Origin: Spirochaetota bacterium
GTDB lineage: Bacteria > Spirochaetota > Spirochaetia > CAKZLE01
Length of the DNA: 64,000 bases
Assembly (NCBI GenBank): GCA_051745285.1
Contig: JBNJDX010000006.1
Coordinates: forward strand, 26 to 64,025
Direction: 5' to 3'
The notes below the pieces were generated by a model. That model saw only the letters and a list, made by a program, of their open reading frames with translations, made no database searches and was not told the DNA's origin. Below, one piece after another: positions 1 to 64,000 of the stretch. The translations under genes and the position numbers were made by a program. Each line of letters opens with the position of its first letter. Within the stretch, counting starts at the first letter, position 1.

Positions 1-144
1 CAACATATACAAAAGCTGATTCCGATATCTTGAAACTGTTTTTCTGTAGTATGAATGCATGGTATGCACGCGTTTAAACATTTCGTTGACAACCCCCATG
101 TTTAGTTGTAAGGTTTAATGCATAAGATAAATTAGGGGGTTATT

Positions 145-1239
145 ATGGCCACTGTACTTCTCAAAGACATTACCAAAGTCTATGACGGTAATGTAAAAGC
201 GGTTGATTCAATTGATATCACCGTTGAGGACCGGGAGTTCGTTGTACTCGTCGGTCCTTCTGGTTGTGGAAAGTCCACAACTCTTCGTATGATCGCCGGA
301 CTGGAGGATATCACTTCCGGTGAACTGTCCATCGACGGAAAAATTGTCAACGACATTCCACCCAAAGACAGAGACATAGCAATGGTATTCCAGAACTATG
401 CGCTCTATCCGCACATGAGTGTCTATGACAACATGGCCTTCGGCTTGAAGATCAGAAAGTTTCCGAAAGAGGATATTGAGCAGCGGGTACAAGAAGCTGC
501 CAAGATTCTCGACATTGAAGAATTGCTTGACAGAAAGCCAAAGGCTCTTTCCGGGGGCCAGAGACAGCGTGTTGCCGTCGGCCGAGCGATCGTCAGGCAG
601 CCGAAAGTATTCCTGTTTGATGAACCGTTGTCCAACTTGGATGCAAAACTCCGTGTACAGATGAGAGCCGAGATCTCAGCTCTTCACAACCGGCTCGATG
701 CAACTATGATCTATGTTACCCATGATCAGGTCGAGGCGATGACAATGGCTGACAAGATCGTCGTCATGAAATACGGAATAATCCAGCAGATTGGAGGCCC
801 TCTCGACTTGTACAACAATCCTGCAAACAAGTTTGTTGCCGGATTTATTGGGTCACCTCCCATGAACTTTCTCAACGTAACCATCGTAAAAGAGGGCAAC
901 GATCTGTATGCGGATGAGGGCAGTTTCAGAATAAAACTCAATGAAAGGCAGAACAAGCTGTTAAAAGACTATGAAGGCAAACAGATGACCTTCGGTATCC
1001 GTCCCGAGGACCTTTCGGCTGCTGATAAACCTGAAGAGGGTAAGACCATCGACGCATCGGTAATGGTTATCGAGCCCCTTGGCGCTGAGACTCATGTCTT
1101 TGTCAATACAAAGAGCAATCAGCTCATCGCCCGTGTTGAACCTGACATTCAGCTCCAGGTTGATCAGAAAGTAAGCATGGTGCCGAACCTCGACAAGGTA
1201 ACCTTTTTTGATGGTGAGACCGAGGTAGCTGTTGTCTAG
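145..1239 (+). CDS. ABC importer ATPase, MalK/UgpC/MsmX-like (sugar-type), with C-terminal MalK-type regulatory domain
   Basis: 364-aa ORF with ATG at 145 after purine-rich tagggggt. Walker A GPSGCGKST, signature LSGGQRQR, Walker B VFLFDEP, H-loop YVTHD. About 120-aa C-terminal extension as in the MalK family. No cognate permease lies inside the window. Confidence 0.9.
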   Translation: MATVLLKDITKVYDGNVKAVDSIDITVEDREFVVLVGPSGCGKSTTLRMIAGLEDITSGELSIDGKIVNDIPPKDRDIAMVFQNYALYPHMSVYDNMAFGLKIRKFPKEDIEQRVQEAAKILDIEELLDRKPKALSGGQRQRVAVGRAIVRQPKVFLFDEPLSNLDAKLRVQMRAEISALHNRLDATMIYVTHDQVEAMTMADKIVVMKYGIIQQIGGPLDLYNNPANKFVAGFIGSPPMNFLNVTIVKEGNDLYADEGSFRIKLNERQNKLLKDYEGKQMTFGIRPEDLSAADKPEEGKTIDASVMVIEPLGAETHVFVNTKSNQLIARVEPDIQLQVDQKVSMVPNLDKVTFFDGETEVAVV

Positions 1240-1268
1240 CAGTTCCTCGTTCTAGAAATCTTTCCACA

Positions 1269-1300
1269 AGAGAGCCGGCTTTATTAGCCGGCTCTCTTTG
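1269..1300 (+). terminator. Probable intrinsic terminator after the ABC ATPase gene
   Basis: Perfect 11-bp stem agagagccggc (1269-1279) / gccggctctct (1287-1297) with 7-nt loop tttatta, followed by ttg. The T-tract is short, so strength is uncertain. Confidence 0.55.
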
Positions 1301-1320
1301 CGCCAGGAGCACACCAAACT

Positions 1321-2778
1321 ATGCGCATCGGCATTCTCATCCCGCCTATCACGGATTTCTATACAACATCTCACCGACTTTCAGCCCTTGGCGCCGCTGC
1401 GGGAGCTGACACTCTGCGAGCAATGGGTCATCAGGTCAGCGTGTTCAACTGTCTTGCCCCCGCCCGGCTACCCGTTCGGACTGTTCCCCTTCCTGCTCAG
1501 CTCTCCTATCTAACACCACTTCTTGTCTCTGGCGAGCACGGACCCATCTCTTTTTTCAGCCAGTACAAACAGTTCGGCACATCAGTTGCTTACTGGGAAC
1601 AACCCATCCTCAGTGTACGCCCCGAGGTCATGTTTATCAGCTGTTTTGCCTTCGCCTATGCTGATGATGCCATTGCATCTGCAGCATACATACATTCCCT
1701 TCTGCCGGATGTCCCAATCATCCTCTGTGGAGCTGGCGTTTCCGTACTACCGGACTACTTCCTGGCACATGATGCGGTACATGCAGTCTTCTGCGGTGAA
1801 GCTGAAAAAGAGGCATTGAGGCAATTGTTAGCTTCTACCCAATCGGGAGTCTCGCAGCCCGACTTCCGGCAACCAGAGCGGTCCCCGGAGAGTCTTGAGA
1901 TGGGTATTCAACAGACAGCTGAGAGCAAGAGCCTGGTTACCGTTTGTGTCAGCCTCTCTCGCGGTTGCCCTCGCACGTGCAGTTTTTGCTCAAACCATCT
2001 TGTTCACGGTCATACGTTCAGAACGGTTTCCGTTGAGCATGCAATTGAGGCTTTCAGTGGTTTTCTGCAAACAACGCCGAGAAATAAGCACATACACGTG
2101 TGTCTTGAGGATGATAATATTCTTCTTGCTCCAGAGTATCTGCTTGAGATTATGAGGGCTTTCAGAAACTTGCGCCCCGGTACTACCTTCTCTGCAGAGA
2201 ACGGACTGGACTATCGACTACTGAACACCAACCTCATTGACGTGCTGGTGGCCGCAGGAATGGTCAAGTTCAACCTTTCACTTGTTTCCCTGTCAGAACA
2301 GCAGCTAGAAACTGCAGACAGAGCAGGAAATAGTTCACTTCTCGAAGAGACTATCAGGTATATAGATAGCAAAGGTCTCCCATCGGTGACCTACTTTATC
2401 TGCGGCTTGGAGCAGGACACTCCCCAACGTGTTGTGAATACAATCAGGTGGCTTTCCAGACTGCCGACAACAACCGGCATCTCCCCCTATTACGCAGTTC
2501 CTGGCCTTGCCGCGCACCAAGACAGCAGTTCCTTTTTTGCCGAAGGTGCACTCGTATGCAAAGGGTCGTCTGTCTATCCCTGGTTTCAACTCTCAAGCAG
2601 ACATATTGTTACTGCCTTTCGACTTGTACGCTATGATAATGCGCTGAAGAACGCACACCATCTAGACGACCTTCTCGATTGCTGCAGGTACGAGCAGAAG
2701 CTCTATACCATCAGTAAGGGGAGCAGGCACGAAGTCCCAGAATATGATCGAGAGATGGTGACCTGTTATTTTTCCTGA
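1321..2778 (+). CDS. Radical SAM protein with N-terminal B12-binding-like (Rossmann-like) domain, substrate unknown
   Basis: 485-aa ORF with ATG at 1321. CX3CX2C cluster motif in SRGCPRTCSFCSN. The N-terminal ~190 aa resemble the cobalamin-binding-like domain of class B radical SAM enzymes; this is a layout judgement and no motif was verified. Confidence 0.75.
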   Translation: MRIGILIPPITDFYTTSHRLSALGAAAGADTLRAMGHQVSVFNCLAPARLPVRTVPLPAQLSYLTPLLVSGEHGPISFFSQYKQFGTSVAYWEQPILSVRPEVMFISCFAFAYADDAIASAAYIHSLLPDVPIILCGAGVSVLPDYFLAHDAVHAVFCGEAEKEALRQLLASTQSGVSQPDFRQPERSPESLEMGIQQTAESKSLVTVCVSLSRGCPRTCSFCSNHLVHGHTFRTVSVEHAIEAFSGFLQTTPRNKHIHVCLEDDNILLAPEYLLEIMRAFRNLRPGTTFSAENGLDYRLLNTNLIDVLVAAGMVKFNLSLVSLSEQQLETADRAGNSSLLEETIRYIDSKGLPSVTYFICGLEQDTPQRVVNTIRWLSRLPTTTGISPYYAVPGLAAHQDSSSFFAEGALVCKGSSVYPWFQLSSRHIVTAFRLVRYDNALKNAHHLDDLLDCCRYEQKLYTISKGSRHEVPEYDREMVTCYFS

Positions 2779-4085
2779 AGAGGCTGTACAGAGAGGGTAT
2801 GATACATAACCTGCAGCGCATGGAAATATTCATCCTCATCAACCCCGATAATGCAGGTAAGTAATGACCCGCCGTAGTTGAGATAGCGGACAATGATCTG
2901 TTCTTTGGCAAGTGCAGCACTCACTTTTGCAAGAATTCCGGGAGTATGATACAGTCCCTCCCCCACGATACCAATCATTGCAAGGGTTTCATTTGTCATG
3001 ATTTCGTCCGGGCTCAGTTCCTTACGAATCCGCTCAATGAGCTCCTGATGCCCCTCCAGCCCCTCCTTACGGAAGTAGAATGAGATGGAATCATATCCAA
3101 TGGAAGTGAATTCTGGATCAATTCCGTGCACCTTAAGTATCGTACGGATTTTGAGCTTGTAATCCGGATCTTTGGAAAGCCTCAACTTCCCTACGTAGAG
3201 TCGACAGTAACCAGTTTTCCCGAAGACTCCGACTACCGGCTGTCTGGAAGCGTCCCGACTGGCAGTGACCTTCGTGCCCTTTCCATGAGGGTCTTCAAAC
3301 TGTTTAATTTGGACAGGGATGCCCTCCGGGCGAAGAAAAGCAACAACTTCTTCGTGCAGCACCCCTGCCCCCACCGAAGATAACTCCCGAACTTCCTGAT
3401 AGGTAATCTCACCGACTGTCTCTGGCCGCGTTATGAGATGTTCATCAGCCATGAGAATGCCCGGGGTAGCACCCCATGTTTCATAGAGGTTCGCTCCGAG
3501 GCTTTTTGCTACCACAGCACCGGTAATATCACTTCCTCCGCGAGGGAAGGTTTTAATACCGCCATACATCGAAGATCCGTAAAAACCCGGTACTACACAC
3601 CGTCGCCCAGAGGAAAAGGCATCTCTCAGTAGCTCGTAGGTTCTCTCGTGCAGGGAACCGTCCAGTTTAAATATGATGCACTCTTCAGTGTCTACAAAGT
3701 CCCACTCAAGATATTCGGCAGTCAGTTTTGCAGTGAGAAACTCCCCACGGGAGGCAACGTGGGAGGCGGAGGCACCCAGGGAAATATCACGCCTGATACG
3801 TTCAAGTTCCCCGTTAAGGTCATCGGAGGATAATCCTAGTTCATCTGCTATCTCTCGAAAACGCGAGGCCACAGCTTCGAACGAAGCAGTATAATCAAGT
3901 TTTGCTGTCGCCTCCCGCTGGCATGTATAGAGCATATCGGTGACCTTGAAGTCTTCCGGAGTGCGTTTACCCGGTGCTGAAACTACGGCTATGTGACGCC
4001 TATCATCGGAGTGCAAAAGCGAAGCAGTCTGCTTTATCCGCTTTGCATCCGCTACACAGTTACCACTGAACTTACATACGATCAT
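2766..4085 (-). CDS. Aspartate kinase (monofunctional, with C-terminal ACT domains)
   Basis: Start moved to ATG 4085 (MIVCKFSG...) behind GGGGTGA; the ORF-track start lies 18 codons upstream. Motifs read: VVSAPGKRT, PRGGSDITGA, and ACT-like C-terminus AMIGIVGEGL. The 3' end overlaps the convergent radical SAM gene by 13 nt. Confidence 0.85.
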   Translation of the reverse strand: MIVCKFSGNCVADAKRIKQTASLLHSDDRRHIAVVSAPGKRTPEDFKVTDMLYTCQREATAKLDYTASFEAVASRFREIADELGLSSDDLNGELERIRRDISLGASASHVASRGEFLTAKLTAEYLEWDFVDTEECIIFKLDGSLHERTYELLRDAFSSGRRCVVPGFYGSSMYGGIKTFPRGGSDITGAVVAKSLGANLYETWGATPGILMADEHLITRPETVGEITYQEVRELSSVGAGVLHEEVVAFLRPEGIPVQIKQFEDPHGKGTKVTASRDASRQPVVGVFGKTGYCRLYVGKLRLSKDPDYKLKIRTILKVHGIDPEFTSIGYDSISFYFRKEGLEGHQELIERIRKELSPDEIMTNETLAMIGIVGEGLYHTPGILAKVSAALAKEQIIVRYLNYGGSLLTCIIGVDEDEYFHALQVMYHTLSVQPLQEK

Positions 4086-4175
4086 CTTTTCACCCCATAG
4101 AGGAACCCAGTTAGAGTATTGTACACAGATGCAAATCAATAAACAAGCCGACGCAGTTTGTGAAGAGTGTATTAG

Positions 4176-4748
4176 TTAGACCAGTATATCCGAAAGCCTT
4201 CGCTTGGGAACATGGTGGACTCCGTCAGCAGTACGGAAGTAGGTGACCGACCCTTCTGCCCCTTCTGTTGTCTCAAGGACGACCTGCTCTGCGGGAGTTC
4301 CAAGGGCCAACACTAGCTGGACCTCATATCGACTGGCTATTCCAAGGGAACTGCACAGAGCTTTTCGGTCACAGGAGGCTAACATACAGCATCCATACCC
4401 CAACTCAGCGGCCCCAAACTGAATTGTAGCAGCAGCAATACCGGTATCAAAACCTGCCTTTTTCGATATGGCAGTATCCAGGAGGATAATGATATACCCG
4501 GTCGGCCGCTCCCCTTGAGCAGGACCAGACCATTGGGGCAATGCAGCCGCCCAGGAAAGAGTTGAGAATACTTCACCCAGCACTGCTGGGTCACTTACCA
4601 GTTTATACTTGAGGGGCTGAGCATTCGCAGCCGATGGGGTCACCCTTGCCAGGTCAACCAGGTGATAAAGTTTTTCAGCGGGAATAGGACTGCTCTCATC
4701 AAAGCGTCGGATACTCCTCGCATTGTGTACAATGTGTGTGAAGTCCAT
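4176..4748 (-). CDS. Nitroreductase family protein
   Basis: 190 aa with ATG 4748 behind AAGGAGGG. N-terminal ARSIRRFDES motif and the size typical of the NfsB/FRP-type nitroreductase fold. Confidence 0.8.
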   Translation of the reverse strand: MDFTHIVHNARSIRRFDESSPIPAEKLYHLVDLARVTPSAANAQPLKYKLVSDPAVLGEVFSTLSWAAALPQWSGPAQGERPTGYIIILLDTAISKKAGFDTGIAAATIQFGAAELGYGCCMLASCDRKALCSSLGIASRYEVQLVLALGTPAEQVVLETTEGAEGSVTYFRTADGVHHVPKRRLSDILV

Positions 4749-4860
4749 AGAACCCTCCTTACTGTGAAAAGCTTATCGCCTGCAGCCTCTCCCGTCAATA
4801 AACAGGACTCCAATCCGCGTTCTCTTGCATACAGTCCCAGCTTTGGATATAGTATATCCC

Positions 4861-5547
4861 ATGGAAACAGCCTCCCTGACCGACCAGCAAATACAGCAGC
4901 GAACGGCCTACTTCCGACAGTTTCTCTCCGATGAACGCATTGAGCGCATTGAAGAGGTGCTTCGTAATCGGAGTGACTATCTGAGCGTTGTCCTTGAAGA
5001 TATCTACCAGCCCCATAACGCCAGTGCGGTGCTCAGAAGCTGTGATGGCTTCGGGGTTCAGCATGTCCACGTGATCGAAAACAATAATGTCTTCTCACCC
5101 AGCAAAGGAGTGGAACTAGGGACAAGCCAGTGGCTCACTGTCACTCGTCACAACAAAGAGCAGTTCAATACGGTCACCGCCTTAAACCACTTAAAGAGTG
5201 AAGGGTACCGAATCATTGCTACCAGCCCCCATACCGACGGCGTTGCCCTGGAAGATGTTGATATAACCGGGGGGAAAATGGCGGTGGTCTTCGGAACGGA
5301 ACTTACGGGTCTAAGCAAGACTGCCCTGGATATGGCAGACGAATATCTGCACATCCCGATGTTCGGTTTTGTAGAGAGCTTCAACATTTCGGTATCCTGC
5401 GCACTTGTTGTGCACCAGCTTATGCATACCTTACGCAGATCGCATCTCCCCTTCTCGCTCCCGGAACGGGAAATGAACGAACTTCGGCTTCAGTGGATGC
5501 GTCAGAGTGTTCGTAATCCTCATATTCACGACAGCACGTTCAACTAG
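4861..5547 (+). CDS. trmH: SpoU/TrmH-family tRNA/rRNA 2'-O-methyltransferase (TrmH-like)
   Basis: Motifs HNASAVLRSCDGFGV, VFGTELTGLS and IPMFGFVESFNISVSCALVVH (SPOUT knot motifs). ATG 4861 is preferred over the TTG at 4825; the start is uncertain. Confidence 0.8.
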   Translation: METASLTDQQIQQRTAYFRQFLSDERIERIEEVLRNRSDYLSVVLEDIYQPHNASAVLRSCDGFGVQHVHVIENNNVFSPSKGVELGTSQWLTVTRHNKEQFNTVTALNHLKSEGYRIIATSPHTDGVALEDVDITGGKMAVVFGTELTGLSKTALDMADEYLHIPMFGFVESFNISVSCALVVHQLMHTLRRSHLPFSLPEREMNELRLQWMRQSVRNPHIHDSTFN

Positions 5548-5674
5548 TAGCAGCTGTTCTGCTTCTGAGAATATGTGATACTAGGTAGTGAACGAAGATG
5601 TGTTACCCCAGGCAGTCAACCAAAGTATGGGAAGAACGTAAGAAGAAATACAATTTTCCAGTATATCACTGTGC

Positions 5675-6091
5675 CTAACCGTAGGTTTTTTGCAGAAAAT
5701 CAACAGAGGCTCTGATGATGTCTCTAAGCACATCCAGATCTATATCCGCAAGCTTATTCACATAGAGGCAGGCCTTACCCATGCGATGCTTGCCAAGCCC
5801 TTCTCTCAGAGTGTCAATATCCTCCAAACCAACAGCAGTATACACGCTGATGGCTTTCTTACGGGGAGAGAAACCTACAAGAGGCGCATCCCCCTCGTGC
5901 CCTGAATTATACCGGTAATGGTAGGAACCGAAACCAATTATCGACGAACCCCACATGCGAGCTTCATACCCAGTAGTCTCTGTAAAGAGCTCAAGCAGAG
6001 TATAGGAATCAGTCCTCTTCCTCTCATCTGGAACCGTCTCAATAAAATTGATAACACTGTCCTCGGTTTGCCTCGTTTTCTGTTTGTTCAT
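5675..6091 (-). CDS. DUF1801 (YdhG-like) domain protein
   Basis: ATG at 6091 (MNKQKTRQTEDSVINFIETVPDERKRTDSY...) gives 138 aa, the typical size and N-terminal pattern of DUF1801. The longer track ORF (to 6280) would overlap the upstream gene. Confidence 0.65.
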   Translation of the reverse strand: MNKQKTRQTEDSVINFIETVPDERKRTDSYTLLELFTETTGYEARMWGSSIIGFGSYHYRYNSGHEGDAPLVGFSPRKKAISVYTAVGLEDIDTLREGLGKHRMGKACLYVNKLADIDLDVLRDIIRASVDFLQKTYG

Positions 6092-6153
6092 ATGTATTCC
6101 CTTATGCAAAAAACAGGTTTGTGCCGGCAGCGACAGACAATAGCCAGAAAACC

Positions 6154-6888
6154 CTACAATGCTGCCTCCTGTCGCAGTTCCTGTCTGATGTGTTCTAGCA
6201 TGTGTAAATAGGCGGGATAGTGGGACCCTTCCCAGTATATCTGGCCGCATGCTTGGCATTGATAAAAATCCTGATACCACTGTCTCGTTTTCGGCTCAAG
6301 GCGATCAATAATCCGCTGCTTGCTAACCGGTTCAAGTCTCCCGTTGCACCTCGGGCATATAGAGAGAATGGCAACTCTGTTGGATATGTCAAACCTGCTA
6401 AAGATCTCTTTCAACTGTTCACGGGGCTGCGAAGATCTGATGAGCATACCCCGTTCCAGTTCACGATGTTTAAGCAGGTTGCGGCTCCTGGTGACAAGCA
6501 GATGCCCGTCACGATGTGAGAGCTCTATGAGTTCGGACCGCGACCGATTTGGCTGGTAGAGAGCCAGGAAACCAGCAAGCCGCAAAAAGACAGCGAGTTT
6601 TCCAAGGTGCACGTCCAGTACAAAGGTTCTCCCCATATACGGCAACTTCCTGAAGGGGGTTATCTCTACCTCATCTCCTGGTGACAGAATCTGGTCTTCA
6701 AAGGCCTTTTGCCCGTTTATTGCATACTCGGCTACTTCTGTGTGCGGGATTCCTGCGGATTCGATGCAGTCTTTCACTGACTGATTCTCAATCCAGGGAA
6801 GCAGGAGTTCACCGCTGTCCCATGTCCTTCCAGAGTAAACACACCATACCAGCTCATCCGGAATTGTTAGACGCACAATTACTGACAT
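6154..6888 (-). CDS. Mut7-C (PIN-like) RNase domain protein with N-terminal ubiquitin-like beta-grasp domain and C-terminal zinc ribbon
   Basis: 244 aa with ATG 6888 five nt after GGAGGT. The N-terminal ~80 aa have a ThiS/ubiquitin-like pattern (SPGDEVEITPF). The central PIN-like region is followed by CPRCNGRL...CQACGQIYWEGSH, a four-Cys ribbon characteristic of Mut7-C/DUF82. Confidence 0.7.
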   Translation of the reverse strand: MSVIVRLTIPDELVWCVYSGRTWDSGELLLPWIENQSVKDCIESAGIPHTEVAEYAINGQKAFEDQILSPGDEVEITPFRKLPYMGRTFVLDVHLGKLAVFLRLAGFLALYQPNRSRSELIELSHRDGHLLVTRSRNLLKHRELERGMLIRSSQPREQLKEIFSRFDISNRVAILSICPRCNGRLEPVSKQRIIDRLEPKTRQWYQDFYQCQACGQIYWEGSHYPAYLHMLEHIRQELRQEAAL

Positions 6889-7006
6889 CACGCACCTCCG
6901 TGAAACCGTACATCTCCCGTAATCCCCACCGCTAGGTTCACTATTACCCTATCTATCTAGGAACAGTATACTACACATAAAACCGGTCAACCAGGGACAA
7001 GTTACC

Positions 7007-8557
7007 CTATTCCCATTCTACTGTCCCGGGAGGTTTGGATGTGATGTCATACAGCACTCTGTTAACTCGTGGGACCTCGTTGCAGATTCGATTTGAGATT
7101 TTCTGGAGCAAATCGGGCGGAAACCGATACCAGTCAGCAGTCATGGCATCCTTGCTTGTAACTGCACGAAGAGAGCACACCTCTTCATATGTACGCTCAT
7201 CGCCCTGTACTCCGACGCTCCGTACGGGAAGCAGACATGCCAGTGCCTGCCAGATATCATCATACAGCCCCGCTTGACGTATTTCCTCGATAAAAATCGC
7301 ATCAACCTCCCGCAGGGTGTCAAGACGTTCTTTTGTCACCTGTCCGATGCATCTGATACCAAGCCCCGGGCCGGGGAATGGATGTCGACTGACAATATCC
7401 CCTGGCAGTCCAAGCTCTTCTCCGAGCTCTCTGACTTCATCTTTAAACAGCTCCCTGAGCGGCTCAATAAGCTCAAAGCGAAGGTTCTCAGGCAACCCCC
7501 CGACATTGTGATGGCTCTTAATGGTGGCCGAAGGTCCTCCAGAAGCTGAAACACTCTCAATGACGTCAGGGTACAGCGTTCCCTGGGCAAGCATGTCGAT
7601 CTGCTCCCCGATATCCCGGGAGGCCTGTTCAAAGACCTCGATAAACTCCCTGCCGATAATTTTTCGTTTTGCTTCCGGGTCACTGACGCCACTGAGCGGA
7701 TCAAGAAACCGTTTTTCAGCATCAACATGGTGCAGCCGTATGTGGAAGTGGTCCCTGAAAACCTGAATGACAAGATCTGCCTCCCCTTTTCTCAGCAGTC
7801 CATTATCTACAAATACACAGATAAGCTGATCACCGACTGCTCTATGAAGCAGGGCTGCAGTGACACTGGAATCAACACCTCCGGAAAGGCCGCAGAGAAT
7901 GGTTCGGTTCCCCACCTGGTGTCTGATCTTTTCAATTGCTGTCTCAACGAACGACTCCATACTCCATGAATGACCACAGTAACAGATATCATGCACAAAA
8001 CTGCCGATAATCGCAGTTCCCTGCTCAGTGTGGGCTACTTCCGGGTGAAACTGTACCCCGTAAAACCGAAGCTTCGGATTCTCCATAACAGTGACCGGGG
8101 AATTCTCCGTAGATGCGGTAGTCTCGAACCCTTCAGGAAGTACCGAGACAGCATCACCGTGGCTCATCCAGACGCTAATTCCGCTGCTGACCGCTGAGAG
8201 GAGAGGGCTCTCTCTCCTTTTTTGCAGAGCAGCAAACCCATATTCACGCCGGCTTGGCTGCTCAACTGTGCCTCCGAGCATGACGGTCATGATCTGCAGC
8301 CCGTAGCAAATGCCCAGGATTGGCACACCGAGTTCAAACAGGCCGGGGTCAGGACGGGGAGAATCTTCCTGCAGAACACTCGCCGGGCCTCCGCTTAGAA
8401 TGATACCGGAGGGGGAGAGTTTCCTCAGCTCTTCTGCCGGAGTATTGTAGGGCATAATGATGCTATACACCTGATTCTCTCGAACCCTCCGGGCAATGAG
8501 CTGGCTGTACTGAGCTCCAAAGTCCAGTACAATGACGACTTCCTGAGTATTTCCCAT
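7007..8557 (-). CDS. guaA: GMP synthase (glutamine-hydrolysing)
   Basis: 516 aa. GATase catalytic Cys in ILGICYGLQ, PP-loop LSGGVDSSV, canonical C-terminus KPPGTVEWE. Confidence 0.97.
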   Translation of the reverse strand: MGNTQEVVIVLDFGAQYSQLIARRVRENQVYSIIMPYNTPAEELRKLSPSGIILSGGPASVLQEDSPRPDPGLFELGVPILGICYGLQIMTVMLGGTVEQPSRREYGFAALQKRRESPLLSAVSSGISVWMSHGDAVSVLPEGFETTASTENSPVTVMENPKLRFYGVQFHPEVAHTEQGTAIIGSFVHDICYCGHSWSMESFVETAIEKIRHQVGNRTILCGLSGGVDSSVTAALLHRAVGDQLICVFVDNGLLRKGEADLVIQVFRDHFHIRLHHVDAEKRFLDPLSGVSDPEAKRKIIGREFIEVFEQASRDIGEQIDMLAQGTLYPDVIESVSASGGPSATIKSHHNVGGLPENLRFELIEPLRELFKDEVRELGEELGLPGDIVSRHPFPGPGLGIRCIGQVTKERLDTLREVDAIFIEEIRQAGLYDDIWQALACLLPVRSVGVQGDERTYEEVCSLRAVTSKDAMTADWYRFPPDLLQKISNRICNEVPRVNRVLYDITSKPPGTVEWE

Positions 8558-8562
8558 CGTTC

Positions 8563-10113
<1,551 letters not shown>

Positions 10114-10131
10114 TCAATCTTCCTAGTGCTC

Positions 10132-10695
10132 TCACCAGAACATATCCCGAAGGGGGGGATAGGCCCGTAAGACGGCCTTTGTCAGCAGCAGTCCGCCGAC
10201 AATTCCGACAATATTCTGTACTATGTTACCGGGTATCTCCACGGCTGCAGGCCCGAATCCGCTCATCGCAGCACCGGCTAGATAGTAGAGACCAACCATT
10301 ATTACCGTCCCTAACAGCCCGGAGAAAACAACTCGTACTTTCGTACGGATGACCTCTCCGCCAGTATGCAGGACAGAACCCCGAATTACTGCTCCGACGG
10401 CAAATCCCTGTATACCGTGAATAAAGAAGGATATGAGTGCCCAGTGCGGATATCCGGCAAAGATATCTGCCAACCCGGTCCCCAAACCTCCGGCAAAACC
10501 GGCAGTAACGGGCCCAAAAGCATAGGCAGCAAAATAGATGGCTACATCTCCCAGATTGATATAGCCACGAGTGGGGGCAATTGGGATGCGTACGATGAGG
10601 GTGAACACAGCCGTGACGGCTGTGAGTACCGCAATCGAAGCAATTCGGTATGCTGGGGATACATTTCGTGGCTGCATTTGTATTTGTTGGTTCAT
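10132..10695 (-). CDS. ECF transporter substrate-specific (S) component, substrate unknown
   Basis: 187 aa, about 6 hydrophobic helices, Gly-rich helix motifs (GFAGGLGTGLADIFAG). Sits directly downstream of the EcfA/EcfT genes. Confidence 0.7.
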   Translation of the reverse strand: MNQQIQMQPRNVSPAYRIASIAVLTAVTAVFTLIVRIPIAPTRGYINLGDVAIYFAAYAFGPVTAGFAGGLGTGLADIFAGYPHWALISFFIHGIQGFAVGAVIRGSVLHTGGEVIRTKVRVVFSGLLGTVIMVGLYYLAGAAMSGFGPAAVEIPGNIVQNIVGIVGGLLLTKAVLRAYPPLRDMFW

Positions 10696-10748
10696 GATGG
10701 ATACCCTTATATCTGAATCTCTAGATGAGATTATGCGACGCCTGTTGA

Positions 10749-11480
10749 CTATGAGAGGAAAACAGGTCCTGCGGTAAATATGAGAGCTATCATAACGAAA
10801 ATGAAGGTATGGGTAAAGAGCTTTCTGTCGTTTGACAGATGCTTATATCCTTTTCCGTGTGTTCCGGGAAGACCAAAACCTCTACTCTCCAAACTCATGG
10901 AGAGTAACGGCACACTTTTTATTGCATAAATCAGCACAGAAGTGAGAACCGGCCACACACGCCCCAGTCTAGCCCGTAGTCGTCTATCGTCTGATTCTCC
11001 GCCGCCCCGAAGCCTATGGGCATCCTGAATCTGGTGATAGATGCCGGCAAGATACGGTATGTACCGCATGGAAATAGTCACCACCAGTGCGGCCTGATAC
11101 GGCAGCCCGAACCAGCGCAGTGCCGCCAGTATGCGGGCCATGGGGGTAGTTCTAAACAGCTGATAAAAGAGCGTCGTAATGGTGAGGATGCGAAAGAGCA
11201 GCACCCCTGTGATAAGCAGGGGGTCTTCGCGGTAAAACGGCGGGGTAAGCAGCACAATCATGATCAACAGAGGCCACATAGAACGTGCCGGGGCAACAGC
11301 TTCTCGGATCCCCAGGGTCCAACTCGTAAGCAGCATCAAACAGGCAAACAGTACCAGTAACCATACAAAAGGAATAGGCAGGAAGGTGTATATTGAAAAA
11401 ACGAATGCCGTCAACAGTTTTACACGAGGATCAAATCGATGAAGAACCGTTGTACCAGGCAGATAAAGATTTATTTGCAT
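10749..11480 (-). CDS. ecfT: ECF transporter transmembrane (T) component, EcfT/CbiQ family
   Basis: Polytopic 243-aa protein. ATG 11480 overlaps the stop of the upstream ATPase gene by 10 nt. Arg-rich cytoplasmic coupling region (QDAHRLRGGG). The genomic position is typical of EcfT. Confidence 0.75.
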   Translation of the reverse strand: MQINLYLPGTTVLHRFDPRVKLLTAFVFSIYTFLPIPFVWLLVLFACLMLLTSWTLGIREAVAPARSMWPLLIMIVLLTPPFYREDPLLITGVLLFRILTITTLFYQLFRTTPMARILAALRWFGLPYQAALVVTISMRYIPYLAGIYHQIQDAHRLRGGGESDDRRLRARLGRVWPVLTSVLIYAIKSVPLLSMSLESRGFGLPGTHGKGYKHLSNDRKLFTHTFIFVMIALIFTAGPVFLS

Positions 11481-12928
11481 GTGTACTCCTGGCCAACAAC
11501 TGTACCTGAGTCCATCATAATCACACGGTGGGCACACGCCTTGGCAAGATCCATATCATGTGTAATCAGGATAAAGACCTTCGCCCGCTTTTTTAATGTT
11601 GCAGCTATGTCAACGAACTCTCGATAGGAAAGGCCGGAATCCATTTCATCTACAATGCATATGTCACGATCCAACAAATAGTTGATCGCCGCCTGCAGTC
11701 GTTTGCGTGCTCCATAGCCCATCACAGCCGGGGCAGCTTCGAGATTGTCCAAGTGAAATAGTTCGGCCGCTTCTTGAATACGGTGGGCTATCTCTCCTTT
11801 GTCCAATCCCGCCATGTGCAAACCTAAAGAAAGTTCTTCTGCCACAGTTGGCAAAAAGAGTTGGAGATCCGGATTTTGAAAAAGGTAACTCACACTCCTT
11901 AAAAGCTTTCGACTCTCGACCGGGGCAAGCTTTTGCCCGTTATGCAACAGCACCCTCCCGGCCTCGGGCTTTAGCAGACCGCAGAGTATCTTGCTGAGGG
12001 TCGTTTTTCCAGAACCGTTCGGACCGCACAGGGCCACAGACTCCCCTTCCCAGAATGGGAGGTTGTCGATCGAAAGGGTGAACTCTCCATGATACGAAAA
12101 GCGAATGTCTGAGCAGCTGCACACTGGTTCTATATCATAGTCGGGAGCTTCTTCCATGTAGGCTGGCTGCTGTATACCCCCATGGAGCTTTTCATAGAAC
12201 TCTTCACTGGTGCTGAACGTCAGGTCGTCAGAATCCGGATTGCCCGGCTCCAACAGTCCGCAGGCATCTGCTGCTTCTGCATGCAACGTATTATACTTGG
12301 AGGCAAACAGCACCACACTTTTGCCTTCCGTTTTCAAAAGGGAGAGAACAGCTTCCCGCCAGGTACTGTCAAGCTCTTCAAAGGTCTCATCGAGAACCCA
12401 AATTTCAGGATCCACTGCGTACAGGACGGCTAACATCAGCCGTTTTTTCTCTCCCCCGGAGAGCTGAGAGGGATTTGTATGACGGTATCTGACAAGATCG
12501 AACCGTTTGAGGGCTCGTTCAAGCCGAGTTGTTATCTCCTCCCGGTCATACCCCAGATTCTCAAGGGGAAAGAGTATTTCATCCTCACACTCAGACATGA
12601 TAATCTGTTCTTCTGGGTCCTGAGCAACTGCACCAATGTCCTGCAGCAGCTGATACGGAGCGGTATTCAGCACATCAGTATTACCCGTCTTTGTTGCCAA
12701 TTGGATCGTACCAGTTACCCTTCCGCCGAAATAACGCGGGACAAGCCCCCCCAGAAGTCTAGTCAGGGTGGTCTTTCCGCTTTCTGGCTCTCCAAAGATC
12801 GTAATCATCCCTCCCTGTTCCAGCGAAAAAGAAATCTCTGAGAACACCGCAGGTTCTGCAGCCTGTTCGGCAGCTTCTTGCTGAGGGTAGGAAAAACTAA
12901 GATTGTCGACTTGTAATACTCTATTCAT
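11471..12928 (-). CDS. Fused tandem ECF/ABC ATPase (EcfA-EcfA type)
   Basis: 485 aa with two nucleotide-binding domains. Walker A motifs are GEPESGKTT and GPNGSGKTT. Signature 1 is LSGGEKKR, while signature 2 is degenerate (MGYGARKR). Walker B motifs are IWVLDE and ICIVDE. Confidence 0.85.
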   Translation of the reverse strand: MNRVLQVDNLSFSYPQQEAAEQAAEPAVFSEISFSLEQGGMITIFGEPESGKTTLTRLLGGLVPRYFGGRVTGTIQLATKTGNTDVLNTAPYQLLQDIGAVAQDPEEQIIMSECEDEILFPLENLGYDREEITTRLERALKRFDLVRYRHTNPSQLSGGEKKRLMLAVLYAVDPEIWVLDETFEELDSTWREAVLSLLKTEGKSVVLFASKYNTLHAEAADACGLLEPGNPDSDDLTFSTSEEFYEKLHGGIQQPAYMEEAPDYDIEPVCSCSDIRFSYHGEFTLSIDNLPFWEGESVALCGPNGSGKTTLSKILCGLLKPEAGRVLLHNGQKLAPVESRKLLRSVSYLFQNPDLQLFLPTVAEELSLGLHMAGLDKGEIAHRIQEAAELFHLDNLEAAPAVMGYGARKRLQAAINYLLDRDICIVDEMDSGLSYREFVDIAATLKKRAKVFILITHDMDLAKACAHRVIMMDSGTVVGQEYTCK

Positions 12929-12955
12929 GGTGGTGCGTTACCAGCCCCGCAGCTT

Positions 12956-13681
12956 TTACTGCATCCGAATCTTCGAGAACACCTTCTCGGGGATGGCCTT
13001 GAGTTGCTGTTCACTTAGCTGCTCTGTCGGAAGGGGTTCGTGAATAATGAGGTAAACATCCTGCCGAAACTTAGATGATTTCATCTTTTCCAGCAATTTA
13101 TGTGTCCCCTGTATGGTGAGGGGAACAATAACAGCCTTTGACCGGGTTGCTAATTTCAGGCTGCCCTCCTTAAGCTGTCCCACCGTGTCCGATTTGCTGC
13201 GTGTCCCCTCCGGGAAAATCACAAGGGGATGGCCTTGCTTTATACGTTCAACTCCGTCAAAGATGGCCTGGATTGATGAGCGGGTACTCGACCTATCAAT
13301 ATACACACAACCAAGCGCCCGTATCCAGCTACGTAGAATCGGTATCTTCCTCAACTCAACTTTCGTGATGAATCCGACAAGCATCGGCAGATAGGAGACT
13401 AACAGCGGTATGTCTGCATAACTTTGATGATTCGAGACAAAACATATCCGGCTCTCGTCTTTGGGGATATTATCCGAGCCGATCACATGCACTCTCCCGC
13501 CTAATGCACATATAATCCCTTTCGAAAGCAAAACACCATTTACTCTGAGAATAGGGTCAGCCCACCTTCTCAACCCAACTGTGGAGAGAATTGCAGCCGG
13601 GATAAGTCCGAACAACATAGATACGATAAAATGAAGCAGGACATAGCATGCAGCCACTAGTATTTGGATACTCTTCAACAT
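12956..13681 (-). CDS. plsC: 1-acyl-sn-glycerol-3-phosphate acyltransferase
   Basis: ATG 13681 behind GGGAGGA. HX4D motif NHQSYAD, FPEGTRS motif, N-terminal membrane anchor. Confidence 0.85.
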   Translation of the reverse strand: MLKSIQILVAACYVLLHFIVSMLFGLIPAAILSTVGLRRWADPILRVNGVLLSKGIICALGGRVHVIGSDNIPKDESRICFVSNHQSYADIPLLVSYLPMLVGFITKVELRKIPILRSWIRALGCVYIDRSSTRSSIQAIFDGVERIKQGHPLVIFPEGTRSKSDTVGQLKEGSLKLATRSKAVIVPLTIQGTHKLLEKMKSSKFRQDVYLIIHEPLPTEQLSEQQLKAIPEKVFSKIRMQ

Positions 13682-13723
13682 CCGAGTCCTCCCTCTGTCC
13701 ACCGCAGGGCCGTGTTAGGCAGC

Positions 13724-15439
13724 TCAGGAAAAATTATTGCGATACAGTTTCGCATAGATTCCCCCCTGTGACAACAGCTGCTCATGTGTCCCCTGCTCGG
13801 CTAGCCTCCCTTCTGAAAGTACGAGCAGATAGTCGGCATCTTTCACAGTACTCAGCCTGTGTGCAATAACCAAAGAGGTACGATTAACGGCAAGACGTTC
13901 AAAAGCCTCCTGGATTACTGCTTCTGACTCGGTGTCCAATGATGAAGTAGCTTCATCAAAAATGATAATCTTCGGGTTTTTCAGGAACACCCGAGCAATT
14001 GAAATCCGTTGTTTCTGCCCGCCGGAGAGTTTGACCCCGCGTTCCCCCACCATGGTGTCAAAGCCTTCCGGGAGTGATTGGATAAACTCAAGAATATTAG
14101 CCGAAGCGGCGGCAGCATAAATCTCTTCCTCAGAAGATTCCAGGCTGCCGTAAAGAATATTGTCCCGGATAGTGGTGTCAAACAGAAATACATCCTGCTG
14201 AACAACCCCCACCTCCCGTCGGAGAGAACGCTGGGTGACGTCCTGGATATCCTGACCATCTATGTATATGGTGCCCGAATCAGGCTCATAAAAGCGGGGG
14301 ATAAGCGATACCAGTGTAGACTTGCCGGCCCCCGATTCGCCTACAATAGCAACTCGGCTGCCGCCCTTCACCTCTACTGATATGTCTGTCAGGACCTGTT
14401 TATCGTCAGGGTTATAGGAGAAATTGACATGATCATATCGGATTGAACCTTTGTCAGTCACGAGATCCTTAGCATGCGGATCGTCCTGTATATCGGGTAC
14501 AATGTCCATCACTTCGATATACCGTTCAAAGGCAGCCGCTCCCTGCTGAAACTGTTCAGTGAAATTTATGAGCCTGTCAATGGGAGGGAGCACGATCCCA
14601 ACGTAGAGCACGAAGGTGACCAGATCATAGGTTTCAACAACACCACGGCTGATAAGCAGTACACCGCCGGCAACAACACAGAAGTAATAGCTTTCACGCA
14701 GGAAAATCATCCCTGAATGAAAACGTGCCATGACTGAATACATATACTCTTTTGCGTGGCGGAAGATCTTATTGCTGCTCCCAAACTTCTGTTCTTCAAC
14801 CGCCTCATTACCGAAAGCCTTTACTTCACGTATGCCTTGTACCGAATTCTCTACCACAGCATTTATATCTGCTATCTTTTCACGGACCTGTCTGAACCCC
14901 TGCCGCATTCGTTTGCCGTAGGTCAAACCCCACAAGAGCATAAGGGGAAGAGGCAGCAGAGAAATGAGGGCCAGAGGGACACTATAGGTAAACATGAATC
15001 CATAGGCAGAGAGAATAACAACGAGAGATATAAGCAGGTCCTCAGGGGCGTGATGGGCAACCTCAGCGATCATGTTCAAGTCGTTGGTGATCCGGGACAT
15101 CAGATGCCCGGTCTTTACATTGTCGTAGTAGGTGAACGAGAGCTTTTGGAGATGGGTAAAGACATCGCTGCGCATATCCGCTTCCATCCTGACACCAAGG
15201 ATGTGCCCCCATTTTATCCGGATGTACGTGGCAAAAGCTTTGGCAGCATAAATCCCAACCATGATGACCAGAATGACCACAATACTCTGAATGTTTTGTT
15301 GAGGGATATGAGTTTTCAACAACTCCCGGGTCAAAGAGGGGAACAGCACGGCCAACAATGAAGCTGCTGAGGCAACAGCCATATCAAGAATAAAGAGTTT
15401 TACATGAGGCCGGTAGTACGCAATAAAACGTTTTAACAT
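13724..15439 (-). CDS. ABC exporter, fused permease-ATPase half transporter (MsbA/multidrug type)
   Basis: 571 aa with an N-terminal 6-TM domain. GESGAGKST, LSGGQKQRISIARV, IIIFDEATSSLD, IAHRLST. Confidence 0.9.
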   Translation of the reverse strand: MLKRFIAYYRPHVKLFILDMAVASAASLLAVLFPSLTRELLKTHIPQQNIQSIVVILVIMVGIYAAKAFATYIRIKWGHILGVRMEADMRSDVFTHLQKLSFTYYDNVKTGHLMSRITNDLNMIAEVAHHAPEDLLISLVVILSAYGFMFTYSVPLALISLLPLPLMLLWGLTYGKRMRQGFRQVREKIADINAVVENSVQGIREVKAFGNEAVEEQKFGSSNKIFRHAKEYMYSVMARFHSGMIFLRESYYFCVVAGGVLLISRGVVETYDLVTFVLYVGIVLPPIDRLINFTEQFQQGAAAFERYIEVMDIVPDIQDDPHAKDLVTDKGSIRYDHVNFSYNPDDKQVLTDISVEVKGGSRVAIVGESGAGKSTLVSLIPRFYEPDSGTIYIDGQDIQDVTQRSLRREVGVVQQDVFLFDTTIRDNILYGSLESSEEEIYAAAASANILEFIQSLPEGFDTMVGERGVKLSGGQKQRISIARVFLKNPKIIIFDEATSSLDTESEAVIQEAFERLAVNRTSLVIAHRLSTVKDADYLLVLSEGRLAEQGTHEQLLSQGGIYAKLYRNNFS

Positions 15440-15447
15440 AGTAAAGT

Positions 15448-17271
15448 TTATTCTTTCCGTTTCAGCAGTTTGGAAAGAAAGTCAGGTTTCTTTTTCTTCT
15501 TTCCTCCGGTTTCAGGTTGTTCTGAGGTTTTCTGCCCTGAATCCTGACTCTCAGACGGTTTATTGGGCGACTGTGTACCAGAGGCATCTTTACCTGGCTT
15601 GTGTTTCCTGTTCCTGGAGTTATCACCGGCACCCTCTTTGCTTTCTGTCTCGAGTCCCCCACCATATTTTTTCTTATAATAGGCAACCCGCTGCTCAAAC
15701 GACAAATGTTCTATTGACTCCCCGCCTTTCTTTGGCTGCGGCTTTTGTGGGCGCTGTCTCTGCGTATTTGAACGTTTCTTGTCATTGCCAGAGGCGTCGG
15801 TATGTCTTGGGCTACCTTGTTTTTTCTGGCCGGATGGAGCCTGTGATGGTTTTTCACCATTGCTCGTCGGTCGATTCTCAGATACCCTGGGTGCTTTTTC
15901 GCTGCTGTTCTTGCGCCGCTTGTCGTTAGCCTGGGCAGAACCCCCTTGTTTTGATCCGCCCTTTTGCTGAGAGGAACCCTTTTGACGGCTCTGCTGCCGA
16001 CTTTTACCGTCCCTACTCTGGCTCGCCCCTCGCTGGGTATTTTTGGGAGAGAAACTCCTTTTCCCGGAACTCCCGCCCTGACGGCTGGTATTTACAAGAT
16101 CGTGGAATCTCAAGTGGGCGCTTTTATCAGTAACCTTGGGAAGGATTTCATCGTCGATCTGTACAACGGGGATTTTCATCTGGATGTATTCTTCCACCGC
16201 TTCCAGTCCATAGACAAATTGCTCACAGGCCAAAGTTATGGCCAGTCCACTATTTCCCGCTCTTGCTGTCCGACCAACACGATGCACGTAATTTTCAAAA
16301 TCCTCGGGCACATCGTAGTTAACCACTAACTGGAGGCCTTCTACGTGCAACCCTCTGGCGGCGACATCGGTAGCCACAAGAAACTTGATGGAACCCCGCT
16401 TCATTCCGTCAATAACCTTCAGTCGTTTTGACTGGGGAACATCGCCCATCAAAACCTGTGCACCGTATCCGTTGATTTCGAGGCGCTTGGCGACTTCCAC
16501 AGCCATCGACTTGGTATTGGTAAAAATGATGGCATTCTCAGGCTGTTTGTCTGCCAGCAACCGGAGCAGGATACTGAATTTCTCCTGCTTGCTCACATGG
16601 TAGAGCTCCTGTCGAATCTCATTCACAGTAATAGATTCAGACTCGATATCAATCTCGACAGGCTCATTCATAAATTCCCAGGCGAGATTACGGGCTCTGT
16701 TTGACAGCGTAGCACTAAAGAGAAGCGTCTGTCGTGCATCACGTGACTTCATACGTTGGAACATATACTGAATGTCCGGGTAAAACCCCATATCAAACAG
16801 GCGGTCAGCCTCATCGACGACAACAACGTCCATTTTTTCAAGCGGAATCTTTCTTGCTTTACTGTAGTCCATCAGTCTTCCGGGTGTTCCGATGTAGAGG
16901 TTAACGCCCTTATTCAACTGCTCATCCTGCTCCTTGTAACCAATACCTCCGTAAAATGTACCGATTTCAAGTTCAGGGAATCCTTTTGCCAGCAAAGTGG
17001 CATCATGTTCAATCTGAACTGCAAGTTCCCTCGTGGGAACAATAACCAGCGCTTTCATCCCTTTTTTGTCAGCTGCTTTTGCAAAACGTTCTAAAATGGT
17101 TATTAAAAATGCGGCAGTCTTGCCTGTTCCAGTCTGTGACTGAACCAGGACATCTCCGCCTTTAAGGGTCTGTTCAAAAACCTTTTCCTGTACAGGCATG
17201 CAGTCTTCAAATGCTGCCGCCTCAATCCCCGTTCGGGTCTGGGGTTCTAATGGTAATTCACTAAATTTCAT
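15448..17271 (-). CDS. DEAD-box ATP-dependent RNA helicase with long basic low-complexity C-terminal tail
   Basis: 607 aa. Motifs: Q-motif region, SQTGTGKTAAF, PTRELA, TPGRL, VVVDEAD, SAT, HRVGRTARAG. The last ~200 aa are rich in K, R, Q, S and G. Confidence 0.93.
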   Translation of the reverse strand: MKFSELPLEPQTRTGIEAAAFEDCMPVQEKVFEQTLKGGDVLVQSQTGTGKTAAFLITILERFAKAADKKGMKALVIVPTRELAVQIEHDATLLAKGFPELEIGTFYGGIGYKEQDEQLNKGVNLYIGTPGRLMDYSKARKIPLEKMDVVVVDEADRLFDMGFYPDIQYMFQRMKSRDARQTLLFSATLSNRARNLAWEFMNEPVEIDIESESITVNEIRQELYHVSKQEKFSILLRLLADKQPENAIIFTNTKSMAVEVAKRLEINGYGAQVLMGDVPQSKRLKVIDGMKRGSIKFLVATDVAARGLHVEGLQLVVNYDVPEDFENYVHRVGRTARAGNSGLAITLACEQFVYGLEAVEEYIQMKIPVVQIDDEILPKVTDKSAHLRFHDLVNTSRQGGSSGKRSFSPKNTQRGASQSRDGKSRQQSRQKGSSQQKGGSKQGGSAQANDKRRKNSSEKAPRVSENRPTSNGEKPSQAPSGQKKQGSPRHTDASGNDKKRSNTQRQRPQKPQPKKGGESIEHLSFEQRVAYYKKKYGGGLETESKEGAGDNSRNRKHKPGKDASGTQSPNKPSESQDSGQKTSEQPETGGKKKKKPDFLSKLLKRKE

Positions 17272-17278
17272 ATCGCGT

Positions 17279-17307
17279 ACTATACAGCTTTTTTCACTTT
17301 ACGCCAA
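17279..17307 (-). promoter_or_regulatory. Putative sigma70-type promoter placing the TSS at or next to the helicase ATG (possible leaderless mRNA)
   Basis: Minus strand reads TTGGCG (17307-17302), a 17-nt spacer, then TATAGT (17284-17279). Only 7 nt separate the -10 from ATG 17271, and there is no SD sequence. Confidence 0.3.
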
Positions 17308-17346
17308 CTGTTTTGAAGCGGGGCATCGGAGCAGCTGAACTGCCGG

Positions 17347-17970
17347 TCAAAGTTGTGCTCTTGTTGATAACGAGCAGGGACCGCACGCGCGTCGCAAACT
17401 GGCAAGAAGAGCCGGCATCTGAGTCACTAGCTGTTCGGGGGGGCCTGTCCAGATGTTGTTTCCATATTCCTGCCTGAAAGCTTCTGTATTCAACACAGCA
17501 CGGGCCTTATTCGGAAACAAATGTGCGTGCAGACCTCGGAAGGATGCCGTTGCAAACTGCGGAACATCTTCAGCAAGCCGGTCGAGTATCTGCCCGGGGC
17601 TCATATCTCGTTGGGCAGGTTTCTCCAGATGCATAAGAAACCAGGTGATAATCCCCGGAGCGTTATAGCATAGTTCAACCTTTTTTGTTTTGGCTAGTTG
17701 CTCGTACTCTTGTCCCTTGCTAGGCCCCACTGAAATATCATACGGGTTATATACGCACCAGGCTGCCGCATACCCACCGTCACGGCGGAGTTTTCCGGCC
17801 TCTTTGATGTAGTTCTCAAGAGAAGCTGAGGAAAGATCATACCTCCGGACTGTTACATTGGTGAAGCGACAATCTTTGCGCATCTGCTCAAAATAGTTGT
17901 ATTCAAGCAGATTCGAACACAGAATCAATACTGGTCTTTTTGGTTCAAGTGTCTCATGTTTCCTCGGCAT
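17347..17970 (-). CDS. RloB/DUF4276-like (Toprim-like) protein, partner of the upstream ATPase; catalytic acidic residues apparently substituted
   Basis: ATG 17970 five nt after GGAGGTG, overlapping the ATPase 3' end by 17 nt; 207 aa. Three blocks were read against my recollection of RloB family patterns: VLILCSNLLEYNYF (cf. EG..TE..YF), AAWCVYNPYD (cf. aW.V.D.D), and ELCYNAPGIITWFLMHLE (cf. SNP.FE.WLLLHFE). Confidence 0.55.
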   Translation of the reverse strand: MPRKHETLEPKRPVLILCSNLLEYNYFEQMRKDCRFTNVTVRRYDLSSASLENYIKEAGKLRRDGGYAAAWCVYNPYDISVGPSKGQEYEQLAKTKKVELCYNAPGIITWFLMHLEKPAQRDMSPGQILDRLAEDVPQFATASFRGLHAHLFPNKARAVLNTEAFRQEYGNNIWTGPPEQLVTQMPALLASLRRACGPCSLSTRAQL

Positions 17971-19213
17971 GATTGCCACCTCCTTCGATGAAAGGCGAGG
18001 CATCCGAGAGTATCGGAATGGCCCCAAAAGCTCCCTGCAGGTACAACCGCCTAACATTATCCTGCTTTTTTATATTAAAGTCCGCCAGACTTCGTATCTG
18101 GGTACTCCCGTCAAGTTGTTTCTCCACCAGATAGATTTCATCTAACCTGAGCAGGCCCTCCTCAAGAGCGGTTGAACTCGAATCAGCTGTCAGCAATTGT
18201 GAGGTAGTGTCGGCTGTTATGTCAGCAAACAGAGAATATAATTTCTCCACAACCTTTTCGTGTAGTAATATCCCGAAATCATCAGCAACAAGTACAGCGG
18301 GTCTGTTTGCTGCCAGATAAAAAGCGGTGCCGATCATCGTCAGACGCCTCACACTGACTGGCTCATACTTGAATAGAGAGGCATATCCCCCGCTTGATGC
18401 AGTATGGATATACACAAGTGATGAGGTTTCCCCTCTGGGAAACAGGCGAATATCCCTGATATCGAAAAAGTCCATTGAGACAAGCAGATCTATCACAAAA
18501 CGCCGGAGCTTGTCATCCTGCTGCATGTGCTTCACACAATACTCTTCGCTGTTATCTGACAATCCCACCGGGACCATAATCAACTGCTGCGAAAACCACG
18601 CATACAGATCCTGGAGAGACGTGCTGCCTGCACGGGCAGCGGAACCGAGAAACAGTCTGCCCGCACCCAGCTTTTTCCCAAAACGTTTCTTTTCTCCTGA
18701 ATATGTTTTTCCCCAGCGGTATGTGTAGTGTTCATCTCCTTCCTCCCCATCCGGAGAAAGTTCACGCTCAAACAATCTTCTCAGAGATCGGCCATCCTGC
18801 AGAAAAAGAGATTCTCTATGAACCTTCTGACCGTCTGCCTCAACGGTGTATGTATACTGTCGATACGTTGTTTCCTCTTCTGGAGCAGCTGGAATAAGCA
18901 CCTCAATGGTTATCGAAACAGGCTGAGCCCTAGTCGCCGGATCATATGCAAACGAGGTCCCGTTCAGTCTGGACAGGGGGGCCTTATCCTCATCATCCAG
19001 CACAAGCCGTTGGAGTATTTCCAGGGCCTTGATGCAAGAGCTTTTCCCAGCCCCATTTGCTCCCAGCAAGGCCACCTGCCTGAGGAGACTACTAGTATCA
19101 TCGGCTGCAATGAGGTGATCTGTAGAAAGGCGTTTGTCCTTAACAGCCTCCCATGAGATTGTCTGCGGTGTTTTCATTCCTCGAAAATTAGAAACGGTGA
19201 GTGTAAGCAGCAT
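17954..19213 (-). CDS. AAA_21/ABC-like ATPase (AbiLi / RloA-like)
   Basis: ATG 19213 behind GGAGGAGG; 419 aa. N-terminus MLLTLTVSNFRGM, Walker A LLGANGAGKSS, Walker B-like AVLVADDFGILLHE. C-terminal block SQLLTADSS...LRLDEIYLVEK follows the family layout. Confidence 0.7.
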   Translation of the reverse strand: MLLTLTVSNFRGMKTPQTISWEAVKDKRLSTDHLIAADDTSSLLRQVALLGANGAGKSSCIKALEILQRLVLDDEDKAPLSRLNGTSFAYDPATRAQPVSITIEVLIPAAPEEETTYRQYTYTVEADGQKVHRESLFLQDGRSLRRLFERELSPDGEEGDEHYTYRWGKTYSGEKKRFGKKLGAGRLFLGSAARAGSTSLQDLYAWFSQQLIMVPVGLSDNSEEYCVKHMQQDDKLRRFVIDLLVSMDFFDIRDIRLFPRGETSSLVYIHTASSGGYASLFKYEPVSVRRLTMIGTAFYLAANRPAVLVADDFGILLHEKVVEKLYSLFADITADTTSQLLTADSSSTALEEGLLRLDEIYLVEKQLDGSTQIRSLADFNIKKQDNVRRLYLQGAFGAIPILSDASPFIEGGGNHAEET

Positions 19214-19282
19214 ACCGGAGGCCTCCTCCACTTTTTGTTAACTAAGCGTCTTATGTGTATGGTCCTGTGCGATGCAGGTCTT

Positions 19283-19936
19283 CTAGTTCAGATTGAGCAG
19301 TTTCAAAGATCGCTTATTTATTTCAGTGTGACGCAGCCAGCTATTAAAATCAATCGGTTTCCTGCTGCTTACGTGATTATCACTGGCTATAAAATCGACC
19401 CAACCCTCCCTGATAAGGGACTGGGCGAGCTTGGTATGCAGGCTATTGGCGTTTACCTGGAAGAGAACTCCCATTTCCCTCATTCGTTGGGCAGTATCTG
19501 ATGTTAGTGAAAACCAATTATACCTCTCAACATGAGCAAGTATCACCGACAAGCCGGATAACTGCAGGTCAAATACTCGATCAAGCAGGTACAAGGGCTC
19601 AGTGGTAGGGTTAGTCTCGACAAGCTGGAATTTTTCCAAAAAGGGAATATACTTGCCTATCTCCGCCCCTAAATACAGTTCAGAACCAAGAAAAACCTGT
19701 ATTCCGTAAAAGCTTGCCTCCTCCTCCAGCCAGCGATAGGCTTCCCGGATATTGAGTATCTTTGTCTTGACATAGGGGTCGTGCAGATGTGGTGTGCACA
19801 CTAACGATGTGAAGCCAGCTTGTACGTATTCTTTCAGTGCTGCAGTACTTTCTTGCTTGGACAACGCTCCATCATCCACATCTGGCAAAATATGGGTATG
19901 TATGTCGATCAAAATTCCTCCCCAACCATACAACAC
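19283..19936 (-). CDS. CpsB/YwqE-type PHP-domain protein-tyrosine phosphatase
   Basis: N-terminal metal-binding motif IDIHTHILPDVDDGA and a size of ~215 aa. The track start is GTG 19936; an alternative TTG at 19912 would give the canonical MIDIH N-terminus. Confidence 0.85.
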   Translation of the reverse strand: MLYGWGGILIDIHTHILPDVDDGALSKQESTAALKEYVQAGFTSLVCTPHLHDPYVKTKILNIREAYRWLEEEASFYGIQVFLGSELYLGAEIGKYIPFLEKFQLVETNPTTEPLYLLDRVFDLQLSGLSVILAHVERYNWFSLTSDTAQRMREMGVLFQVNANSLHTKLAQSLIREGWVDFIASDNHVSSRKPIDFNSWLRHTEINKRSLKLLNLN

Positions 19937-19983
19937 TCTGCACGATGAGCTGCTGGATGAGCCTGCCGGAGTCGATACATCGC

Positions 19984-22467
19984 TTAACTTAAGCTGTTGT
20001 CGTCGTCAGGCCCCTCGCTCTCATCGTTCCGTTCGTACTCCTCGGACTCTATCTCCGAGAGAAATTCTATTGAACTCTTTTTTAGTACTGCCCCGGAACT
20101 CTGTTTCATCTGCCTTTTGGGCTCTGTTGACGTACCAGGGCTCTCCTCCTCGTGCTGAAAGCTCTGCGGATCTTCTTCCTGCGAAAAGGCCTGTTTAGCC
20201 TGCCTTCCCTTGCCGTTGGCAGTGCGTTTTCTAAACGTACTACCACCAGATTTCCTTCTCTGTTTCCTGCCTTCATCTCCGCTATAGTAGTAATAGTAGT
20301 GATAGTAGTCGTACGAATTCAACTTGGACTGATCGTTTGTAACAATCCCGATAAACGGTACAGAAGCACTGCCGATATTCTCACCTATCAGCTGCAAACT
20401 GCTCTTCGAGGTATTTCCCATGCGCACTACCATCACCAGACCGTCGGTTTCCCTAACGACTATGAGACCGTCGGACGCGGCCAGAAGCGGGGGCAGGTCT
20501 ACGATGATGTGGTCATAATGTCCCTTTAGCTTCGTGAACGCCTGTTTGAATTTTTCTGAAGTTATCAGAGCTGTGGGGTTTGGCGGTATGGGGCCGACCG
20601 GAAGCAGGTGTAAATTGGGAAGTTCATCAAGAGGCTGCAAGATAAGTTCCTTAAGCTCTTTATCCAGCAGTAGATGGTTAACCAACCCGTCTACGGCCCG
20701 CTCGAGCCCGAAAGCCTGCTCTAGGCGCGGTTTGCGCATGTCTGCATCTATGAGCAGGGTGCGCATTCCATTTTGAGCCATTGCAATGGCTGTGTTGGCA
20801 CAGACTGTAGTCTTACCAGCAGCCATCTCAGAACTGCCAAAACAGACAATCTGCGGCCTACTAACCTTACTGTACAGCACATTTGTCGATATAAGCTTAA
20901 AAGACTCTGCAGCTGGAGAGGTGGAATTATTGTACACAATGAGCTCAGGAAACTCCTCCTTGTAGTCAAACTGCAGATGCGGAATTCGACCGACAATTGG
21001 TATCTCCTGTCCAAAAATTCGCCGGATGGTCTCTTCATCTTTAACCGAATCATCAAATGTTTCCATAAGAAAGACGAGTAAAGCTCCCAGGAAAAGCCCG
21101 AGCAGGGCTCCGACAGCTAACAGCATTTTTTTATTCGGCTTAATCGGTGAATTGTTGGCTACGGCCTCATCAATGATCGTTGAAGTTCCAGAGACTGCGG
21201 CCTCTGCAATTTTGGCTTCCTCGAAGTTTTCCAAAAGCAGTAGATAGAGATTCTCTTTTACCTTTACATCCCGTTTCAACTCCAATAGGCGTTGCTCCAA
21301 CCGCGGCAGATTCACCATCTTCTCTTCATAGGAGGTTTTAAGCTCAGTGAGGTAGGAAATATTGGCTTCAGCGATTATTTGCTGTGTGTAGGCCCTAGCC
21401 ATCTGAGCATGATTGTTTCGAACATACGGAGAGGTGCTTTCAACTTGAGAAAACACCAGTTCATTTACGCGTGCCCGTATTTCATTTTCCAACCGGACCA
21501 AGCGTGAACGCAGATCCTGCGTTCGGGAGGTCGAAGCGGAAGCTTCTCCATCCCTTTGATCGGTATAGCCGACATACTCAAGCTTCGTATTTTTCATCTC
21601 AGAAATCTTCTCTCTCAATTCACTGTCGGCTACCACTTCCTCGTATGAATATACAGTTCCACCCTCCTGCCGGATATCATCAGCATATACCTGCTGCTTG
21701 TTGAGAGCCTCCTGACGCTGCAGTCTGTAGGGTTCAATCTGCTGCTCGTACTTGGTAATATACTCAAGCAGTAGACCAGCCTCCTCTTCGAGAGCGAAGA
21801 CACCCTCCTCCTCCTTGAACTCCCGAAGCCGGTTCTCTGCCTGCTCAACTTGTTCCAGAGCAGGACCGATCTGGCTTTCAATGAACTCACGACGTACGGA
21901 AAACTCATTTTGAGCTAGTTCACGCAGGAGGTTGTTATAGACAACCGCAAGAGTGTTAGCAATATCACGCGCGAGCAGGTAATCTGTATGCTCTACAGAG
22001 ATTCTTACAATGTTAGTATCTTTTACCGTGTTAACGGTTATCGCACCACTAAGATGCCGAACCAAACTGTCGGTGGTCACCCTGTTGTCACTGCCGGACA
22101 TAGATGAGTAACGCTCAACAAGATTCAGCTCTTCGATGAGTTTTTCGAGATTACGCCGACTCTTAATGATTTCTACCTCAGTCGAAATGCTTGCAGAACC
22201 GCTACTACCACGCACGGTGAACAGATCTTCAAAGGAGCTGCCACTTTGGGAAGGTTCAATCCAGAGAGTCGCACTGGAGGAGTAGACAGGGGAAGCCAGA
22301 TAGAGGTAGACCATCACGACAGTGATGGACAACAAAAACGTCACGGCCAACAACAATTTTCTGCTGCGGACAATTCGCAGAATATCTTTTAGTGATATTT
22401 CGTTCTGCTCATCAGTATATGGTTGTTGTTCCAAATTGTAACTCCGTTGTTTTTCGCATCCGAGCAA
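19984..22467 (-). CDS. Polysaccharide co-polymerase / BY-tyrosine autokinase fusion (Wzc/GumC-EpsB type)
   Basis: 827 aa. N-terminal Wzz-like domain with 2 TM segments and a long coiled coil. Kinase Walker A SSEMAAGKTT, A' LLIDADMRKP, Walker B IIVDLPP, and tyrosine cluster YDYYHYYYYY. An extra 96-aa tail follows the Y-cluster. Confidence 0.9.
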   Translation of the reverse strand: MLGCEKQRSYNLEQQPYTDEQNEISLKDILRIVRSRKLLLAVTFLLSITVVMVYLYLASPVYSSSATLWIEPSQSGSSFEDLFTVRGSSGSASISTEVEIIKSRRNLEKLIEELNLVERYSSMSGSDNRVTTDSLVRHLSGAITVNTVKDTNIVRISVEHTDYLLARDIANTLAVVYNNLLRELAQNEFSVRREFIESQIGPALEQVEQAENRLREFKEEEGVFALEEEAGLLLEYITKYEQQIEPYRLQRQEALNKQQVYADDIRQEGGTVYSYEEVVADSELREKISEMKNTKLEYVGYTDQRDGEASASTSRTQDLRSRLVRLENEIRARVNELVFSQVESTSPYVRNNHAQMARAYTQQIIAEANISYLTELKTSYEEKMVNLPRLEQRLLELKRDVKVKENLYLLLLENFEEAKIAEAAVSGTSTIIDEAVANNSPIKPNKKMLLAVGALLGLFLGALLVFLMETFDDSVKDEETIRRIFGQEIPIVGRIPHLQFDYKEEFPELIVYNNSTSPAAESFKLISTNVLYSKVSRPQIVCFGSSEMAAGKTTVCANTAIAMAQNGMRTLLIDADMRKPRLEQAFGLERAVDGLVNHLLLDKELKELILQPLDELPNLHLLPVGPIPPNPTALITSEKFKQAFTKLKGHYDHIIVDLPPLLAASDGLIVVRETDGLVMVVRMGNTSKSSLQLIGENIGSASVPFIGIVTNDQSKLNSYDYYHYYYYYSGDEGRKQRRKSGGSTFRKRTANGKGRQAKQAFSQEEDPQSFQHEEESPGTSTEPKRQMKQSSGAVLKKSSIEFLSEIESEEYERNDESEGPDDDNSLS

Positions 22468-22533
22468 GGTAAACTGCTTGTATACTACCTGCTAAATTTC
22501 GCTTGAACAAGTACCTGCCCGTCTGCTCCCCTC

Positions 22534-23577
22534 TCAACTGCCTTGTTTTGGTCTGATCAGAATACCGTCGGCTGTAACAACAACCAGGAAATCACTGCAG
22601 TTTTGAGTATACACAGGAATATCCGTATAATTACAAACCAACATTCCCCGTGTAAGGTTAAACCGTTTTTGTGAAAGTTCACGTTCATCAAAGACCGCGT
22701 TACCCCTGTCGTCTGTACGCATATAGGTTGCCAAGGATTCAAAACTACCTACATCATTCCACCTGAGCTCTTCTGGAGCTGGTACAAGACGCATCATAGC
22801 AGCAATATGTTCCATAAGCGCATAATCTATAGAAACATTACGTTTTCGGTGCTTAATCTCGTGATACGCATGTTCGAGCGTGCTGTTTGTACCCTCTTTG
22901 TATATCGCATGAATCGGGCGAAGTATGTCAGGACAGTGCACAGCCGCTGAAGAGAGAAAGACCCGTGCCCTGGCGATAAAGATTCCGGCGTTCCAATAGT
23001 AGTGCTCATCTTCGAGGTAGGCACGCGCATGTTCACTGTCTGGCTTCTCAATAAACTTCTCAACAGCCAGGGAGCTGTCAAAGCTGGAGGGCGGCTGACT
23101 TTTTATATACCCGTATTGAGTTTCCGGTCTGCTAGGTTTAATGCCGATGGTCACCACGCTGTCAGTACGTTTTGCTTCCTGAATGCTGATAGTCAGCAGA
23201 CGTTGAAACAGCTTGTCATCCATCTCGTGGTCGGCTGGCATGAAACAAAGCACAGTATCCGGGCTTCCGAGTCCATAGACTTCCTCTGAAGCTGCAAGAA
23301 GCACAGCTGCAGCCGTGTTGCAACCGTACGGTTCACTGAGAACCTGTGTATCCGGTCTTATTTCCCGGGACTGGTTAAGAGCAGTCGCTTCGTACTTTTT
23401 CTCAGGTATCACCACCACTTCGCAGTCGGTAGGAACTCTTGCCACCGTCCGTTGGAGCATGGTTTTTCCAGGTATGACTGAGAGAAACTGCTTTGGAAGC
23501 TTTCCCTCTCCTGTCTGAGATAATGGAAACAGTCTTGTTCCCCCTCCCCCTGCCATGATACACACTTTAGTACACAT
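22534..23577 (-). CDS. Mannose-1-phosphate guanylyltransferase-like nucleotidyltransferase
   Basis: N-terminal MAGGGGTRLFPLS nucleotide-binding motif, about 350 aa. The start is ambiguous (TTG 23595, ATG 23577 or ATG 23556). Confidence 0.8.
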   Translation of the reverse strand: MCTKVCIMAGGGGTRLFPLSQTGEGKLPKQFLSVIPGKTMLQRTVARVPTDCEVVVIPEKKYEATALNQSREIRPDTQVLSEPYGCNTAAAVLLAASEEVYGLGSPDTVLCFMPADHEMDDKLFQRLLTISIQEAKRTDSVVTIGIKPSRPETQYGYIKSQPPSSFDSSLAVEKFIEKPDSEHARAYLEDEHYYWNAGIFIARARVFLSSAAVHCPDILRPIHAIYKEGTNSTLEHAYHEIKHRKRNVSIDYALMEHIAAMMRLVPAPEELRWNDVGSFESLATYMRTDDRGNAVFDERELSQKRFNLTRGMLVCNYTDIPVYTQNCSDFLVVVTADGILIRPKQGS

Positions 23578-23721
23578 ACAAGTACTGTATGCCAACTGTG
23601 TGTTTGGGTCAACAAAATTCAGTTTTCTTCTCCTAAAAGAGCTTACTTTCCCTTCCTGCTAGTAGTCGTTTTATTACCTGCATTCAATGTAAACTTTTAC
23701 TTACTGGTGGTAAGGTAACGT

Positions 23722-24018
23722 ATGGATGGAATACGGGATCAGGTGGCACAGAACATAAAGTATTACCGTACGCTTTTACACTGGTCTCAAGAGGATCTCG
23801 CGGAGAAGGCGGGTCTTTCTCCCGGGATGATTGGTAAAATTGAAGCCCGCATCTCTTCACCTTCACTGGATTCTCTGTCGCACATCGCGAGAGCACTCAA
23901 CGTTGAGCCCTATCTTCTTGTTGTTAATCCCCAGGATCGCAGCAACTCCGACACTCGAGAAATTGACAGCATGGTACACGACTTCAAAATGTTTCTCCAT
24001 TCAAGAAGCAGACAGTAA
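23722..24018 (+). CDS. XRE-family helix-turn-helix transcriptional regulator
   Basis: 98 aa. HTH_3 pattern IKYYRTLLHWSQEDLAEKAGLSPGMIGKIEARISSPSLDSLSHIARAL. Confidence 0.85.
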   Translation: MDGIRDQVAQNIKYYRTLLHWSQEDLAEKAGLSPGMIGKIEARISSPSLDSLSHIARALNVEPYLLVVNPQDRSNSDTREIDSMVHDFKMFLHSRSRQ

Positions 24019-24040
24019 GTATCAGCTATGCTGCCGCCTG

Positions 24041-24871
24041 TCACGAGGTGAGAAAATTTACAGTAACTTCCATGGCTTTCTCGCGTGCGAGCTCATCCCG
24101 ATCGTAGGGAATAAGGTGCCCGGCCTCGGGGAGATGCACGGTATGTACAGTTCCTAAAACCTGCCGCTCAATCAACTCGCCCACTGAAGGGTCAACTGTC
24201 TGATCCGCATCCCCTGTCAGGACCATGACAGAAGCTGTAATCTTGGCAAGGCTGGCAACTGCGGCTTTGCTAAGAGTGAGCAGCTCATATACTTTTCGAA
24301 GATTTAAAACGCTCCAGTATTCTTGTCCAAGATAAGCATCGTCATCAGGGTTGCGGTCATCAAAAAACGTAATGGTGGGATCCTGTTCCCAGGGAACGGA
24401 GATTCGATGGCGAAGGAGTTGTAACAACGGCACCATCTTTATAGAGGGATTGATGAATTTCAGGGCTGGTGCCATCAACACCATTCTCTCCACTGGAAAT
24501 CGTGCAGCTACGAGGCATGCTATTGCTCCACCCATAGAATGGCCGAGCAGATGTACGTGTGTATACATACTGGACATATCACGGTAGGCATCTACCGCAG
24601 CGGCCACCCAATCGTATCTATCAGTTTTATCGAAATCGTCCTGGCTGGTTCCATGTCCCGGCAGCCGGGGTACGAACACATCCACTCCGCGAGCATACAA
24701 GCGTTGTGCAGGCAGGGCAAGTTCACCTGGGTACCCTCCAAACCCGTGAAGACCCAATACAGCAGTGTCGTGTTCCGCTTTCCCCTTCAGGCAAATAGGT
24801 ACAGCACATCGGCGAACAGGATCTGTTGTTCTGATTACGGGTTTCAAGAAGCGCCTCCTGTCAATGGACAT
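24041..24871 (-). CDS. Alpha/beta hydrolase (carboxylesterase/lysophospholipase-like)
   Basis: 276 aa. Nucleophile elbow GHSMGG, oxyanion region LGLHGFGG, C-terminal His in GHLIPYD. Confidence 0.8.
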   Translation of the reverse strand: MSIDRRRFLKPVIRTTDPVRRCAVPICLKGKAEHDTAVLGLHGFGGYPGELALPAQRLYARGVDVFVPRLPGHGTSQDDFDKTDRYDWVAAAVDAYRDMSSMYTHVHLLGHSMGGAIACLVAARFPVERMVLMAPALKFINPSIKMVPLLQLLRHRISVPWEQDPTITFFDDRNPDDDAYLGQEYWSVLNLRKVYELLTLSKAAVASLAKITASVMVLTGDADQTVDPSVGELIERQVLGTVHTVHLPEAGHLIPYDRDELAREKAMEVTVNFLTS

Positions 24872-24878
24872 TGGTTGA

Positions 24879-25754
24879 TCAACCTCTGAGCAAGTTCAAT
24901 AAATCGATCCGGCTGCTAACGTGAGTCTTCTGATAAATATGAGCAATGTGGTTGTTGACTGTGCTCACTGATATATGCAACCAGGCTGCAATTTCCTTGC
25001 TCGAGTAGCCGCTGCTGATCAATTTGATTATTTCTTCCTCCCGGTGGGTAACATGATATTCACCGAGACTCTCCAGATCCAACTCTGCCTTAGGTTTTAC
25101 CGGGATTGTTCTAAAATAATTGAACAGATAGACGAATATGATAAGGGAGAGCCAGAAATAATAGATCGGCATTGTGGCTATGTAGCCAAAGGAAAACAAC
25201 AAGTCGGCTGCAATAAACGGCACCATAAACAACGAGAGGGCAATACATGCCAGGCTGATCAGCCGGGCATCCTGATCTTTGATGTTGCCGATATTCTTCA
25301 GCAGTACTCCCAGGCAGAACAGAAAATCGCCAAGAAATATACACATCATACTGATTCGAATGGGCGCGTTAAAACCGATGATGGAGCCGGTTATAGCAAG
25401 TCCCACAAACACGATACTCAACAGAGTGAAAATCGTCTTGTAGGGGTTCCGCCAAGGGTGGGCAATGATCCATGTGGAAAAATAGGGGATGAAGTAGGTC
25501 ATAAAGGCCATATCAAGCAGTAGCAGCCAGAGAAAAATCTGACCAACGATAGCGGGTGTCTCAAAGGCCGCAGAGATATACCGTCCGCTCGAATAGAAGA
25601 CTAGAAGAAACGTGATTGATACTTGAAAAACTAGATAATATTTAGTCCATTCATACGAAGTACGGAGATGAAACAGGACAGCAAGACACAGTGTCATACA
25701 CCCTACGGCAAACGCGATAATAAACAGTAATAGATTGAAATCTGCCCAGTTCAT
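24879..25754 (-). CDS. Membrane-embedded LuxR-family regulator (polytopic N-terminal domain + C-terminal LuxR/GerE HTH)
   Basis: 291 aa. The first ~225 aa consist of ~7 hydrophobic segments. C-terminus EEEIIKLISSGYSSKEIAAWLHISVSTVNNHIAHIYQK is a GerE HTH. The stop lies 7 nt before the hydrolase ATG. Confidence 0.8.
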   Translation of the reverse strand: MNWADFNLLLFIIAFAVGCMTLCLAVLFHLRTSYEWTKYYLVFQVSITFLLVFYSSGRYISAAFETPAIVGQIFLWLLLLDMAFMTYFIPYFSTWIIAHPWRNPYKTIFTLLSIVFVGLAITGSIIGFNAPIRISMMCIFLGDFLFCLGVLLKNIGNIKDQDARLISLACIALSLFMVPFIAADLLFSFGYIATMPIYYFWLSLIIFVYLFNYFRTIPVKPKAELDLESLGEYHVTHREEEIIKLISSGYSSKEIAAWLHISVSTVNNHIAHIYQKTHVSSRIDLLNLLRG

Positions 25755-25868
25755 TACCCTGAGTATAGGTCGCTACGCACCGCTGGTCAAGCTGAATACC
25801 ATGCAGAAAAACCATTCAGGCCTGACAAGCTTCCTTCTCAAAAGCTCATGCAATATCTTTCAAAGAGA

Positions 25869-26720
25869 CTATTGAGAGGTTTCCCGGTGTATGTATTCCT
25901 GCTCCCTGCTGCAAACAAACGCGTGAAGCTGTGCCGCTACCGGAAAGGAGTTAGCCATACCAGCCTCATCTACCATGCTTACCGGTAGCGCTCCCATACT
26001 GGTACTGGAAATAAAAAACTCTTCATAGACCCCCCGCTTAAGGGCATTCAGATCAGGTGCCTCATCTACTATCTCTAATCCCATCAATGCAGCAGCGGAC
26101 AGAATATGTTTTCTGGTTACTCCGGCTAACACCCCGCTGAGAGGAGTACAGAGCTTTCCCTCGCGTAAACCGAAAATATTGCTGCGGGTTCCCTCCATCA
26201 CTTGGCCGAATCTGTTAACAAGAACAGATTCAAAAGCCCCTCGTTTTCTCGCCTCACGAAGGGCGATATAGTTGAGTAAAAGACAGTTGGATTTCACTTC
26301 AGGCTCGATACGCTCTCCTTGATAGGATAGTACCGATACTCCCTGTTGGTAATACGCTGTAGGATAGACAGGCAAGGACTGAAGAAATCCGAAGAGCCTC
26401 GGATGCCCTCCCCCAATAAGCTGGATGCGCAGGGTTGCCTGAGTGACCTCATCAGCTTGTAACAATCGTCTTACAGCGGCTTTTAGAGGCCCTTCCTCAA
26501 ACGAGTGAGCCATCTCAAGTCTCGCTGCTGACTCAAAAAGCCGTTCAACATGATCCTCAAAAAAAAGAGGTATACCCTCTTTTACCTTTATTGATTCATA
26601 CACGCTGAAGTTAAAAAAGACCTCGCGATCCGAAAGGGGAAGCACTGCGTCTTTCTCCTCAATGAGCTCATATCCCCTTAATGCATGTCGGCTTGCAGCA
26701 CTGTTCATCTCGTAGTTCAT
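25869..26720 (-). CDS. Class IV (fold type IV) aminotransferase: branched-chain aminotransferase / aminodeoxychorismate lyase-like
   Basis: 283 aa with an EGTRSNIF motif and the family size. The ATG overlaps the ftsK stop (ATGA). Confidence 0.8.
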   Translation of the reverse strand: MNYEMNSAASRHALRGYELIEEKDAVLPLSDREVFFNFSVYESIKVKEGIPLFFEDHVERLFESAARLEMAHSFEEGPLKAAVRRLLQADEVTQATLRIQLIGGGHPRLFGFLQSLPVYPTAYYQQGVSVLSYQGERIEPEVKSNCLLLNYIALREARKRGAFESVLVNRFGQVMEGTRSNIFGLREGKLCTPLSGVLAGVTRKHILSAAALMGLEIVDEAPDLNALKRGVYEEFFISSTSMGALPVSMVDEAGMANSFPVAAQLHAFVCSREQEYIHRETSQ

Positions 26721-29353
26721 TCATATTCCCCAGCACGTAGCACCTCTCGGGGCTGGCTTCCCCTTGCCGGACCGACAATACCGCGATCCTCCATCTCTTC
26801 AATCAGTCTCGCCGCACGGTTGTACCCGATTTTCAGTCTTCGCTGCAGGTAAGAGGCTGAGGCACTGTTTCTCGAATAAACGATTTTTAAGGCCTCCTCC
26901 ATCAGCGGATCGGTGCCATCCTCGCTTTCCAGCGTAAAATCATCGCTGTCTTCTTCATCATCTGCAAACATCTCTTCATCGAGATAATCAGGCTCACCTT
27001 GCTGTTTAACAAATTCAACAACCCTCTCTGCCTCATCTTCAGAGAGAAAAGCTCCCTGTATCCTCTGAAGAACCGGATCCCAGGAGGAGGAGAACAGCAT
27101 ATCGCCTCGCCCAAGCAGCTTTTCCGCACCGTTTTGATCGAGAATAATACGGGAATCAGTGTTGCTGGCAACCATAAAAGCAATCCGTGAAGGTATGTTT
27201 GCCTTTATGATCCCGGTAATCACATTGGTAGAAGGTCTCTGTGTTGCCAAAACCAGATGTATGCCCACTGCACGGGCCATTGCAGCTAGCCGTGCCAGAT
27301 ATGACTCAATTTCCTTGCCGGCCGTGCTCATCAAATCCGCAAACTCGTCGATGATAAACACAATATAGGGCAGCTTCTCGCGGGCAAGACGCTGCTGCTC
27401 AACCTTTTTATTGTATGACTTGATATCCCTGGTGTGAAGCTTGTCGAGCAGCTCATACCGCCGTTCCATCTCGTACAAGCAGTACTGGAGGGCCTTTATT
27501 GCCTTCTTCGAGTCGGTAATAACCGGGGTTAGCAGATGTGGTATATCATTGTAGAGCTTTAACTCAACAATTTTCGGGTCAACCATCATCAGTCTTACCT
27601 CTTTCGGACTGCGGCGATACAGGATTGAACAGATCAGCGAGTTGACACAAACTGACTTACCGGACCCCGTTGCTCCGGCTATCAGCAAATGCGGAGTCCG
27701 TACCAGATCCACCACCTGCGACTCCCCGGTGATATCTTTACCGAGTACCACGGGGATCTCATACTTGGTATGCTTATCAACTTCTCCAAGCATTTCTTTG
27801 AACGAGACAATCGAGCGCTGCTTGTTGGGCACTTCGATGCCCACTGCCTGCTTGCCGGGAATGGGAGCTACCATCCGCACTCGTGAAGCAGCTAGCTGCA
27901 AAGCAATATTGTCTGCCAGATTTGTGATAGCCTGTACCCGTATGCCCGCCGCCGGAAGGATCTCATACATCGTTACAACGGGACCTTTCTGGATCCCAGT
28001 CAGCTCGGCCTCAATCTTAAACTCCCGAAGAGTCTTCATCAGAACTTCACCCGAAGCTTTTGTCGCGCGGTCTACTTCACTGGAGACATCCGGGTATGTA
28101 TCGAGCAGGCCCTCCGACGGTCTGGTATATCCAATCCTTTGGGCAATTCCCTCATGTACCCGCTCCTTGTGCTCCTCAAGATTACTCAATCCAGCAACTC
28201 CCGGAATAAAGGAATCACTTAGATCCTCCGACTCACCCTCCTCTTCCGGCGCATCGGGGACGCTATCTTCCTGCACATGCAGTTCATCATCTTCAGAGGA
28301 CATTTCAAACTGGCTGTAATCCTCCTGGTCAAATTCATACCAATCAAAGGATTGTTTTTCGAATGCAGAGTCTTCCTCCTGTTCATCCATGTCAGGGGAA
28401 GCCCACTGCTCTCCAGGCTCTTCATTGGGAAGGGCCTCTTCTCCCTGCACTGAGTCGGGGGTCTCCTGCGTTTCTTGCTCCTGAACGGGTTTCTGCTCCT
28501 CTGCATTGTGATATTTCTCAGTAGTAACGGATCTGCTGGCTCGGGAAGGAATATCTACAGCTTTCACAGTTCCGAAGACTTCCCTGTAAGGCGCTTGTTC
28601 CGGCGCCCGGGTAGTCTCATTGTGTTCTTGATACGAGTGTGAAGGAGAAAAGGACTCCTTACTCTCTTCGGCAGTATCCGGTTTTGCCGTTCGACTGGCT
28701 TGATACTGGCGTTCACTGGGAATAATTGAAAGCTTGGGAAGCTCCGGGAGATGAGGGAACGAAAGGGTTAGTTCCTGGAAGTGGTGATCATCATCCTGTC
28801 CTACGGACGGATCATACCAGGAGGAACCCAGAGGGTCCCGATGTTCTTGTCTGTGTTCTGCCTGTTGCTGCCGTTCGCTGCGGCCGAGTACATAATTGTC
28901 ACTCCGTTTCCTTTCAGATGGGTTCTTGAACAAGTTGAAAGACCAGATGAAAAACAGCACGCCTTCCAGAACTAATACAAACAGAAGTATCAATGATGCT
29001 GAATAAAACCCGACGTACTGAGAAATAAAACCACCTAGAGCTGAATTGGAATCTCCTAAACGTGTGTGGAGATACAGCACTACGGTTGCAAAGAGTATCA
29101 GGGTGAACGGGATAAGAGACTGGTATGGACGTCTGTCATTAATGAAAAGGAGCAGCACCGCACAGAGGTAACCGTAAACAGGAACGGCCCACAGGGCCCC
29201 CAAAAAGATTGAATAAGCAGCTGCATAGATCCGCCCTACCAGCTGCGGAAGACTATCTGCCGAAAGGGCATACTGGAGAAGCAAAACGGCCAGAACAGCA
29301 GTTGAGAGAATGAAAATCAGTATAGACAATGTTATTTGCGTCTTAGTTCTCAT
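26717..29353 (-). CDS. ftsK: DNA translocase FtsK
   Basis: N-terminal 4-5 TM segments, a long acidic linker, and the motor domain (GATGSGKSV, IIDEFADLM). C-terminal gamma winged helix (SASYLQRRLKIGYNRAARLIEEME). ATG 29353 is preferred over ATG 29395 on RBS grounds. Confidence 0.95.
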   Translation of the reverse strand: MRTKTQITLSILIFILSTAVLAVLLLQYALSADSLPQLVGRIYAAAYSIFLGALWAVPVYGYLCAVLLLFINDRRPYQSLIPFTLILFATVVLYLHTRLGDSNSALGGFISQYVGFYSASLILLFVLVLEGVLFFIWSFNLFKNPSERKRSDNYVLGRSERQQQAEHRQEHRDPLGSSWYDPSVGQDDDHHFQELTLSFPHLPELPKLSIIPSERQYQASRTAKPDTAEESKESFSPSHSYQEHNETTRAPEQAPYREVFGTVKAVDIPSRASRSVTTEKYHNAEEQKPVQEQETQETPDSVQGEEALPNEEPGEQWASPDMDEQEEDSAFEKQSFDWYEFDQEDYSQFEMSSEDDELHVQEDSVPDAPEEEGESEDLSDSFIPGVAGLSNLEEHKERVHEGIAQRIGYTRPSEGLLDTYPDVSSEVDRATKASGEVLMKTLREFKIEAELTGIQKGPVVTMYEILPAAGIRVQAITNLADNIALQLAASRVRMVAPIPGKQAVGIEVPNKQRSIVSFKEMLGEVDKHTKYEIPVVLGKDITGESQVVDLVRTPHLLIAGATGSGKSVCVNSLICSILYRRSPKEVRLMMVDPKIVELKLYNDIPHLLTPVITDSKKAIKALQYCLYEMERRYELLDKLHTRDIKSYNKKVEQQRLAREKLPYIVFIIDEFADLMSTAGKEIESYLARLAAMARAVGIHLVLATQRPSTNVITGIIKANIPSRIAFMVASNTDSRIILDQNGAEKLLGRGDMLFSSSWDPVLQRIQGAFLSEDEAERVVEFVKQQGEPDYLDEEMFADDEEDSDDFTLESEDGTDPLMEEALKIVYSRNSASASYLQRRLKIGYNRAARLIEEMEDRGIVGPARGSQPREVLRAGEYE

Positions 29354-29423
29354 ACGTATATATCCCCCGGATTGAGACACCCGCAGTAGGTACATTATAT
29401 CACGAGTGCATCCATCTCAGCAC

Positions 29424-30221
29424 TCATAAAAACAGAAGCCCAGCAATCCCCAACGGTATAAGGTAGAAACTGAACACGTACAGCCTACCTTTTTGTACAA
29501 GCCAGAGCAGGAGCTTCAAACTGAGTCCACCTGCGAGAACTGCCGCCGCGCATCCTGCAGCAACGGCTGTCCACGCCATCTGAGCCTGCAGAGCTCCGGC
29601 ATTTCCCAGCTCGAGTATAAGAGCCCCGGTGATCGCAGGCACCGATAGTAAAAACGATAGCTCTCCAGCCTTCTCCCTGTCAATTCCCGCCCACAGGGCA
29701 GCAGTAATGGTGATACCTGAACGGGAAATACCCGGAAGCGTACCGAGGCCTTGTGCAATTCCAACCCACACCGCATGCTTGGCACGCGGCCTCTGATCAG
29801 CAGCAGCCGAAGCAAACGCAGTTGATATCAACAACACCCCCGTAACAAGGAACAACACTGACACCATATTCGTTTCATGGAAAACCGCAGTCCCCCTAAA
29901 GAGCAGTCCCAGCACCGCCGTGAAGACTGAACCGAGCAGAATAACGCCGGCTAGCCTTAGATGATAATCCACCTGCTCATCCCGACGGCCTCGTACGACA
30001 GCTATGAAGGCGCCGAGTATCCGCAGTATTCTGTAGCGGAAGAAAAACACAACGACCGCGAGAGTTGCCACATGAAGCATTACATCAAAAAGAAGGGGCA
30101 CCTCCTGCACAGAAAGAAGATGCTTAGTCAGCACAAGGTGGCCCGAGCTTGAGACAGGCAGAAACTCAGTCACTCCCTGTATCAGCCCCAGAAGTATGGA
30201 TTTCCAGATGTTCATTGCCAT
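29424..30221 (-). CDS. uppP: Undecaprenyl-diphosphate phosphatase
   Basis: 265 aa polytopic protein. Motifs EFLPVSSSGH and PGISRSG. Confidence 0.93.
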   Translation of the reverse strand: MAMNIWKSILLGLIQGVTEFLPVSSSGHLVLTKHLLSVQEVPLLFDVMLHVATLAVVVFFFRYRILRILGAFIAVVRGRRDEQVDYHLRLAGVILLGSVFTAVLGLLFRGTAVFHETNMVSVLFLVTGVLLISTAFASAAADQRPRAKHAVWVGIAQGLGTLPGISRSGITITAALWAGIDREKAGELSFLLSVPAITGALILELGNAGALQAQMAWTAVAAGCAAAVLAGGLSLKLLLWLVQKGRLYVFSFYLIPLGIAGLLFL

Positions 30222-30922
30222 AGCATATCGATATTGGACTTGAGGCTCAAGCCTGCTCGTGCAACGAGACAGATCCGGCGATCAGCTTCGACCCCGGGAA
30301 GTCGATACGGCACCTGTTGGGTCTCATACCGATCCGGGAAGGAACGCTCGATTTCATCTAGTTCCTGCTGCAATGTCTCTCCCCGACTTTTATAGGCAAA
30401 CATGACTCCCCGCTGTGCAAGGAGATCTTCAAGTTGTCTAATAACCTCCGGAAGCGGACGGAAGGCCCGAAAAACCAGTATATCGAATCTGCTGTTCAAA
30501 GCCCCAATATCCTGCTGAACAACCGCTGCGCGCGGAAGCAGGCCGGTCACAGCGAGTGCATTCCGTAAAAACCCAGCTCGTTTTGCAGAGCGCTCGATCA
30601 GAGAGACATGCACCTGTGGAAAGACGATGGCCAGGGGTATGCCAGGCATACCGTTACCTGAGCCGATATCAGCGACCTGGAGGGGTTTTTCCCCACTGTA
30701 CATCTCACACACGCTGGCGAACATCTTCCAGGGGGCAAGTGAGTCAGCAATGTGACGGGAGATTATCTCTGCCCGTGTTCTTGCTGCCATGAGCTTGTAA
30801 CGTGGATTCCACAACTCCAGCTCCCCGAGGTAAGCTGAAAGCTGTTCTATCTGCTCTTCTGTTAGGTAAAGACCGAGCCCTGAGAGCATACTCTCCACTT
30901 GCCGGGATACTGAATTATTCAC
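30212..30922 (-). CDS. rsmG: 16S rRNA (guanine527-N7)-methyltransferase
   Basis: 236 aa. SAM motif [15 protein letters not shown]. Lies immediately downstream of mnmG with overlapping ends. Confidence 0.92.
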
Positions 30923-32723
30923 TCTTTTTTCTCCCCAGAACTACCATGAGTACGGCTATATCGGAATTTCGTACACCTGAGATGCGTGATGCCTGCCCCA
31001 CCGAAATCGGCTGTACCTGCTTGAGTTTCTCCCGTGCCTCATGTGATATACCCTCAAGTCGAGTATAATCGAAGTTCTCCGGTATTCGCATATGTTCCAT
31101 GCGCTCAAACCGCTTCACCTGCTGTTCCTGCCGCTTGATATACCCTTCGTACTTGATGTCCATCTCAACTTGCTGGAGATAGACCTGATCATACGTACGC
31201 AACGCATGCACCTCCCCCATGGCTTGATCTATTGAAACCTCCGGCCGTTTCAGGTGAACCAACCAGCTTGCACCTGCAGTCTTCTCGCGTCGAAGGAGCT
31301 CTGTTATCTCTTCCATGCCCTGGAGTTTTCTCTGCAAACGCTCCATTGCCTCTGACTTCTGTAGACCAATCTCGTAGGCTTTCGGGGTTAAACGCTGATC
31401 AGCTGAGTCGTGGCGCAGCTTGAGCCGATATTCAGCACGGGATGTAAACATCCGGTAGGGCTCACGGGTGCCTTTTGTCACCAGATCATCAATAAGCACA
31501 CCGATATACGCCTCAGCCCGGGAGAGGGTAAATATGCTGTTTCCTCTGAGTGCTAAAGCGGCATTGATAGCTGCCAGCAGCCCCTGCCCGGCGGCCTCCT
31601 CATACCCGGAAGTGCCGTTTGTCTGCCCTGCTGTGTAGAGCCCTCGTATCCGCTTGGTCTCAAGAGTTGGATAGAGCTGGGTGGGATCTAGATAATCGTA
31701 CTCTACTGCATATCCGGTTCGCATGATCTGAGCATCTTCCAATCCTGCTATTGTATGAATGAACTCTTCCTGGACATCCTCAGGCAAAGAGGAGGAGATT
31801 CCGTTTAAATACATCTCCTCGGTACCGAGCCCCTCAGGTTCAACAAAAATCTGGTGCCGCTGGCGATCAGGGAAGCGAACCACCTTGTCTTCGATGGAGG
31901 GGCAATACCGGGGGCCAAGACCTACAATCTGTCCGCTGTATAGAGGGGATCTATCCATGTTTTTTGTGATTACATTGTGAGTCTTTTCATTGGTGTGGGT
32001 AATCCAGCAGGGAATTGTCGGTCGGTCAATAACTGAACGTCCGAATGAAAACGGCTGCATAATCGAATCGCCCGGCTGCTGCTCCATCCGATCGAAATCC
32101 AGGGAAGACTGTTTTACCCGGGCAGGAGTGCCTGTTTTCATGCGGCCAACAGTAAAACCCAGCCGACGCAACGATTCTCCAAGCCCGACTGCCGCCGGTT
32201 CCCCGAGACGACCGGAGGAGACTGAATAGTCACCAACAAAAATACGCCCTTCCATGAAGGTTCCGGTGGTCAATACGACAACGCGGGAGTGAAACCTTCG
32301 CCCGCGCTGTGTGACAACTCCCCGGATACGGGTCTGATCGCTGGTTGTCAGCAGATCAACTACTGTATCCTGAAACAGAAAGAGGTTTTTCTGCTGTTCA
32401 AGCGTCTCTTTGGCAAGTCGGCTGTAGCTGAATTTATCAGCTTGGGCGCGAGGAGCCTGAACTGCAGGTCCCCTGCGCCTGTTGAGGATGCGAAACTGGA
32501 TCATGGTCTGGTCGATAAGATTTGCCATCTCGCCGCCGAGGGCGTCGATCTCCCGGACAATATTTCCTTTGGAAAGCCCCCCTACTGCAGGATTGCACGA
32601 AAGCCGTCCGATTGCATCCAGGCTCTGAGTTATCAGGAGGGTGGGAACCTGCAGCCGGGCAAGAGCCAGTGCTGCTTCTATTCCTGCGTGTCCGCCTCCA
32701 ATGACGATTGCATCACAATCCAT
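30915..32723 (-). CDS. mnmG: tRNA uridine 5-carboxymethylaminomethyl modification enzyme MnmG (GidA)
   Basis: 602 aa. FAD motif [15 protein letters not shown] and conserved family blocks throughout. Confidence 0.97.
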
Positions 32724-32749
32724 ATATTCCCCTTTGGGATTGAGCCCAA

Positions 32750-34096
32750 TTATTTTCCGACACAGAAGCCGGAAAAAATATGTTCCAGAATGTCAGCCGA
32801 AGTGACCTCTCCGGTCAGTTCTCCCAATGCATCCAAAGCATTCTGCAAATCCGGGGCAATCACATCCAATGGCATCCCTTCGGCAGCTGCCGAACAGACA
32901 CCAGAAAGATACTCACCAGCCTTTTCGACTAGCTCTTTCTGCCGCAGGGAGTCGATCATGACCTCCTGCTCATCATCTGAACCAGCCTGCACCCTGATCC
33001 TAGCAGCTATCTCCTGTTCAAGCCTGGAGAACCCCTCTCCGGTTACCGTACTTAACGGGAAATATTCCCTCGGAGGCTTGTCAGCACGCACATCAATCTT
33101 ATTCCACACATAGATCCAGTCACCCTGGGGATCAGCAGGAGCTTCATCCTGGCTGCTTCCATTGAGAAACAGGACCAAATCTGACTGTTCAAGTACTTGA
33201 GAACTCCGCCGTATTCCCTCTGCCTCAATACTGCTGTCTGAATCACGAAACCCAGCTGTGTCATACAGACGTACTGGTATCCCCTGAATCGATATCCAGG
33301 ACTCAATGTAGTCGCGCGTAGTTCCGTGCACTTCTGAAACTATAGAGCGGTCTTCCTTGAGAAACAGATTGAACAGGGAAGATTTCCCTGAGTTTGTCGG
33401 GCCGGCCAGTGCAATTTTAACCCCTTCAGCATACATTTTTCCAGTACTGTAGGTTTCGGAGAGTGTTTGGAGATTATTCCGCAGGCGTTCAATACGGGCA
33501 ACTGGCAGCTCCGTCTCAAGTTCCACTTCATCCTCGGCATAATCAAGCTGCACTTCAACATGGCTGATTATGTCAACCAGCTCTCTTTTGAGATCCTGCA
33601 GGCGAGATGAAAGTTTTCCTGAGAGCCTGCCCAGGGCAAGGGCGTGTGCACGTCGTGTTTTTGCCGAGACAATCTCCTCAACAGCCTCTGCCTGCGTTAA
33701 ATCTATTTTCCCGTTCATGAAAGCGCGCAGGGTGAACTCACCTGGCCGAGCCTGACGAAAGCCCGCCTGAAAAAGGGCCTCCATTATTTTTTGCACTCCG
33801 GCGGTACTGCCGTGGCAGAACAGTTCAACAGCATCCTCTCCGGTATACCCATGCGGGGCCCGATACACAGCCGCGGTCACCTGATCTATTTCTTCTTTTG
33901 TATCGGGAAACACCACCTGACCAAACACCATTCGATGTGTCTGAGCCTTCTGCAGGGCAGCCGGCCGGGCAAAGCAACGGGAGGCCATATCGACGGCGTT
34001 TGTCCCGGAAACTCGCACCACAGCGAGGGCACTGCGGCCTGCAGGAGTCGCCACAGCCGCTATGGGTTCACCGATATCGTAATAATCATATTTCAT
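32750..34096 (-). CDS. mnmE: tRNA modification GTPase MnmE (TrmE)
   Basis: G1 [13 protein letters not shown]3 DTAG, G4 NKID, C-terminal CVGK. ATG 34096 is preferred over the upstream TTG 34132. Confidence 0.95.
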
Positions 34097-34171
34097 CAGG
34101 CAGAGTATAAAGCACGAGTCTATTTCCTGCAATGATCACCATGGCCCTCGCCACTGACTACTGAAAGTTCA

Positions 34172-34200
34172 TTGACCCTTGCTTCTCACATGCGTATCAT
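34172..34200 (+). promoter_or_regulatory. Putative sigma70-type promoter for the IMPase-family gene
   Basis: TTGACC (34172-34177), a 17-nt spacer, then TATCAT (34195-34200). It lies 29 nt upstream of ATG 34230, with AAAAGGAG in between. Confidence 0.4.
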
Positions 34201-34229
34201 GAAGAGAGTACTCGTAAAAGGAGCTGACC

Positions 34230-35078
34230 ATGCCTACCCTGCAGGCTTTACGTGATAAAATCGCCGTTTTTCTCCCTGAAGTGGGAGCCTACCAGCTTTC
34301 ATTCTTCAGAAACCCGGACAGTCTCCGGGGGTACTTGAAAAGCCCTAAGGAGCTGGTTTCACACGTTGACATTGCCAGCGAGAAAATGCTTGCCGAGCAC
34401 CTTGGGAAGCTGCTGCCTGAGGCTACACTTTTTGGAGAAGAGACAACTCAGGAATTTGGAGAAGAGTATACCTGGGTAGTCGACCCGATCGATGGGACAG
34501 TCAACTTTGTATCAGGCCTGCAGGAATGGTCAATTTCGGTGGCACTGCTTCACCATCGAAGTCCTGTTGTCGGGCTGGTCTACAAACCAACGACCGGAGA
34601 GCTCTATTCCGCTGTTCGCGGGCAGGGGGCTTGGCTGGATGAAAGAGCGCTACCAATCTTGAGGTTTACCGGAGGCCTTCAGGAGGCAGTTATCGCGACT
34701 GCGTTTCCCTTCAGAACCCCAGATGCTGAGGAAGGTTTTTTCCGTATGGCACGAGAGCTTCTTCCCCACTGCCGGGAAATTCGGCGCTTTGGCTCGGCAG
34801 CCCTTGATCTCTCCTATACTGCTGCCGGGTTCTTTCAGGGATACTGGGAAACCGATTTGGAAATCTATGATACGGCAGCTGCACTGCTTATTATGGAAGA
34901 GGCCGGCGTTACCGCCAGTAATTTTTTCGGCAGCCCCTACTCCCCGGAACAGGACAGGTCTCTATGTGCTGCCCACCCATTGATAGAAAACGACCTGCTG
35001 GAGTATACCAGTACGTACTACCGTGCTTTCAAACCACAGCTCATCAGGCGGGCTGAACACACACAAAAAGGAGATTAA
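34230..35078 (+). CDS. Inositol monophosphatase family protein (SuhB-like)
   Basis: 282 aa. Motifs WVVDPIDGT and RFGSAALD. Confidence 0.88.
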   Translation: MPTLQALRDKIAVFLPEVGAYQLSFFRNPDSLRGYLKSPKELVSHVDIASEKMLAEHLGKLLPEATLFGEETTQEFGEEYTWVVDPIDGTVNFVSGLQEWSISVALLHHRSPVVGLVYKPTTGELYSAVRGQGAWLDERALPILRFTGGLQEAVIATAFPFRTPDAEEGFFRMARELLPHCREIRRFGSAALDLSYTAAGFFQGYWETDLEIYDTAAALLIMEEAGVTASNFFGSPYSPEQDRSLCAAHPLIENDLLEYTSTYYRAFKPQLIRRAEHTQKGD

Positions 35079-35084
35079 GTTGCC

Positions 35085-35930
35085 ATGAAGTATATTGGAG
35101 CCCACGTAAGTGCCTCAGGAGGATTGGAAAACGCCCCGTTGAATGCAAAAGCTATCGAGGCGAGTGCCTTTGCCCTCTTTACAAAAAACCAACGTCAATG
35201 GAAGGCAAAAGATCTCACCGACAAGCAAATAGAAACATTCCAAAAAACAATGCAGGATACTGGCTTCACTCCCGATATGGTGCTTCCCCACGACAGCTAC
35301 CTCATTAACCTAGGCAACCCGGAACCTGAAAAAAGAAAGAAGAGTCTAGATGCATTTGTGCAGGAGATGCAGCGAGTCGAGGCCCTCGGCCTTGACCGAT
35401 TGAATTTCCATCCTGGGGCTCATCTAAACAAGACAGATCCAAAAAACTGTATGAAACTGATAGCTGAAGGGATAGACACCGCTCTTTCAGCAACGAAACA
35501 TGCCTACGCGGTTATTGAAACAACTGCAGGACAGGGCACCGCCCTCGGGAAAACATTTGAGGAGATCGCCGAGATTATATCACATGTCGATCAGAAGCAG
35601 AGAGTCGGCGTATGCATTGATACCTGTCACATCTTTGCTGCGGGATATGATATCAGAACTCCTGAGGCGTATGAAACAACCATGGAAGCCTTTGATTCCA
35701 TTATTGGATTTGACTTGCTCATGGGTGCCCATCTGAATGATGCAAAAAGTGACTATGATAGCCGGGTAGACCGGCACAACCAGATTGGACAGGGGAACAT
35801 CGGTCTTGATGCCTTTTCATTCCTAATGAACGACGCTCGTTTCAATGGAGTCCCACTGATACTGGAGACAAATGATCCGGATCTCTGGAAGGAAGAAATA
35901 GCCCTGCTCTATTCTCTGGTTAAGGCGTAG
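35085..35930 (+). CDS. nfo: Endonuclease IV (deoxyribonuclease IV)
   Basis: 281 aa. Motifs IGAHVS, ETTAGQG, CIDTCH, HLNDAK, LILET (TIM-barrel AP endonuclease 2 family). Confidence 0.95.
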   Translation: MKYIGAHVSASGGLENAPLNAKAIEASAFALFTKNQRQWKAKDLTDKQIETFQKTMQDTGFTPDMVLPHDSYLINLGNPEPEKRKKSLDAFVQEMQRVEALGLDRLNFHPGAHLNKTDPKNCMKLIAEGIDTALSATKHAYAVIETTAGQGTALGKTFEEIAEIISHVDQKQRVGVCIDTCHIFAAGYDIRTPEAYETTMEAFDSIIGFDLLMGAHLNDAKSDYDSRVDRHNQIGQGNIGLDAFSFLMNDARFNGVPLILETNDPDLWKEEIALLYSLVKA

Positions 35931-35933
35931 ACT

Positions 35934-37355
35934 TTACAGCAGTTTTCCTATCATTATCGATGCGGATATCTGGCCAAAACGGGAAAAAGCTTCTTTGCGG
36001 GCTGCCTCTATCGTTTCCCCCTTTCCACTGGCTGCGAGGGTTCCACTCTCGGCATACATCGTCCCATCATCCAACTTATAGGCTCGGACGTTTCCCTTCA
36101 CTGAAACAATCAGACTCGATCCCGACTGGGCCCGGGAGCTGATGCCCGCCTCTCCGAGGAGGGCCATCTTACGAGTTGCCGCATACTGTGTACGTGCTCT
36201 CTGGAGCAGCTGCTCCAGTGAAGGCTCCTCACCTTCCCCGAATAACGATGCTGTTAAAAACCCGTTTTCCTCAAGGGTGCGGTTGAACGTGGCAAGGGCA
36301 GAATGTTCGGCGAGTAAAACACCGTTACTGTTATACTCAAGAATCCCTGTTACAATGTTCTTACCGGCTACTGCGGAACTGATTGAGTATGAAAATTTCA
36401 ACTGCTTCTCAGCTACTGTACTGCGCATCTGCTCAACGTAGGGATCATCACTGCCAACTTCCTCAGTAAGTCTCTCCAACTCATTGCTGATATCCAGGTA
36501 GATCACAAAAGTTCCAGAACCGCGAAATACTGTATGATTGGGAGAAAAGGTAACTTTCCCCCTGCTATCTGTTTGAGCCTGCATGCTCTGTTGTCGCTCA
36601 ACTCCCGCTTGATTGATTACTGGATACACTGCCTTAACAGGCACTCCACCAATCTTCGGGGAAAACAGCCCTGTACCCCGGGTAACTCGTGCGCTAAAGG
36701 CCCCTTCATCAGGGTCAGAAGACATTTCTTTCAGTTGAAGTCCTCTGAGCACATCCAAGGCCTTTGCCATCAGGTCTCCGTACATTCGCTTCCCATCAGC
36801 CAGATTAGAATTGTAGGCCTCCAAGGCACCCTTGATATAGAGCGAAAAAGCCAGATAATCATTCTGCTTACGGTATGCATTGGCTGCCTCATCCTCAGTA
36901 GCGGAAATTCTGCTTTCATCTTGCCGCGTGTCAGAAATATTTGCCCGGACCAGTGCACTGATTGTTTTTCGATTGGCCTCAGCTAGAATATAGAGCGTAA
37001 GCGTTCCATCCTGCTCCTTTACGAACTCCTCAGTCACCTCCAGTTCCAGATCCTCGATCACCTGTGTCTGCAGCAGTTCCCGTTGGTATGTATCTGTAAC
37101 ATCATAACCGAGAAAATCAGAGACGTCGGACAGTACATCCTCGTAGGCCAACTGTCGTGCCGTCATTTCATTCATGATCTCGCTCTCGCCGACGCCAACA
37201 AAAAAGACTTTTGTCAGGTTATTTGTCGGCTTTTCAAGCGTCCACACAGGCACTCCTTCCAGACGTGCCTGTAACACTGTACATCCACTGAAGGTAACCA
37301 GTACCATGAGGAGGAGAAAGAACATCCGTATTCCTATCGTCTTTGGTTTTATCAT
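35934..37355 (-). CDS. Probable lipoprotein, function unknown (third gene of the lipoprotein trio)
   Basis: 473 aa. Signal peptide plus Cys (LMVLVTFSGC). No catalytic motif recognised. The start lies 3 nt after the upstream lipoprotein gene's stop. Confidence 0.6.
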   Translation of the reverse strand: MIKPKTIGIRMFFLLLMVLVTFSGCTVLQARLEGVPVWTLEKPTNNLTKVFFVGVGESEIMNEMTARQLAYEDVLSDVSDFLGYDVTDTYQRELLQTQVIEDLELEVTEEFVKEQDGTLTLYILAEANRKTISALVRANISDTRQDESRISATEDEAANAYRKQNDYLAFSLYIKGALEAYNSNLADGKRMYGDLMAKALDVLRGLQLKEMSSDPDEGAFSARVTRGTGLFSPKIGGVPVKAVYPVINQAGVERQQSMQAQTDSRGKVTFSPNHTVFRGSGTFVIYLDISNELERLTEEVGSDDPYVEQMRSTVAEKQLKFSYSISSAVAGKNIVTGILEYNSNGVLLAEHSALATFNRTLEENGFLTASLFGEGEEPSLEQLLQRARTQYAATRKMALLGEAGISSRAQSGSSLIVSVKGNVRAYKLDDGTMYAESGTLAASGKGETIEAARKEAFSRFGQISASIMIGKLL

Positions 37356-37358
37356 CTG

Positions 37359-38663
37359 TTACCACCCGGAATGAAACGAGAGTGAATTCCCCCGCTGATA
37401 GAGTAGGTACATCCCCTCTAGTTCTGGAATCAGCTCTGCGGACTCATATACTGCTTCAATCAGCTGCTCAGCCTGCCCATTGAAAACCACTTTATAGTGT
37501 GTCTCCTCCGGAGAAAATGAGTTTCTTGAAAGCTGTTGAGTTTTTTGTGAAAAAACATCCTCAAAAGTCCGCATTACCCGGTCCTGATAGGTTTTCATGA
37601 TTACCAGATCATAGGCGGTCCCTTTTTGGGCATCCGCTGCCAGGTATTCTGATAACTTTTCCATGAGACCTTTCATCCCCTCTGTCACCCCCTGGGCAAC
37701 TGCCTTATCAACAGCAGATGTACGGGAAGCCGCCTTGATCGGGTCTTCTGACTGTATGAACATACTTCCCCTTCCAGCAGCCGTGGATGACTCAAAACAG
37801 TTTAGCAGCGTGGTCGCTTCCCCGTAATAGGACCCGCCTCGCGCATAGGAAGAAGTACTCACCGAGACATCGATATAATAGTCTGCATGCAGCCGTGAGG
37901 CAATCCATCGTATCATGGAGCTCTGACCGGTCTCCTCGGCAAATGCGTATTCCTGGTCCTGTTTGAGGGCTTCAATCTGATTGAGATCAACGTAATCAAA
38001 CCCCATGGAGGAGAGAAAGTCATTTGCTGTGAGCACTGCGGCACGTGCTGTGAAGGGATCACTGACCTGGCTTTCATCGTAATAGACGAGAAAGGTTGGC
38101 CTGCCCCCAGTCTCCCAGGACCCCCCCACCGGAGGGAGAACCTGTGAAAGGGGCGTTGAGCTATCATAATTCGGCAGGTTTTGATCCTTCATTCTCAATG
38201 TAACATTGTCAGCAACCAATGCTCCTGATATATCGTTTGCCCGCAGCAGACGGGAGAGCTCAGGAAGCATGGGCCGTACAGAAACGATCGCTTCATAGGT
38301 ACCCCGATCGTAATCCCAGTCCACAAGATCTACACTCGAAGAGAGAATGTAACTGTCAATTCGGGAACTGCGTGCAAACAGAAGCTCTACCTTTTCCTGG
38401 TAGACAGCTGCCTGTTCACGAAGAGCAAGTAGAGATGCTCTCACCAGAGCATCCTTTACCGCCGAAACCTCAGCGTCATCTCTAGTGGCCCCGGTTCCGT
38501 AGCCATAAAACACGGGAGCTGTCACTCCCTCAGGCTGTTCTGACTGAGACCAATCCCCCCCCTCAGACTCGCCGTAACGTTCACCAGCATAATACGATAC
38601 ACATCCGGTACTCAGCAACAGGACAGCCATAGCCGTCAGCATGATACGATTTATCACCTGCAA
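37359..38663 (-). CDS. Probable lipoprotein, function unknown (second gene of the trio)
   Basis: 434 aa. Signal peptide plus Cys (AVLLLSTGC). No recognised enzymatic motif. Confidence 0.6.
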   Translation of the reverse strand: MQVINRIMLTAMAVLLLSTGCVSYYAGERYGESEGGDWSQSEQPEGVTAPVFYGYGTGATRDDAEVSAVKDALVRASLLALREQAAVYQEKVELLFARSSRIDSYILSSSVDLVDWDYDRGTYEAIVSVRPMLPELSRLLRANDISGALVADNVTLRMKDQNLPNYDSSTPLSQVLPPVGGSWETGGRPTFLVYYDESQVSDPFTARAAVLTANDFLSSMGFDYVDLNQIEALKQDQEYAFAEETGQSSMIRWIASRLHADYYIDVSVSTSSYARGGSYYGEATTLLNCFESSTAAGRGSMFIQSEDPIKAASRTSAVDKAVAQGVTEGMKGLMEKLSEYLAADAQKGTAYDLVIMKTYQDRVMRTFEDVFSQKTQQLSRNSFSPEETHYKVVFNGQAEQLIEAVYESAELIPELEGMYLLYQRGNSLSFHSGW

Positions 38664-38752
38664 TCTCCTACATTCATAATTTTAGCAGTATCAGTAATAA
38701 AACGGGACTGACTCCCCGGCTTATACCTCCCGCTACTAAAGATACACAACAA

Positions 38753-39985
38753 TCATCGAAAAGTTACAAATGGACCAATATAGACTGCAGAACGGATCCG
38801 TGACCCCGAAGACTGCAGCAGCCAGCGTTGCGAAAGTCCAACTGCAATTCCCACCTCCAGATTGCTTGACTGGTACCTCCCTACCCGGAACGACCACGAG
38901 CTGCCGACAAAGAAACGTTGTCTCTCAAAATAGGTCCCAAACTCTAGAGTGCTTGCTGCCTGAAACCAGTACGGGGAACGCAGCACCCCTGGTCCCTCAA
39001 CACGGAATGCACCAGGTTTATACGTGTATACGCCCCCCGCTGAGAGACTGATCCAGGCTCTGGGAAGCTCTTCGGTTACGCGGGAAAATTCATTGAATCC
39101 CCCCCAAGCATATCCAGTAGAAATTCCGCCAATGAGTCCGAACCTCTCTTCAGGCTTTGAGGCAGTAATGTCTACCCCTATTTCGAATGAACCAAGACCC
39201 TGCCTAAGATAATAGGAAATCGGTATGCTTCGCTGCGCCGATCGGGGGTGCAGCACTGCCCCCACCGAAAGAGGTACCTCAGCATACTGTAGCGCAAACT
39301 GAGCCGCCGGTGGGCTTTCTTCACTCTCGGGAAGCAGATGGGCTACTCTCAGCAGAGCAGACTCTTCTACCCCGTTTTTGTACACAATATATTCATCACC
39401 CGGTCGGACTTGGCTCTCCGATGGCAACCCGCCGGTAACATACCCGTTAAAGAAACTCTCAATCTGAACAGCTGTCTCGGGTTGAATCTCTTCTGCAAAT
39501 AAGTAGCCGATCTGTCTCACATATTGCTCGGTGGCTCTATTACGGGCCTCCTCCTTGTGTTCACCGAAACCGATAACTTTAATTTCAAAAGTCTCTGTTT
39601 CATCTCCGAGTCTAACTTCCAGAGCAATCGTTGCCTCTATGATATACGTGCCGGAGCTTTCACTAACCCGCTGCGACAATTCAGTTACAACCGGGACGCA
39701 CTCGAGCAGATGGGGTGCAATTTCACTTGCATAAAACCCGGTAGTCCGTTCCCGCTGCTGAGCTACCGCAGGAACCATGTGTAATTGATTGATACCTTTC
39801 ACCACTGCTTCTGCGAGCATCTCCAAAAATTGCTGCGCGTCCCTGCTGTCATCTTGCAGGTCTCCAGCCAGCCGAGCTGGCCGCACCACAGCTGCTGAAT
39901 ACTGGCTGTTAAGCAAACTCTCACCGGAGACCAGTCCGCACGCAAGGGTTAACAATACTAGTATGGTGAGCGACAGCAGTCTCAT
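38753..39985 (-). CDS. Probable lipoprotein with beta-rich C-terminal half (possible membrane-associated beta-barrel), function unknown
   Basis: ATG 39985 overlaps the pepT stop (ATGA). N-terminus MRLLSLTILVLLTLAC. The C-terminal ~150 aa show an alternating hydrophobic pattern ending in ...GPFVTFR. Confidence 0.55.
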   Translation of the reverse strand: MRLLSLTILVLLTLACGLVSGESLLNSQYSAAVVRPARLAGDLQDDSRDAQQFLEMLAEAVVKGINQLHMVPAVAQQRERTTGFYASEIAPHLLECVPVVTELSQRVSESSGTYIIEATIALEVRLGDETETFEIKVIGFGEHKEEARNRATEQYVRQIGYLFAEEIQPETAVQIESFFNGYVTGGLPSESQVRPGDEYIVYKNGVEESALLRVAHLLPESEESPPAAQFALQYAEVPLSVGAVLHPRSAQRSIPISYYLRQGLGSFEIGVDITASKPEERFGLIGGISTGYAWGGFNEFSRVTEELPRAWISLSAGGVYTYKPGAFRVEGPGVLRSPYWFQAASTLEFGTYFERQRFFVGSSWSFRVGRYQSSNLEVGIAVGLSQRWLLQSSGSRIRSAVYIGPFVTFR

Positions 39986-41247
39986 GTAGTCTTTCGACTC
40001 CACAACTCGGACAGATGCAACACAACCTCAACAGCCTGGGCCATGGCCGGGAGCGGTATCCACTCATACCTGCTATGAAAATTCATCCCGCCAGTAAACA
40101 TATTTGGTGCAGGAATACCCATTTCGCTCAGCCGTGCACCGTCAGTGCCGCCCCGAATAGGTTTCACGATAGGGTCTATACCTGCTTCGGTAACAGCTTC
40201 AATGAGAACGTCGGCGACTTGAGGAAACTCATCGATATACCGTTTCATATTCGCATACTGTTTGATACTTTCAGTGGTTACACTTCCGCCCGGGTAAGCT
40301 GACTCGACAGCTTTTGCCGCCGCAATAACCGTTTCTCGTCTCCTATCCATACCAGTTGTTTCAAAATCTCTCAGATTAAGCGTCAAAGTACACTGTTCAG
40401 AATTCCCGTGCAGTTCATGCAGGTAGTAATACCCATATCTCCCGTCAGTCGATTCAGGACTTTCCGACTGGGGAAGCAGGCCACAAAACGCATTCGACAT
40501 TGAAAGTGCATTAACCATCCGTCCTCGAGCAGTTCCAGGGTGATGCATGACTCCGGTAAAAGTGACTAGCACCTTCTCGGCATGAAAACACTCATACTCA
40601 ACTTCTCCCAGTTCTCCGCCATCAAGCGTATAACAGCAAGCCGCATGCAGTCTTTCTACCGGAAAGTTGTCCATTCCGCGCCCAGTCTCTTCATCGCTGG
40701 TAAAAATCAGTTCTATCTCGCCGTGGGATAATTCCTGATGATGCATTATATACGAAGCTGCCGCCATAATCTCGGCAACCCCCGCTTTGTCATCAGCACC
40801 GAGTAATGTTGTACCGTCAGTGGTAATGATTGTTTGCCCCCTCCACTGGAGAAGGTGCGGATTTTCTTCTGGAGTTAACCTCCAGGAATCTCCCAGCTGA
40901 ATAACCCCACCGTCATACCTGTGTATGACTTGAGGCTTTACTCCGTGTCCGGACATGTCACCGGCAGTATCTACATGCGCCATCAGTCCGATTGTCGGAG
41001 GCTGCTTCCCGGTTATATTCGAGGGAATCCTCGCAATTACAAATCCGGCTGGATCAACAGCGATATCCTGAAGACCCAACTGCTTAAGCTCAGCAGATAG
41101 CAGATTAAGCAAATCCCACTGCCCCGGCGTTGACGGTTTCCCATCAACAGCCTCATCTGACTGAGTATCAAGCCGTACGTAGCTAAGAAAGCGCTGGAGT
41201 ATTTCCTCGGTGAGCATCTCCCGCTGTCTATCTGATATGTGTATCAT
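39982..41247 (-). CDS. pepT: Peptidase T (tripeptide aminopeptidase, M20B)
   Basis: ATG 41247 behind AGGAGG. Motifs MAHVDTA, GADDKAG and FTSDEETG, with family length ~420 aa. Confidence 0.92.
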   Translation of the reverse strand: MIHISDRQREMLTEEILQRFLSYVRLDTQSDEAVDGKPSTPGQWDLLNLLSAELKQLGLQDIAVDPAGFVIARIPSNITGKQPPTIGLMAHVDTAGDMSGHGVKPQVIHRYDGGVIQLGDSWRLTPEENPHLLQWRGQTIITTDGTTLLGADDKAGVAEIMAAASYIMHHQELSHGEIELIFTSDEETGRGMDNFPVERLHAACCYTLDGGELGEVEYECFHAEKVLVTFTGVMHHPGTARGRMVNALSMSNAFCGLLPQSESPESTDGRYGYYYLHELHGNSEQCTLTLNLRDFETTGMDRRRETVIAAAKAVESAYPGGSVTTESIKQYANMKRYIDEFPQVADVLIEAVTEAGIDPIVKPIRGGTDGARLSEMGIPAPNMFTGGMNFHSRYEWIPLPAMAQAVEVVLHLSELWSRKTT

Positions 41248-41806
41248 GGGCAGCCTCCTATAGGCGCAGTATAACACCTGCACTGCGTTTCAGGATACGG
41301 CAAATGCGTCGCAGGGGCAAGGTTATCATGGCTCAGTGTTGTTGTTCACAGATTACACTGCCAATTACCTGTTTAGAAACATCAGCACCCTCTCCCTGGC
41401 AAGCTGTGTTGTACTTTAAAATGGATTCCCATCTCATCAAACCTGGACATACTTCTGTCTCATACGATACCAGCCCAAAGGTGCACCCCTATCACATTCG
41501 TGATACCACCATGTGCAAAGATTGATTCGTCCGCTTTTCCTGCAGCCCAGGAAGGCTCCTGATCTGTCTCTGAATGTGAGCAGACTGTAGGAAACCAGCT
41601 TAAAGATACATCAGAATTCGTGATATAATACCGGGTACCCTCGTCCGCGAGAGAGTGTCAATCTTAAACAGCTTGCTTGCTTTGCAGCATGTGGTACATG
41701 GAGGTGTCGCGTACACTGTAGTCTCAGATACTTGCAATACAGTTGTTGAGGTGTACGTTTCGGCTGCTAATCCAGCATGTAACGTCTGCTTATGGAGATA
41801 CTTTGA

Positions 41807-42775
41807 ATGAACATAATGAACACATTGAGCTTAGTGTTGCTCTGTATAATTGGAATAGTTGTGACCTTTCTCCTTCTTTCCACCCTAAATCATTGTTACC
41901 GCCTACGTAAAGAAGCCAAAGCATTTCCGCCACCGGGGAAGATGGTTGCTGTTGCTCATACGCGTATGCACGTGTATCAAAGTGGAAAGGGGGAGACTAC
42001 CCTTGTGTTCATGGCCGGACACGGTACCAGCTGTCCAACTATCGACTTTAAACCGCTATGGATGAAGCTGCTACCTGATTACAGAATTGCTGTGGCAGAA
42101 AGAGCAGGTTATGGCTGGAGTGAATCATCACGATGCCCCAGAGACCTGGATACCGTACTTGAACAAACACGACAAGCTCTGGAACTTGCCGGAGAACGGG
42201 GGCCGTACATCCTGGTTCCGCATTCCATGGCAGGTCTGGAGGCTATCTACTGGGCACACAGATATCCTCACGAGGTGAAAGCCATTATCGGGCTTGACCC
42301 CCTGGTACCCGATTTTGTCGAACATTCCCTTGAAATGCCACACAAAATCAATATGTATGCAATGGCCTTTGTCTCCCGAATGGGGTTTTCCAGACTCATG
42401 CCTAAAACCCAATTAGTAAAGACATTCCCTCTGCTGAATTCCAGGCACCTGAGCGAGGAAGATAAGAAACAATTCCTGGCAATGTTCTACAAGAGTACCT
42501 ATACAAAAGATATGGTACGAGAGATTGACTTCTTGAAGGATAATGCCAAACAGGTTCAAACAAAGAAAGCTCCTAGCAGCATACCTATGTACTTTTTTAT
42601 TTCAGATGGTACAGAAGTCCCTGGTGACGATTGGAGAACGTACTTAGTAGATTACATACAGCAGTGTACACCAGGGAACTATACCTGTCTTGACTGCGGT
42701 CATTATGTACATCATGCAAGAGCGGATACCATTGCCGCCGAAATGAAGATGTTTATTGCGAACATGGTAAGTTGA
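41807..42775 (+). CDS. Membrane-anchored alpha/beta hydrolase
   Basis: 322 aa. N-terminal TM helix, oxyanion MAGHG, nucleophile elbow variant PHSMAG, C-terminal His in CGHYVHH. Confidence 0.75.
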   Translation: MNIMNTLSLVLLCIIGIVVTFLLLSTLNHCYRLRKEAKAFPPPGKMVAVAHTRMHVYQSGKGETTLVFMAGHGTSCPTIDFKPLWMKLLPDYRIAVAERAGYGWSESSRCPRDLDTVLEQTRQALELAGERGPYILVPHSMAGLEAIYWAHRYPHEVKAIIGLDPLVPDFVEHSLEMPHKINMYAMAFVSRMGFSRLMPKTQLVKTFPLLNSRHLSEEDKKQFLAMFYKSTYTKDMVREIDFLKDNAKQVQTKKAPSSIPMYFFISDGTEVPGDDWRTYLVDYIQQCTPGNYTCLDCGHYVHHARADTIAAEMKMFIANMVS

Positions 42776-42975
42776 CAGTCAGATCAGACCTGCTTCAATC
42801 TCTGAACTCTCATGACGCAAATAATTCATTATCTGTGATGGGGTTGCCTGCTTGAGAAGGCTCTGACTGTTCCCTCAACCCAACGACAGTTTCTGTCACC
42901 GCCTACCCGCTTTCCAGTGGCAAGGCTGTCTCACATCCAGCAGTCTATTGGTTTTTCTTCCCCTTACCTGGGACA

Positions 42976-43599
42976 TCAAGCTTCTAGCAGGTTGTTCTGC
43001 AGCACAAAGTAGACAAGGGCTGCGGCGTTACTGGTTTTTGTTTTATCGCGCAGTCTCCTTCTGTATGTCTCCACTGTGGTTGGTGAAATATTGAGGGCAA
43101 GTGAGATATCGTTTGCGGTGTAACCGTCCATCATCATTTTCACGATAACCTTTTCCCGACCACTGAGTTCTACCCCATCTTTACATGCTCTATCGGCAGA
43201 ATGAGAAGAAAATGAACCTGCCCGCAGGGAACTACCATGCATGAGGATCGTGGCGGCAACCTGTTCAAGACTGTCATATGATTTGACAATGGCATCAGTC
43301 CCGGCGACAACAACTTGTTCAGCAAACGAAACGCCCCGGTCAAAATCCAGGCAGACCACTGATGAGGAGGTCTGCTTTTTCACTGTCTCTACGAGTCGAG
43401 GTACTTGTACATCCTTGATTTCAGAGGATATGAGAACGACATCACAAAAATCAGCATCTCTATAGCAATGCTCGAGTAGGCGGTTTCCACAGCTAAAGGT
43501 TTCTACCACATGAATATCAATCCGCTGGGCAAACACCGAGGTAAGCATAGTCCTGACTAGTTCCTGAGATTCTGTGAGTGCGAGTCTTACAACATCCAT
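42976..43599 (-). CDS. LuxR/GerE-family regulator with atypical (pseudo-)receiver domain
   Basis: ATG 43599 behind GGGAGGA; 207 aa. The C-terminus SGREKVIVKMMMDGYTANDISLALNISPTTVETYRRRL is a GerE HTH. The N-terminal REC-like fold lacks the acidic pocket (LALTES instead of DD) and the phospho-acceptor Asp (DVVLISS). Confidence 0.75.
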   Translation of the reverse strand: MDVVRLALTESQELVRTMLTSVFAQRIDIHVVETFSCGNRLLEHCYRDADFCDVVLISSEIKDVQVPRLVETVKKQTSSSVVCLDFDRGVSFAEQVVVAGTDAIVKSYDSLEQVAATILMHGSSLRAGSFSSHSADRACKDGVELSGREKVIVKMMMDGYTANDISLALNISPTTVETYRRRLRDKTKTSNAAALVYFVLQNNLLEA

Positions 43600-43730
43600 G
43601 GTTCCTCCCGCTAGGGTGCGTAATTCTGTAGATCTCGCCACTTTTTTGCATTACTCAAGAGTAATGCGGGAGGAATACGGGGTCCATTCACTGCAGAGAA
43701 ATAATTGCTTCCCTGTAGTGAATGGCTATG

Positions 43731-45647
43731 TCATGAAAGGATGGTGCGGCTTACTGCTTCCCGGTTTCGGTCATTGAACAGGTCCTTATCTGCATACATA
43801 GCGTCTATTCGTTCCTGATACATCTCAGTGACCTTGTAGCGAACCATTTTCATGGTTGAATTAATGAGGCCATCCTCTTCGGAGAACTCCTTGGGGATGA
43901 TCTCAAAGACCTCTGGAACCCACTGCTGAGGGATAAGACCCGGTTCGTTGCGTTTAAACCGATAAAAATCCTCCTGGATCATCTTAAGCACCTCATCGGC
44001 TTCCATCTGGGATTCCATTTGCTGTTTTACTTTCTCCGCATGTATGGTAACAAGCGCTCCGGTAAACGTCTTGTGATCATTGTATACTAACACCTGATTA
44101 ACGAACTCGGCATGATTTATCACGGCTTCCTCAACCTCTTCGGGTGAGAATTTCTCGCCGTCACTGGCTATAAGAAGAGCTTTTGCACGGCCAGTAACCA
44201 CCAGAAACCCGTCTTCATCGAAATACCCGAGGTCACCAGTCCATAGCCATCCGTCCCGGAGAACTTCTTTTGAGGCCTTCTCGTTTTTGTAGTAGCCCTG
44301 CATGACATTCTTTCCGCGAATGACGATCTCTCCACGCTCCCCCTGACTGGCCTGCTGTGTCTCTGATTTCATGATCTTACATTCAACACTGGGAGCGATA
44401 ATGCCAGAGGTACCAAACTTATGCTTTTTTGGAGTGTTTGAGCAGATAATGGGAGCGGCCTCGGTCAACCCGTATCCCTGATATATGGGGACCCCGATCG
44501 CTGCGAAAAAATTTTGCTGGCGGACTTCAAGCAGTGCACCACCGCCAACACAATACCTCAACTGATCCCCGAAAATGCTTCTCACCTTTGGAAACACAAG
44601 GAGCGAAGCCAGTTTATGCGGCCAGAAGTTTATAAATCGTACCCAAGGTGACGGCTTATTCCAACCATCTCCGTTGATTCGGATACCGGCCTGTACTCCC
44701 GCAGTAAAAATTGCATTAATCAGCTTTCCCTTCTTTGCCACCCCGGCAGTAATTTTCTTCATAAAATTACCCGTAAGGGAAGGAACAGTCATGAGAAATG
44801 TGGGGTTAGTCTCTGTAAGGTTCCCCGGTATATTCCGGATAATATTCTTTGATCCTCCCCTGGCATCTACGAAATTCAGGGTAATGCCCCGCAAGAGAGA
44901 AGCATACGTTCCGACCGTATGAGCAAAGGAGTGATCCAGAGGAAGAATCACGAGAGTAGAGAAGCTTGCATCCTCAAGCTTGAACAGATCCACACCATCT
45001 TGTGCATTTGCCCAGTAATTTAAATGACTGAGCATAATTCCCTTGGGATTGCCTGTTGTCCCGGAGGTGTAGCAGATGTTTATCACATCGTTTTCATCGA
45101 TTGTCGGTTCAATGTCGCTGACAAGGGCTGGCTCCTTCTGGAGCCTGTCCGAGCCAAGCTGTCCGAGATCACTCCAGGTAAAGATTCCCTTCCCCCGTTC
45201 CAGATTCAGATCCTTGCAAGCTGTTACAAAGTTGTCGTCATCCTCATCCAGATAAAAAATCAAAGGCGGTTTGTCGACGTATTGCCAGGCACTGACAAGC
45301 TTGCCTATAGTATTGCTGCTGACAAAAAATCCCTGAGCACCAGAATGGTTAACTCTGAAAGCTATCTCTTCAAAGGAGAGTTTTATTGACAGGGGCACTG
45401 AAATGCAGGCAGCTTTTACAACGCCAAATTCAGCGGTAATCCACTCAGGCCGGCCTTCTGCCACAATTGAAGCTTTGCTTTGGTGTGAAAAACCGAGACT
45501 TAACAAAGCTGCGGCAATCTGGTCTGACTCCCGGTCTGTGTCTTTGAATGTCCATCCTACCCAGCCGGAGTCTATCTTCTTCGTGGTGTAGTGCCGATTC
45601 GGATAACGGTCTGCCGCCTCATGCAGCATCCTGATAACTGTACGCAT
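43731..45647 (-). CDS. Long-chain-fatty-acid--CoA ligase (AMP-forming adenylating enzyme)
   Basis: 638 aa. Motifs YTSGTTGNPKG, GYGLTE, TGDLG. Confidence 0.9.
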   Translation of the reverse strand: MRTVIRMLHEAADRYPNRHYTTKKIDSGWVGWTFKDTDRESDQIAAALLSLGFSHQSKASIVAEGRPEWITAEFGVVKAACISVPLSIKLSFEEIAFRVNHSGAQGFFVSSNTIGKLVSAWQYVDKPPLIFYLDEDDDNFVTACKDLNLERGKGIFTWSDLGQLGSDRLQKEPALVSDIEPTIDENDVINICYTSGTTGNPKGIMLSHLNYWANAQDGVDLFKLEDASFSTLVILPLDHSFAHTVGTYASLLRGITLNFVDARGGSKNIIRNIPGNLTETNPTFLMTVPSLTGNFMKKITAGVAKKGKLINAIFTAGVQAGIRINGDGWNKPSPWVRFINFWPHKLASLLVFPKVRSIFGDQLRYCVGGGALLEVRQQNFFAAIGVPIYQGYGLTEAAPIICSNTPKKHKFGTSGIIAPSVECKIMKSETQQASQGERGEIVIRGKNVMQGYYKNEKASKEVLRDGWLWTGDLGYFDEDGFLVVTGRAKALLIASDGEKFSPEEVEEAVINHAEFVNQVLVYNDHKTFTGALVTIHAEKVKQQMESQMEADEVLKMIQEDFYRFKRNEPGLIPQQWVPEVFEIIPKEFSEEDGLINSTMKMVRYKVTEMYQERIDAMYADKDLFNDRNREAVSRTILS

Positions 45648-45688
45648 ACTGATCTCCTTCCCAAGGGTGCCTCTAAATGTTTTCGGAC

Positions 45689-45718
45689 AGTATAATGCAT
45701 TTTGTCAGCGTTGACCAA
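45689..45718 (-). promoter_or_regulatory. Putative sigma70-type promoter for the acyl-CoA ligase gene
   Basis: Minus strand reads TTGGTC (45718-45713), an 18-nt spacer, then TATACT (45694-45689). It sits about 40 nt upstream of ATG 45647, with GGAAGGAG in the leader. Confidence 0.35.
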
Positions 45719-45904
45719 CATTTTTCGCACTATCGGGTTATCGGTTTTTTTGCATCTAGGGCGGCTGAGATTTGAGCTGCAGTTACAAGAGCGCCTACAC
45801 ATCGCAAGTATGAATTAAGCTCGTAAAAACAGGTGAGCAGTATGCTCTTTAGTCAGGCGGCTCATCAACCTGGGCAAACCAGTAGAACCGAATTCTTGAT
45901 TATT

Positions 45905-47056
45905 TTAGTAGGTGCACTTGCGCGCCTCATCAGCAAAGGCCATAACAAGTTCAGGGTCTGCATCAAAGAAATGGTCTGAGGGGGATAGAATATATCCTCC
46001 TCCTGCTCCAGCGGCCTCAAAGCATTCCCTGACCTTCTTACGGGTCTCCTCGGGGGAGCATCCGTAGAAATAATGGGCCTGATCAAAGCCTCCTATCATG
46101 CATACTTGATCGCCGATGCGCTCTTTGGCTTCTGCAAGATCGACATCTGCACCCATTTCGCGGGGAGTGAACGTCTCCATTGCAACCGGCCCCATACCAG
46201 CAATATCTTCAAGAATCGGCATCATTCCCCCGCACGTGTGATACGTTATGGGAATCCCGGCCTCATCCTGAGCCGCACGAATGATCGGCTCATCATACGG
46301 GGCAACAAAACGTCTGAAGATATCGGGGTTGATGACCGTAGTGGAGGCATCTCCTCCCCCCATTTCAACAACATCATATCTTGCCCCTCGCAGAGAGCGA
46401 GCGTAGTGGAGTTTTCGTGCTTGAATTATTCTCAAGGCCTCGTGCACCCACTCGGGGTCATCAAAGGTGTCCATGATAGCCTGTTCGGTGCCGCGCAAAC
46501 AGCAAAAATCCTGCCAGCATCCCGGCTGCCCGTAGATGTCGTTGGAAATAATTGAACCCCGCACAATTCCCCACTGACCAATCTCTTCTACCTGTTGATT
46601 CACTGCTTCAACATCGCAGATCGGCATCGTCTGGAATTCCCCGAACAGTTCAATATCCTTTTTCTCCTTTAACGGACATTCGGCCACCCAGTCGGTGTAG
46701 CCGTTTCCCTGAATAACGGCAGTCAGCTCGCCCCTGGGAGTAACAATGGTCTTGCGTATCGTTTCAAACCGCGAATCGGGAATCTTCTCAGACTGTATTC
46801 TCCAGCTATCTGAGATAATAGGAAAAGGATCTATATGCTCTGCTTCAGGAGCAGTATATGCTCCCTGAGACGCATCGGGCTTTACACTCGTATCCCAATG
46901 TATGGGATCCAGCCCGGTGGTGTCAAAAAATTCCTCGTTCGTGATCCCCCCCATATAGGTGTCTAAAAAATAGGGCATAACGTGGTGAGTCGTCACCGGC
47001 AGTCGGTCAGTACTCTCCCGGTTCAGGGCTGCTATCAGCCGTTGTTTTGAAGTCAT
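45905..47056 (-). CDS. Uroporphyrinogen decarboxylase (URO-D) family protein, MtaA/CmuA-like
   Basis: ATG 47056 gives MTSKQRLIAALNRESTDRLPV, the canonical URO-D-family N-terminus (383 aa). The track ORF extends 52 codons further to a TTG with no RBS. Confidence 0.75.
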   Translation of the reverse strand: MTSKQRLIAALNRESTDRLPVTTHHVMPYFLDTYMGGITNEEFFDTTGLDPIHWDTSVKPDASQGAYTAPEAEHIDPFPIISDSWRIQSEKIPDSRFETIRKTIVTPRGELTAVIQGNGYTDWVAECPLKEKKDIELFGEFQTMPICDVEAVNQQVEEIGQWGIVRGSIISNDIYGQPGCWQDFCCLRGTEQAIMDTFDDPEWVHEALRIIQARKLHYARSLRGARYDVVEMGGGDASTTVINPDIFRRFVAPYDEPIIRAAQDEAGIPITYHTCGGMMPILEDIAGMGPVAMETFTPREMGADVDLAEAKERIGDQVCMIGGFDQAHYFYGCSPEETRKKVRECFEAAGAGGGYILSPSDHFFDADPELVMAFADEARKCTY

Positions 47057-47416
47057 ACGGTCATTAACTCCTTTGTTTGTTATCATATAACGCTGAAGCT
47101 GCTGCACGTCACTCTCTCTCCACTCTCCAGCATCGGAAGGCCGTGAGTACACCGGGTAATCGTAGCAGTACCGCCAGTCATTGGTCCATCCATCCACAGG
47201 AATTTCACTCAATTAACACGGAAGTTTTTCAGCCGTTAATAACAAATAACCGTAGGAATTGGGAATCACCCATTCTTGTTGACAGGTTGTAACCCTTAGG
47301 GCGACGAACATAGGCACCTCGTCTTCAAATGCCCATATAATGTAATTAGTATATATTTGTTATCTTTACACAGATAACATCTTGAACTATCTCGACAGCT
47401 TTACTATATTGCATGC

Positions 47417-48088
47417 ATGAATATTCTTGGCATCATCGCTTCTTTTGGCTTTGTCGGGATCGTGTTGGTCTTTGCTTTGACAGTACATAAAGTTACTAGA
47501 ACCCCGACATGGGTCACGAGAAAAATTGTCCATATCTTAGTCTCAAATTGGTGGTTTTTGCTCTTAGGGTTCTTCACAGAGCTCACCTATGCAGTCATCG
47601 GCCCGCTGTTTTTTATCGTAGCAAATCTCGTCTCCTACCAGTACCATCTCATTCCCGCCATAGAACTGGCTGACAACAGAAAAAATCTGGGAACCGTGTA
47701 TTTCCCCATAACACTTCTCATCCTGGTAGTCCTAGGCTACACCGGTGCGATCTCTCTCTATGCCGGCGGCGTTGGAGTACTTGTCATGGGATACGCTGAC
47801 GGTCTAGCTGCGCTGGTCGGGAAACGTTTCGGCCGCCTGGAGATTCAAATTGACGGTAGAACAAAGACACTCGCCGGAACTCTCACCATGTTCGCGGTCA
47901 GTTTTCTTGTTGTGTTTATACTCAACAACCTTTGGTCTGCTGCCCCTCTGGCGATAGTTGCAGTTGTGGGTATCGCAGTCACAGCAGCCCTTGTAGAGCT
48001 GCTCACGCCCTTCGGTCTGGATAACATAACTGTTCCCATCATAACCGCCTTTGTGTACAATGCCTTCACCGCAGCAGGCTCAGGTTAA
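47417..48088 (+). CDS. Polyprenol/phytol kinase family protein (VTE5/dolichol kinase-like, CTP-dependent)
   Basis: 223 aa polytopic protein. C-terminal motif GYADGLAALVGKRFGR...KTLAGTLTMF matches the phytol/dolichol kinase pattern GDG.A..vG...G....KS.EGS. Confidence 0.75.
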   Translation: MNILGIIASFGFVGIVLVFALTVHKVTRTPTWVTRKIVHILVSNWWFLLLGFFTELTYAVIGPLFFIVANLVSYQYHLIPAIELADNRKNLGTVYFPITLLILVVLGYTGAISLYAGGVGVLVMGYADGLAALVGKRFGRLEIQIDGRTKTLAGTLTMFAVSFLVVFILNNLWSAAPLAIVAVVGIAVTAALVELLTPFGLDNITVPIITAFVYNAFTAAGSG

Positions 48089-48099
48089 AAGGAACATCT

Positions 48100-48906
48100 A
48101 TGACGCTTGTTATTATTGCAGTCAATATTCTGATTGCCTCAGCAGCCTACAGAAGAAGATCCCTGTCGCGAACAGGAGGAGCTGCCGGGGCAATGATCGG
48201 AGCTGGCATCTGGCTTGCAGCCGGAGCGCTTTTCTGGGGGATCCTGGCCTTCTTCTTTGTCACTTCTTCTGTGTTCAGCAAACTCGGCACTATTCGCAAG
48301 GAACGGCTCAAGCAGCTTCATGCGAAGCATAGTGTACGTGACGCTGTTCAGGTGGTTGCCAATGCCGGTACAGCACTGGCGGCAGCTCTTCTGTACGGTG
48401 TGACCGCCCATCCGGTTTTTGCTAGTATTTTTGGTGCAACTGTCGCAGCGGCTACAGCAGATACCTGGGCAAGTGAGATCGGTTTTCTCAGTCGCAGTCG
48501 TCCTGTTTCTATTTCCACCGGGAGGCCTGTTGAATCGGGTATTTCAGGGGGCATAACAGCATTGGGAACAATCATGGCCGGCTCCGGGGCTTTGAGTGTC
48601 GGAGTGCTGTTCGCTCTCGGAAGAACGTGGAGTACTGGGTCCCTTGCTGCCGGAGTAGTAACAACCGTCATTATCACCCTTGCAGGTTTTCTTGCGTCCC
48701 TCGTAGACAGTCTCCTCGGGTCAACGCTTCAGGTTCACTATATTATTCCCGATAAAGGCATTATCACCGAGCGCGCGCAGGTTAACGGTCAACTGCTTCC
48801 CAGACACAGAGGTCTCTCCTGGATAACCAATGATACAGTCAACGCACTCAGCGGACTCTTTGCTGCGGCCCTCGCAGGTGGACTCCACCTGCTGCTTCTT
48901 ACTTAA
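48100..48906 (+). CDS. DUF92/TMEM19 (COG1836) membrane protein, VTE6-like putative prenyl-phosphate kinase
   Basis: 268 aa polytopic protein. Motifs SSVFSKLG...RDAVQVVANAG and ATADTWASEIG. Begins 11 nt after the kinase-like gene. Confidence 0.75.
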   Translation: MTLVIIAVNILIASAAYRRRSLSRTGGAAGAMIGAGIWLAAGALFWGILAFFFVTSSVFSKLGTIRKERLKQLHAKHSVRDAVQVVANAGTALAAALLYGVTAHPVFASIFGATVAAATADTWASEIGFLSRSRPVSISTGRPVESGISGGITALGTIMAGSGALSVGVLFALGRTWSTGSLAAGVVTTVIITLAGFLASLVDSLLGSTLQVHYIIPDKGIITERAQVNGQLLPRHRGLSWITNDTVNALSGLFAAALAGGLHLLLLT

Positions 48907-49571
48907 CTGACTACAAATAGGTTGAGCCCGAGAAAAAAGAGCAGCTGGATACCCAAGATACTCAGGACAACGGTATTTCGCCGATAGGAGAGCTTCATTC
49001 CCTGAAACAGGCCAGCACAGCAAGCAGATATGATGCCCCAGGCAATGTAGTTCTGCAGTGGAATAGCCCCGCCGCTCCAGCTCCAGTAGTCGAGCTCAAT
49101 GGCTACCGGCTCCAGAACGATATCGAACAGGACAGTAAAAACGGCTGTGCCTGCAATCCTGAGCCAGATGCGGTTAGTCAGCCGCTCCAACACTGCCAGC
49201 GCTCCTAGAACAACGATGATCCAGTTCATACCAATAAGCAAAGGAACCTCAAGTAATTGTAACCCGAGCGTTTGGCCGTATTCGTACGAACCAAAGATCA
49301 TTCCTGTTTTCACCCCGATAATTTCCAGAACAAGTGTGATAAACCCGGTTATTGCAGCCCAAAGAAGTACTCCTTTGTCACGAAGAACAACATACGGAAT
49401 GACAGCCAGCACTATGGTTGCAAGTATCATATACGGAGTCAGCGTAATCATCAGCTCCCGAGTACGGTCCCAAGTATGGCCCAACAGCCCTACAGCATAA
49501 AAAAGAGCCAGCAGCCGAGGTACCCATGTATAGTACCCCTGACTTGGAAACGACCCCCTGTTTTGGCTCAT
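48903..49571 (-). CDS. Carotenoid biosynthesis membrane protein (PF04240-like, CruF-type C-1',2' hydratase family)
   Basis: 222 aa polytopic protein. Motifs GVKTGMIFGSYEYGQTLG and FDIVLEPVAIELDYWSW as I recall for this family. The ATG overlaps the crtB stop (ATGA). Confidence 0.65.
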   Translation of the reverse strand: MSQNRGSFPSQGYYTWVPRLLALFYAVGLLGHTWDRTRELMITLTPYMILATIVLAVIPYVVLRDKGVLLWAAITGFITLVLEIIGVKTGMIFGSYEYGQTLGLQLLEVPLLIGMNWIIVVLGALAVLERLTNRIWLRIAGTAVFTVLFDIVLEPVAIELDYWSWSGGAIPLQNYIAWGIISACCAGLFQGMKLSYRRNTVVLSILGIQLLFFLGLNLFVVS

Positions 49572-50404
49572 GATATTCTCCCTCCTGCAAACAGTACGCG
49601 TACTGCCTGGCTGAAAATTCTACCCGAAGACGGTTTAACCTTCTGCTCAAAGACTACCGAGGGATTCTCCCAAATTGTCCTGGCTGTCCACCGGTACATC
49701 TGTGCAGCTGTAACGATGGGAATCCGGTACCGCCTCGGGAGATACGTATACCCCTTCTCAGCCTCCTGCTGCCAGATCTCATACTGATCGATCTGTTCCC
49801 TGATAAAGCTGGTAAAAAGTTCTGGACAGCGTTCATACGAACTTTTTGAAAGATCCTGGAGCCCTTCGGGGAGATTGGGAAGATATCTTCGCCCCAGTGC
49901 TACATCCTCGTCGATATCACGAATAAAGTTGATATACTGCATAGCACGGCCGAGCAGCTTAGCATAATCGTCGGCCTCATGAGCAATTCCCAAAATTCGA
50001 TTCATGTACAAGCCTATTACCTCTGCTGAACCGTAGATATACTCAAGTGTCTCATCCATGGTCTCGTAGGCCTGCTTGAAGAGATCAAGTTCCATCGAAT
50101 GGAGAAAGGCCTCTGTCCAGGAGGGGTCAAACTGTTTCTCCCGCTGCAGCGCAATAAAATCATCGATGACCCTCCTATCAGAGGACAGGCCATGCTTCCA
50201 GGCCTCGCGGTAATCGGCGCTAAAGCGGTAAAAGCCCTCTTTATCCTGGGGGACAGCATCAACATAGTTGTCTGCAACCCGAACAAAGGCATACAGGACA
50301 GAGACCTCCTGTCGCTTTTTCCGAGGGAACAGGAGTGAGCTCGTATAATAGGTTTTGCTGCCAGCTTTAAATATCTGCTGCTGCTTATTGCCGCTTACTT
50401 CCAT
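49568..50404 (-). CDS. crtB: Phytoene synthase (squalene/phytoene synthase family)
   Basis: 278 aa. Asp-rich motifs FVRVADNYVD and FIRDIDEDV. Adjacent to crtI. Confidence 0.9.
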   Translation of the reverse strand: MEVSGNKQQQIFKAGSKTYYTSSLLFPRKKRQEVSVLYAFVRVADNYVDAVPQDKEGFYRFSADYREAWKHGLSSDRRVIDDFIALQREKQFDPSWTEAFLHSMELDLFKQAYETMDETLEYIYGSAEVIGLYMNRILGIAHEADDYAKLLGRAMQYINFIRDIDEDVALGRRYLPNLPEGLQDLSKSSYERCPELFTSFIREQIDQYEIWQQEAEKGYTYLPRRYRIPIVTAAQMYRWTARTIWENPSVVFEQKVKPSSGRIFSQAVRVLFAGGRIS

Positions 50405-50434
50405 ATATGCGAGACCTCACCCCTGTTACACCCT

Positions 50435-51922
50435 TCAAACCGACTTCCAAAGCTCTTCCTGGATTCTCTTTGCAACAATCTCAGAGGCAATCAGGGTCAT
50501 GGGGACCCCTACGCCAGGATGTGTATACTGTCCGGTTGAAAAGAGGTTTGCTACCTTCTTGCTCTTGTGGGAGGGTCTGAAGACTGCCGTCTGCAGCAGT
50601 GTGTGAGACAGACCAAGCGCTGTTCCTCCGTAGGCATGATAGTCGCTGATAAAATCCCTATGTGAGTATATGCGCTTTAGAGCAACATCGTCACTCAGTG
50701 ACTCACCAGTTATCTTCTCGACATGCTCAATGACGTGCTGGTAGTACTCCTCTCGTTTTGTATCATCCGTGTCGTCAAGACCGGGAGCAGTGGGGACAAG
50801 CAGAAACACATTTTCGCACCCTTGTGGTGCCATTGAGGGGTCTGTCTTGGTAATACAGCTCAAGTAAAAGCACGGGTCCTGCGGCCAGGAAGGATGCTTG
50901 AAAATGGTATCAAAATGTTCTTCCCACTTCTCCTGAAAGAACAGATTATGATGCTCAAGCCCCTCAAGACGCCTCCTGATTCCCAGATAGGCAATGAACA
51001 TGGAGGGAGCTACAACCCGCCTTTTCCAGTAGCTTTCAGAGTATGAACGGTCTGCAACATCCAGGAGCATCGACTCAACATGCTGGTAGTCAGCTCCGGA
51101 GACAACGACATCGGCCTGGAATGACCCGTTGCGCGTAACAACCGAGGTTACCCGGCCGCCATATGTCTGCAGCGAGATAACCTCCTGATCGGTGTGGATG
51201 GTCACTCCGAGATCTTTGCATAGCTGTGCTATCCCTTGAGCAACTCCGTTCATGCCGCCTTTAGGGAAATAGACTCCTCCCTCAAGGTCAACGTGGGACA
51301 TGATTGAATACAATGCCGGAGCCGCTTTTGGGTCAGTTCCAAGAAATACCATCGCGTACTCAAGGATCTGTCTGGCTCTTCTGTCTTGCACATACGTTCG
51401 GACGTAGGCATCGAGTTTTTTGAACACATGCAGTTTTGTGCCCTCAAAGACCACCTGCTTATTGAAGAAATCAGTAATCTTTTTGTATTCCCGATAGAGA
51501 AAGTTTTCCATAGCCACGTTGTATTTGTACGAAGCTTCTTTCACGTACCGTCTGAGAGCCTCACCTCCCCCGGGTTCAAATGCATCAAACACCCGGGCAT
51601 TTGCCGCCAGATCGGGACGGATTAATACCGACTCTTCCGGGCTAAAAAACACCTTATAGTAGGGATCAAGTTTGCCTAAAGTGTAGAAATCTTCACTCTT
51701 GTGATCAAACAGGGAAAAAAACCGCTCAAAGACCTCCGGCATGAGATACCAGGAGGGGCCCATATCAAACGAATACCCCTCGCTCTCCCACAAGCGGGCT
51801 CTGCCACCGACCTCTTCATTCTTTTCGAGTACTGTTACATCAAAACCGTCACGGGCAAGAAATGCCGCGGCACTCAGCCCTCCGTAGCCAGCCCCTATAA
51901 TCACAACTTTTTTCTTTTGCAT
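50435..51922 (-). CDS. crtI: Phytoene desaturase (CrtI family)
   Basis: 495 aa. N-terminal FAD fold VVIIGAGYGGLSAA and C-terminal CrtI motif TGQYTHPGVGVPMTLIASEIVA. Confidence 0.92.
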   Translation of the reverse strand: MQKKKVVIIGAGYGGLSAAAFLARDGFDVTVLEKNEEVGGRARLWESEGYSFDMGPSWYLMPEVFERFFSLFDHKSEDFYTLGKLDPYYKVFFSPEESVLIRPDLAANARVFDAFEPGGGEALRRYVKEASYKYNVAMENFLYREYKKITDFFNKQVVFEGTKLHVFKKLDAYVRTYVQDRRARQILEYAMVFLGTDPKAAPALYSIMSHVDLEGGVYFPKGGMNGVAQGIAQLCKDLGVTIHTDQEVISLQTYGGRVTSVVTRNGSFQADVVVSGADYQHVESMLLDVADRSYSESYWKRRVVAPSMFIAYLGIRRRLEGLEHHNLFFQEKWEEHFDTIFKHPSWPQDPCFYLSCITKTDPSMAPQGCENVFLLVPTAPGLDDTDDTKREEYYQHVIEHVEKITGESLSDDVALKRIYSHRDFISDYHAYGGTALGLSHTLLQTAVFRPSHKSKKVANLFSTGQYTHPGVGVPMTLIASEIVAKRIQEELWKSV

Positions 51923-52221
51923 GAGGCATTATACCAATGGTTTTCATATTCTCACAAGGAGATTCATCTAGTAACTGGTATGACGCGCGGTAAACGTCTA
52001 TGAGAAGCAATTTTCTTGTGTATTAAAAAGAATAGATCTATACTTGGAATCATAGAGAGGTTTTCACTATATTACTTTTTATGCCTGTTGATAACCGCAA
52101 AAGCCCGGCAAGGATGTCACTGATCTGAGATATATGGAAGACGTGAAATTCCAAACTTAGCTAATGACTGTATGAAGTAGTGGATACTGTGTGTTACTTA
52201 CCATACACAAGAGGTATTACC

Positions 52222-54117
52222 ATGAACCGAACCGCTTTGTTTCGATTAGTACAGTTCATTGTTTTATTTGTGTTGGCGGGTATGGCTGTTCTAAGCTGTG
52301 ATAGTCCGAACAGCATTGAAAATCACCTTGGCGAGCCTGTCATGACTCGACAAGCCATTCAAGGAATTGTCGAACAGATATACGACGAAGTGGATAATCC
52401 CTCTGGAGATGTTACAGAAATCATTAAAGATTTTTTTACAGCACTTGACATGTACAGAGAGTACGGATCAGAGAGCCATGTATTGGCACTTTTGGGCAAC
52501 AAAGAACCCATAATATTCCCTGATTCTGTCCATGCTATGGCAAGAGGATATGAGAAGGGACACTTTGTTACTTTGGAATCTTTTATTGAGTCCATGAAAC
52601 AATGGGGAGCGTATAGCAGATCGAACAACACGCCAATCAACCATGCCTTGCTAACAAGTGGCTTCAATGAACTAATGGGAAAGGAAGCCTATACCGCACA
52701 AGAGATAATCCCCGCTCTAATTCTTATGCTGGGCCATGAACGGGTGAAACGGACACCTTTCTACGTTGAAACTGATCCTGTCTGGGCAGATGGATACCTG
52801 GACCCGATTCAGTTTTACTTATTAAGCTGTGCCGTCATGCTTGCAGAACCGTTCAATCCCCGTGCAGCTTCTACAGGTGTTCACCAGCCCAGAAATGTGG
52901 AAACCTATCTGCGGGATTTGAAAATGGCCGTTGAAATGACTGCTGATGTCCGTTCATTTATCACTGGGCAGATCGGAGAAATCATAGGAATCCCGCTGAC
53001 TTGGGATGAAGCGATTCAAGCAATTGTCGCTGCTTCCGTAGTGCTCAACAGCTACAACCTTGAAATCACCATGGACGACCACATGTTCAGCAGACGATGG
53101 CCGGAAAGTCCGTCTGGTTCTCCGAATCCCTTTGAAAACGAGGCAACTGCTGCACTCACCTTTGATTTTGTTCCTCACAATGATGTATCTGCCTTTTTAG
53201 TGATTCTCTGTCTTGGAGAAGAACTTCCCCCGGAGAGAGTTGCTGGGAAGCCAATCTTCTGGACCTTGGAGGGAACCCTTCCATCGCACAGCGAAATAGA
53301 ACCGCTTGAGGGAACCACCTCCGCACAAGGAACAGTGCAAGCTGTCTTCAACACCTTTGATGAGAAAGTCCCGAAACTGCTTCGTTCAGATCTAGACCAA
53401 CCGCCTGCGCATGGCAATGTTACTGCCAGGGCCAAAGAATTGCTGCCGGGTAAATGGAGATCGCTTGAGTTCATCATGAGGGAAGTGAAGTCAACCGGAT
53501 TGGAAGCAAAGCATGTTACCGTACAGCACTACAAGTTTCCAGAAATTCAAGTGAGCTTCGAAACTAAATACACATACTACAATCCAACATACTTAGATGA
53601 CATACTCAAAACTCATTACTATTCTACCGGAGTGCAGATGACCTTGACTTCTGATGAAACATACTATTATGGCACGTCTGGACTGTATAACAATACCACC
53701 CTTGTACCAGATTGTGAGGGTACTGAACTTCTCAGCAAAATTGATGGGGAAATCTATGTGATAATTCCTAACGACGCTTCACAGTCCGATGTTAGCATGA
53801 TTGTATTTTCGTATCCCCCTCCACTTGAGAATATACACCATGTAAACTGCTATGATCCTGAAATGCCTCCATTACAATTAGTCCTGGCTGGATGGGGACC
53901 CTTCACCCAACATGCTGGGATTCCAATGGAAGAAGATGAATTGTATACAATAATGCTTGCCATACTTTCTGGAGAACCAATTGCCACCAACTATTCCAAT
54001 GTCCTGGGCCCATGGTCACAACTTTCTACTATAAGTGGAATAGCTGTTACTGAATATACAGAGCCGACAGAAGAAACGAATGGGGTGTATGTGAAGGTGC
54101 AGATTCGCCGCAAATGA
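52222..54117 (+). CDS. Large probable lipoprotein, function unknown (low-GC islet)
   Basis: ATG 52222 behind AAGAGGT; 631 aa. N-terminus MNRTALFRLVQFIVLFVLAGMAVLSC. No recognisable motif. AT-rich codon usage. Confidence 0.6.
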   Translation: MNRTALFRLVQFIVLFVLAGMAVLSCDSPNSIENHLGEPVMTRQAIQGIVEQIYDEVDNPSGDVTEIIKDFFTALDMYREYGSESHVLALLGNKEPIIFPDSVHAMARGYEKGHFVTLESFIESMKQWGAYSRSNNTPINHALLTSGFNELMGKEAYTAQEIIPALILMLGHERVKRTPFYVETDPVWADGYLDPIQFYLLSCAVMLAEPFNPRAASTGVHQPRNVETYLRDLKMAVEMTADVRSFITGQIGEIIGIPLTWDEAIQAIVAASVVLNSYNLEITMDDHMFSRRWPESPSGSPNPFENEATAALTFDFVPHNDVSAFLVILCLGEELPPERVAGKPIFWTLEGTLPSHSEIEPLEGTTSAQGTVQAVFNTFDEKVPKLLRSDLDQPPAHGNVTARAKELLPGKWRSLEFIMREVKSTGLEAKHVTVQHYKFPEIQVSFETKYTYYNPTYLDDILKTHYYSTGVQMTLTSDETYYYGTSGLYNNTTLVPDCEGTELLSKIDGEIYVIIPNDASQSDVSMIVFSYPPPLENIHHVNCYDPEMPPLQLVLAGWGPFTQHAGIPMEEDELYTIMLAILSGEPIATNYSNVLGPWSQLSTISGIAVTEYTEPTEETNGVYVKVQIRRK

Positions 54118-54288
54118 GAGCTTCTTTTATGCGATGAACGAGCTGTATGGGAAATATCTATGAGGAAAGACATGTGATTAGGAGGCCAGAATTCACATGT
54201 TTCAAAGCGGATAGGTGTGGTTTATTACTGCTCATGGTATATTTTCCATAAGCGGTATGTACAAATATAACTTTTGAGGGGAGGGTCT

Positions 54289-54873
54289 ATGAGTTACAGA
54301 AAACGAATATGGTGTCTTCTCGCTTTCATGCTGGCTGCAGGTACTTTTTCAGGGATGCAGGTCTTCGCCCAGGACGGCAACTACTGCCTTTCAATCACCA
54401 TAGATGGTGATGAATACACGCTTTCTAAGGGATTCTCCCGTGAACTTATGCAGGGTGAAACAGATAACCGCACTTTGGACCCGGTGCCTGTCGGATGGAT
54501 AGACGGTAAGACAAGCTACATCATGGCATCTTCTCATACCATGAAATCGGATGAGGTAAATACAATCCTAGGATATGGTGGATTCGGGACGATGTTCCAG
54601 AATGAAGGAGCGCTTGCCTATATCACTGTAAATGGAACAGCATCTCCAGGTAAGGTGTTTACAGGAGAGTTGTTCTTCATGCATATCACAGAAACCTTAA
54701 CGATTATGGCCATGAGCTACGATTTAGAAATACGCTTTGAAGCTGTGGATGAGAGGATGATTGGATCATTTTCCGGTAACATGATAGGATCGCGCGGGAA
54801 AAAGCAGGGACCGAGCTCAAACCTGTTTTCTCAAGGCAAAGGAGAGTTCATAGTAAAGACTGATCAACAATAA
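54289..54873 (+). CDS. Small secreted protein, function unknown
   Basis: ATG 54289 behind GAGGGGAGGG; 194 aa. Signal peptide MSYRKRIWCLLAFMLAAGTFSGMQVFAQ. Confidence 0.55.
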   Translation: MSYRKRIWCLLAFMLAAGTFSGMQVFAQDGNYCLSITIDGDEYTLSKGFSRELMQGETDNRTLDPVPVGWIDGKTSYIMASSHTMKSDEVNTILGYGGFGTMFQNEGALAYITVNGTASPGKVFTGELFFMHITETLTIMAMSYDLEIRFEAVDERMIGSFSGNMIGSRGKKQGPSSNLFSQGKGEFIVKTDQQ

Positions 54874-55017
54874 CCCCTCCATTTTCTATCATTCGCCATA
54901 CGAGGGTCTTCTGTATATCTGTAGTCAGACTGGTCTCTAAATGCATTTTCATGAAAAGCTTCTCTTTGACTGTTAGAGCCTCCTGAGAAGGTATTAACTA
55001 CCTAGAATGCATATAGT

Positions 55018-55565
55018 TTATACGGTTGTATGCAGACCTGCGGTGCAAAGAAAGTAACCCAAAACAACAAAAATCATTGCGCCTGTAGGATGATGCTGCT
55101 GACGTACTGAAAGCCTGATGAGAAGCAATGTTCTCTTAAAGATTTCATTCTCCCGCTCAAAGGACATCTTAAAGGCTAGGACCATAGGAAGCACGTAGCT
55201 CAGTGCAAAAAGCGGTTTTAGCATTACCCAAATCGGTAGGATACAGTTTTCTGTAAAAAGCATGGCATCAGGATGGCAGGACCTGTCCTTGGTCGTCCAC
55301 CGAAAGGCAAAAGACGGTACAACGAACAGAGGAAAAAGCAGAGAGAGGGTGAGAGAGACCAGAACCCGGTTGGGGGGGGGAAGTTGGAGAATGCCAAAAG
55401 GAGATATTGTCTAGGTAGGATCATGGGGAAGCGAAGGGAAGAGATGCAAGCAAGAGGCCCATTAATTAATCCCGGTAGTGATGACTCTGTAGTGTTAAAC
55501 TGTTCGAATTGTATTGCCAACTCGAAAATAAGCAAGGCACCTGCTGTTAAGCAACAGGTATACAT
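55018..55565 (-). pseudogene. Possible frameshifted remnant of a small polytopic membrane-protein gene
   Basis: Two hydrophobic minus-strand ORFs (55224-55565 and 55018-55263) lie in different frames and overlap by 40 nt. One indel would fuse them into ~190 aa. Neither has a convincing RBS, and no family was recognised. Confidence 0.25.
55372..55380. repeat. G9 homopolymer tract
   Basis: The sequence reads ggt tggggggggg aag. It is the longest mononucleotide G/C run I noticed in the window. It lies inside the 55224-55565 ORF, where it is read as PPP. Confidence 0.9.
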
Positions 55566-55566
55566 G

Positions 55567-55980
55567 TTATCGAGCTATTTTTACTCCACATCGGTTGCAT
55601 GTATAGCGGTAAAAAGAGACACTACCGCCGCAATATGTGCATGTATACTCTCTTTTCTTTTGCTGTATGAATGCATCGATACCAAGTGATCTTATCCCTT
55701 GCATATCCTCAGGAATCTTGTGTCTGTATGCGAATCGAGGATCACCCTCATGTGATCTGATCAATTTCTTGTCTAACAGCTTACATGGAACATGTTCACA
55801 GTATGCGCAGTAATCAATATGTTTCATTTCATAGCAGCACCGGCGGATACTACAATTCCATTTGCTAGTCCGTTTCTGATCCAGATTATCTGATGAACAC
55901 CCAAGGCATGACAGGTTGAATGATGGACAAGCCGCACAAAACACTCCACAGGGGGCCACTTCATCTTTTTTGTCACTCAT
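55567..55980 (-). CDS. DUF3795-like cysteine-rich protein
   Basis: ATG 55980 behind AAGGAGAGG; 137 aa. N-terminal CGVFCAACPSF plus further CxxC pairs (CLGC, CAYCEHVPC, CTYCGG, CNRCG). Confidence 0.65.
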   Translation of the reverse strand: MSDKKDEVAPCGVFCAACPSFNLSCLGCSSDNLDQKRTSKWNCSIRRCCYEMKHIDYCAYCEHVPCKLLDKKLIRSHEGDPRFAYRHKIPEDMQGIRSLGIDAFIQQKKREYTCTYCGGSVSFYRYTCNRCGVKIAR

Positions 55981-56133
55981 CAACCTCTCCTTCCTCCACG
56001 AAACCGGTCATCATATGGCTGGCTACTGTGCATCTAGTACAGGATACATCAATATCTTCATAATATGGCGTATGTTATACCGGCGCAAGCTCTGTTTCTG
56101 ATCCCATTACGGCTTTTTAGAGCAAACAGACTC

Positions 56134-57573
56134 TCAGCGTCGGGAAGCTCTGTTCATACGATCATTAACCGCTGCTCCTAGACCCTCGGACGGGAGTTTT
56201 TCAGCCACAATGAGGCGAAGCTGCTCCCGGTCAATATTCCGCATCGTTTGGTAGAGCTGGAGAGCAGCTTCCGCGGGATCTCTCCGGGCACTGAGAACAT
56301 AGACTTTACCGGTGTAGTCGGTTTGCGGGGGACCAAAGAGCATGACTGCTATATTCGGTTCATGCGCATAGTTCTGCGGTTCAGGAGTGACTATCATAGG
56401 CGTTTTGGGAGCATAGTGGGATGGGAACATGCCAGGGCTGTCAAAGATGATCTTCTCATCAGATCCTGTCACAGTAATATGGCCGATAATCTCTTCAATG
56501 TTCTCAATGGTAACTCCGCCAGGTCGAAGCAACGTTGGGGGGTCGGTGACAAGCGAGAGGACAGTCGACTCCACCCCGACTCGACATGCACCACCGTTGA
56601 TGATGGCCTCGTAGGCTCCTTCAAGCTGGTCTGCAACGTGGTGCGCTGTCGTTGGACTTGTCTTGCCAAATGTATTCGCACTCGGAGCAGCAATTGGAGT
56701 GCCGCTACATTGAATCAGTTCAAGTGCTATCGGGTTTCCAGGCATCCGGATAGCTACCGTGGGATTTCCGGCAGTCACAATATCAGGTACAGCCGAGGAT
56801 TTTTCCATCACCAGTGTCAACGGTCCCGGCCAGAAGGCCTGCATAAGGCGTTCTGCTTTTTCGGGAATCTGCTGTACCAGCATCCTCACCTGCTGTTCGC
56901 TGGCAACGTGAGTAATGAGCGGATCGTTGAAGGGACGCTGCTTAGCCGAAAAAATCTTTGCTACAGCTTCCGGCTGCAGAGCGTCTGCTCCCAGACCATA
57001 GACAGTTTCGGTGGGGAACACCGTAAGACCGCCATGCTGAATAACCCCTGCTCCGTGTTTGATCGCCTCATGCAGCGACTGCTGTCCTTTGGGATGACTT
57101 TCCAGCCAGTCGGCTGCCTCCGTCAGGGTATGAAACAGAAGAAGATCGGCTGGCAGGTCATCGAACTGGAGCGACCGTTCTCCTTGCAACAGATATAACA
57201 CTGTAAAACCAGCCCTAAGGGAGTGTTTTGCGTGGAGTATATTGTTTGTAATGAGAATTGCTTTAGCAGGCATGACTTCTAAGCTATCGGCTGCAGTTTT
57301 CAGGTTTTCATCTTCCCAACGCTGATTCCAACATTCATAAGGAATACCTGCGGCACGCACCTGTTGCAGCAGGTCACGACTCTCAGATACACTTTCTCCT
57401 GAACAAAGAAGACACAGAAGATGATGTTGTGAAAGACGTCCCAGTTCCCTGACAAGCCTGTGACTGTGCGATACCTCCTGGCCTTTGGCAACAGCCTGTT
57501 GCGACTGTTGAAAAGCAACAGCATCCCAGTCAAGAAAAACTGCAGATCTGCAGCGGTGCTCAGTTGACTCCAT
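56134..57573 (-). CDS. L-threonylcarbamoyladenylate synthase (Sua5/TsaC: YrdC domain + Sua5 C-terminal domain) with extra ~160-aa N-terminal domain
   Basis: YrdC motifs FPTETVYGLGADA and KQRPFNDPLITHV, followed by a Sua5-type C-terminal domain. ATG 57573 behind GGGAGGA is preferred; the track ORF starts at GTG 57696. Confidence 0.85.
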   Translation of the reverse strand: MESTEHRCRSAVFLDWDAVAFQQSQQAVAKGQEVSHSHRLVRELGRLSQHHLLCLLCSGESVSESRDLLQQVRAAGIPYECWNQRWEDENLKTAADSLEVMPAKAILITNNILHAKHSLRAGFTVLYLLQGERSLQFDDLPADLLLFHTLTEAADWLESHPKGQQSLHEAIKHGAGVIQHGGLTVFPTETVYGLGADALQPEAVAKIFSAKQRPFNDPLITHVASEQQVRMLVQQIPEKAERLMQAFWPGPLTLVMEKSSAVPDIVTAGNPTVAIRMPGNPIALELIQCSGTPIAAPSANTFGKTSPTTAHHVADQLEGAYEAIINGGACRVGVESTVLSLVTDPPTLLRPGGVTIENIEEIIGHITVTGSDEKIIFDSPGMFPSHYAPKTPMIVTPEPQNYAHEPNIAVMLFGPPQTDYTGKVYVLSARRDPAEAALQLYQTMRNIDREQLRLIVAEKLPSEGLGAAVNDRMNRASRR

Positions 57574-57751
57574 GCTTTTGTGTTCCTCCCAAGTGGTACC
57601 TGCAGCCTCCCGCTCCCGCTGTCCATACCACGCGATACCAGGTATATACCACAAAACAGATGTAGCTTCAATTGCAGCTCTTGCCGCAACGTTCACTTCA
57701 CGTTAGCATGAGAAGGCATTCTAGCTCATAACCGCATATGGAGAGGCGCAC

Positions 57752-58315
57752 ATGAATCTGGTGTCAATTTTTATGATCGCTGTTGTTCTTGCGATTGATG
57801 CCTTTGCTGCCTCTGTTTCCAGTGGTACAACCATGAGTGAAGTGAATATCAGGAAAGCCGCCCGGATTGCGCTGTTTTTTGGGGGATTTCAAGCGGCAAT
57901 GCCCCTGTTTGGCTGGATTGCCGGACAGAAGGCAATGGTTTTCATCGGACAAATTGCCTACTGGGCTGCTTTCGCCGTCCTGACAGGAATCGGTTTGCAG
58001 ATGATGTACGGTGCAATTAGGGTTGATCAGGGAGAAAAACAGGTTGAAACACAGCTGAGTCTTCCTATTCTTCTGATTATGTCAATTGCAACAAGTATCG
58101 ATGCCGCAGCAGTCGGGTTCAGTTTTGCCTGCACCTCAACAGGCATTCTCACTCCAGCTGTCATCATCGGCACAGTAACGTTTCTGTTGTCAATGCTCGG
58201 AGTCTTTCTTGGCGAGTGGGGGCATGAATTTCTCGGAAAGAAAGCCCAGCTCATAGGAGCTGTAGTTCTCATTAGTATTGGAAGCAAAATTCTTTTAGAC
58301 GGACTTGTCTCTTAG
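57752..58315 (+). CDS. mntP: Manganese efflux pump MntP (DUF204 repeat protein)
   Basis: 187 aa with 6 TM segments. The duplicated motif is LAIDAFAAS / TSIDAAAVG. Confidence 0.85.
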   Translation: MNLVSIFMIAVVLAIDAFAASVSSGTTMSEVNIRKAARIALFFGGFQAAMPLFGWIAGQKAMVFIGQIAYWAAFAVLTGIGLQMMYGAIRVDQGEKQVETQLSLPILLIMSIATSIDAAAVGFSFACTSTGILTPAVIIGTVTFLLSMLGVFLGEWGHEFLGKKAQLIGAVVLISIGSKILLDGLVS

Positions 58316-58429
58316 AATTGTACTTCTCGTTATTTTTCGATATACAATGACAGAGGGTGTTTTCTCACTGGCAACCGAGATCATCGCCCGATACACCAAT
58401 GCACATTTAAGAATCTTGTAGGATGTAGT

Positions 58430-59626
58430 ATGGGAAACACAGGAAAGAAATCGGTCATCATCTTAGCTTTCATTGCTTTTATCAGCCTTGGCCTGCCTGA
58501 CGGACTATTGGGGGTAGCCTGGCCGTCTATGCGAGCTTATTTCTCAAAACCGCTCGACTCACTCGGCGTTCTGCTTGTCTGTATCACCGCGGGATACATC
58601 TTCTCAAGCTTTACCAGCGGAGCTGTTATCAAGTTTTTGGGGGTTGGAAAATTGCTTGCTGCCAGCTGTGCGGCTACAGGTATCGCCCTTATCGGATATA
58701 CTCTTGCCCCCCAGTGGTGGCTCATCCCCACTCTGGGTGTACTTGCCGGCCTGGGAGCCGGGGCTATTGATGCCGGACTCAACTCGTACGTCGCCCGGCA
58801 TTACAACGAGCGCCTCATGCAGTGGCTGCATGCCAGCTTTGGAATTGGTATTACTTCCGGCCCGCTTATTATGACTATGGGTATAAATGTGTTTCACAGC
58901 TGGAAAGTAGGTTATGCAATTGTTGGATCTGCCCAGGTGATCCTGGCTCTCTGTTTTCTTGCGACCGCATCCGTGTGGAATACTACAGCACCGAAAGCTG
59001 CCGAGCAGCAGGAAGAATCAAACCCATCTGAGGAGGGGACGGCATTCCTTGAGACGATGAAAAACCGCCGATCATGGCTGAGTTTCCTGCTGTTTTTCAT
59101 CTATGCCGGTATTGAGCTCACTCTCGGCCACTGGACCTATACCCTGCTCACTGAGTCGCGCGGAATATCCAGTGAAATTGCCGGTATTCTCACAGGCAGT
59201 TTCTGGGGCATGTTTACTGTCGGCCGCATCCTTGCCGGTTTGTACGCACATAAACTGCGATCACCGGTCATGGTTAACAGCGGCATCGCCCTTTCAGCTC
59301 TTGGCGGATTGTTACTCTGGTCGAATGCAGGGGACTGGGCTAGTATCGGCGCCATTATCCTGCTCGGTTTTGCTGTGGCTCCCATCTTTCCCGGACTGGT
59401 TTCCAGCACGTTTCACAGGGTTGGCCACCGACATTCAACAAACACCATCGGCATGCAGATAGCGGGTGCCGGGTTGGGTAACTCACTTCTTCCCGCTCTT
59501 GCCGGGATACTTGCCGAGCGGCTTGGATTGGAGACCATCCCTGTGTTTCTCCTGGCACTTATTGCCACACTCGTACTCTTACAAATAACTGCACTGAGAA
59601 TTCACAAAAAAGCGCCCGCCTACTGA
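58430..59626 (+). CDS. MFS transporter
   Basis: 398 aa with ~12 hydrophobic helices in a two 6-TM half architecture. Confidence 0.8.
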   Translation: MGNTGKKSVIILAFIAFISLGLPDGLLGVAWPSMRAYFSKPLDSLGVLLVCITAGYIFSSFTSGAVIKFLGVGKLLAASCAATGIALIGYTLAPQWWLIPTLGVLAGLGAGAIDAGLNSYVARHYNERLMQWLHASFGIGITSGPLIMTMGINVFHSWKVGYAIVGSAQVILALCFLATASVWNTTAPKAAEQQEESNPSEEGTAFLETMKNRRSWLSFLLFFIYAGIELTLGHWTYTLLTESRGISSEIAGILTGSFWGMFTVGRILAGLYAHKLRSPVMVNSGIALSALGGLLLWSNAGDWASIGAIILLGFAVAPIFPGLVSSTFHRVGHRHSTNTIGMQIAGAGLGNSLLPALAGILAERLGLETIPVFLLALIATLVLLQITALRIHKKAPAY

Positions 59627-60387
59627 CCTATGGTTATCGACGTTGACAAACTAATGGCCCTTCCGGAAGCATCAAACAGGTCAAGTGCTGCGAGCTTTGC
59701 CCCAAGCGAAATATTGGGGGACAGCTTTATCGGGAGAAGACGGAGTCCAATATTGACCAATCCTCTCTCCTCGGCCTTACCGCCGCTCGGATTACTGCTG
59801 TAAGAAACATTACCGAAATCCAGTAAAAAATCGATTCCCCTTCCTAACACTTCACTGAAAAACGGGGTTTCAAACCCTACTGCAAAATTGATATCGCTCG
59901 TCCATTCCCAATCAAAGGTATACCCCAAAAGCAGTGTTGTAGTCGCCGGGAAGTCAATGAAACGTCCTTGGAAGGTAGTAACAAAATAGCCATGGGCGGC
60001 AACATCATATTGCTGCGGCATACCTGTTATATAAGTCTCCAGTCCGGCAGCAAAAGCGCTCTGCTCACGTTGGAGAAATCTCCAGGACCCTCCAAGCAAC
60101 AGATCAAAACTCTCATTGATAATTTCAGTCGCTCCATGGAGCTCAAGCCCATTTGTGAACCCAAGCCGCAAAAAAGGGATATGTGCAAAACCACTACGTG
60201 AGTAGAGCACTGAATAGCCGCTCGTCACTAGGGTGGTTCCCGCATCGTCAATTCTCGCACTTGGAAGTATTATGACACCAGTGGCACCACTGAGTGATGC
60301 CTTCCCCGCATTCCAGTTCTCATCTTCTGCAGCAAGCTGAACGGCTGCAGTCAACAGTATCAGGAATAGAATACCCATACGCCTCAT
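59620..60387 (-). CDS. Exported beta-rich protein (possible outer-membrane beta-barrel), function unknown
   Basis: ATG 60387 behind GGGGGAGA; 255 aa. Signal peptide MRRMGILFLILLTAAVQLAAE. Alternating hydrophobic pattern throughout. Confidence 0.5.
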   Translation of the reverse strand: MRRMGILFLILLTAAVQLAAEDENWNAGKASLSGATGVIILPSARIDDAGTTLVTSGYSVLYSRSGFAHIPFLRLGFTNGLELHGATEIINESFDLLLGGSWRFLQREQSAFAAGLETYITGMPQQYDVAAHGYFVTTFQGRFIDFPATTTLLLGYTFDWEWTSDINFAVGFETPFFSEVLGRGIDFLLDFGNVSYSSNPSGGKAEERGLVNIGLRLLPIKLSPNISLGAKLAALDLFDASGRAISLSTSITIGQ

Positions 60388-60486
60388 CTTATTTCTCCCC
60401 CTTGAATTAATCACTGATCTCCCACAACTATAGTATAACAAATCGAAACCTTCCGATAGCCAATGACTATGCCCTGACAGTTTGAT

Positions 60487-60514
60487 TTGACTTTTTCGTA
60501 TTTATTAGTATTTT
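60487..60514 (+). promoter_or_regulatory. Putative promoter for trxA
   Basis: TTGACT (60487-60492), a 16-nt spacer, then TATTTT (60509-60514). It lies 50 nt upstream of ATG 60565. Confidence 0.3.
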
Positions 60515-60564
60515 AGTCATAAATGCAGAACACATACATAACAACATAATTACGGGAGTAAAAC

Positions 60565-60918
60565 ATGGAACATTTAACACTAGAAACATTCAAAGAGAAG
60601 ATTTTTGACTGGGAAGAGAGCAAAGAGTGGAACTTTAAGGGCGAAAAACCCTGCATCATAGATTTCTATGCTGACTGGTGCGGGCCGTGCAAGATGGTAG
60701 CCCCGGTACTTGAGCAGCTTTCTGAGGAATACGCAGACAAACTTGATATCTACAAAGTCGATACCGAAGATCAGCAGCAGCTTGCTGGAATGTTCAACAT
60801 TCAGAGCATTCCTACCGTACTGTTTGTACCGAAAGAGGGACAGCCCCAGGCTGCCATGGGCGCTTTGCCAAAACAGAGTTTTGAGCAGGCAATTTCTGAT
60901 GTTCTGGGCGTGTCGTAG
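60565..60918 (+). CDS. trxA: Thioredoxin
   Basis: 117 aa with active site WCGPCK. Confidence 0.92.
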   Translation: MEHLTLETFKEKIFDWEESKEWNFKGEKPCIIDFYADWCGPCKMVAPVLEQLSEEYADKLDIYKVDTEDQQQLAGMFNIQSIPTVLFVPKEGQPQAAMGALPKQSFEQAISDVLGVS

Positions 60919-60923
60919 CGTCT

Positions 60924-61271
60924 CTAAGAATCCCCTTCTTTGGGGACCATACAGATAAACACGAATTCTGTCGCGCCAGTGTTACGAAACTGGTGTGTGG
61001 CACCGCCTGGCACCAGGGCTGTTGAGCCCGGTTTCAGGCGGTGTTCGTTTTCATCTACGTGCAATAGGCCTTCTCCCTCCACCACGTAAATGATATGAGG
61101 CCAGTTATGATCGTGGAGAGGGGTGAATCCCCCTTCCCCCAGGGTGAACATACGCATAACATAGTCATCCCATCCCTGCTGAGGACCTACCAGAACCTGT
61201 TTTTCAACATTTTTGGCAGTCGAAATATCGATGCGCCGTTTTGTAATATCATCTCTGTGTGAAACATACAT
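60924..61271 (-). CDS. Cupin domain protein
   Basis: ATG 61271 six nt after GGAGGG gives 115 aa. Cupin motifs GGFTPLHDHNWPH and PGGATHQFRN. The track ORF (to 61382) lacks an RBS. Confidence 0.75.
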   Translation of the reverse strand: MYVSHRDDITKRRIDISTAKNVEKQVLVGPQQGWDDYVMRMFTLGEGGFTPLHDHNWPHIIYVVEGEGLLHVDENEHRLKPGSTALVPGGATHQFRNTGATEFVFICMVPKEGDS

Positions 61272-61404
61272 ATCATTCCCTCCAAGACCCGGCACCAGGT
61301 GCCGGATGATTCTCCTTACATCTGCCAGCATACCTGCCAGGGGTAGAAGAAGCAACTCTTTTCGGTTTTTCGGGGGTTTCATATCTTGACAGCCTGGTAC
61401 ACTT

Positions 61405-61443
61405 TGTTTATATATACTGATATAGTTTCAGTATATATAAACA
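61405..61443. promoter_or_regulatory. Perfect inverted repeat (likely operator) in the cupin / XRE-cupin divergent region
   Basis: The arm tgtttatatatactga (61405-61420) and the arm tcagtatatataaaca (61428-61443) are exact reverse complements, separated by 7 nt. The repeat overlaps a candidate promoter: TTGACA 61386-61391, 17 nt, TATATA 61409-61414. Confidence 0.6.
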
Positions 61444-61463
61444 GGAGTAGGGAAACGAATTCA

Positions 61464-62054
61464 ATGAGTGAAAAGCGACATACCGCCTACCGCTTTGGAG
61501 ATAAACTCAGACAGGTGCGGGAGCGGCAGAATTTTACCCTAAAAGCCCTCTCTGCCGTGGTAGGGGTCAGCAGCAGCCTGCTCTCCCAAATAGAAAACAA
61601 CCGCATTTCCCCGTCCCTTGATACCCTCATGTCAATTACCGAAGCCTTGGAAATCGATCCGGAGTACCTCTTTGAAGAGATAAAACAACCGAGGGAAGTT
61701 AGCATTGTCCGTAAGAACGAGCGAGACGGTGTCCGACTGCGGGATGTGTTGTATGAGCAGGTTTCACCTTCTGTGGATGCATCCGACACCCTTCCTTATG
61801 AGATTATCGAGCTGACTGTTCCACCGCAGGGAAGGAAAGGAAGCAGCGAGTTCGGACATCCGGGAAGGGAGACCGGACTGATTATGGAGGGCACTGCAAT
61901 TCTGCACTACGGAAGCAAGACCTACCAATTGCAGGCACATGACAGCGTCACGTTCGCCTCTCGGGTCCCCCATATACTGGAAAATGTTGGAGAGAACCAG
62001 CTCAAAGCAATCTGGGTCATCTCACCGCCAAGAATGTTCAGCAAAAACCGCTGA
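61464..62054 (+). CDS. XRE-family HTH regulator with C-terminal cupin sensor domain
   Basis: ATG 61464; 196 aa. HTH_3 segment LRQVRERQNFTLKALSAVVGVSSSLLSQIENNRISPSLDTLMSITEAL, then cupin motifs (GHPGRETGLIMEG ... FASRVPHILEN). Confidence 0.85.
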   Translation: MSEKRHTAYRFGDKLRQVRERQNFTLKALSAVVGVSSSLLSQIENNRISPSLDTLMSITEALEIDPEYLFEEIKQPREVSIVRKNERDGVRLRDVLYEQVSPSVDASDTLPYEIIELTVPPQGRKGSSEFGHPGRETGLIMEGTAILHYGSKTYQLQAHDSVTFASRVPHILENVGENQLKAIWVISPPRMFSKNR

Positions 62055-62079
62055 ACATACATACGCTTAGGGAGGAAAT

Positions 62080-63366
62080 ATGGGAAAAACAACTGCAGAG
62101 AAAATATTCGCCGCCCATCTGGTGGATAAACAGGGAGAAGAGATTAGTATCTTATCTCTTGATCGGGTCTTCTGCCACGAAATAACAACCCCAATTGCCA
62201 TCAATGATCTGGTAAGACGGGGAAAGGACCGTGTGTTCGACCCGGATAAGATCAAGGCTGTTATTGATCATGTCACACCGGCTAAGGACTCAAAAACTGC
62301 CGAACAGGGAAAGATCATGCGGGAGTGGGCACGCCGGCATGCCATAAAGGATTTTTTTGATATTGGTGCTAACGGTGTCTGCCATGCACTGTTCCCGGAA
62401 AAGGGCTTTGTTCGTCCCGGTTTCACGGTTATCATGGGCGACTCTCATACGTGCACCCACGGGGCCTTCGGCGCCTTTGCCGCTGGCGTAGGGACAACCG
62501 ACCTGGAAGTTGGCATTCTAAAAGGGGTCTGCAGCTTCAAACAACCTGAAACAATGAAGATTCATGTATCCGGACGTCTCAAACCGGGTGTATTCGCCAA
62601 AGATGTCATTCTCTCGGTGATTGCCAGTATCGGGGTCAACGGAGCGACTAACAAGGTTATTGAATTCACCGGTCCTGTAATCGACAGTTTCACCATGGAA
62701 GAGCGTATGACCTTAAGTAATATGGCTATAGAGGCCGGGGGAACAACTGGTATCTGCTATCCCGACATGACGACGGTGGACTACCTGTGGGAATTCATTC
62801 AGGAGGATTACCCCTCCAAAGAAGCCGCGCTAGAGGACTTTAGCCAATGGAGAGCCGATGAGAACGCCGAGTATACTCAGGTTCTGGATTTTGATGTGAG
62901 TACTATCGCACCGTCGGCAACCTATGGTTACAAGCCTGACCTGGTACGCCCGATCGCCGAGTTTGAGAAGACTCCGGTAGATCAGGTCTATATCGGAAGC
63001 TGCACGAATGGAAGAATTGAGGACTTACGGGAAGCAGCCAACATTCTTAAGGGACACAAAATTGCTGATGGGGTCCGCGGAATCCTTGCTCCAGCAACTC
63101 CAAAGGTCTATTCCGATGCTCTCAGCGAGGGAATTATTGAGATTTTTCTGCAGGCAGGCTTCTGTGTGACTAATCCGACCTGCGGTGCCTGTCTCGGGAT
63201 GAGTAGCGGAGTCCTTGCAAGCGGCGAGGTGTGCGCTTCTACAACAAACAGAAACTTCAACGGAAGAATGGGCAAAGGCGGTATGCTGCATCTCATGAGT
63301 CCAGCTTCGGCTGCCGCAACGGCCATTGCCGGACATCTTGCCCACTCTCCGGAATACAGGGGGTAA
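62080..63366 (+). CDS. leuC: Aconitase-family dehydratase large subunit, short type-2 form (3-isopropylmalate/homoaconitate/citramalate dehydratase LeuC-like)
   Basis: 428 aa. Motifs MGDSHTCTHG, GSCTNGRIEDL, CGACLG (Fe-S ligand cysteines). Confidence 0.85.
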   Translation: MGKTTAEKIFAAHLVDKQGEEISILSLDRVFCHEITTPIAINDLVRRGKDRVFDPDKIKAVIDHVTPAKDSKTAEQGKIMREWARRHAIKDFFDIGANGVCHALFPEKGFVRPGFTVIMGDSHTCTHGAFGAFAAGVGTTDLEVGILKGVCSFKQPETMKIHVSGRLKPGVFAKDVILSVIASIGVNGATNKVIEFTGPVIDSFTMEERMTLSNMAIEAGGTTGICYPDMTTVDYLWEFIQEDYPSKEAALEDFSQWRADENAEYTQVLDFDVSTIAPSATYGYKPDLVRPIAEFEKTPVDQVYIGSCTNGRIEDLREAANILKGHKIADGVRGILAPATPKVYSDALSEGIIEIFLQAGFCVTNPTCGACLGMSSGVLASGEVCASTTNRNFNGRMGKGGMLHLMSPASAAATAIAGHLAHSPEYRG

Positions 63367-63372
63367 TAACAG

Positions 63373-63909
63373 ATGGAACCAGAAAAAAAGTTCAGCGGCA
63401 GGGTGCTATTCCTTGATCGAGACGATATCAACACAGATGAGATCATTCCTGCTCGGTATCTCACCGAAATCACGAAAAGTGCTCTCGCCCCATATTTGCT
63501 TGAAGACTTGAAACTTGAAGGCTTTGATCCCAATAGAGATATTCCCAAAACCGATGTCATTGTTACACGGGCGAACTTTGGGTGTGGCTCTTCCAGGGAA
63601 CATGCCCCCTGGGCTCTCGAGGAGAACGAAATCTATCTCGTGATTGGGGAGAGCTTCGCCCGTATTTTTCGCCAGAATATGTTCAACTGCGGGATGATGG
63701 CAGTGGAACTTCCCCCTGAACGCATCCAGCAGCTGTTTGATACGTTTGCAGGAAAAGAGACCGTTGTTTCTACCGATATAGAGCGGCAAACGTTCACTTT
63801 CAGCAGTGATACAGCCGAATCGATAGAAATCAGTTTTTCTCTTTCCCAGTTTGATAAAACCCTTGTCAAATCAGGTGGCTGGGTAGAGTATGCTGATGAA
63901 ACCTATTAG
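63373..63909 (+). CDS. leuD: Aconitase-family dehydratase small subunit (LeuD-like)
   Basis: 178 aa. NFGCGSSREHA swivel-domain motif. Begins 6 nt after the large subunit. Confidence 0.85.
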   Translation: MEPEKKFSGRVLFLDRDDINTDEIIPARYLTEITKSALAPYLLEDLKLEGFDPNRDIPKTDVIVTRANFGCGSSREHAPWALEENEIYLVIGESFARIFRQNMFNCGMMAVELPPERIQQLFDTFAGKETVVSTDIERQTFTFSSDTAESIEISFSLSQFDKTLVKSGGWVEYADETY

Positions 63910-64000
63910 CCGTTAAACCGGTGTTCATTCGCTGATAAAACTACTATTTCCCTCTATACCGTATTGCTCTACTCCCGGTACAGCTGTACTATGCCAGTAG

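Follow-up and report, generated by a model that had tools for sequence, protein, structure and literature searches.

An inherited AbiL-type ATPase and RloB-like gene pair with replaced catalytic motifs in spirochaetes

The identification of bacterial defence systems usually depends on homology, and the genes found in this way are then counted as immunity genes. Does a gene pair that is related to an anti-phage module still belong to this class when its catalytic motifs have been replaced? The question is raised by two adjacent genes in a 64,000-nucleotide stretch of spirochaete DNA (the window), which encode an ATPase and a small protein resembling RloB. A first-pass annotation, made from the sequence alone, described them as an isolated module and a candidate divergent defence system, which could either work without canonical Toprim chemistry or be decaying. 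The metagenome-assembled genome from which the window was taken belongs to a sister spirochaete lineage of Sphaerochaetaceae.

Gene structure, protein families and altered motifs

The described layout of two minus-strand genes with a 17-nt overlap (17954–17970) and separate SD sequences was confirmed. The ATPase gene comes first, and GGAGG stands 8 nt before both ATG codons. In front of the ATPase it is contained in GGAGGAGG (19222–19229), and in front of the RloB-like gene it occupies positions 17979–17983. The ATPase reading frame covers 17954–19231 if it is counted from a GTG at 19231 and closes with a TGA at 17954–17956; translation more likely begins at the ATG at 19213 and yields a 419-aa product with the N-terminus MLLTLTV. 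In 82 orthologous loci, the median gap between the two genes is 2 bp. The GC content lies between 0.45 and 0.51 across 12–26 kb and displays no step at the pair. Across the 64-kb window, neither Rfam models nor a tRNA scan gave any match, and the signals found in a promoter and terminator scan were not above shuffled expectation. The features discussed here are collected in Table 1.

Table 1. Genes and protein motifs of the locus, with positions in the window.
Feature	Position	Strand	Remarks
ATPase gene, ABC/Rad50-like, AbiLi/AAA_21 type	17954–19213	−	419 aa; from ORF and sequence
RloB-like (Toprim-type) gene	17347–17970	−	207 aa; ATG at 17970, end at 17347
CpsB/CapC-type PHP phosphatase gene	19283–19936	−	69 bp upstream of the ATPase gene; Pfam CpsB_CapC 6.1e-34
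Wzz/BY-kinase fusion gene	19984–22467	−	C-terminal Tyr cluster, from translation; expected CpsB partner
LuxR-type regulator and alpha/beta hydrolase genes	24041–25754	−	regulator 24879–25754, hydrolase 24041–24871; Pfam
ATPase, Walker A/P-loop G51–S58 (GANGAGKS)	19040–19063	−	intact; full motif GANGAGKSS
ATPase, Walker B D311-D312	18278–18283	−	catalytic Glu replaced by Asp
ATPase, degenerate H-loop T342–S346 (TADSS)	18176–18190	−	canonical relatives [FA]TTHES
RloB-like protein, first Toprim motif S19-N20-L21-L22-E23	17902–17916	−	aligned to canonical E-G-E-T-E; catalytic Glu lost
RloB-like protein, former DxD, now N75-P76-Y77-D78	17737–17748	−	within WCVYNPYD
RloB-like protein, third RloB block P105–H114 (PGIITWFLMH)	17629–17658	−	P, W and H invariant; FELW Glu lost (I108)
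RloB-like protein, clade-specific C-terminal tail	17350–17385	−	CGPCSLSTRAQL here; clade consensus CGLADLTHNQK

Both products can be placed in known families. The best PADLOC model for the ATPase is AbiLi (7.8e-50), and Pfam AAA_21 is matched at 3.5e-7 (31 bits; cut-off 27). Its AF2 model (pLDDT 89.7) resembles Rad50/SMC heads, PtuA and OLD in Foldseek at E values of 1e-9 to 1e-11. The RloB-like protein matches Pfam RloB (PF13707) at 4.3e-8 with 34 bits, above the gathering threshold of 31.5, and an hhalign comparison of the clade with canonical RloB gave a probability of 100% (E 7e-41). The best BFVD match of its AF2 model (pLDDT 91.4) is an “RloB-like protein” (E 5.9e-7, TM 0.69). Among PDB structures, Foldseek found nothing for this model at E≤1e-3, only generic Rossmann-like matches at E≥5e-3, and a profile search of the PDB sequences returned nothing significant and no solved RloB. 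For this reason, the support for its fold comes from the order of the secondary-structure elements, the BFVD match and the profile comparison. The PADLOC AbiLii model has no match to the window's RloB-like protein at E≤1; it matches canonical relatives at 1e-14 to 1e-19. The Sphaerochaeta orthologue pair is recognised by both PADLOC models (AbiLi 1.2e-54, AbiLii 2.2e-7). An ATPase paired with a RloB/Toprim-like protein, with AbiL and RloA/RloB as the nearest family, had been proposed in the first-pass annotation, and both proposals held up. Of the Pfam models that it named, AAA_21 and RloB were matched, and DUF4435 gave no match in the pair.

All the motifs quoted at first reading (Walker A, the Walker B-like stretch, SQLLTADSS and three RloB blocks) were found in the two products. 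Alignment to canonical relatives confirms the replacements in the Toprim, DxD, FELW, Walker B and H-loop motifs, and they characterise the whole clade rather than this genome. The residue counts given here refer to 83 distinct ATPase and 86 distinct RloB-like orthologues. In the ATPase, G51, G56, K57 and S58 of Walker A are each identical in 83/83, and the remaining P-loop positions are invariant or nearly so in a 14-sequence alignment. Walker B, which lies with D311-D312 in LVADDFGILLHE, has the form DDFGxLLH in the clade and hhhDE..LHP in canonical relatives, and the position of the Glu is occupied by Asp in 83/83. Some ABC proteins can retain a little ATPase activity after such a change. 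At the position of the H-loop His (S345 here), there is Cys in 81 of the 83 sequences, Val in one and Ser in the window ATPase, which contains SQLLTADSS. The signature motif has been altered from ESDGT to ESLSL in at least 81/83. The clade ATPases also align without an insertion of 60–80 aa that is present in canonical relatives, and this is the region in which AbiLi and AriA differ most (PMC13064643).

The RloB-like protein has been remodelled in a similarly uniform manner. In its first Toprim block, VLILCSNLLEYNYF, the catalytic Glu of the canonical CEGE-TE motif corresponds to S19, and this position holds Ala, Ser or Thr in 65, 20 and 1 of the 86 sequences. The first Asp of the DxD motif is Gly, Ser or Asn in 79/86, and the second position is variable. 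The third block, NAPGIITWFLMHLE, retains P105, W110 and H114 in 86/86 each, and the Glu of FELW occurs at its position in 1/86. A rewired metal site is possible because acidic residues remain close by: Glu at +2 from the lost Toprim Glu in 80/86, Glu at +4 (E23) in 77/86 and the Asp one residue after DxD (D78) in 67/86. The C-terminal tail is missing from canonical RloB sequences, and within the clade its C196 and G197 are each present in 86/86.

Distribution, synteny and selection

The pair is not the isolated module that it was taken for. Orthologues with the same substitutions and a fixed synteny were found in Sphaerochaeta, Pleomorphochaeta and their relatives, in at least 143 GTDB species representatives altogether. 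Nearly all of the 80 species listed among them are Sphaerochaetaceae; these 80 loci were chosen by the presence of the ATPase and so are no gauge of Sphaerochaetaceae genomes without the pair. In all 80, the pair is found at the same chromosomal locus, and the loci that reach far enough share the gene order (CobA)-CpsB-ATPase-RloB-(GerE)-abH-GluRS-ProRS. The window's own lineage (L001, L002, L096 and L097) has the order Wzz-CpsB-ATPase-RloB-DEAD. Synteny is also expected for a defence system that has become fixed in a lineage. In a neighbour-joining tree, the relatives of the pair form one clade apart from the canonical 450-aa relatives, and the two lineages that carry the pair share derived characters. 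The canonical relatives with intact motifs have an integrase and a Rep gene as neighbours, or a WYL regulator nearby, and CpsB is absent from their surroundings.

The pair is an inherited core gene pair whose degree of conservation is close to that of housekeeping genes. For the ATPase and the RloB-like protein, the median dN/dS values are 0.035 and 0.069, and those for ProRS and GluRS are 0.031 and 0.065 (up to 23 independent pairs). The identity to Sphaerochaeta is 39% for the ATPase, 33% for the RloB-like protein, 42% for CpsB, 40% for the LuxR-type regulator and 46% for the hydrolase; tblastn of the last two against the L009 genes gave 40% and 46%. Recent horizontal acquisition was rejected in view of the uniform GC content and a divergence from Sphaerochaeta that matches that of the neighbouring genes. 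No relative of the pair was found in 2.9 million viral contigs, and plasmid and phage collections contained nothing closer than 21–26% identity. The relatives were identified by a contig scan with the C-terminal half of the ATPase alignment; with the full-length alignment, where one of the two patterns covered a generic Walker A segment, 600 places matched the patterns and none was confirmed as a relative. A literature search found no link between Sphaerochaeta and AbiL or RloB.

The surroundings of the pair are those of housekeeping genes (CpsB, a Wzz/BY-kinase fusion, a sugar nucleotidyltransferase, a DEAD-box helicase, an ABC exporter and FtsK), in agreement with the initial remark that defence and mobile-element neighbours are lacking. 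The CpsB gene had been treated there as an unrelated flank, but no other neighbour is as constant, and it accompanies the pair in two lineages that otherwise have different flanks. It stands directly 5' of the ATPase gene in 74 of the distinct loci, at a median distance of 29 bp, and its PHP metal-binding motifs are conserved across 76 aligned distinct sequences. Its median dN/dS of 0.098 marks it as faster-evolving. It is missing from at least five species (L036, L054, L063, L065 and L067), in which the pair is intact and the CobA-ATPase gap is 122–144 bp. In Sphaerochaetaceae, CpsB adjoins no Wzz/BY-kinase gene, and the genes immediately after the RloB-like gene are homologues of those for the LuxR-type regulator and the hydrolase. 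Outside the window's own lineage, in which L096 and L097 have the same order, the Wzz/BY-kinase fusion does not adjoin the CpsB-ATPase-RloB trio. Wzz, GNVR and AAA_31 are all present in its L001 homologue. Neither PADLOC nor NCBIfam models offered any hint of a defence function or a pathway for CpsB, the regulator or the hydrolase.

Possible roles of the pair

With a probability of roughly 60%, we favour the explanation that an AbiL-type module was exapted and kept as a vertically inherited core pair, in which a switch operated by ATP binding is combined with a Toprim partner that is no nuclease. An AbiL-type ABC-ATPase and Toprim module would have been captured by the chromosome in the ancestor of Sphaerochaetaceae and the sister spirochaete lineage and would since have been passed on vertically. 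The ATPase is expected to bind ATP still and to dimerise head to head like Rad50 and ABC proteins. Its hydrolysis might be slow or nil, which would turn it into a nucleotide-dependent switch, comparable to degenerate sites in certain ABC proteins. The RloB-like protein would no longer be capable of two-metal Toprim cleavage, and its part beside the ATPase could be that of a binding or adaptor subunit. Such a complex would have a cellular role other than abortive infection, and this role is probably regulatory. In most genomes, the pair may be co-transcribed with the CpsB-type PHP tyrosine phosphatase, the LuxR-type regulator and the alpha/beta hydrolase. These operon partners give no coherent pathway, and the regulatory role is therefore weakly specified. 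A more far-reaching version can be put forward only tentatively: an abortive-infection module, exapted when the family Sphaerochaetaceae arose or earlier, may have become an essential or nearly essential cellular complex of two pseudo-enzymes, which is perhaps wired to the control that the tyrosine phosphatase CpsB would exert on envelope polysaccharide synthesis.

The same data can be read in other ways. The clear AbiLi and RloB family membership, with Sphaerochaeta orthologues that match both AbiL models, the invariant P-loop, the translational coupling that has been kept and the acidic residues that remain (E+2, E+4 and D78) would all suit a pair that is still anti-phage. It would be a lineage-fixed system of the abortive-infection type that dispenses with canonical Toprim chemistry and uses a rewired acidic site or the ATP-dependent sequestration of a factor from the phage or the host. 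A present defence role of this kind is a minority reading and appears unlikely to us. The dN/dS of the pair equals that of aminoacyl-tRNA synthetase genes, its chromosomal position is a single one in all listed species, derived characters are common to two lineages, and viral, plasmid and phage sequences hold nothing close. The ATPase has lost the very insertion that diverges most between AbiLi and AriA (PMC13064643), and 86/86 RloB-like sequences lack the Glu that PARIS cannot do without (PMC11464382). The first-pass annotation had itself stated beforehand that a core gene pair in conserved synteny would speak against a divergent defence system, and a syntenic core pair is what was found.

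The constancy of CpsB suggests a different arrangement, a three-gene unit of a CpsB-like PHP phosphoesterase, the ATPase and the RloB-like protein, in which the PHP enzyme would have taken over the effector role that the Toprim domain lost, or the phosphatase would be regulated by the pair or scaffolded on it. The close 5' position in two lineages with different other flanks, the separation from Wzz/BY-kinase genes in Sphaerochaetaceae and the conserved PHP motifs agree with it. An obligate system of this type was downgraded because at least five species have lost CpsB and kept the pair. Moreover, CpsB in the window's lineage comes right after its classical BY-kinase partner, has no PADLOC match and evolves faster than the pair, and we regard the three-gene unit as quite improbable. 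There is hardly any chance that the pair is a decaying defence remnant, with pseudogenes in the making, as had been considered at first reading. Several catalytic motifs have indeed been lost together, and the L097 metagenome assembly contains an ATPase split into two ORFs. This split looks like an assembly error because the Wzz and DEAD-box genes of L097 are apparently frameshifted as well. Full-length intact ORFs are present in 83 to 86 distinct orthologues under housekeeping-level purifying selection, the replaced positions are conserved themselves (D312 in 83/83, the H-loop Cys in 81/83), and conserved features such as the C-terminal CG motif (86/86) have been gained. Decay was ruled out by the selection data together with the conservation of the substituted residues.

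If the exaptation of the pair is confirmed, it would document the domestication of a defence module and its recruitment to housekeeping. In all the tested respects the pair is core-like: it has a fixed locus and the conservation of an aminoacyl-tRNA synthetase, it lies off mobile elements, and it has lost the residues on which ATP hydrolysis and cleavage depend in PARIS. It would also provide a natural “catalytically dead” complex for the non-cutting roles of ABC-ATPase/Toprim assemblies. It would be a warning, too, that calls of the PADLOC or DefenseFinder style can assign “AbiL” to a housekeeping pair in each genome of the Sphaerochaetaceae; the Sphaerochaeta orthologues match both AbiLi and AbiLii. 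This would be a systematic false positive of defence finders across a whole bacterial family.

Comparison with known systems

The closest likeness is to AbiL, which consists of AbiLi and AbiLii in Lactococcus, and to RloA/RloB. In these systems, too, the genes are co-oriented and translationally coupled, and an AAA_21 ATPase is followed by a RloB protein of about 200 aa. The mechanism of AbiL is not experimentally established (PMC13064643). Unlike AbiL, the pair has its Toprim residues, Walker B Glu and H-loop His replaced throughout the clade, an ATPase without the insertion and a RloB-like protein with an added conserved tail. It is also chromosomal, syntenic and conserved like housekeeping genes, whereas AbiL is plasmid- or island-borne. 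Defence systems in general are sporadic and prone to horizontal transfer and often reside in islands or on mobile elements, whereas this pair keeps a fixed locus in the 80 listed species.

PARIS combines the ABC ATPase AriA with the Toprim nuclease AriB and resembles the pair in joining an ATPase to a Toprim-type partner. Its ATPase scaffold holds the Toprim protein, the AriB mutation E26A abolishes nuclease-dependent defence, and in AriA the ATPase activity is lost with E393A and the binding of the trigger with K39A (PMC11464382). The equivalents of AriB E26 and AriA E393 are absent from the pair. AriB belongs to DUF4435 and not to RloB, and PARIS is often found on phages or satellites. The AriA profile matches are weak (1.1e-6 for the window ATPase and 5.3e-10 in the further PADLOC scan), and AriA is among the PDB sequence matches.

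OLD, Gabija GajA and the Septu/retron protein PtuA belong to the same ABC/Rad50-like ATPase fold class and are structural and sequence neighbours, with marginal matches to the Old and GajA profiles (E 1e-2 to 3e-4). In OLD and GajA, however, the ATPase and Toprim parts are fused in one polypeptide, to which Gabija adds the helicase GajB, and the partner of PtuA is an HNH nuclease; here there are two genes. These systems keep their catalytic residues and are distributed sporadically. Degenerate ABC sites, for example that of TAP1, have an Asp for the Walker B Glu, a lost switch His and an altered signature; they bind ATP, hydrolyse it poorly and have a regulatory function. The same three changes are found in the ATPase of the pair, with the difference that both sites of the presumed homodimer would be degenerate here. 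RecF and RecR, in turn, combine an SMC-like ABC ATPase with a non-nuclease Toprim-domain protein. TAP1 and RecF-RecR share only folds with the pair and have no closer sequence relationship to it; they stand as mechanistic analogies and not as members of the same family.

The gene pair and its family

The two genes overlap by 17 nt, since the ATPase stop codon lies at 17954-17956. The ATPase reading frame opens with GTG at 19231; the ATG at 19213, which gives the 419-aa product, is preceded by GGAGGAGG with a spacer of 8 nt, and GGAGG stands 8 nt before the ATG of the RloB-like gene. In GenBank the two proteins are annotated as an 'AAA family ATPase' and an 'RloB domain-containing protein'. Every motif string reported in the first-pass annotation was found in the window, and the housekeeping flanks and the lack of a clear GC difference were likewise confirmed (GC is flat, 0.45-0.51 over 12-26 kb).

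Coordinates of the features discussed (in the window unless another locus is named)
Feature	Position	Strand	Product
AbiLi-type ATPase gene	17954-19213	-	419 aa
RloB-like gene	17347-17970	-	207 aa
RloB-like C-terminal tail	17350-17385	-	
Wzz/BY-kinase fusion gene	19984-22467	-	827 aa
DEAD-box helicase gene	15448-17271	-	
Pair in Sphaerochaeta, L009	6001-7879		
Sphaerochaetaceae block in L064 (CAVESN010000006.1)	7218-13753		
Broken ATPase gene, L097	7213-8459		174 + 212 aa

The ATPase matched PADLOC AbiLi at 7.8e-50 in an HMM scan and scored over the Pfam AAA_21 cut-off. Its AF2 model (pLDDT 89.7) resembles Rad50/SMC heads, PtuA and OLD, and a sequence search of the PDB returned the same neighbours together with AriA. 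The RloB-like protein passed the Pfam RloB cut-off narrowly (34 bits vs 31.5); the profile of its spirochaete clade (Sphaerochaetaceae and the window's sister lineage) matched the canonical RloB profile with a probability of 100% (E 7e-41). In its AF2 model (pLDDT 91.4), four strands and four helices alternate, which is read as a Toprim-like arrangement. The top match among predicted viral structures was an 'RloB-like protein' (TM 0.69), and the PDB, searched by sequence and by structure, gave no significant match. Sphaerochaeta orthologues (L009) still match PADLOC AbiLi (1.2e-54) and AbiLii (2.2e-7) despite the lost catalytic residues; therefore, pipelines may report 'AbiL' across all genomes of Sphaerochaetaceae.

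Substitutions at the catalytic sites

The substitutions are real and clade-wide, not peculiar to the window. The counts come from 93 related loci plus the window, which gave 86 different RloB-like and 83 different ATPase sequences. Where canonical relatives with intact motifs have LIVCEGE-TE..YF, WCVFDxD and SNPCFELW.LLHF, the window protein has LILCSNL-LE, WCVYNPYD and NAPGIITW.LMHL. Across the clade, the first Toprim Glu is replaced by A/S/T (86/86), the first Asp of DxD by G/S/N (79/86), and the Glu of FELW is lost (85/86); P105, W110 and H114 are each retained in all 86. Some acidic residues remain near the former site, namely E+2 and E+4, counted from the lost first Glu, and D78, one residue after the former DxD. 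A C-terminal tail (clade consensus CGLADLTHNQKQLGLKK) is peculiar to this clade and carries a new, invariant Cys-Gly (86/86), with a second Cys in the window's lineage (CGPC or CGRC).

In the ATPase, the Walker A Lys is retained (83/83), the Walker B Glu is Asp (83/83), the H-loop His is C/S/V (83/83), and the signature ESDGT has become ESLSL in at least 81 of 83. The clade ATPases lack an insertion of 60-80 aa that is present in most of the aligned 450-aa canonical relatives.

Distribution, neighbourhood and selection

Relatives occur in at least 143 species (GTDB scan, each species represented by a single genome). Among the 80 matches listed, the species are essentially all Sphaerochaetaceae, with Sphaerochaeta halotolerans, Sphaerochaeta sp. 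PS and S2, and Pleomorphochaeta sp. as cultured carriers. Contigs were retrieved for six ATPase homologues (37-47% identity), and each of the six lies within a CpsB_CapC-AAA_21-RloB trio. Loci were selected for ATPase presence, and the counts cover ATPase-bearing loci. The order recurring in the listed loci, where the contig extends (tblastn), is (PdxA)-hyp-CobA-CpsB-ATPase-RloB-GerE-abH-GluRS-ProRS, with GerE a LuxR-type regulator, abH an alpha/beta hydrolase, and a median ATPase-RloB gap of 2 bp. The window falls in a sister lineage (NJ tree) with the order GerE-abH-ManC-Wzz/BY-kinase-CpsB-ATPase-RloB-DEAD. The same arrangement from abH to the DEAD-box gene, with Wzz and the trio in between, occurs in two loci (L001/L002), and two more (L096/L097) have the same genes bar ManC, which was not among the queries; GerE was not detected in these four. 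CpsB is absent in at least five species (L036, L054, L063, L065, L067; CobA-ATPase gap 122-144 bp), and about 10, including the Pleomorphochaeta-like loci L078, L081-L083, L085, L089 and L091-L093, lack the LuxR-type regulator. As the pair is intact in both groups, the neighbours vary and only the pair is invariant.

Median dN/dS (Nei-Gojobori, up to 23 independent close pairs; approximate, some pairs near saturation) was 0.035 for the ATPase, 0.031 for ProRS, 0.065 for GluRS, 0.069 for the RloB-like protein and 0.098 for CpsB. Compared with Sphaerochaeta UBA6084, the window's pair (39% and 33% identity) has diverged about as far as the neighbouring genes (40-46%). The clade was not found in 2.9 million viral contigs, and plasmid and phage collections held nothing closer than relatives at 21-26% identity. 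Canonical relatives with intact motifs have RloB partners that match AbiLii at 1e-14 to 1e-19; their neighbours are an integrase plus a Rep gene, or a WYL regulator nearby, without CpsB.

Several further observations concern these loci. L064, titled 'Bacteroides uniformis ... cleanbin', carries an ATPase-RloB-GerE-abH-GluRS-ProRS block whose proteins are 37-80% identical to those of Sphaerochaeta UBA6084 (57% for the ATPase, 80% for ProRS); the contig is probably mis-binned or mislabelled. The ATPase of L097 is broken into two ORFs, and its Wzz and DEAD-box neighbours show frameshift-like stretches as well; the split is poor evidence of a pseudogene because the LQA* metagenome assembly appears error-prone. 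In the window's Wzz/BY-kinase fusion, a tyrosine cluster (YDYYHYYYYYS) precedes a ~110-aa tail of low complexity with many acidic and Ser residues. The DEAD-box protein ends in a Lys/Ser/Gln/Gly-rich tail of ~210 aa; its homologues in L001 and L096/L097 are 57-60% identical across most of the protein. Scans of window positions 1-64000 for tRNA, tmRNA and Rfam families (gathering thresholds) found no gene or match.

A proposed domesticated AbiL-type module

The pair had been proposed as an isolated anti-phage module, divergent or decaying. The observation of substituted motifs stood, and the interpretation was borne out in part: the pair is a syntenic core of its clade, which speaks against an isolated defence module, and decay can be rejected. 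Most economically, the pair is read as an exapted module, domesticated and catalytically degenerate, of AbiL/RloAB type. That the pair is a defence system that became fixed and works by altered chemistry seems rather unlikely, and a three-gene system centred on the PHP protein CpsB, an idea weakened by the species that have lost CpsB, is quite improbable. Experimental proof of AbiL's own mechanism is lacking (PMC13064643).

Judging by the invariant P-loop and the Asp in Walker B, the exapted pair probably still binds nucleotide. Degenerate ABC sites of the TAP1 type, in which Glu is changed to Asp, the His is lost and the signature is altered, hydrolyse poorly, and the pair ATPase shows the same three changes. 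Of the five acidic positions used by AriB-type enzymes, the RloB-like partner keeps only one, so it would be unlikely to cut DNA or RNA. From the probable nucleotide binding, the degenerate-site pattern and the lost Toprim residues, it is proposed that the two proteins form a complex that is gated by ATP, is not nucleolytic and serves a cellular role; this role may be tied to the operon of CpsB phosphatase, LuxR-type regulator and hydrolase. The best-studied ATPase/Toprim pair is PARIS. There, the corresponding mutations abolish defence (AriB E26A), yield an ATPase-dead mutant (AriA E393A) and block trigger binding (AriA K39A) (PMC11464382).
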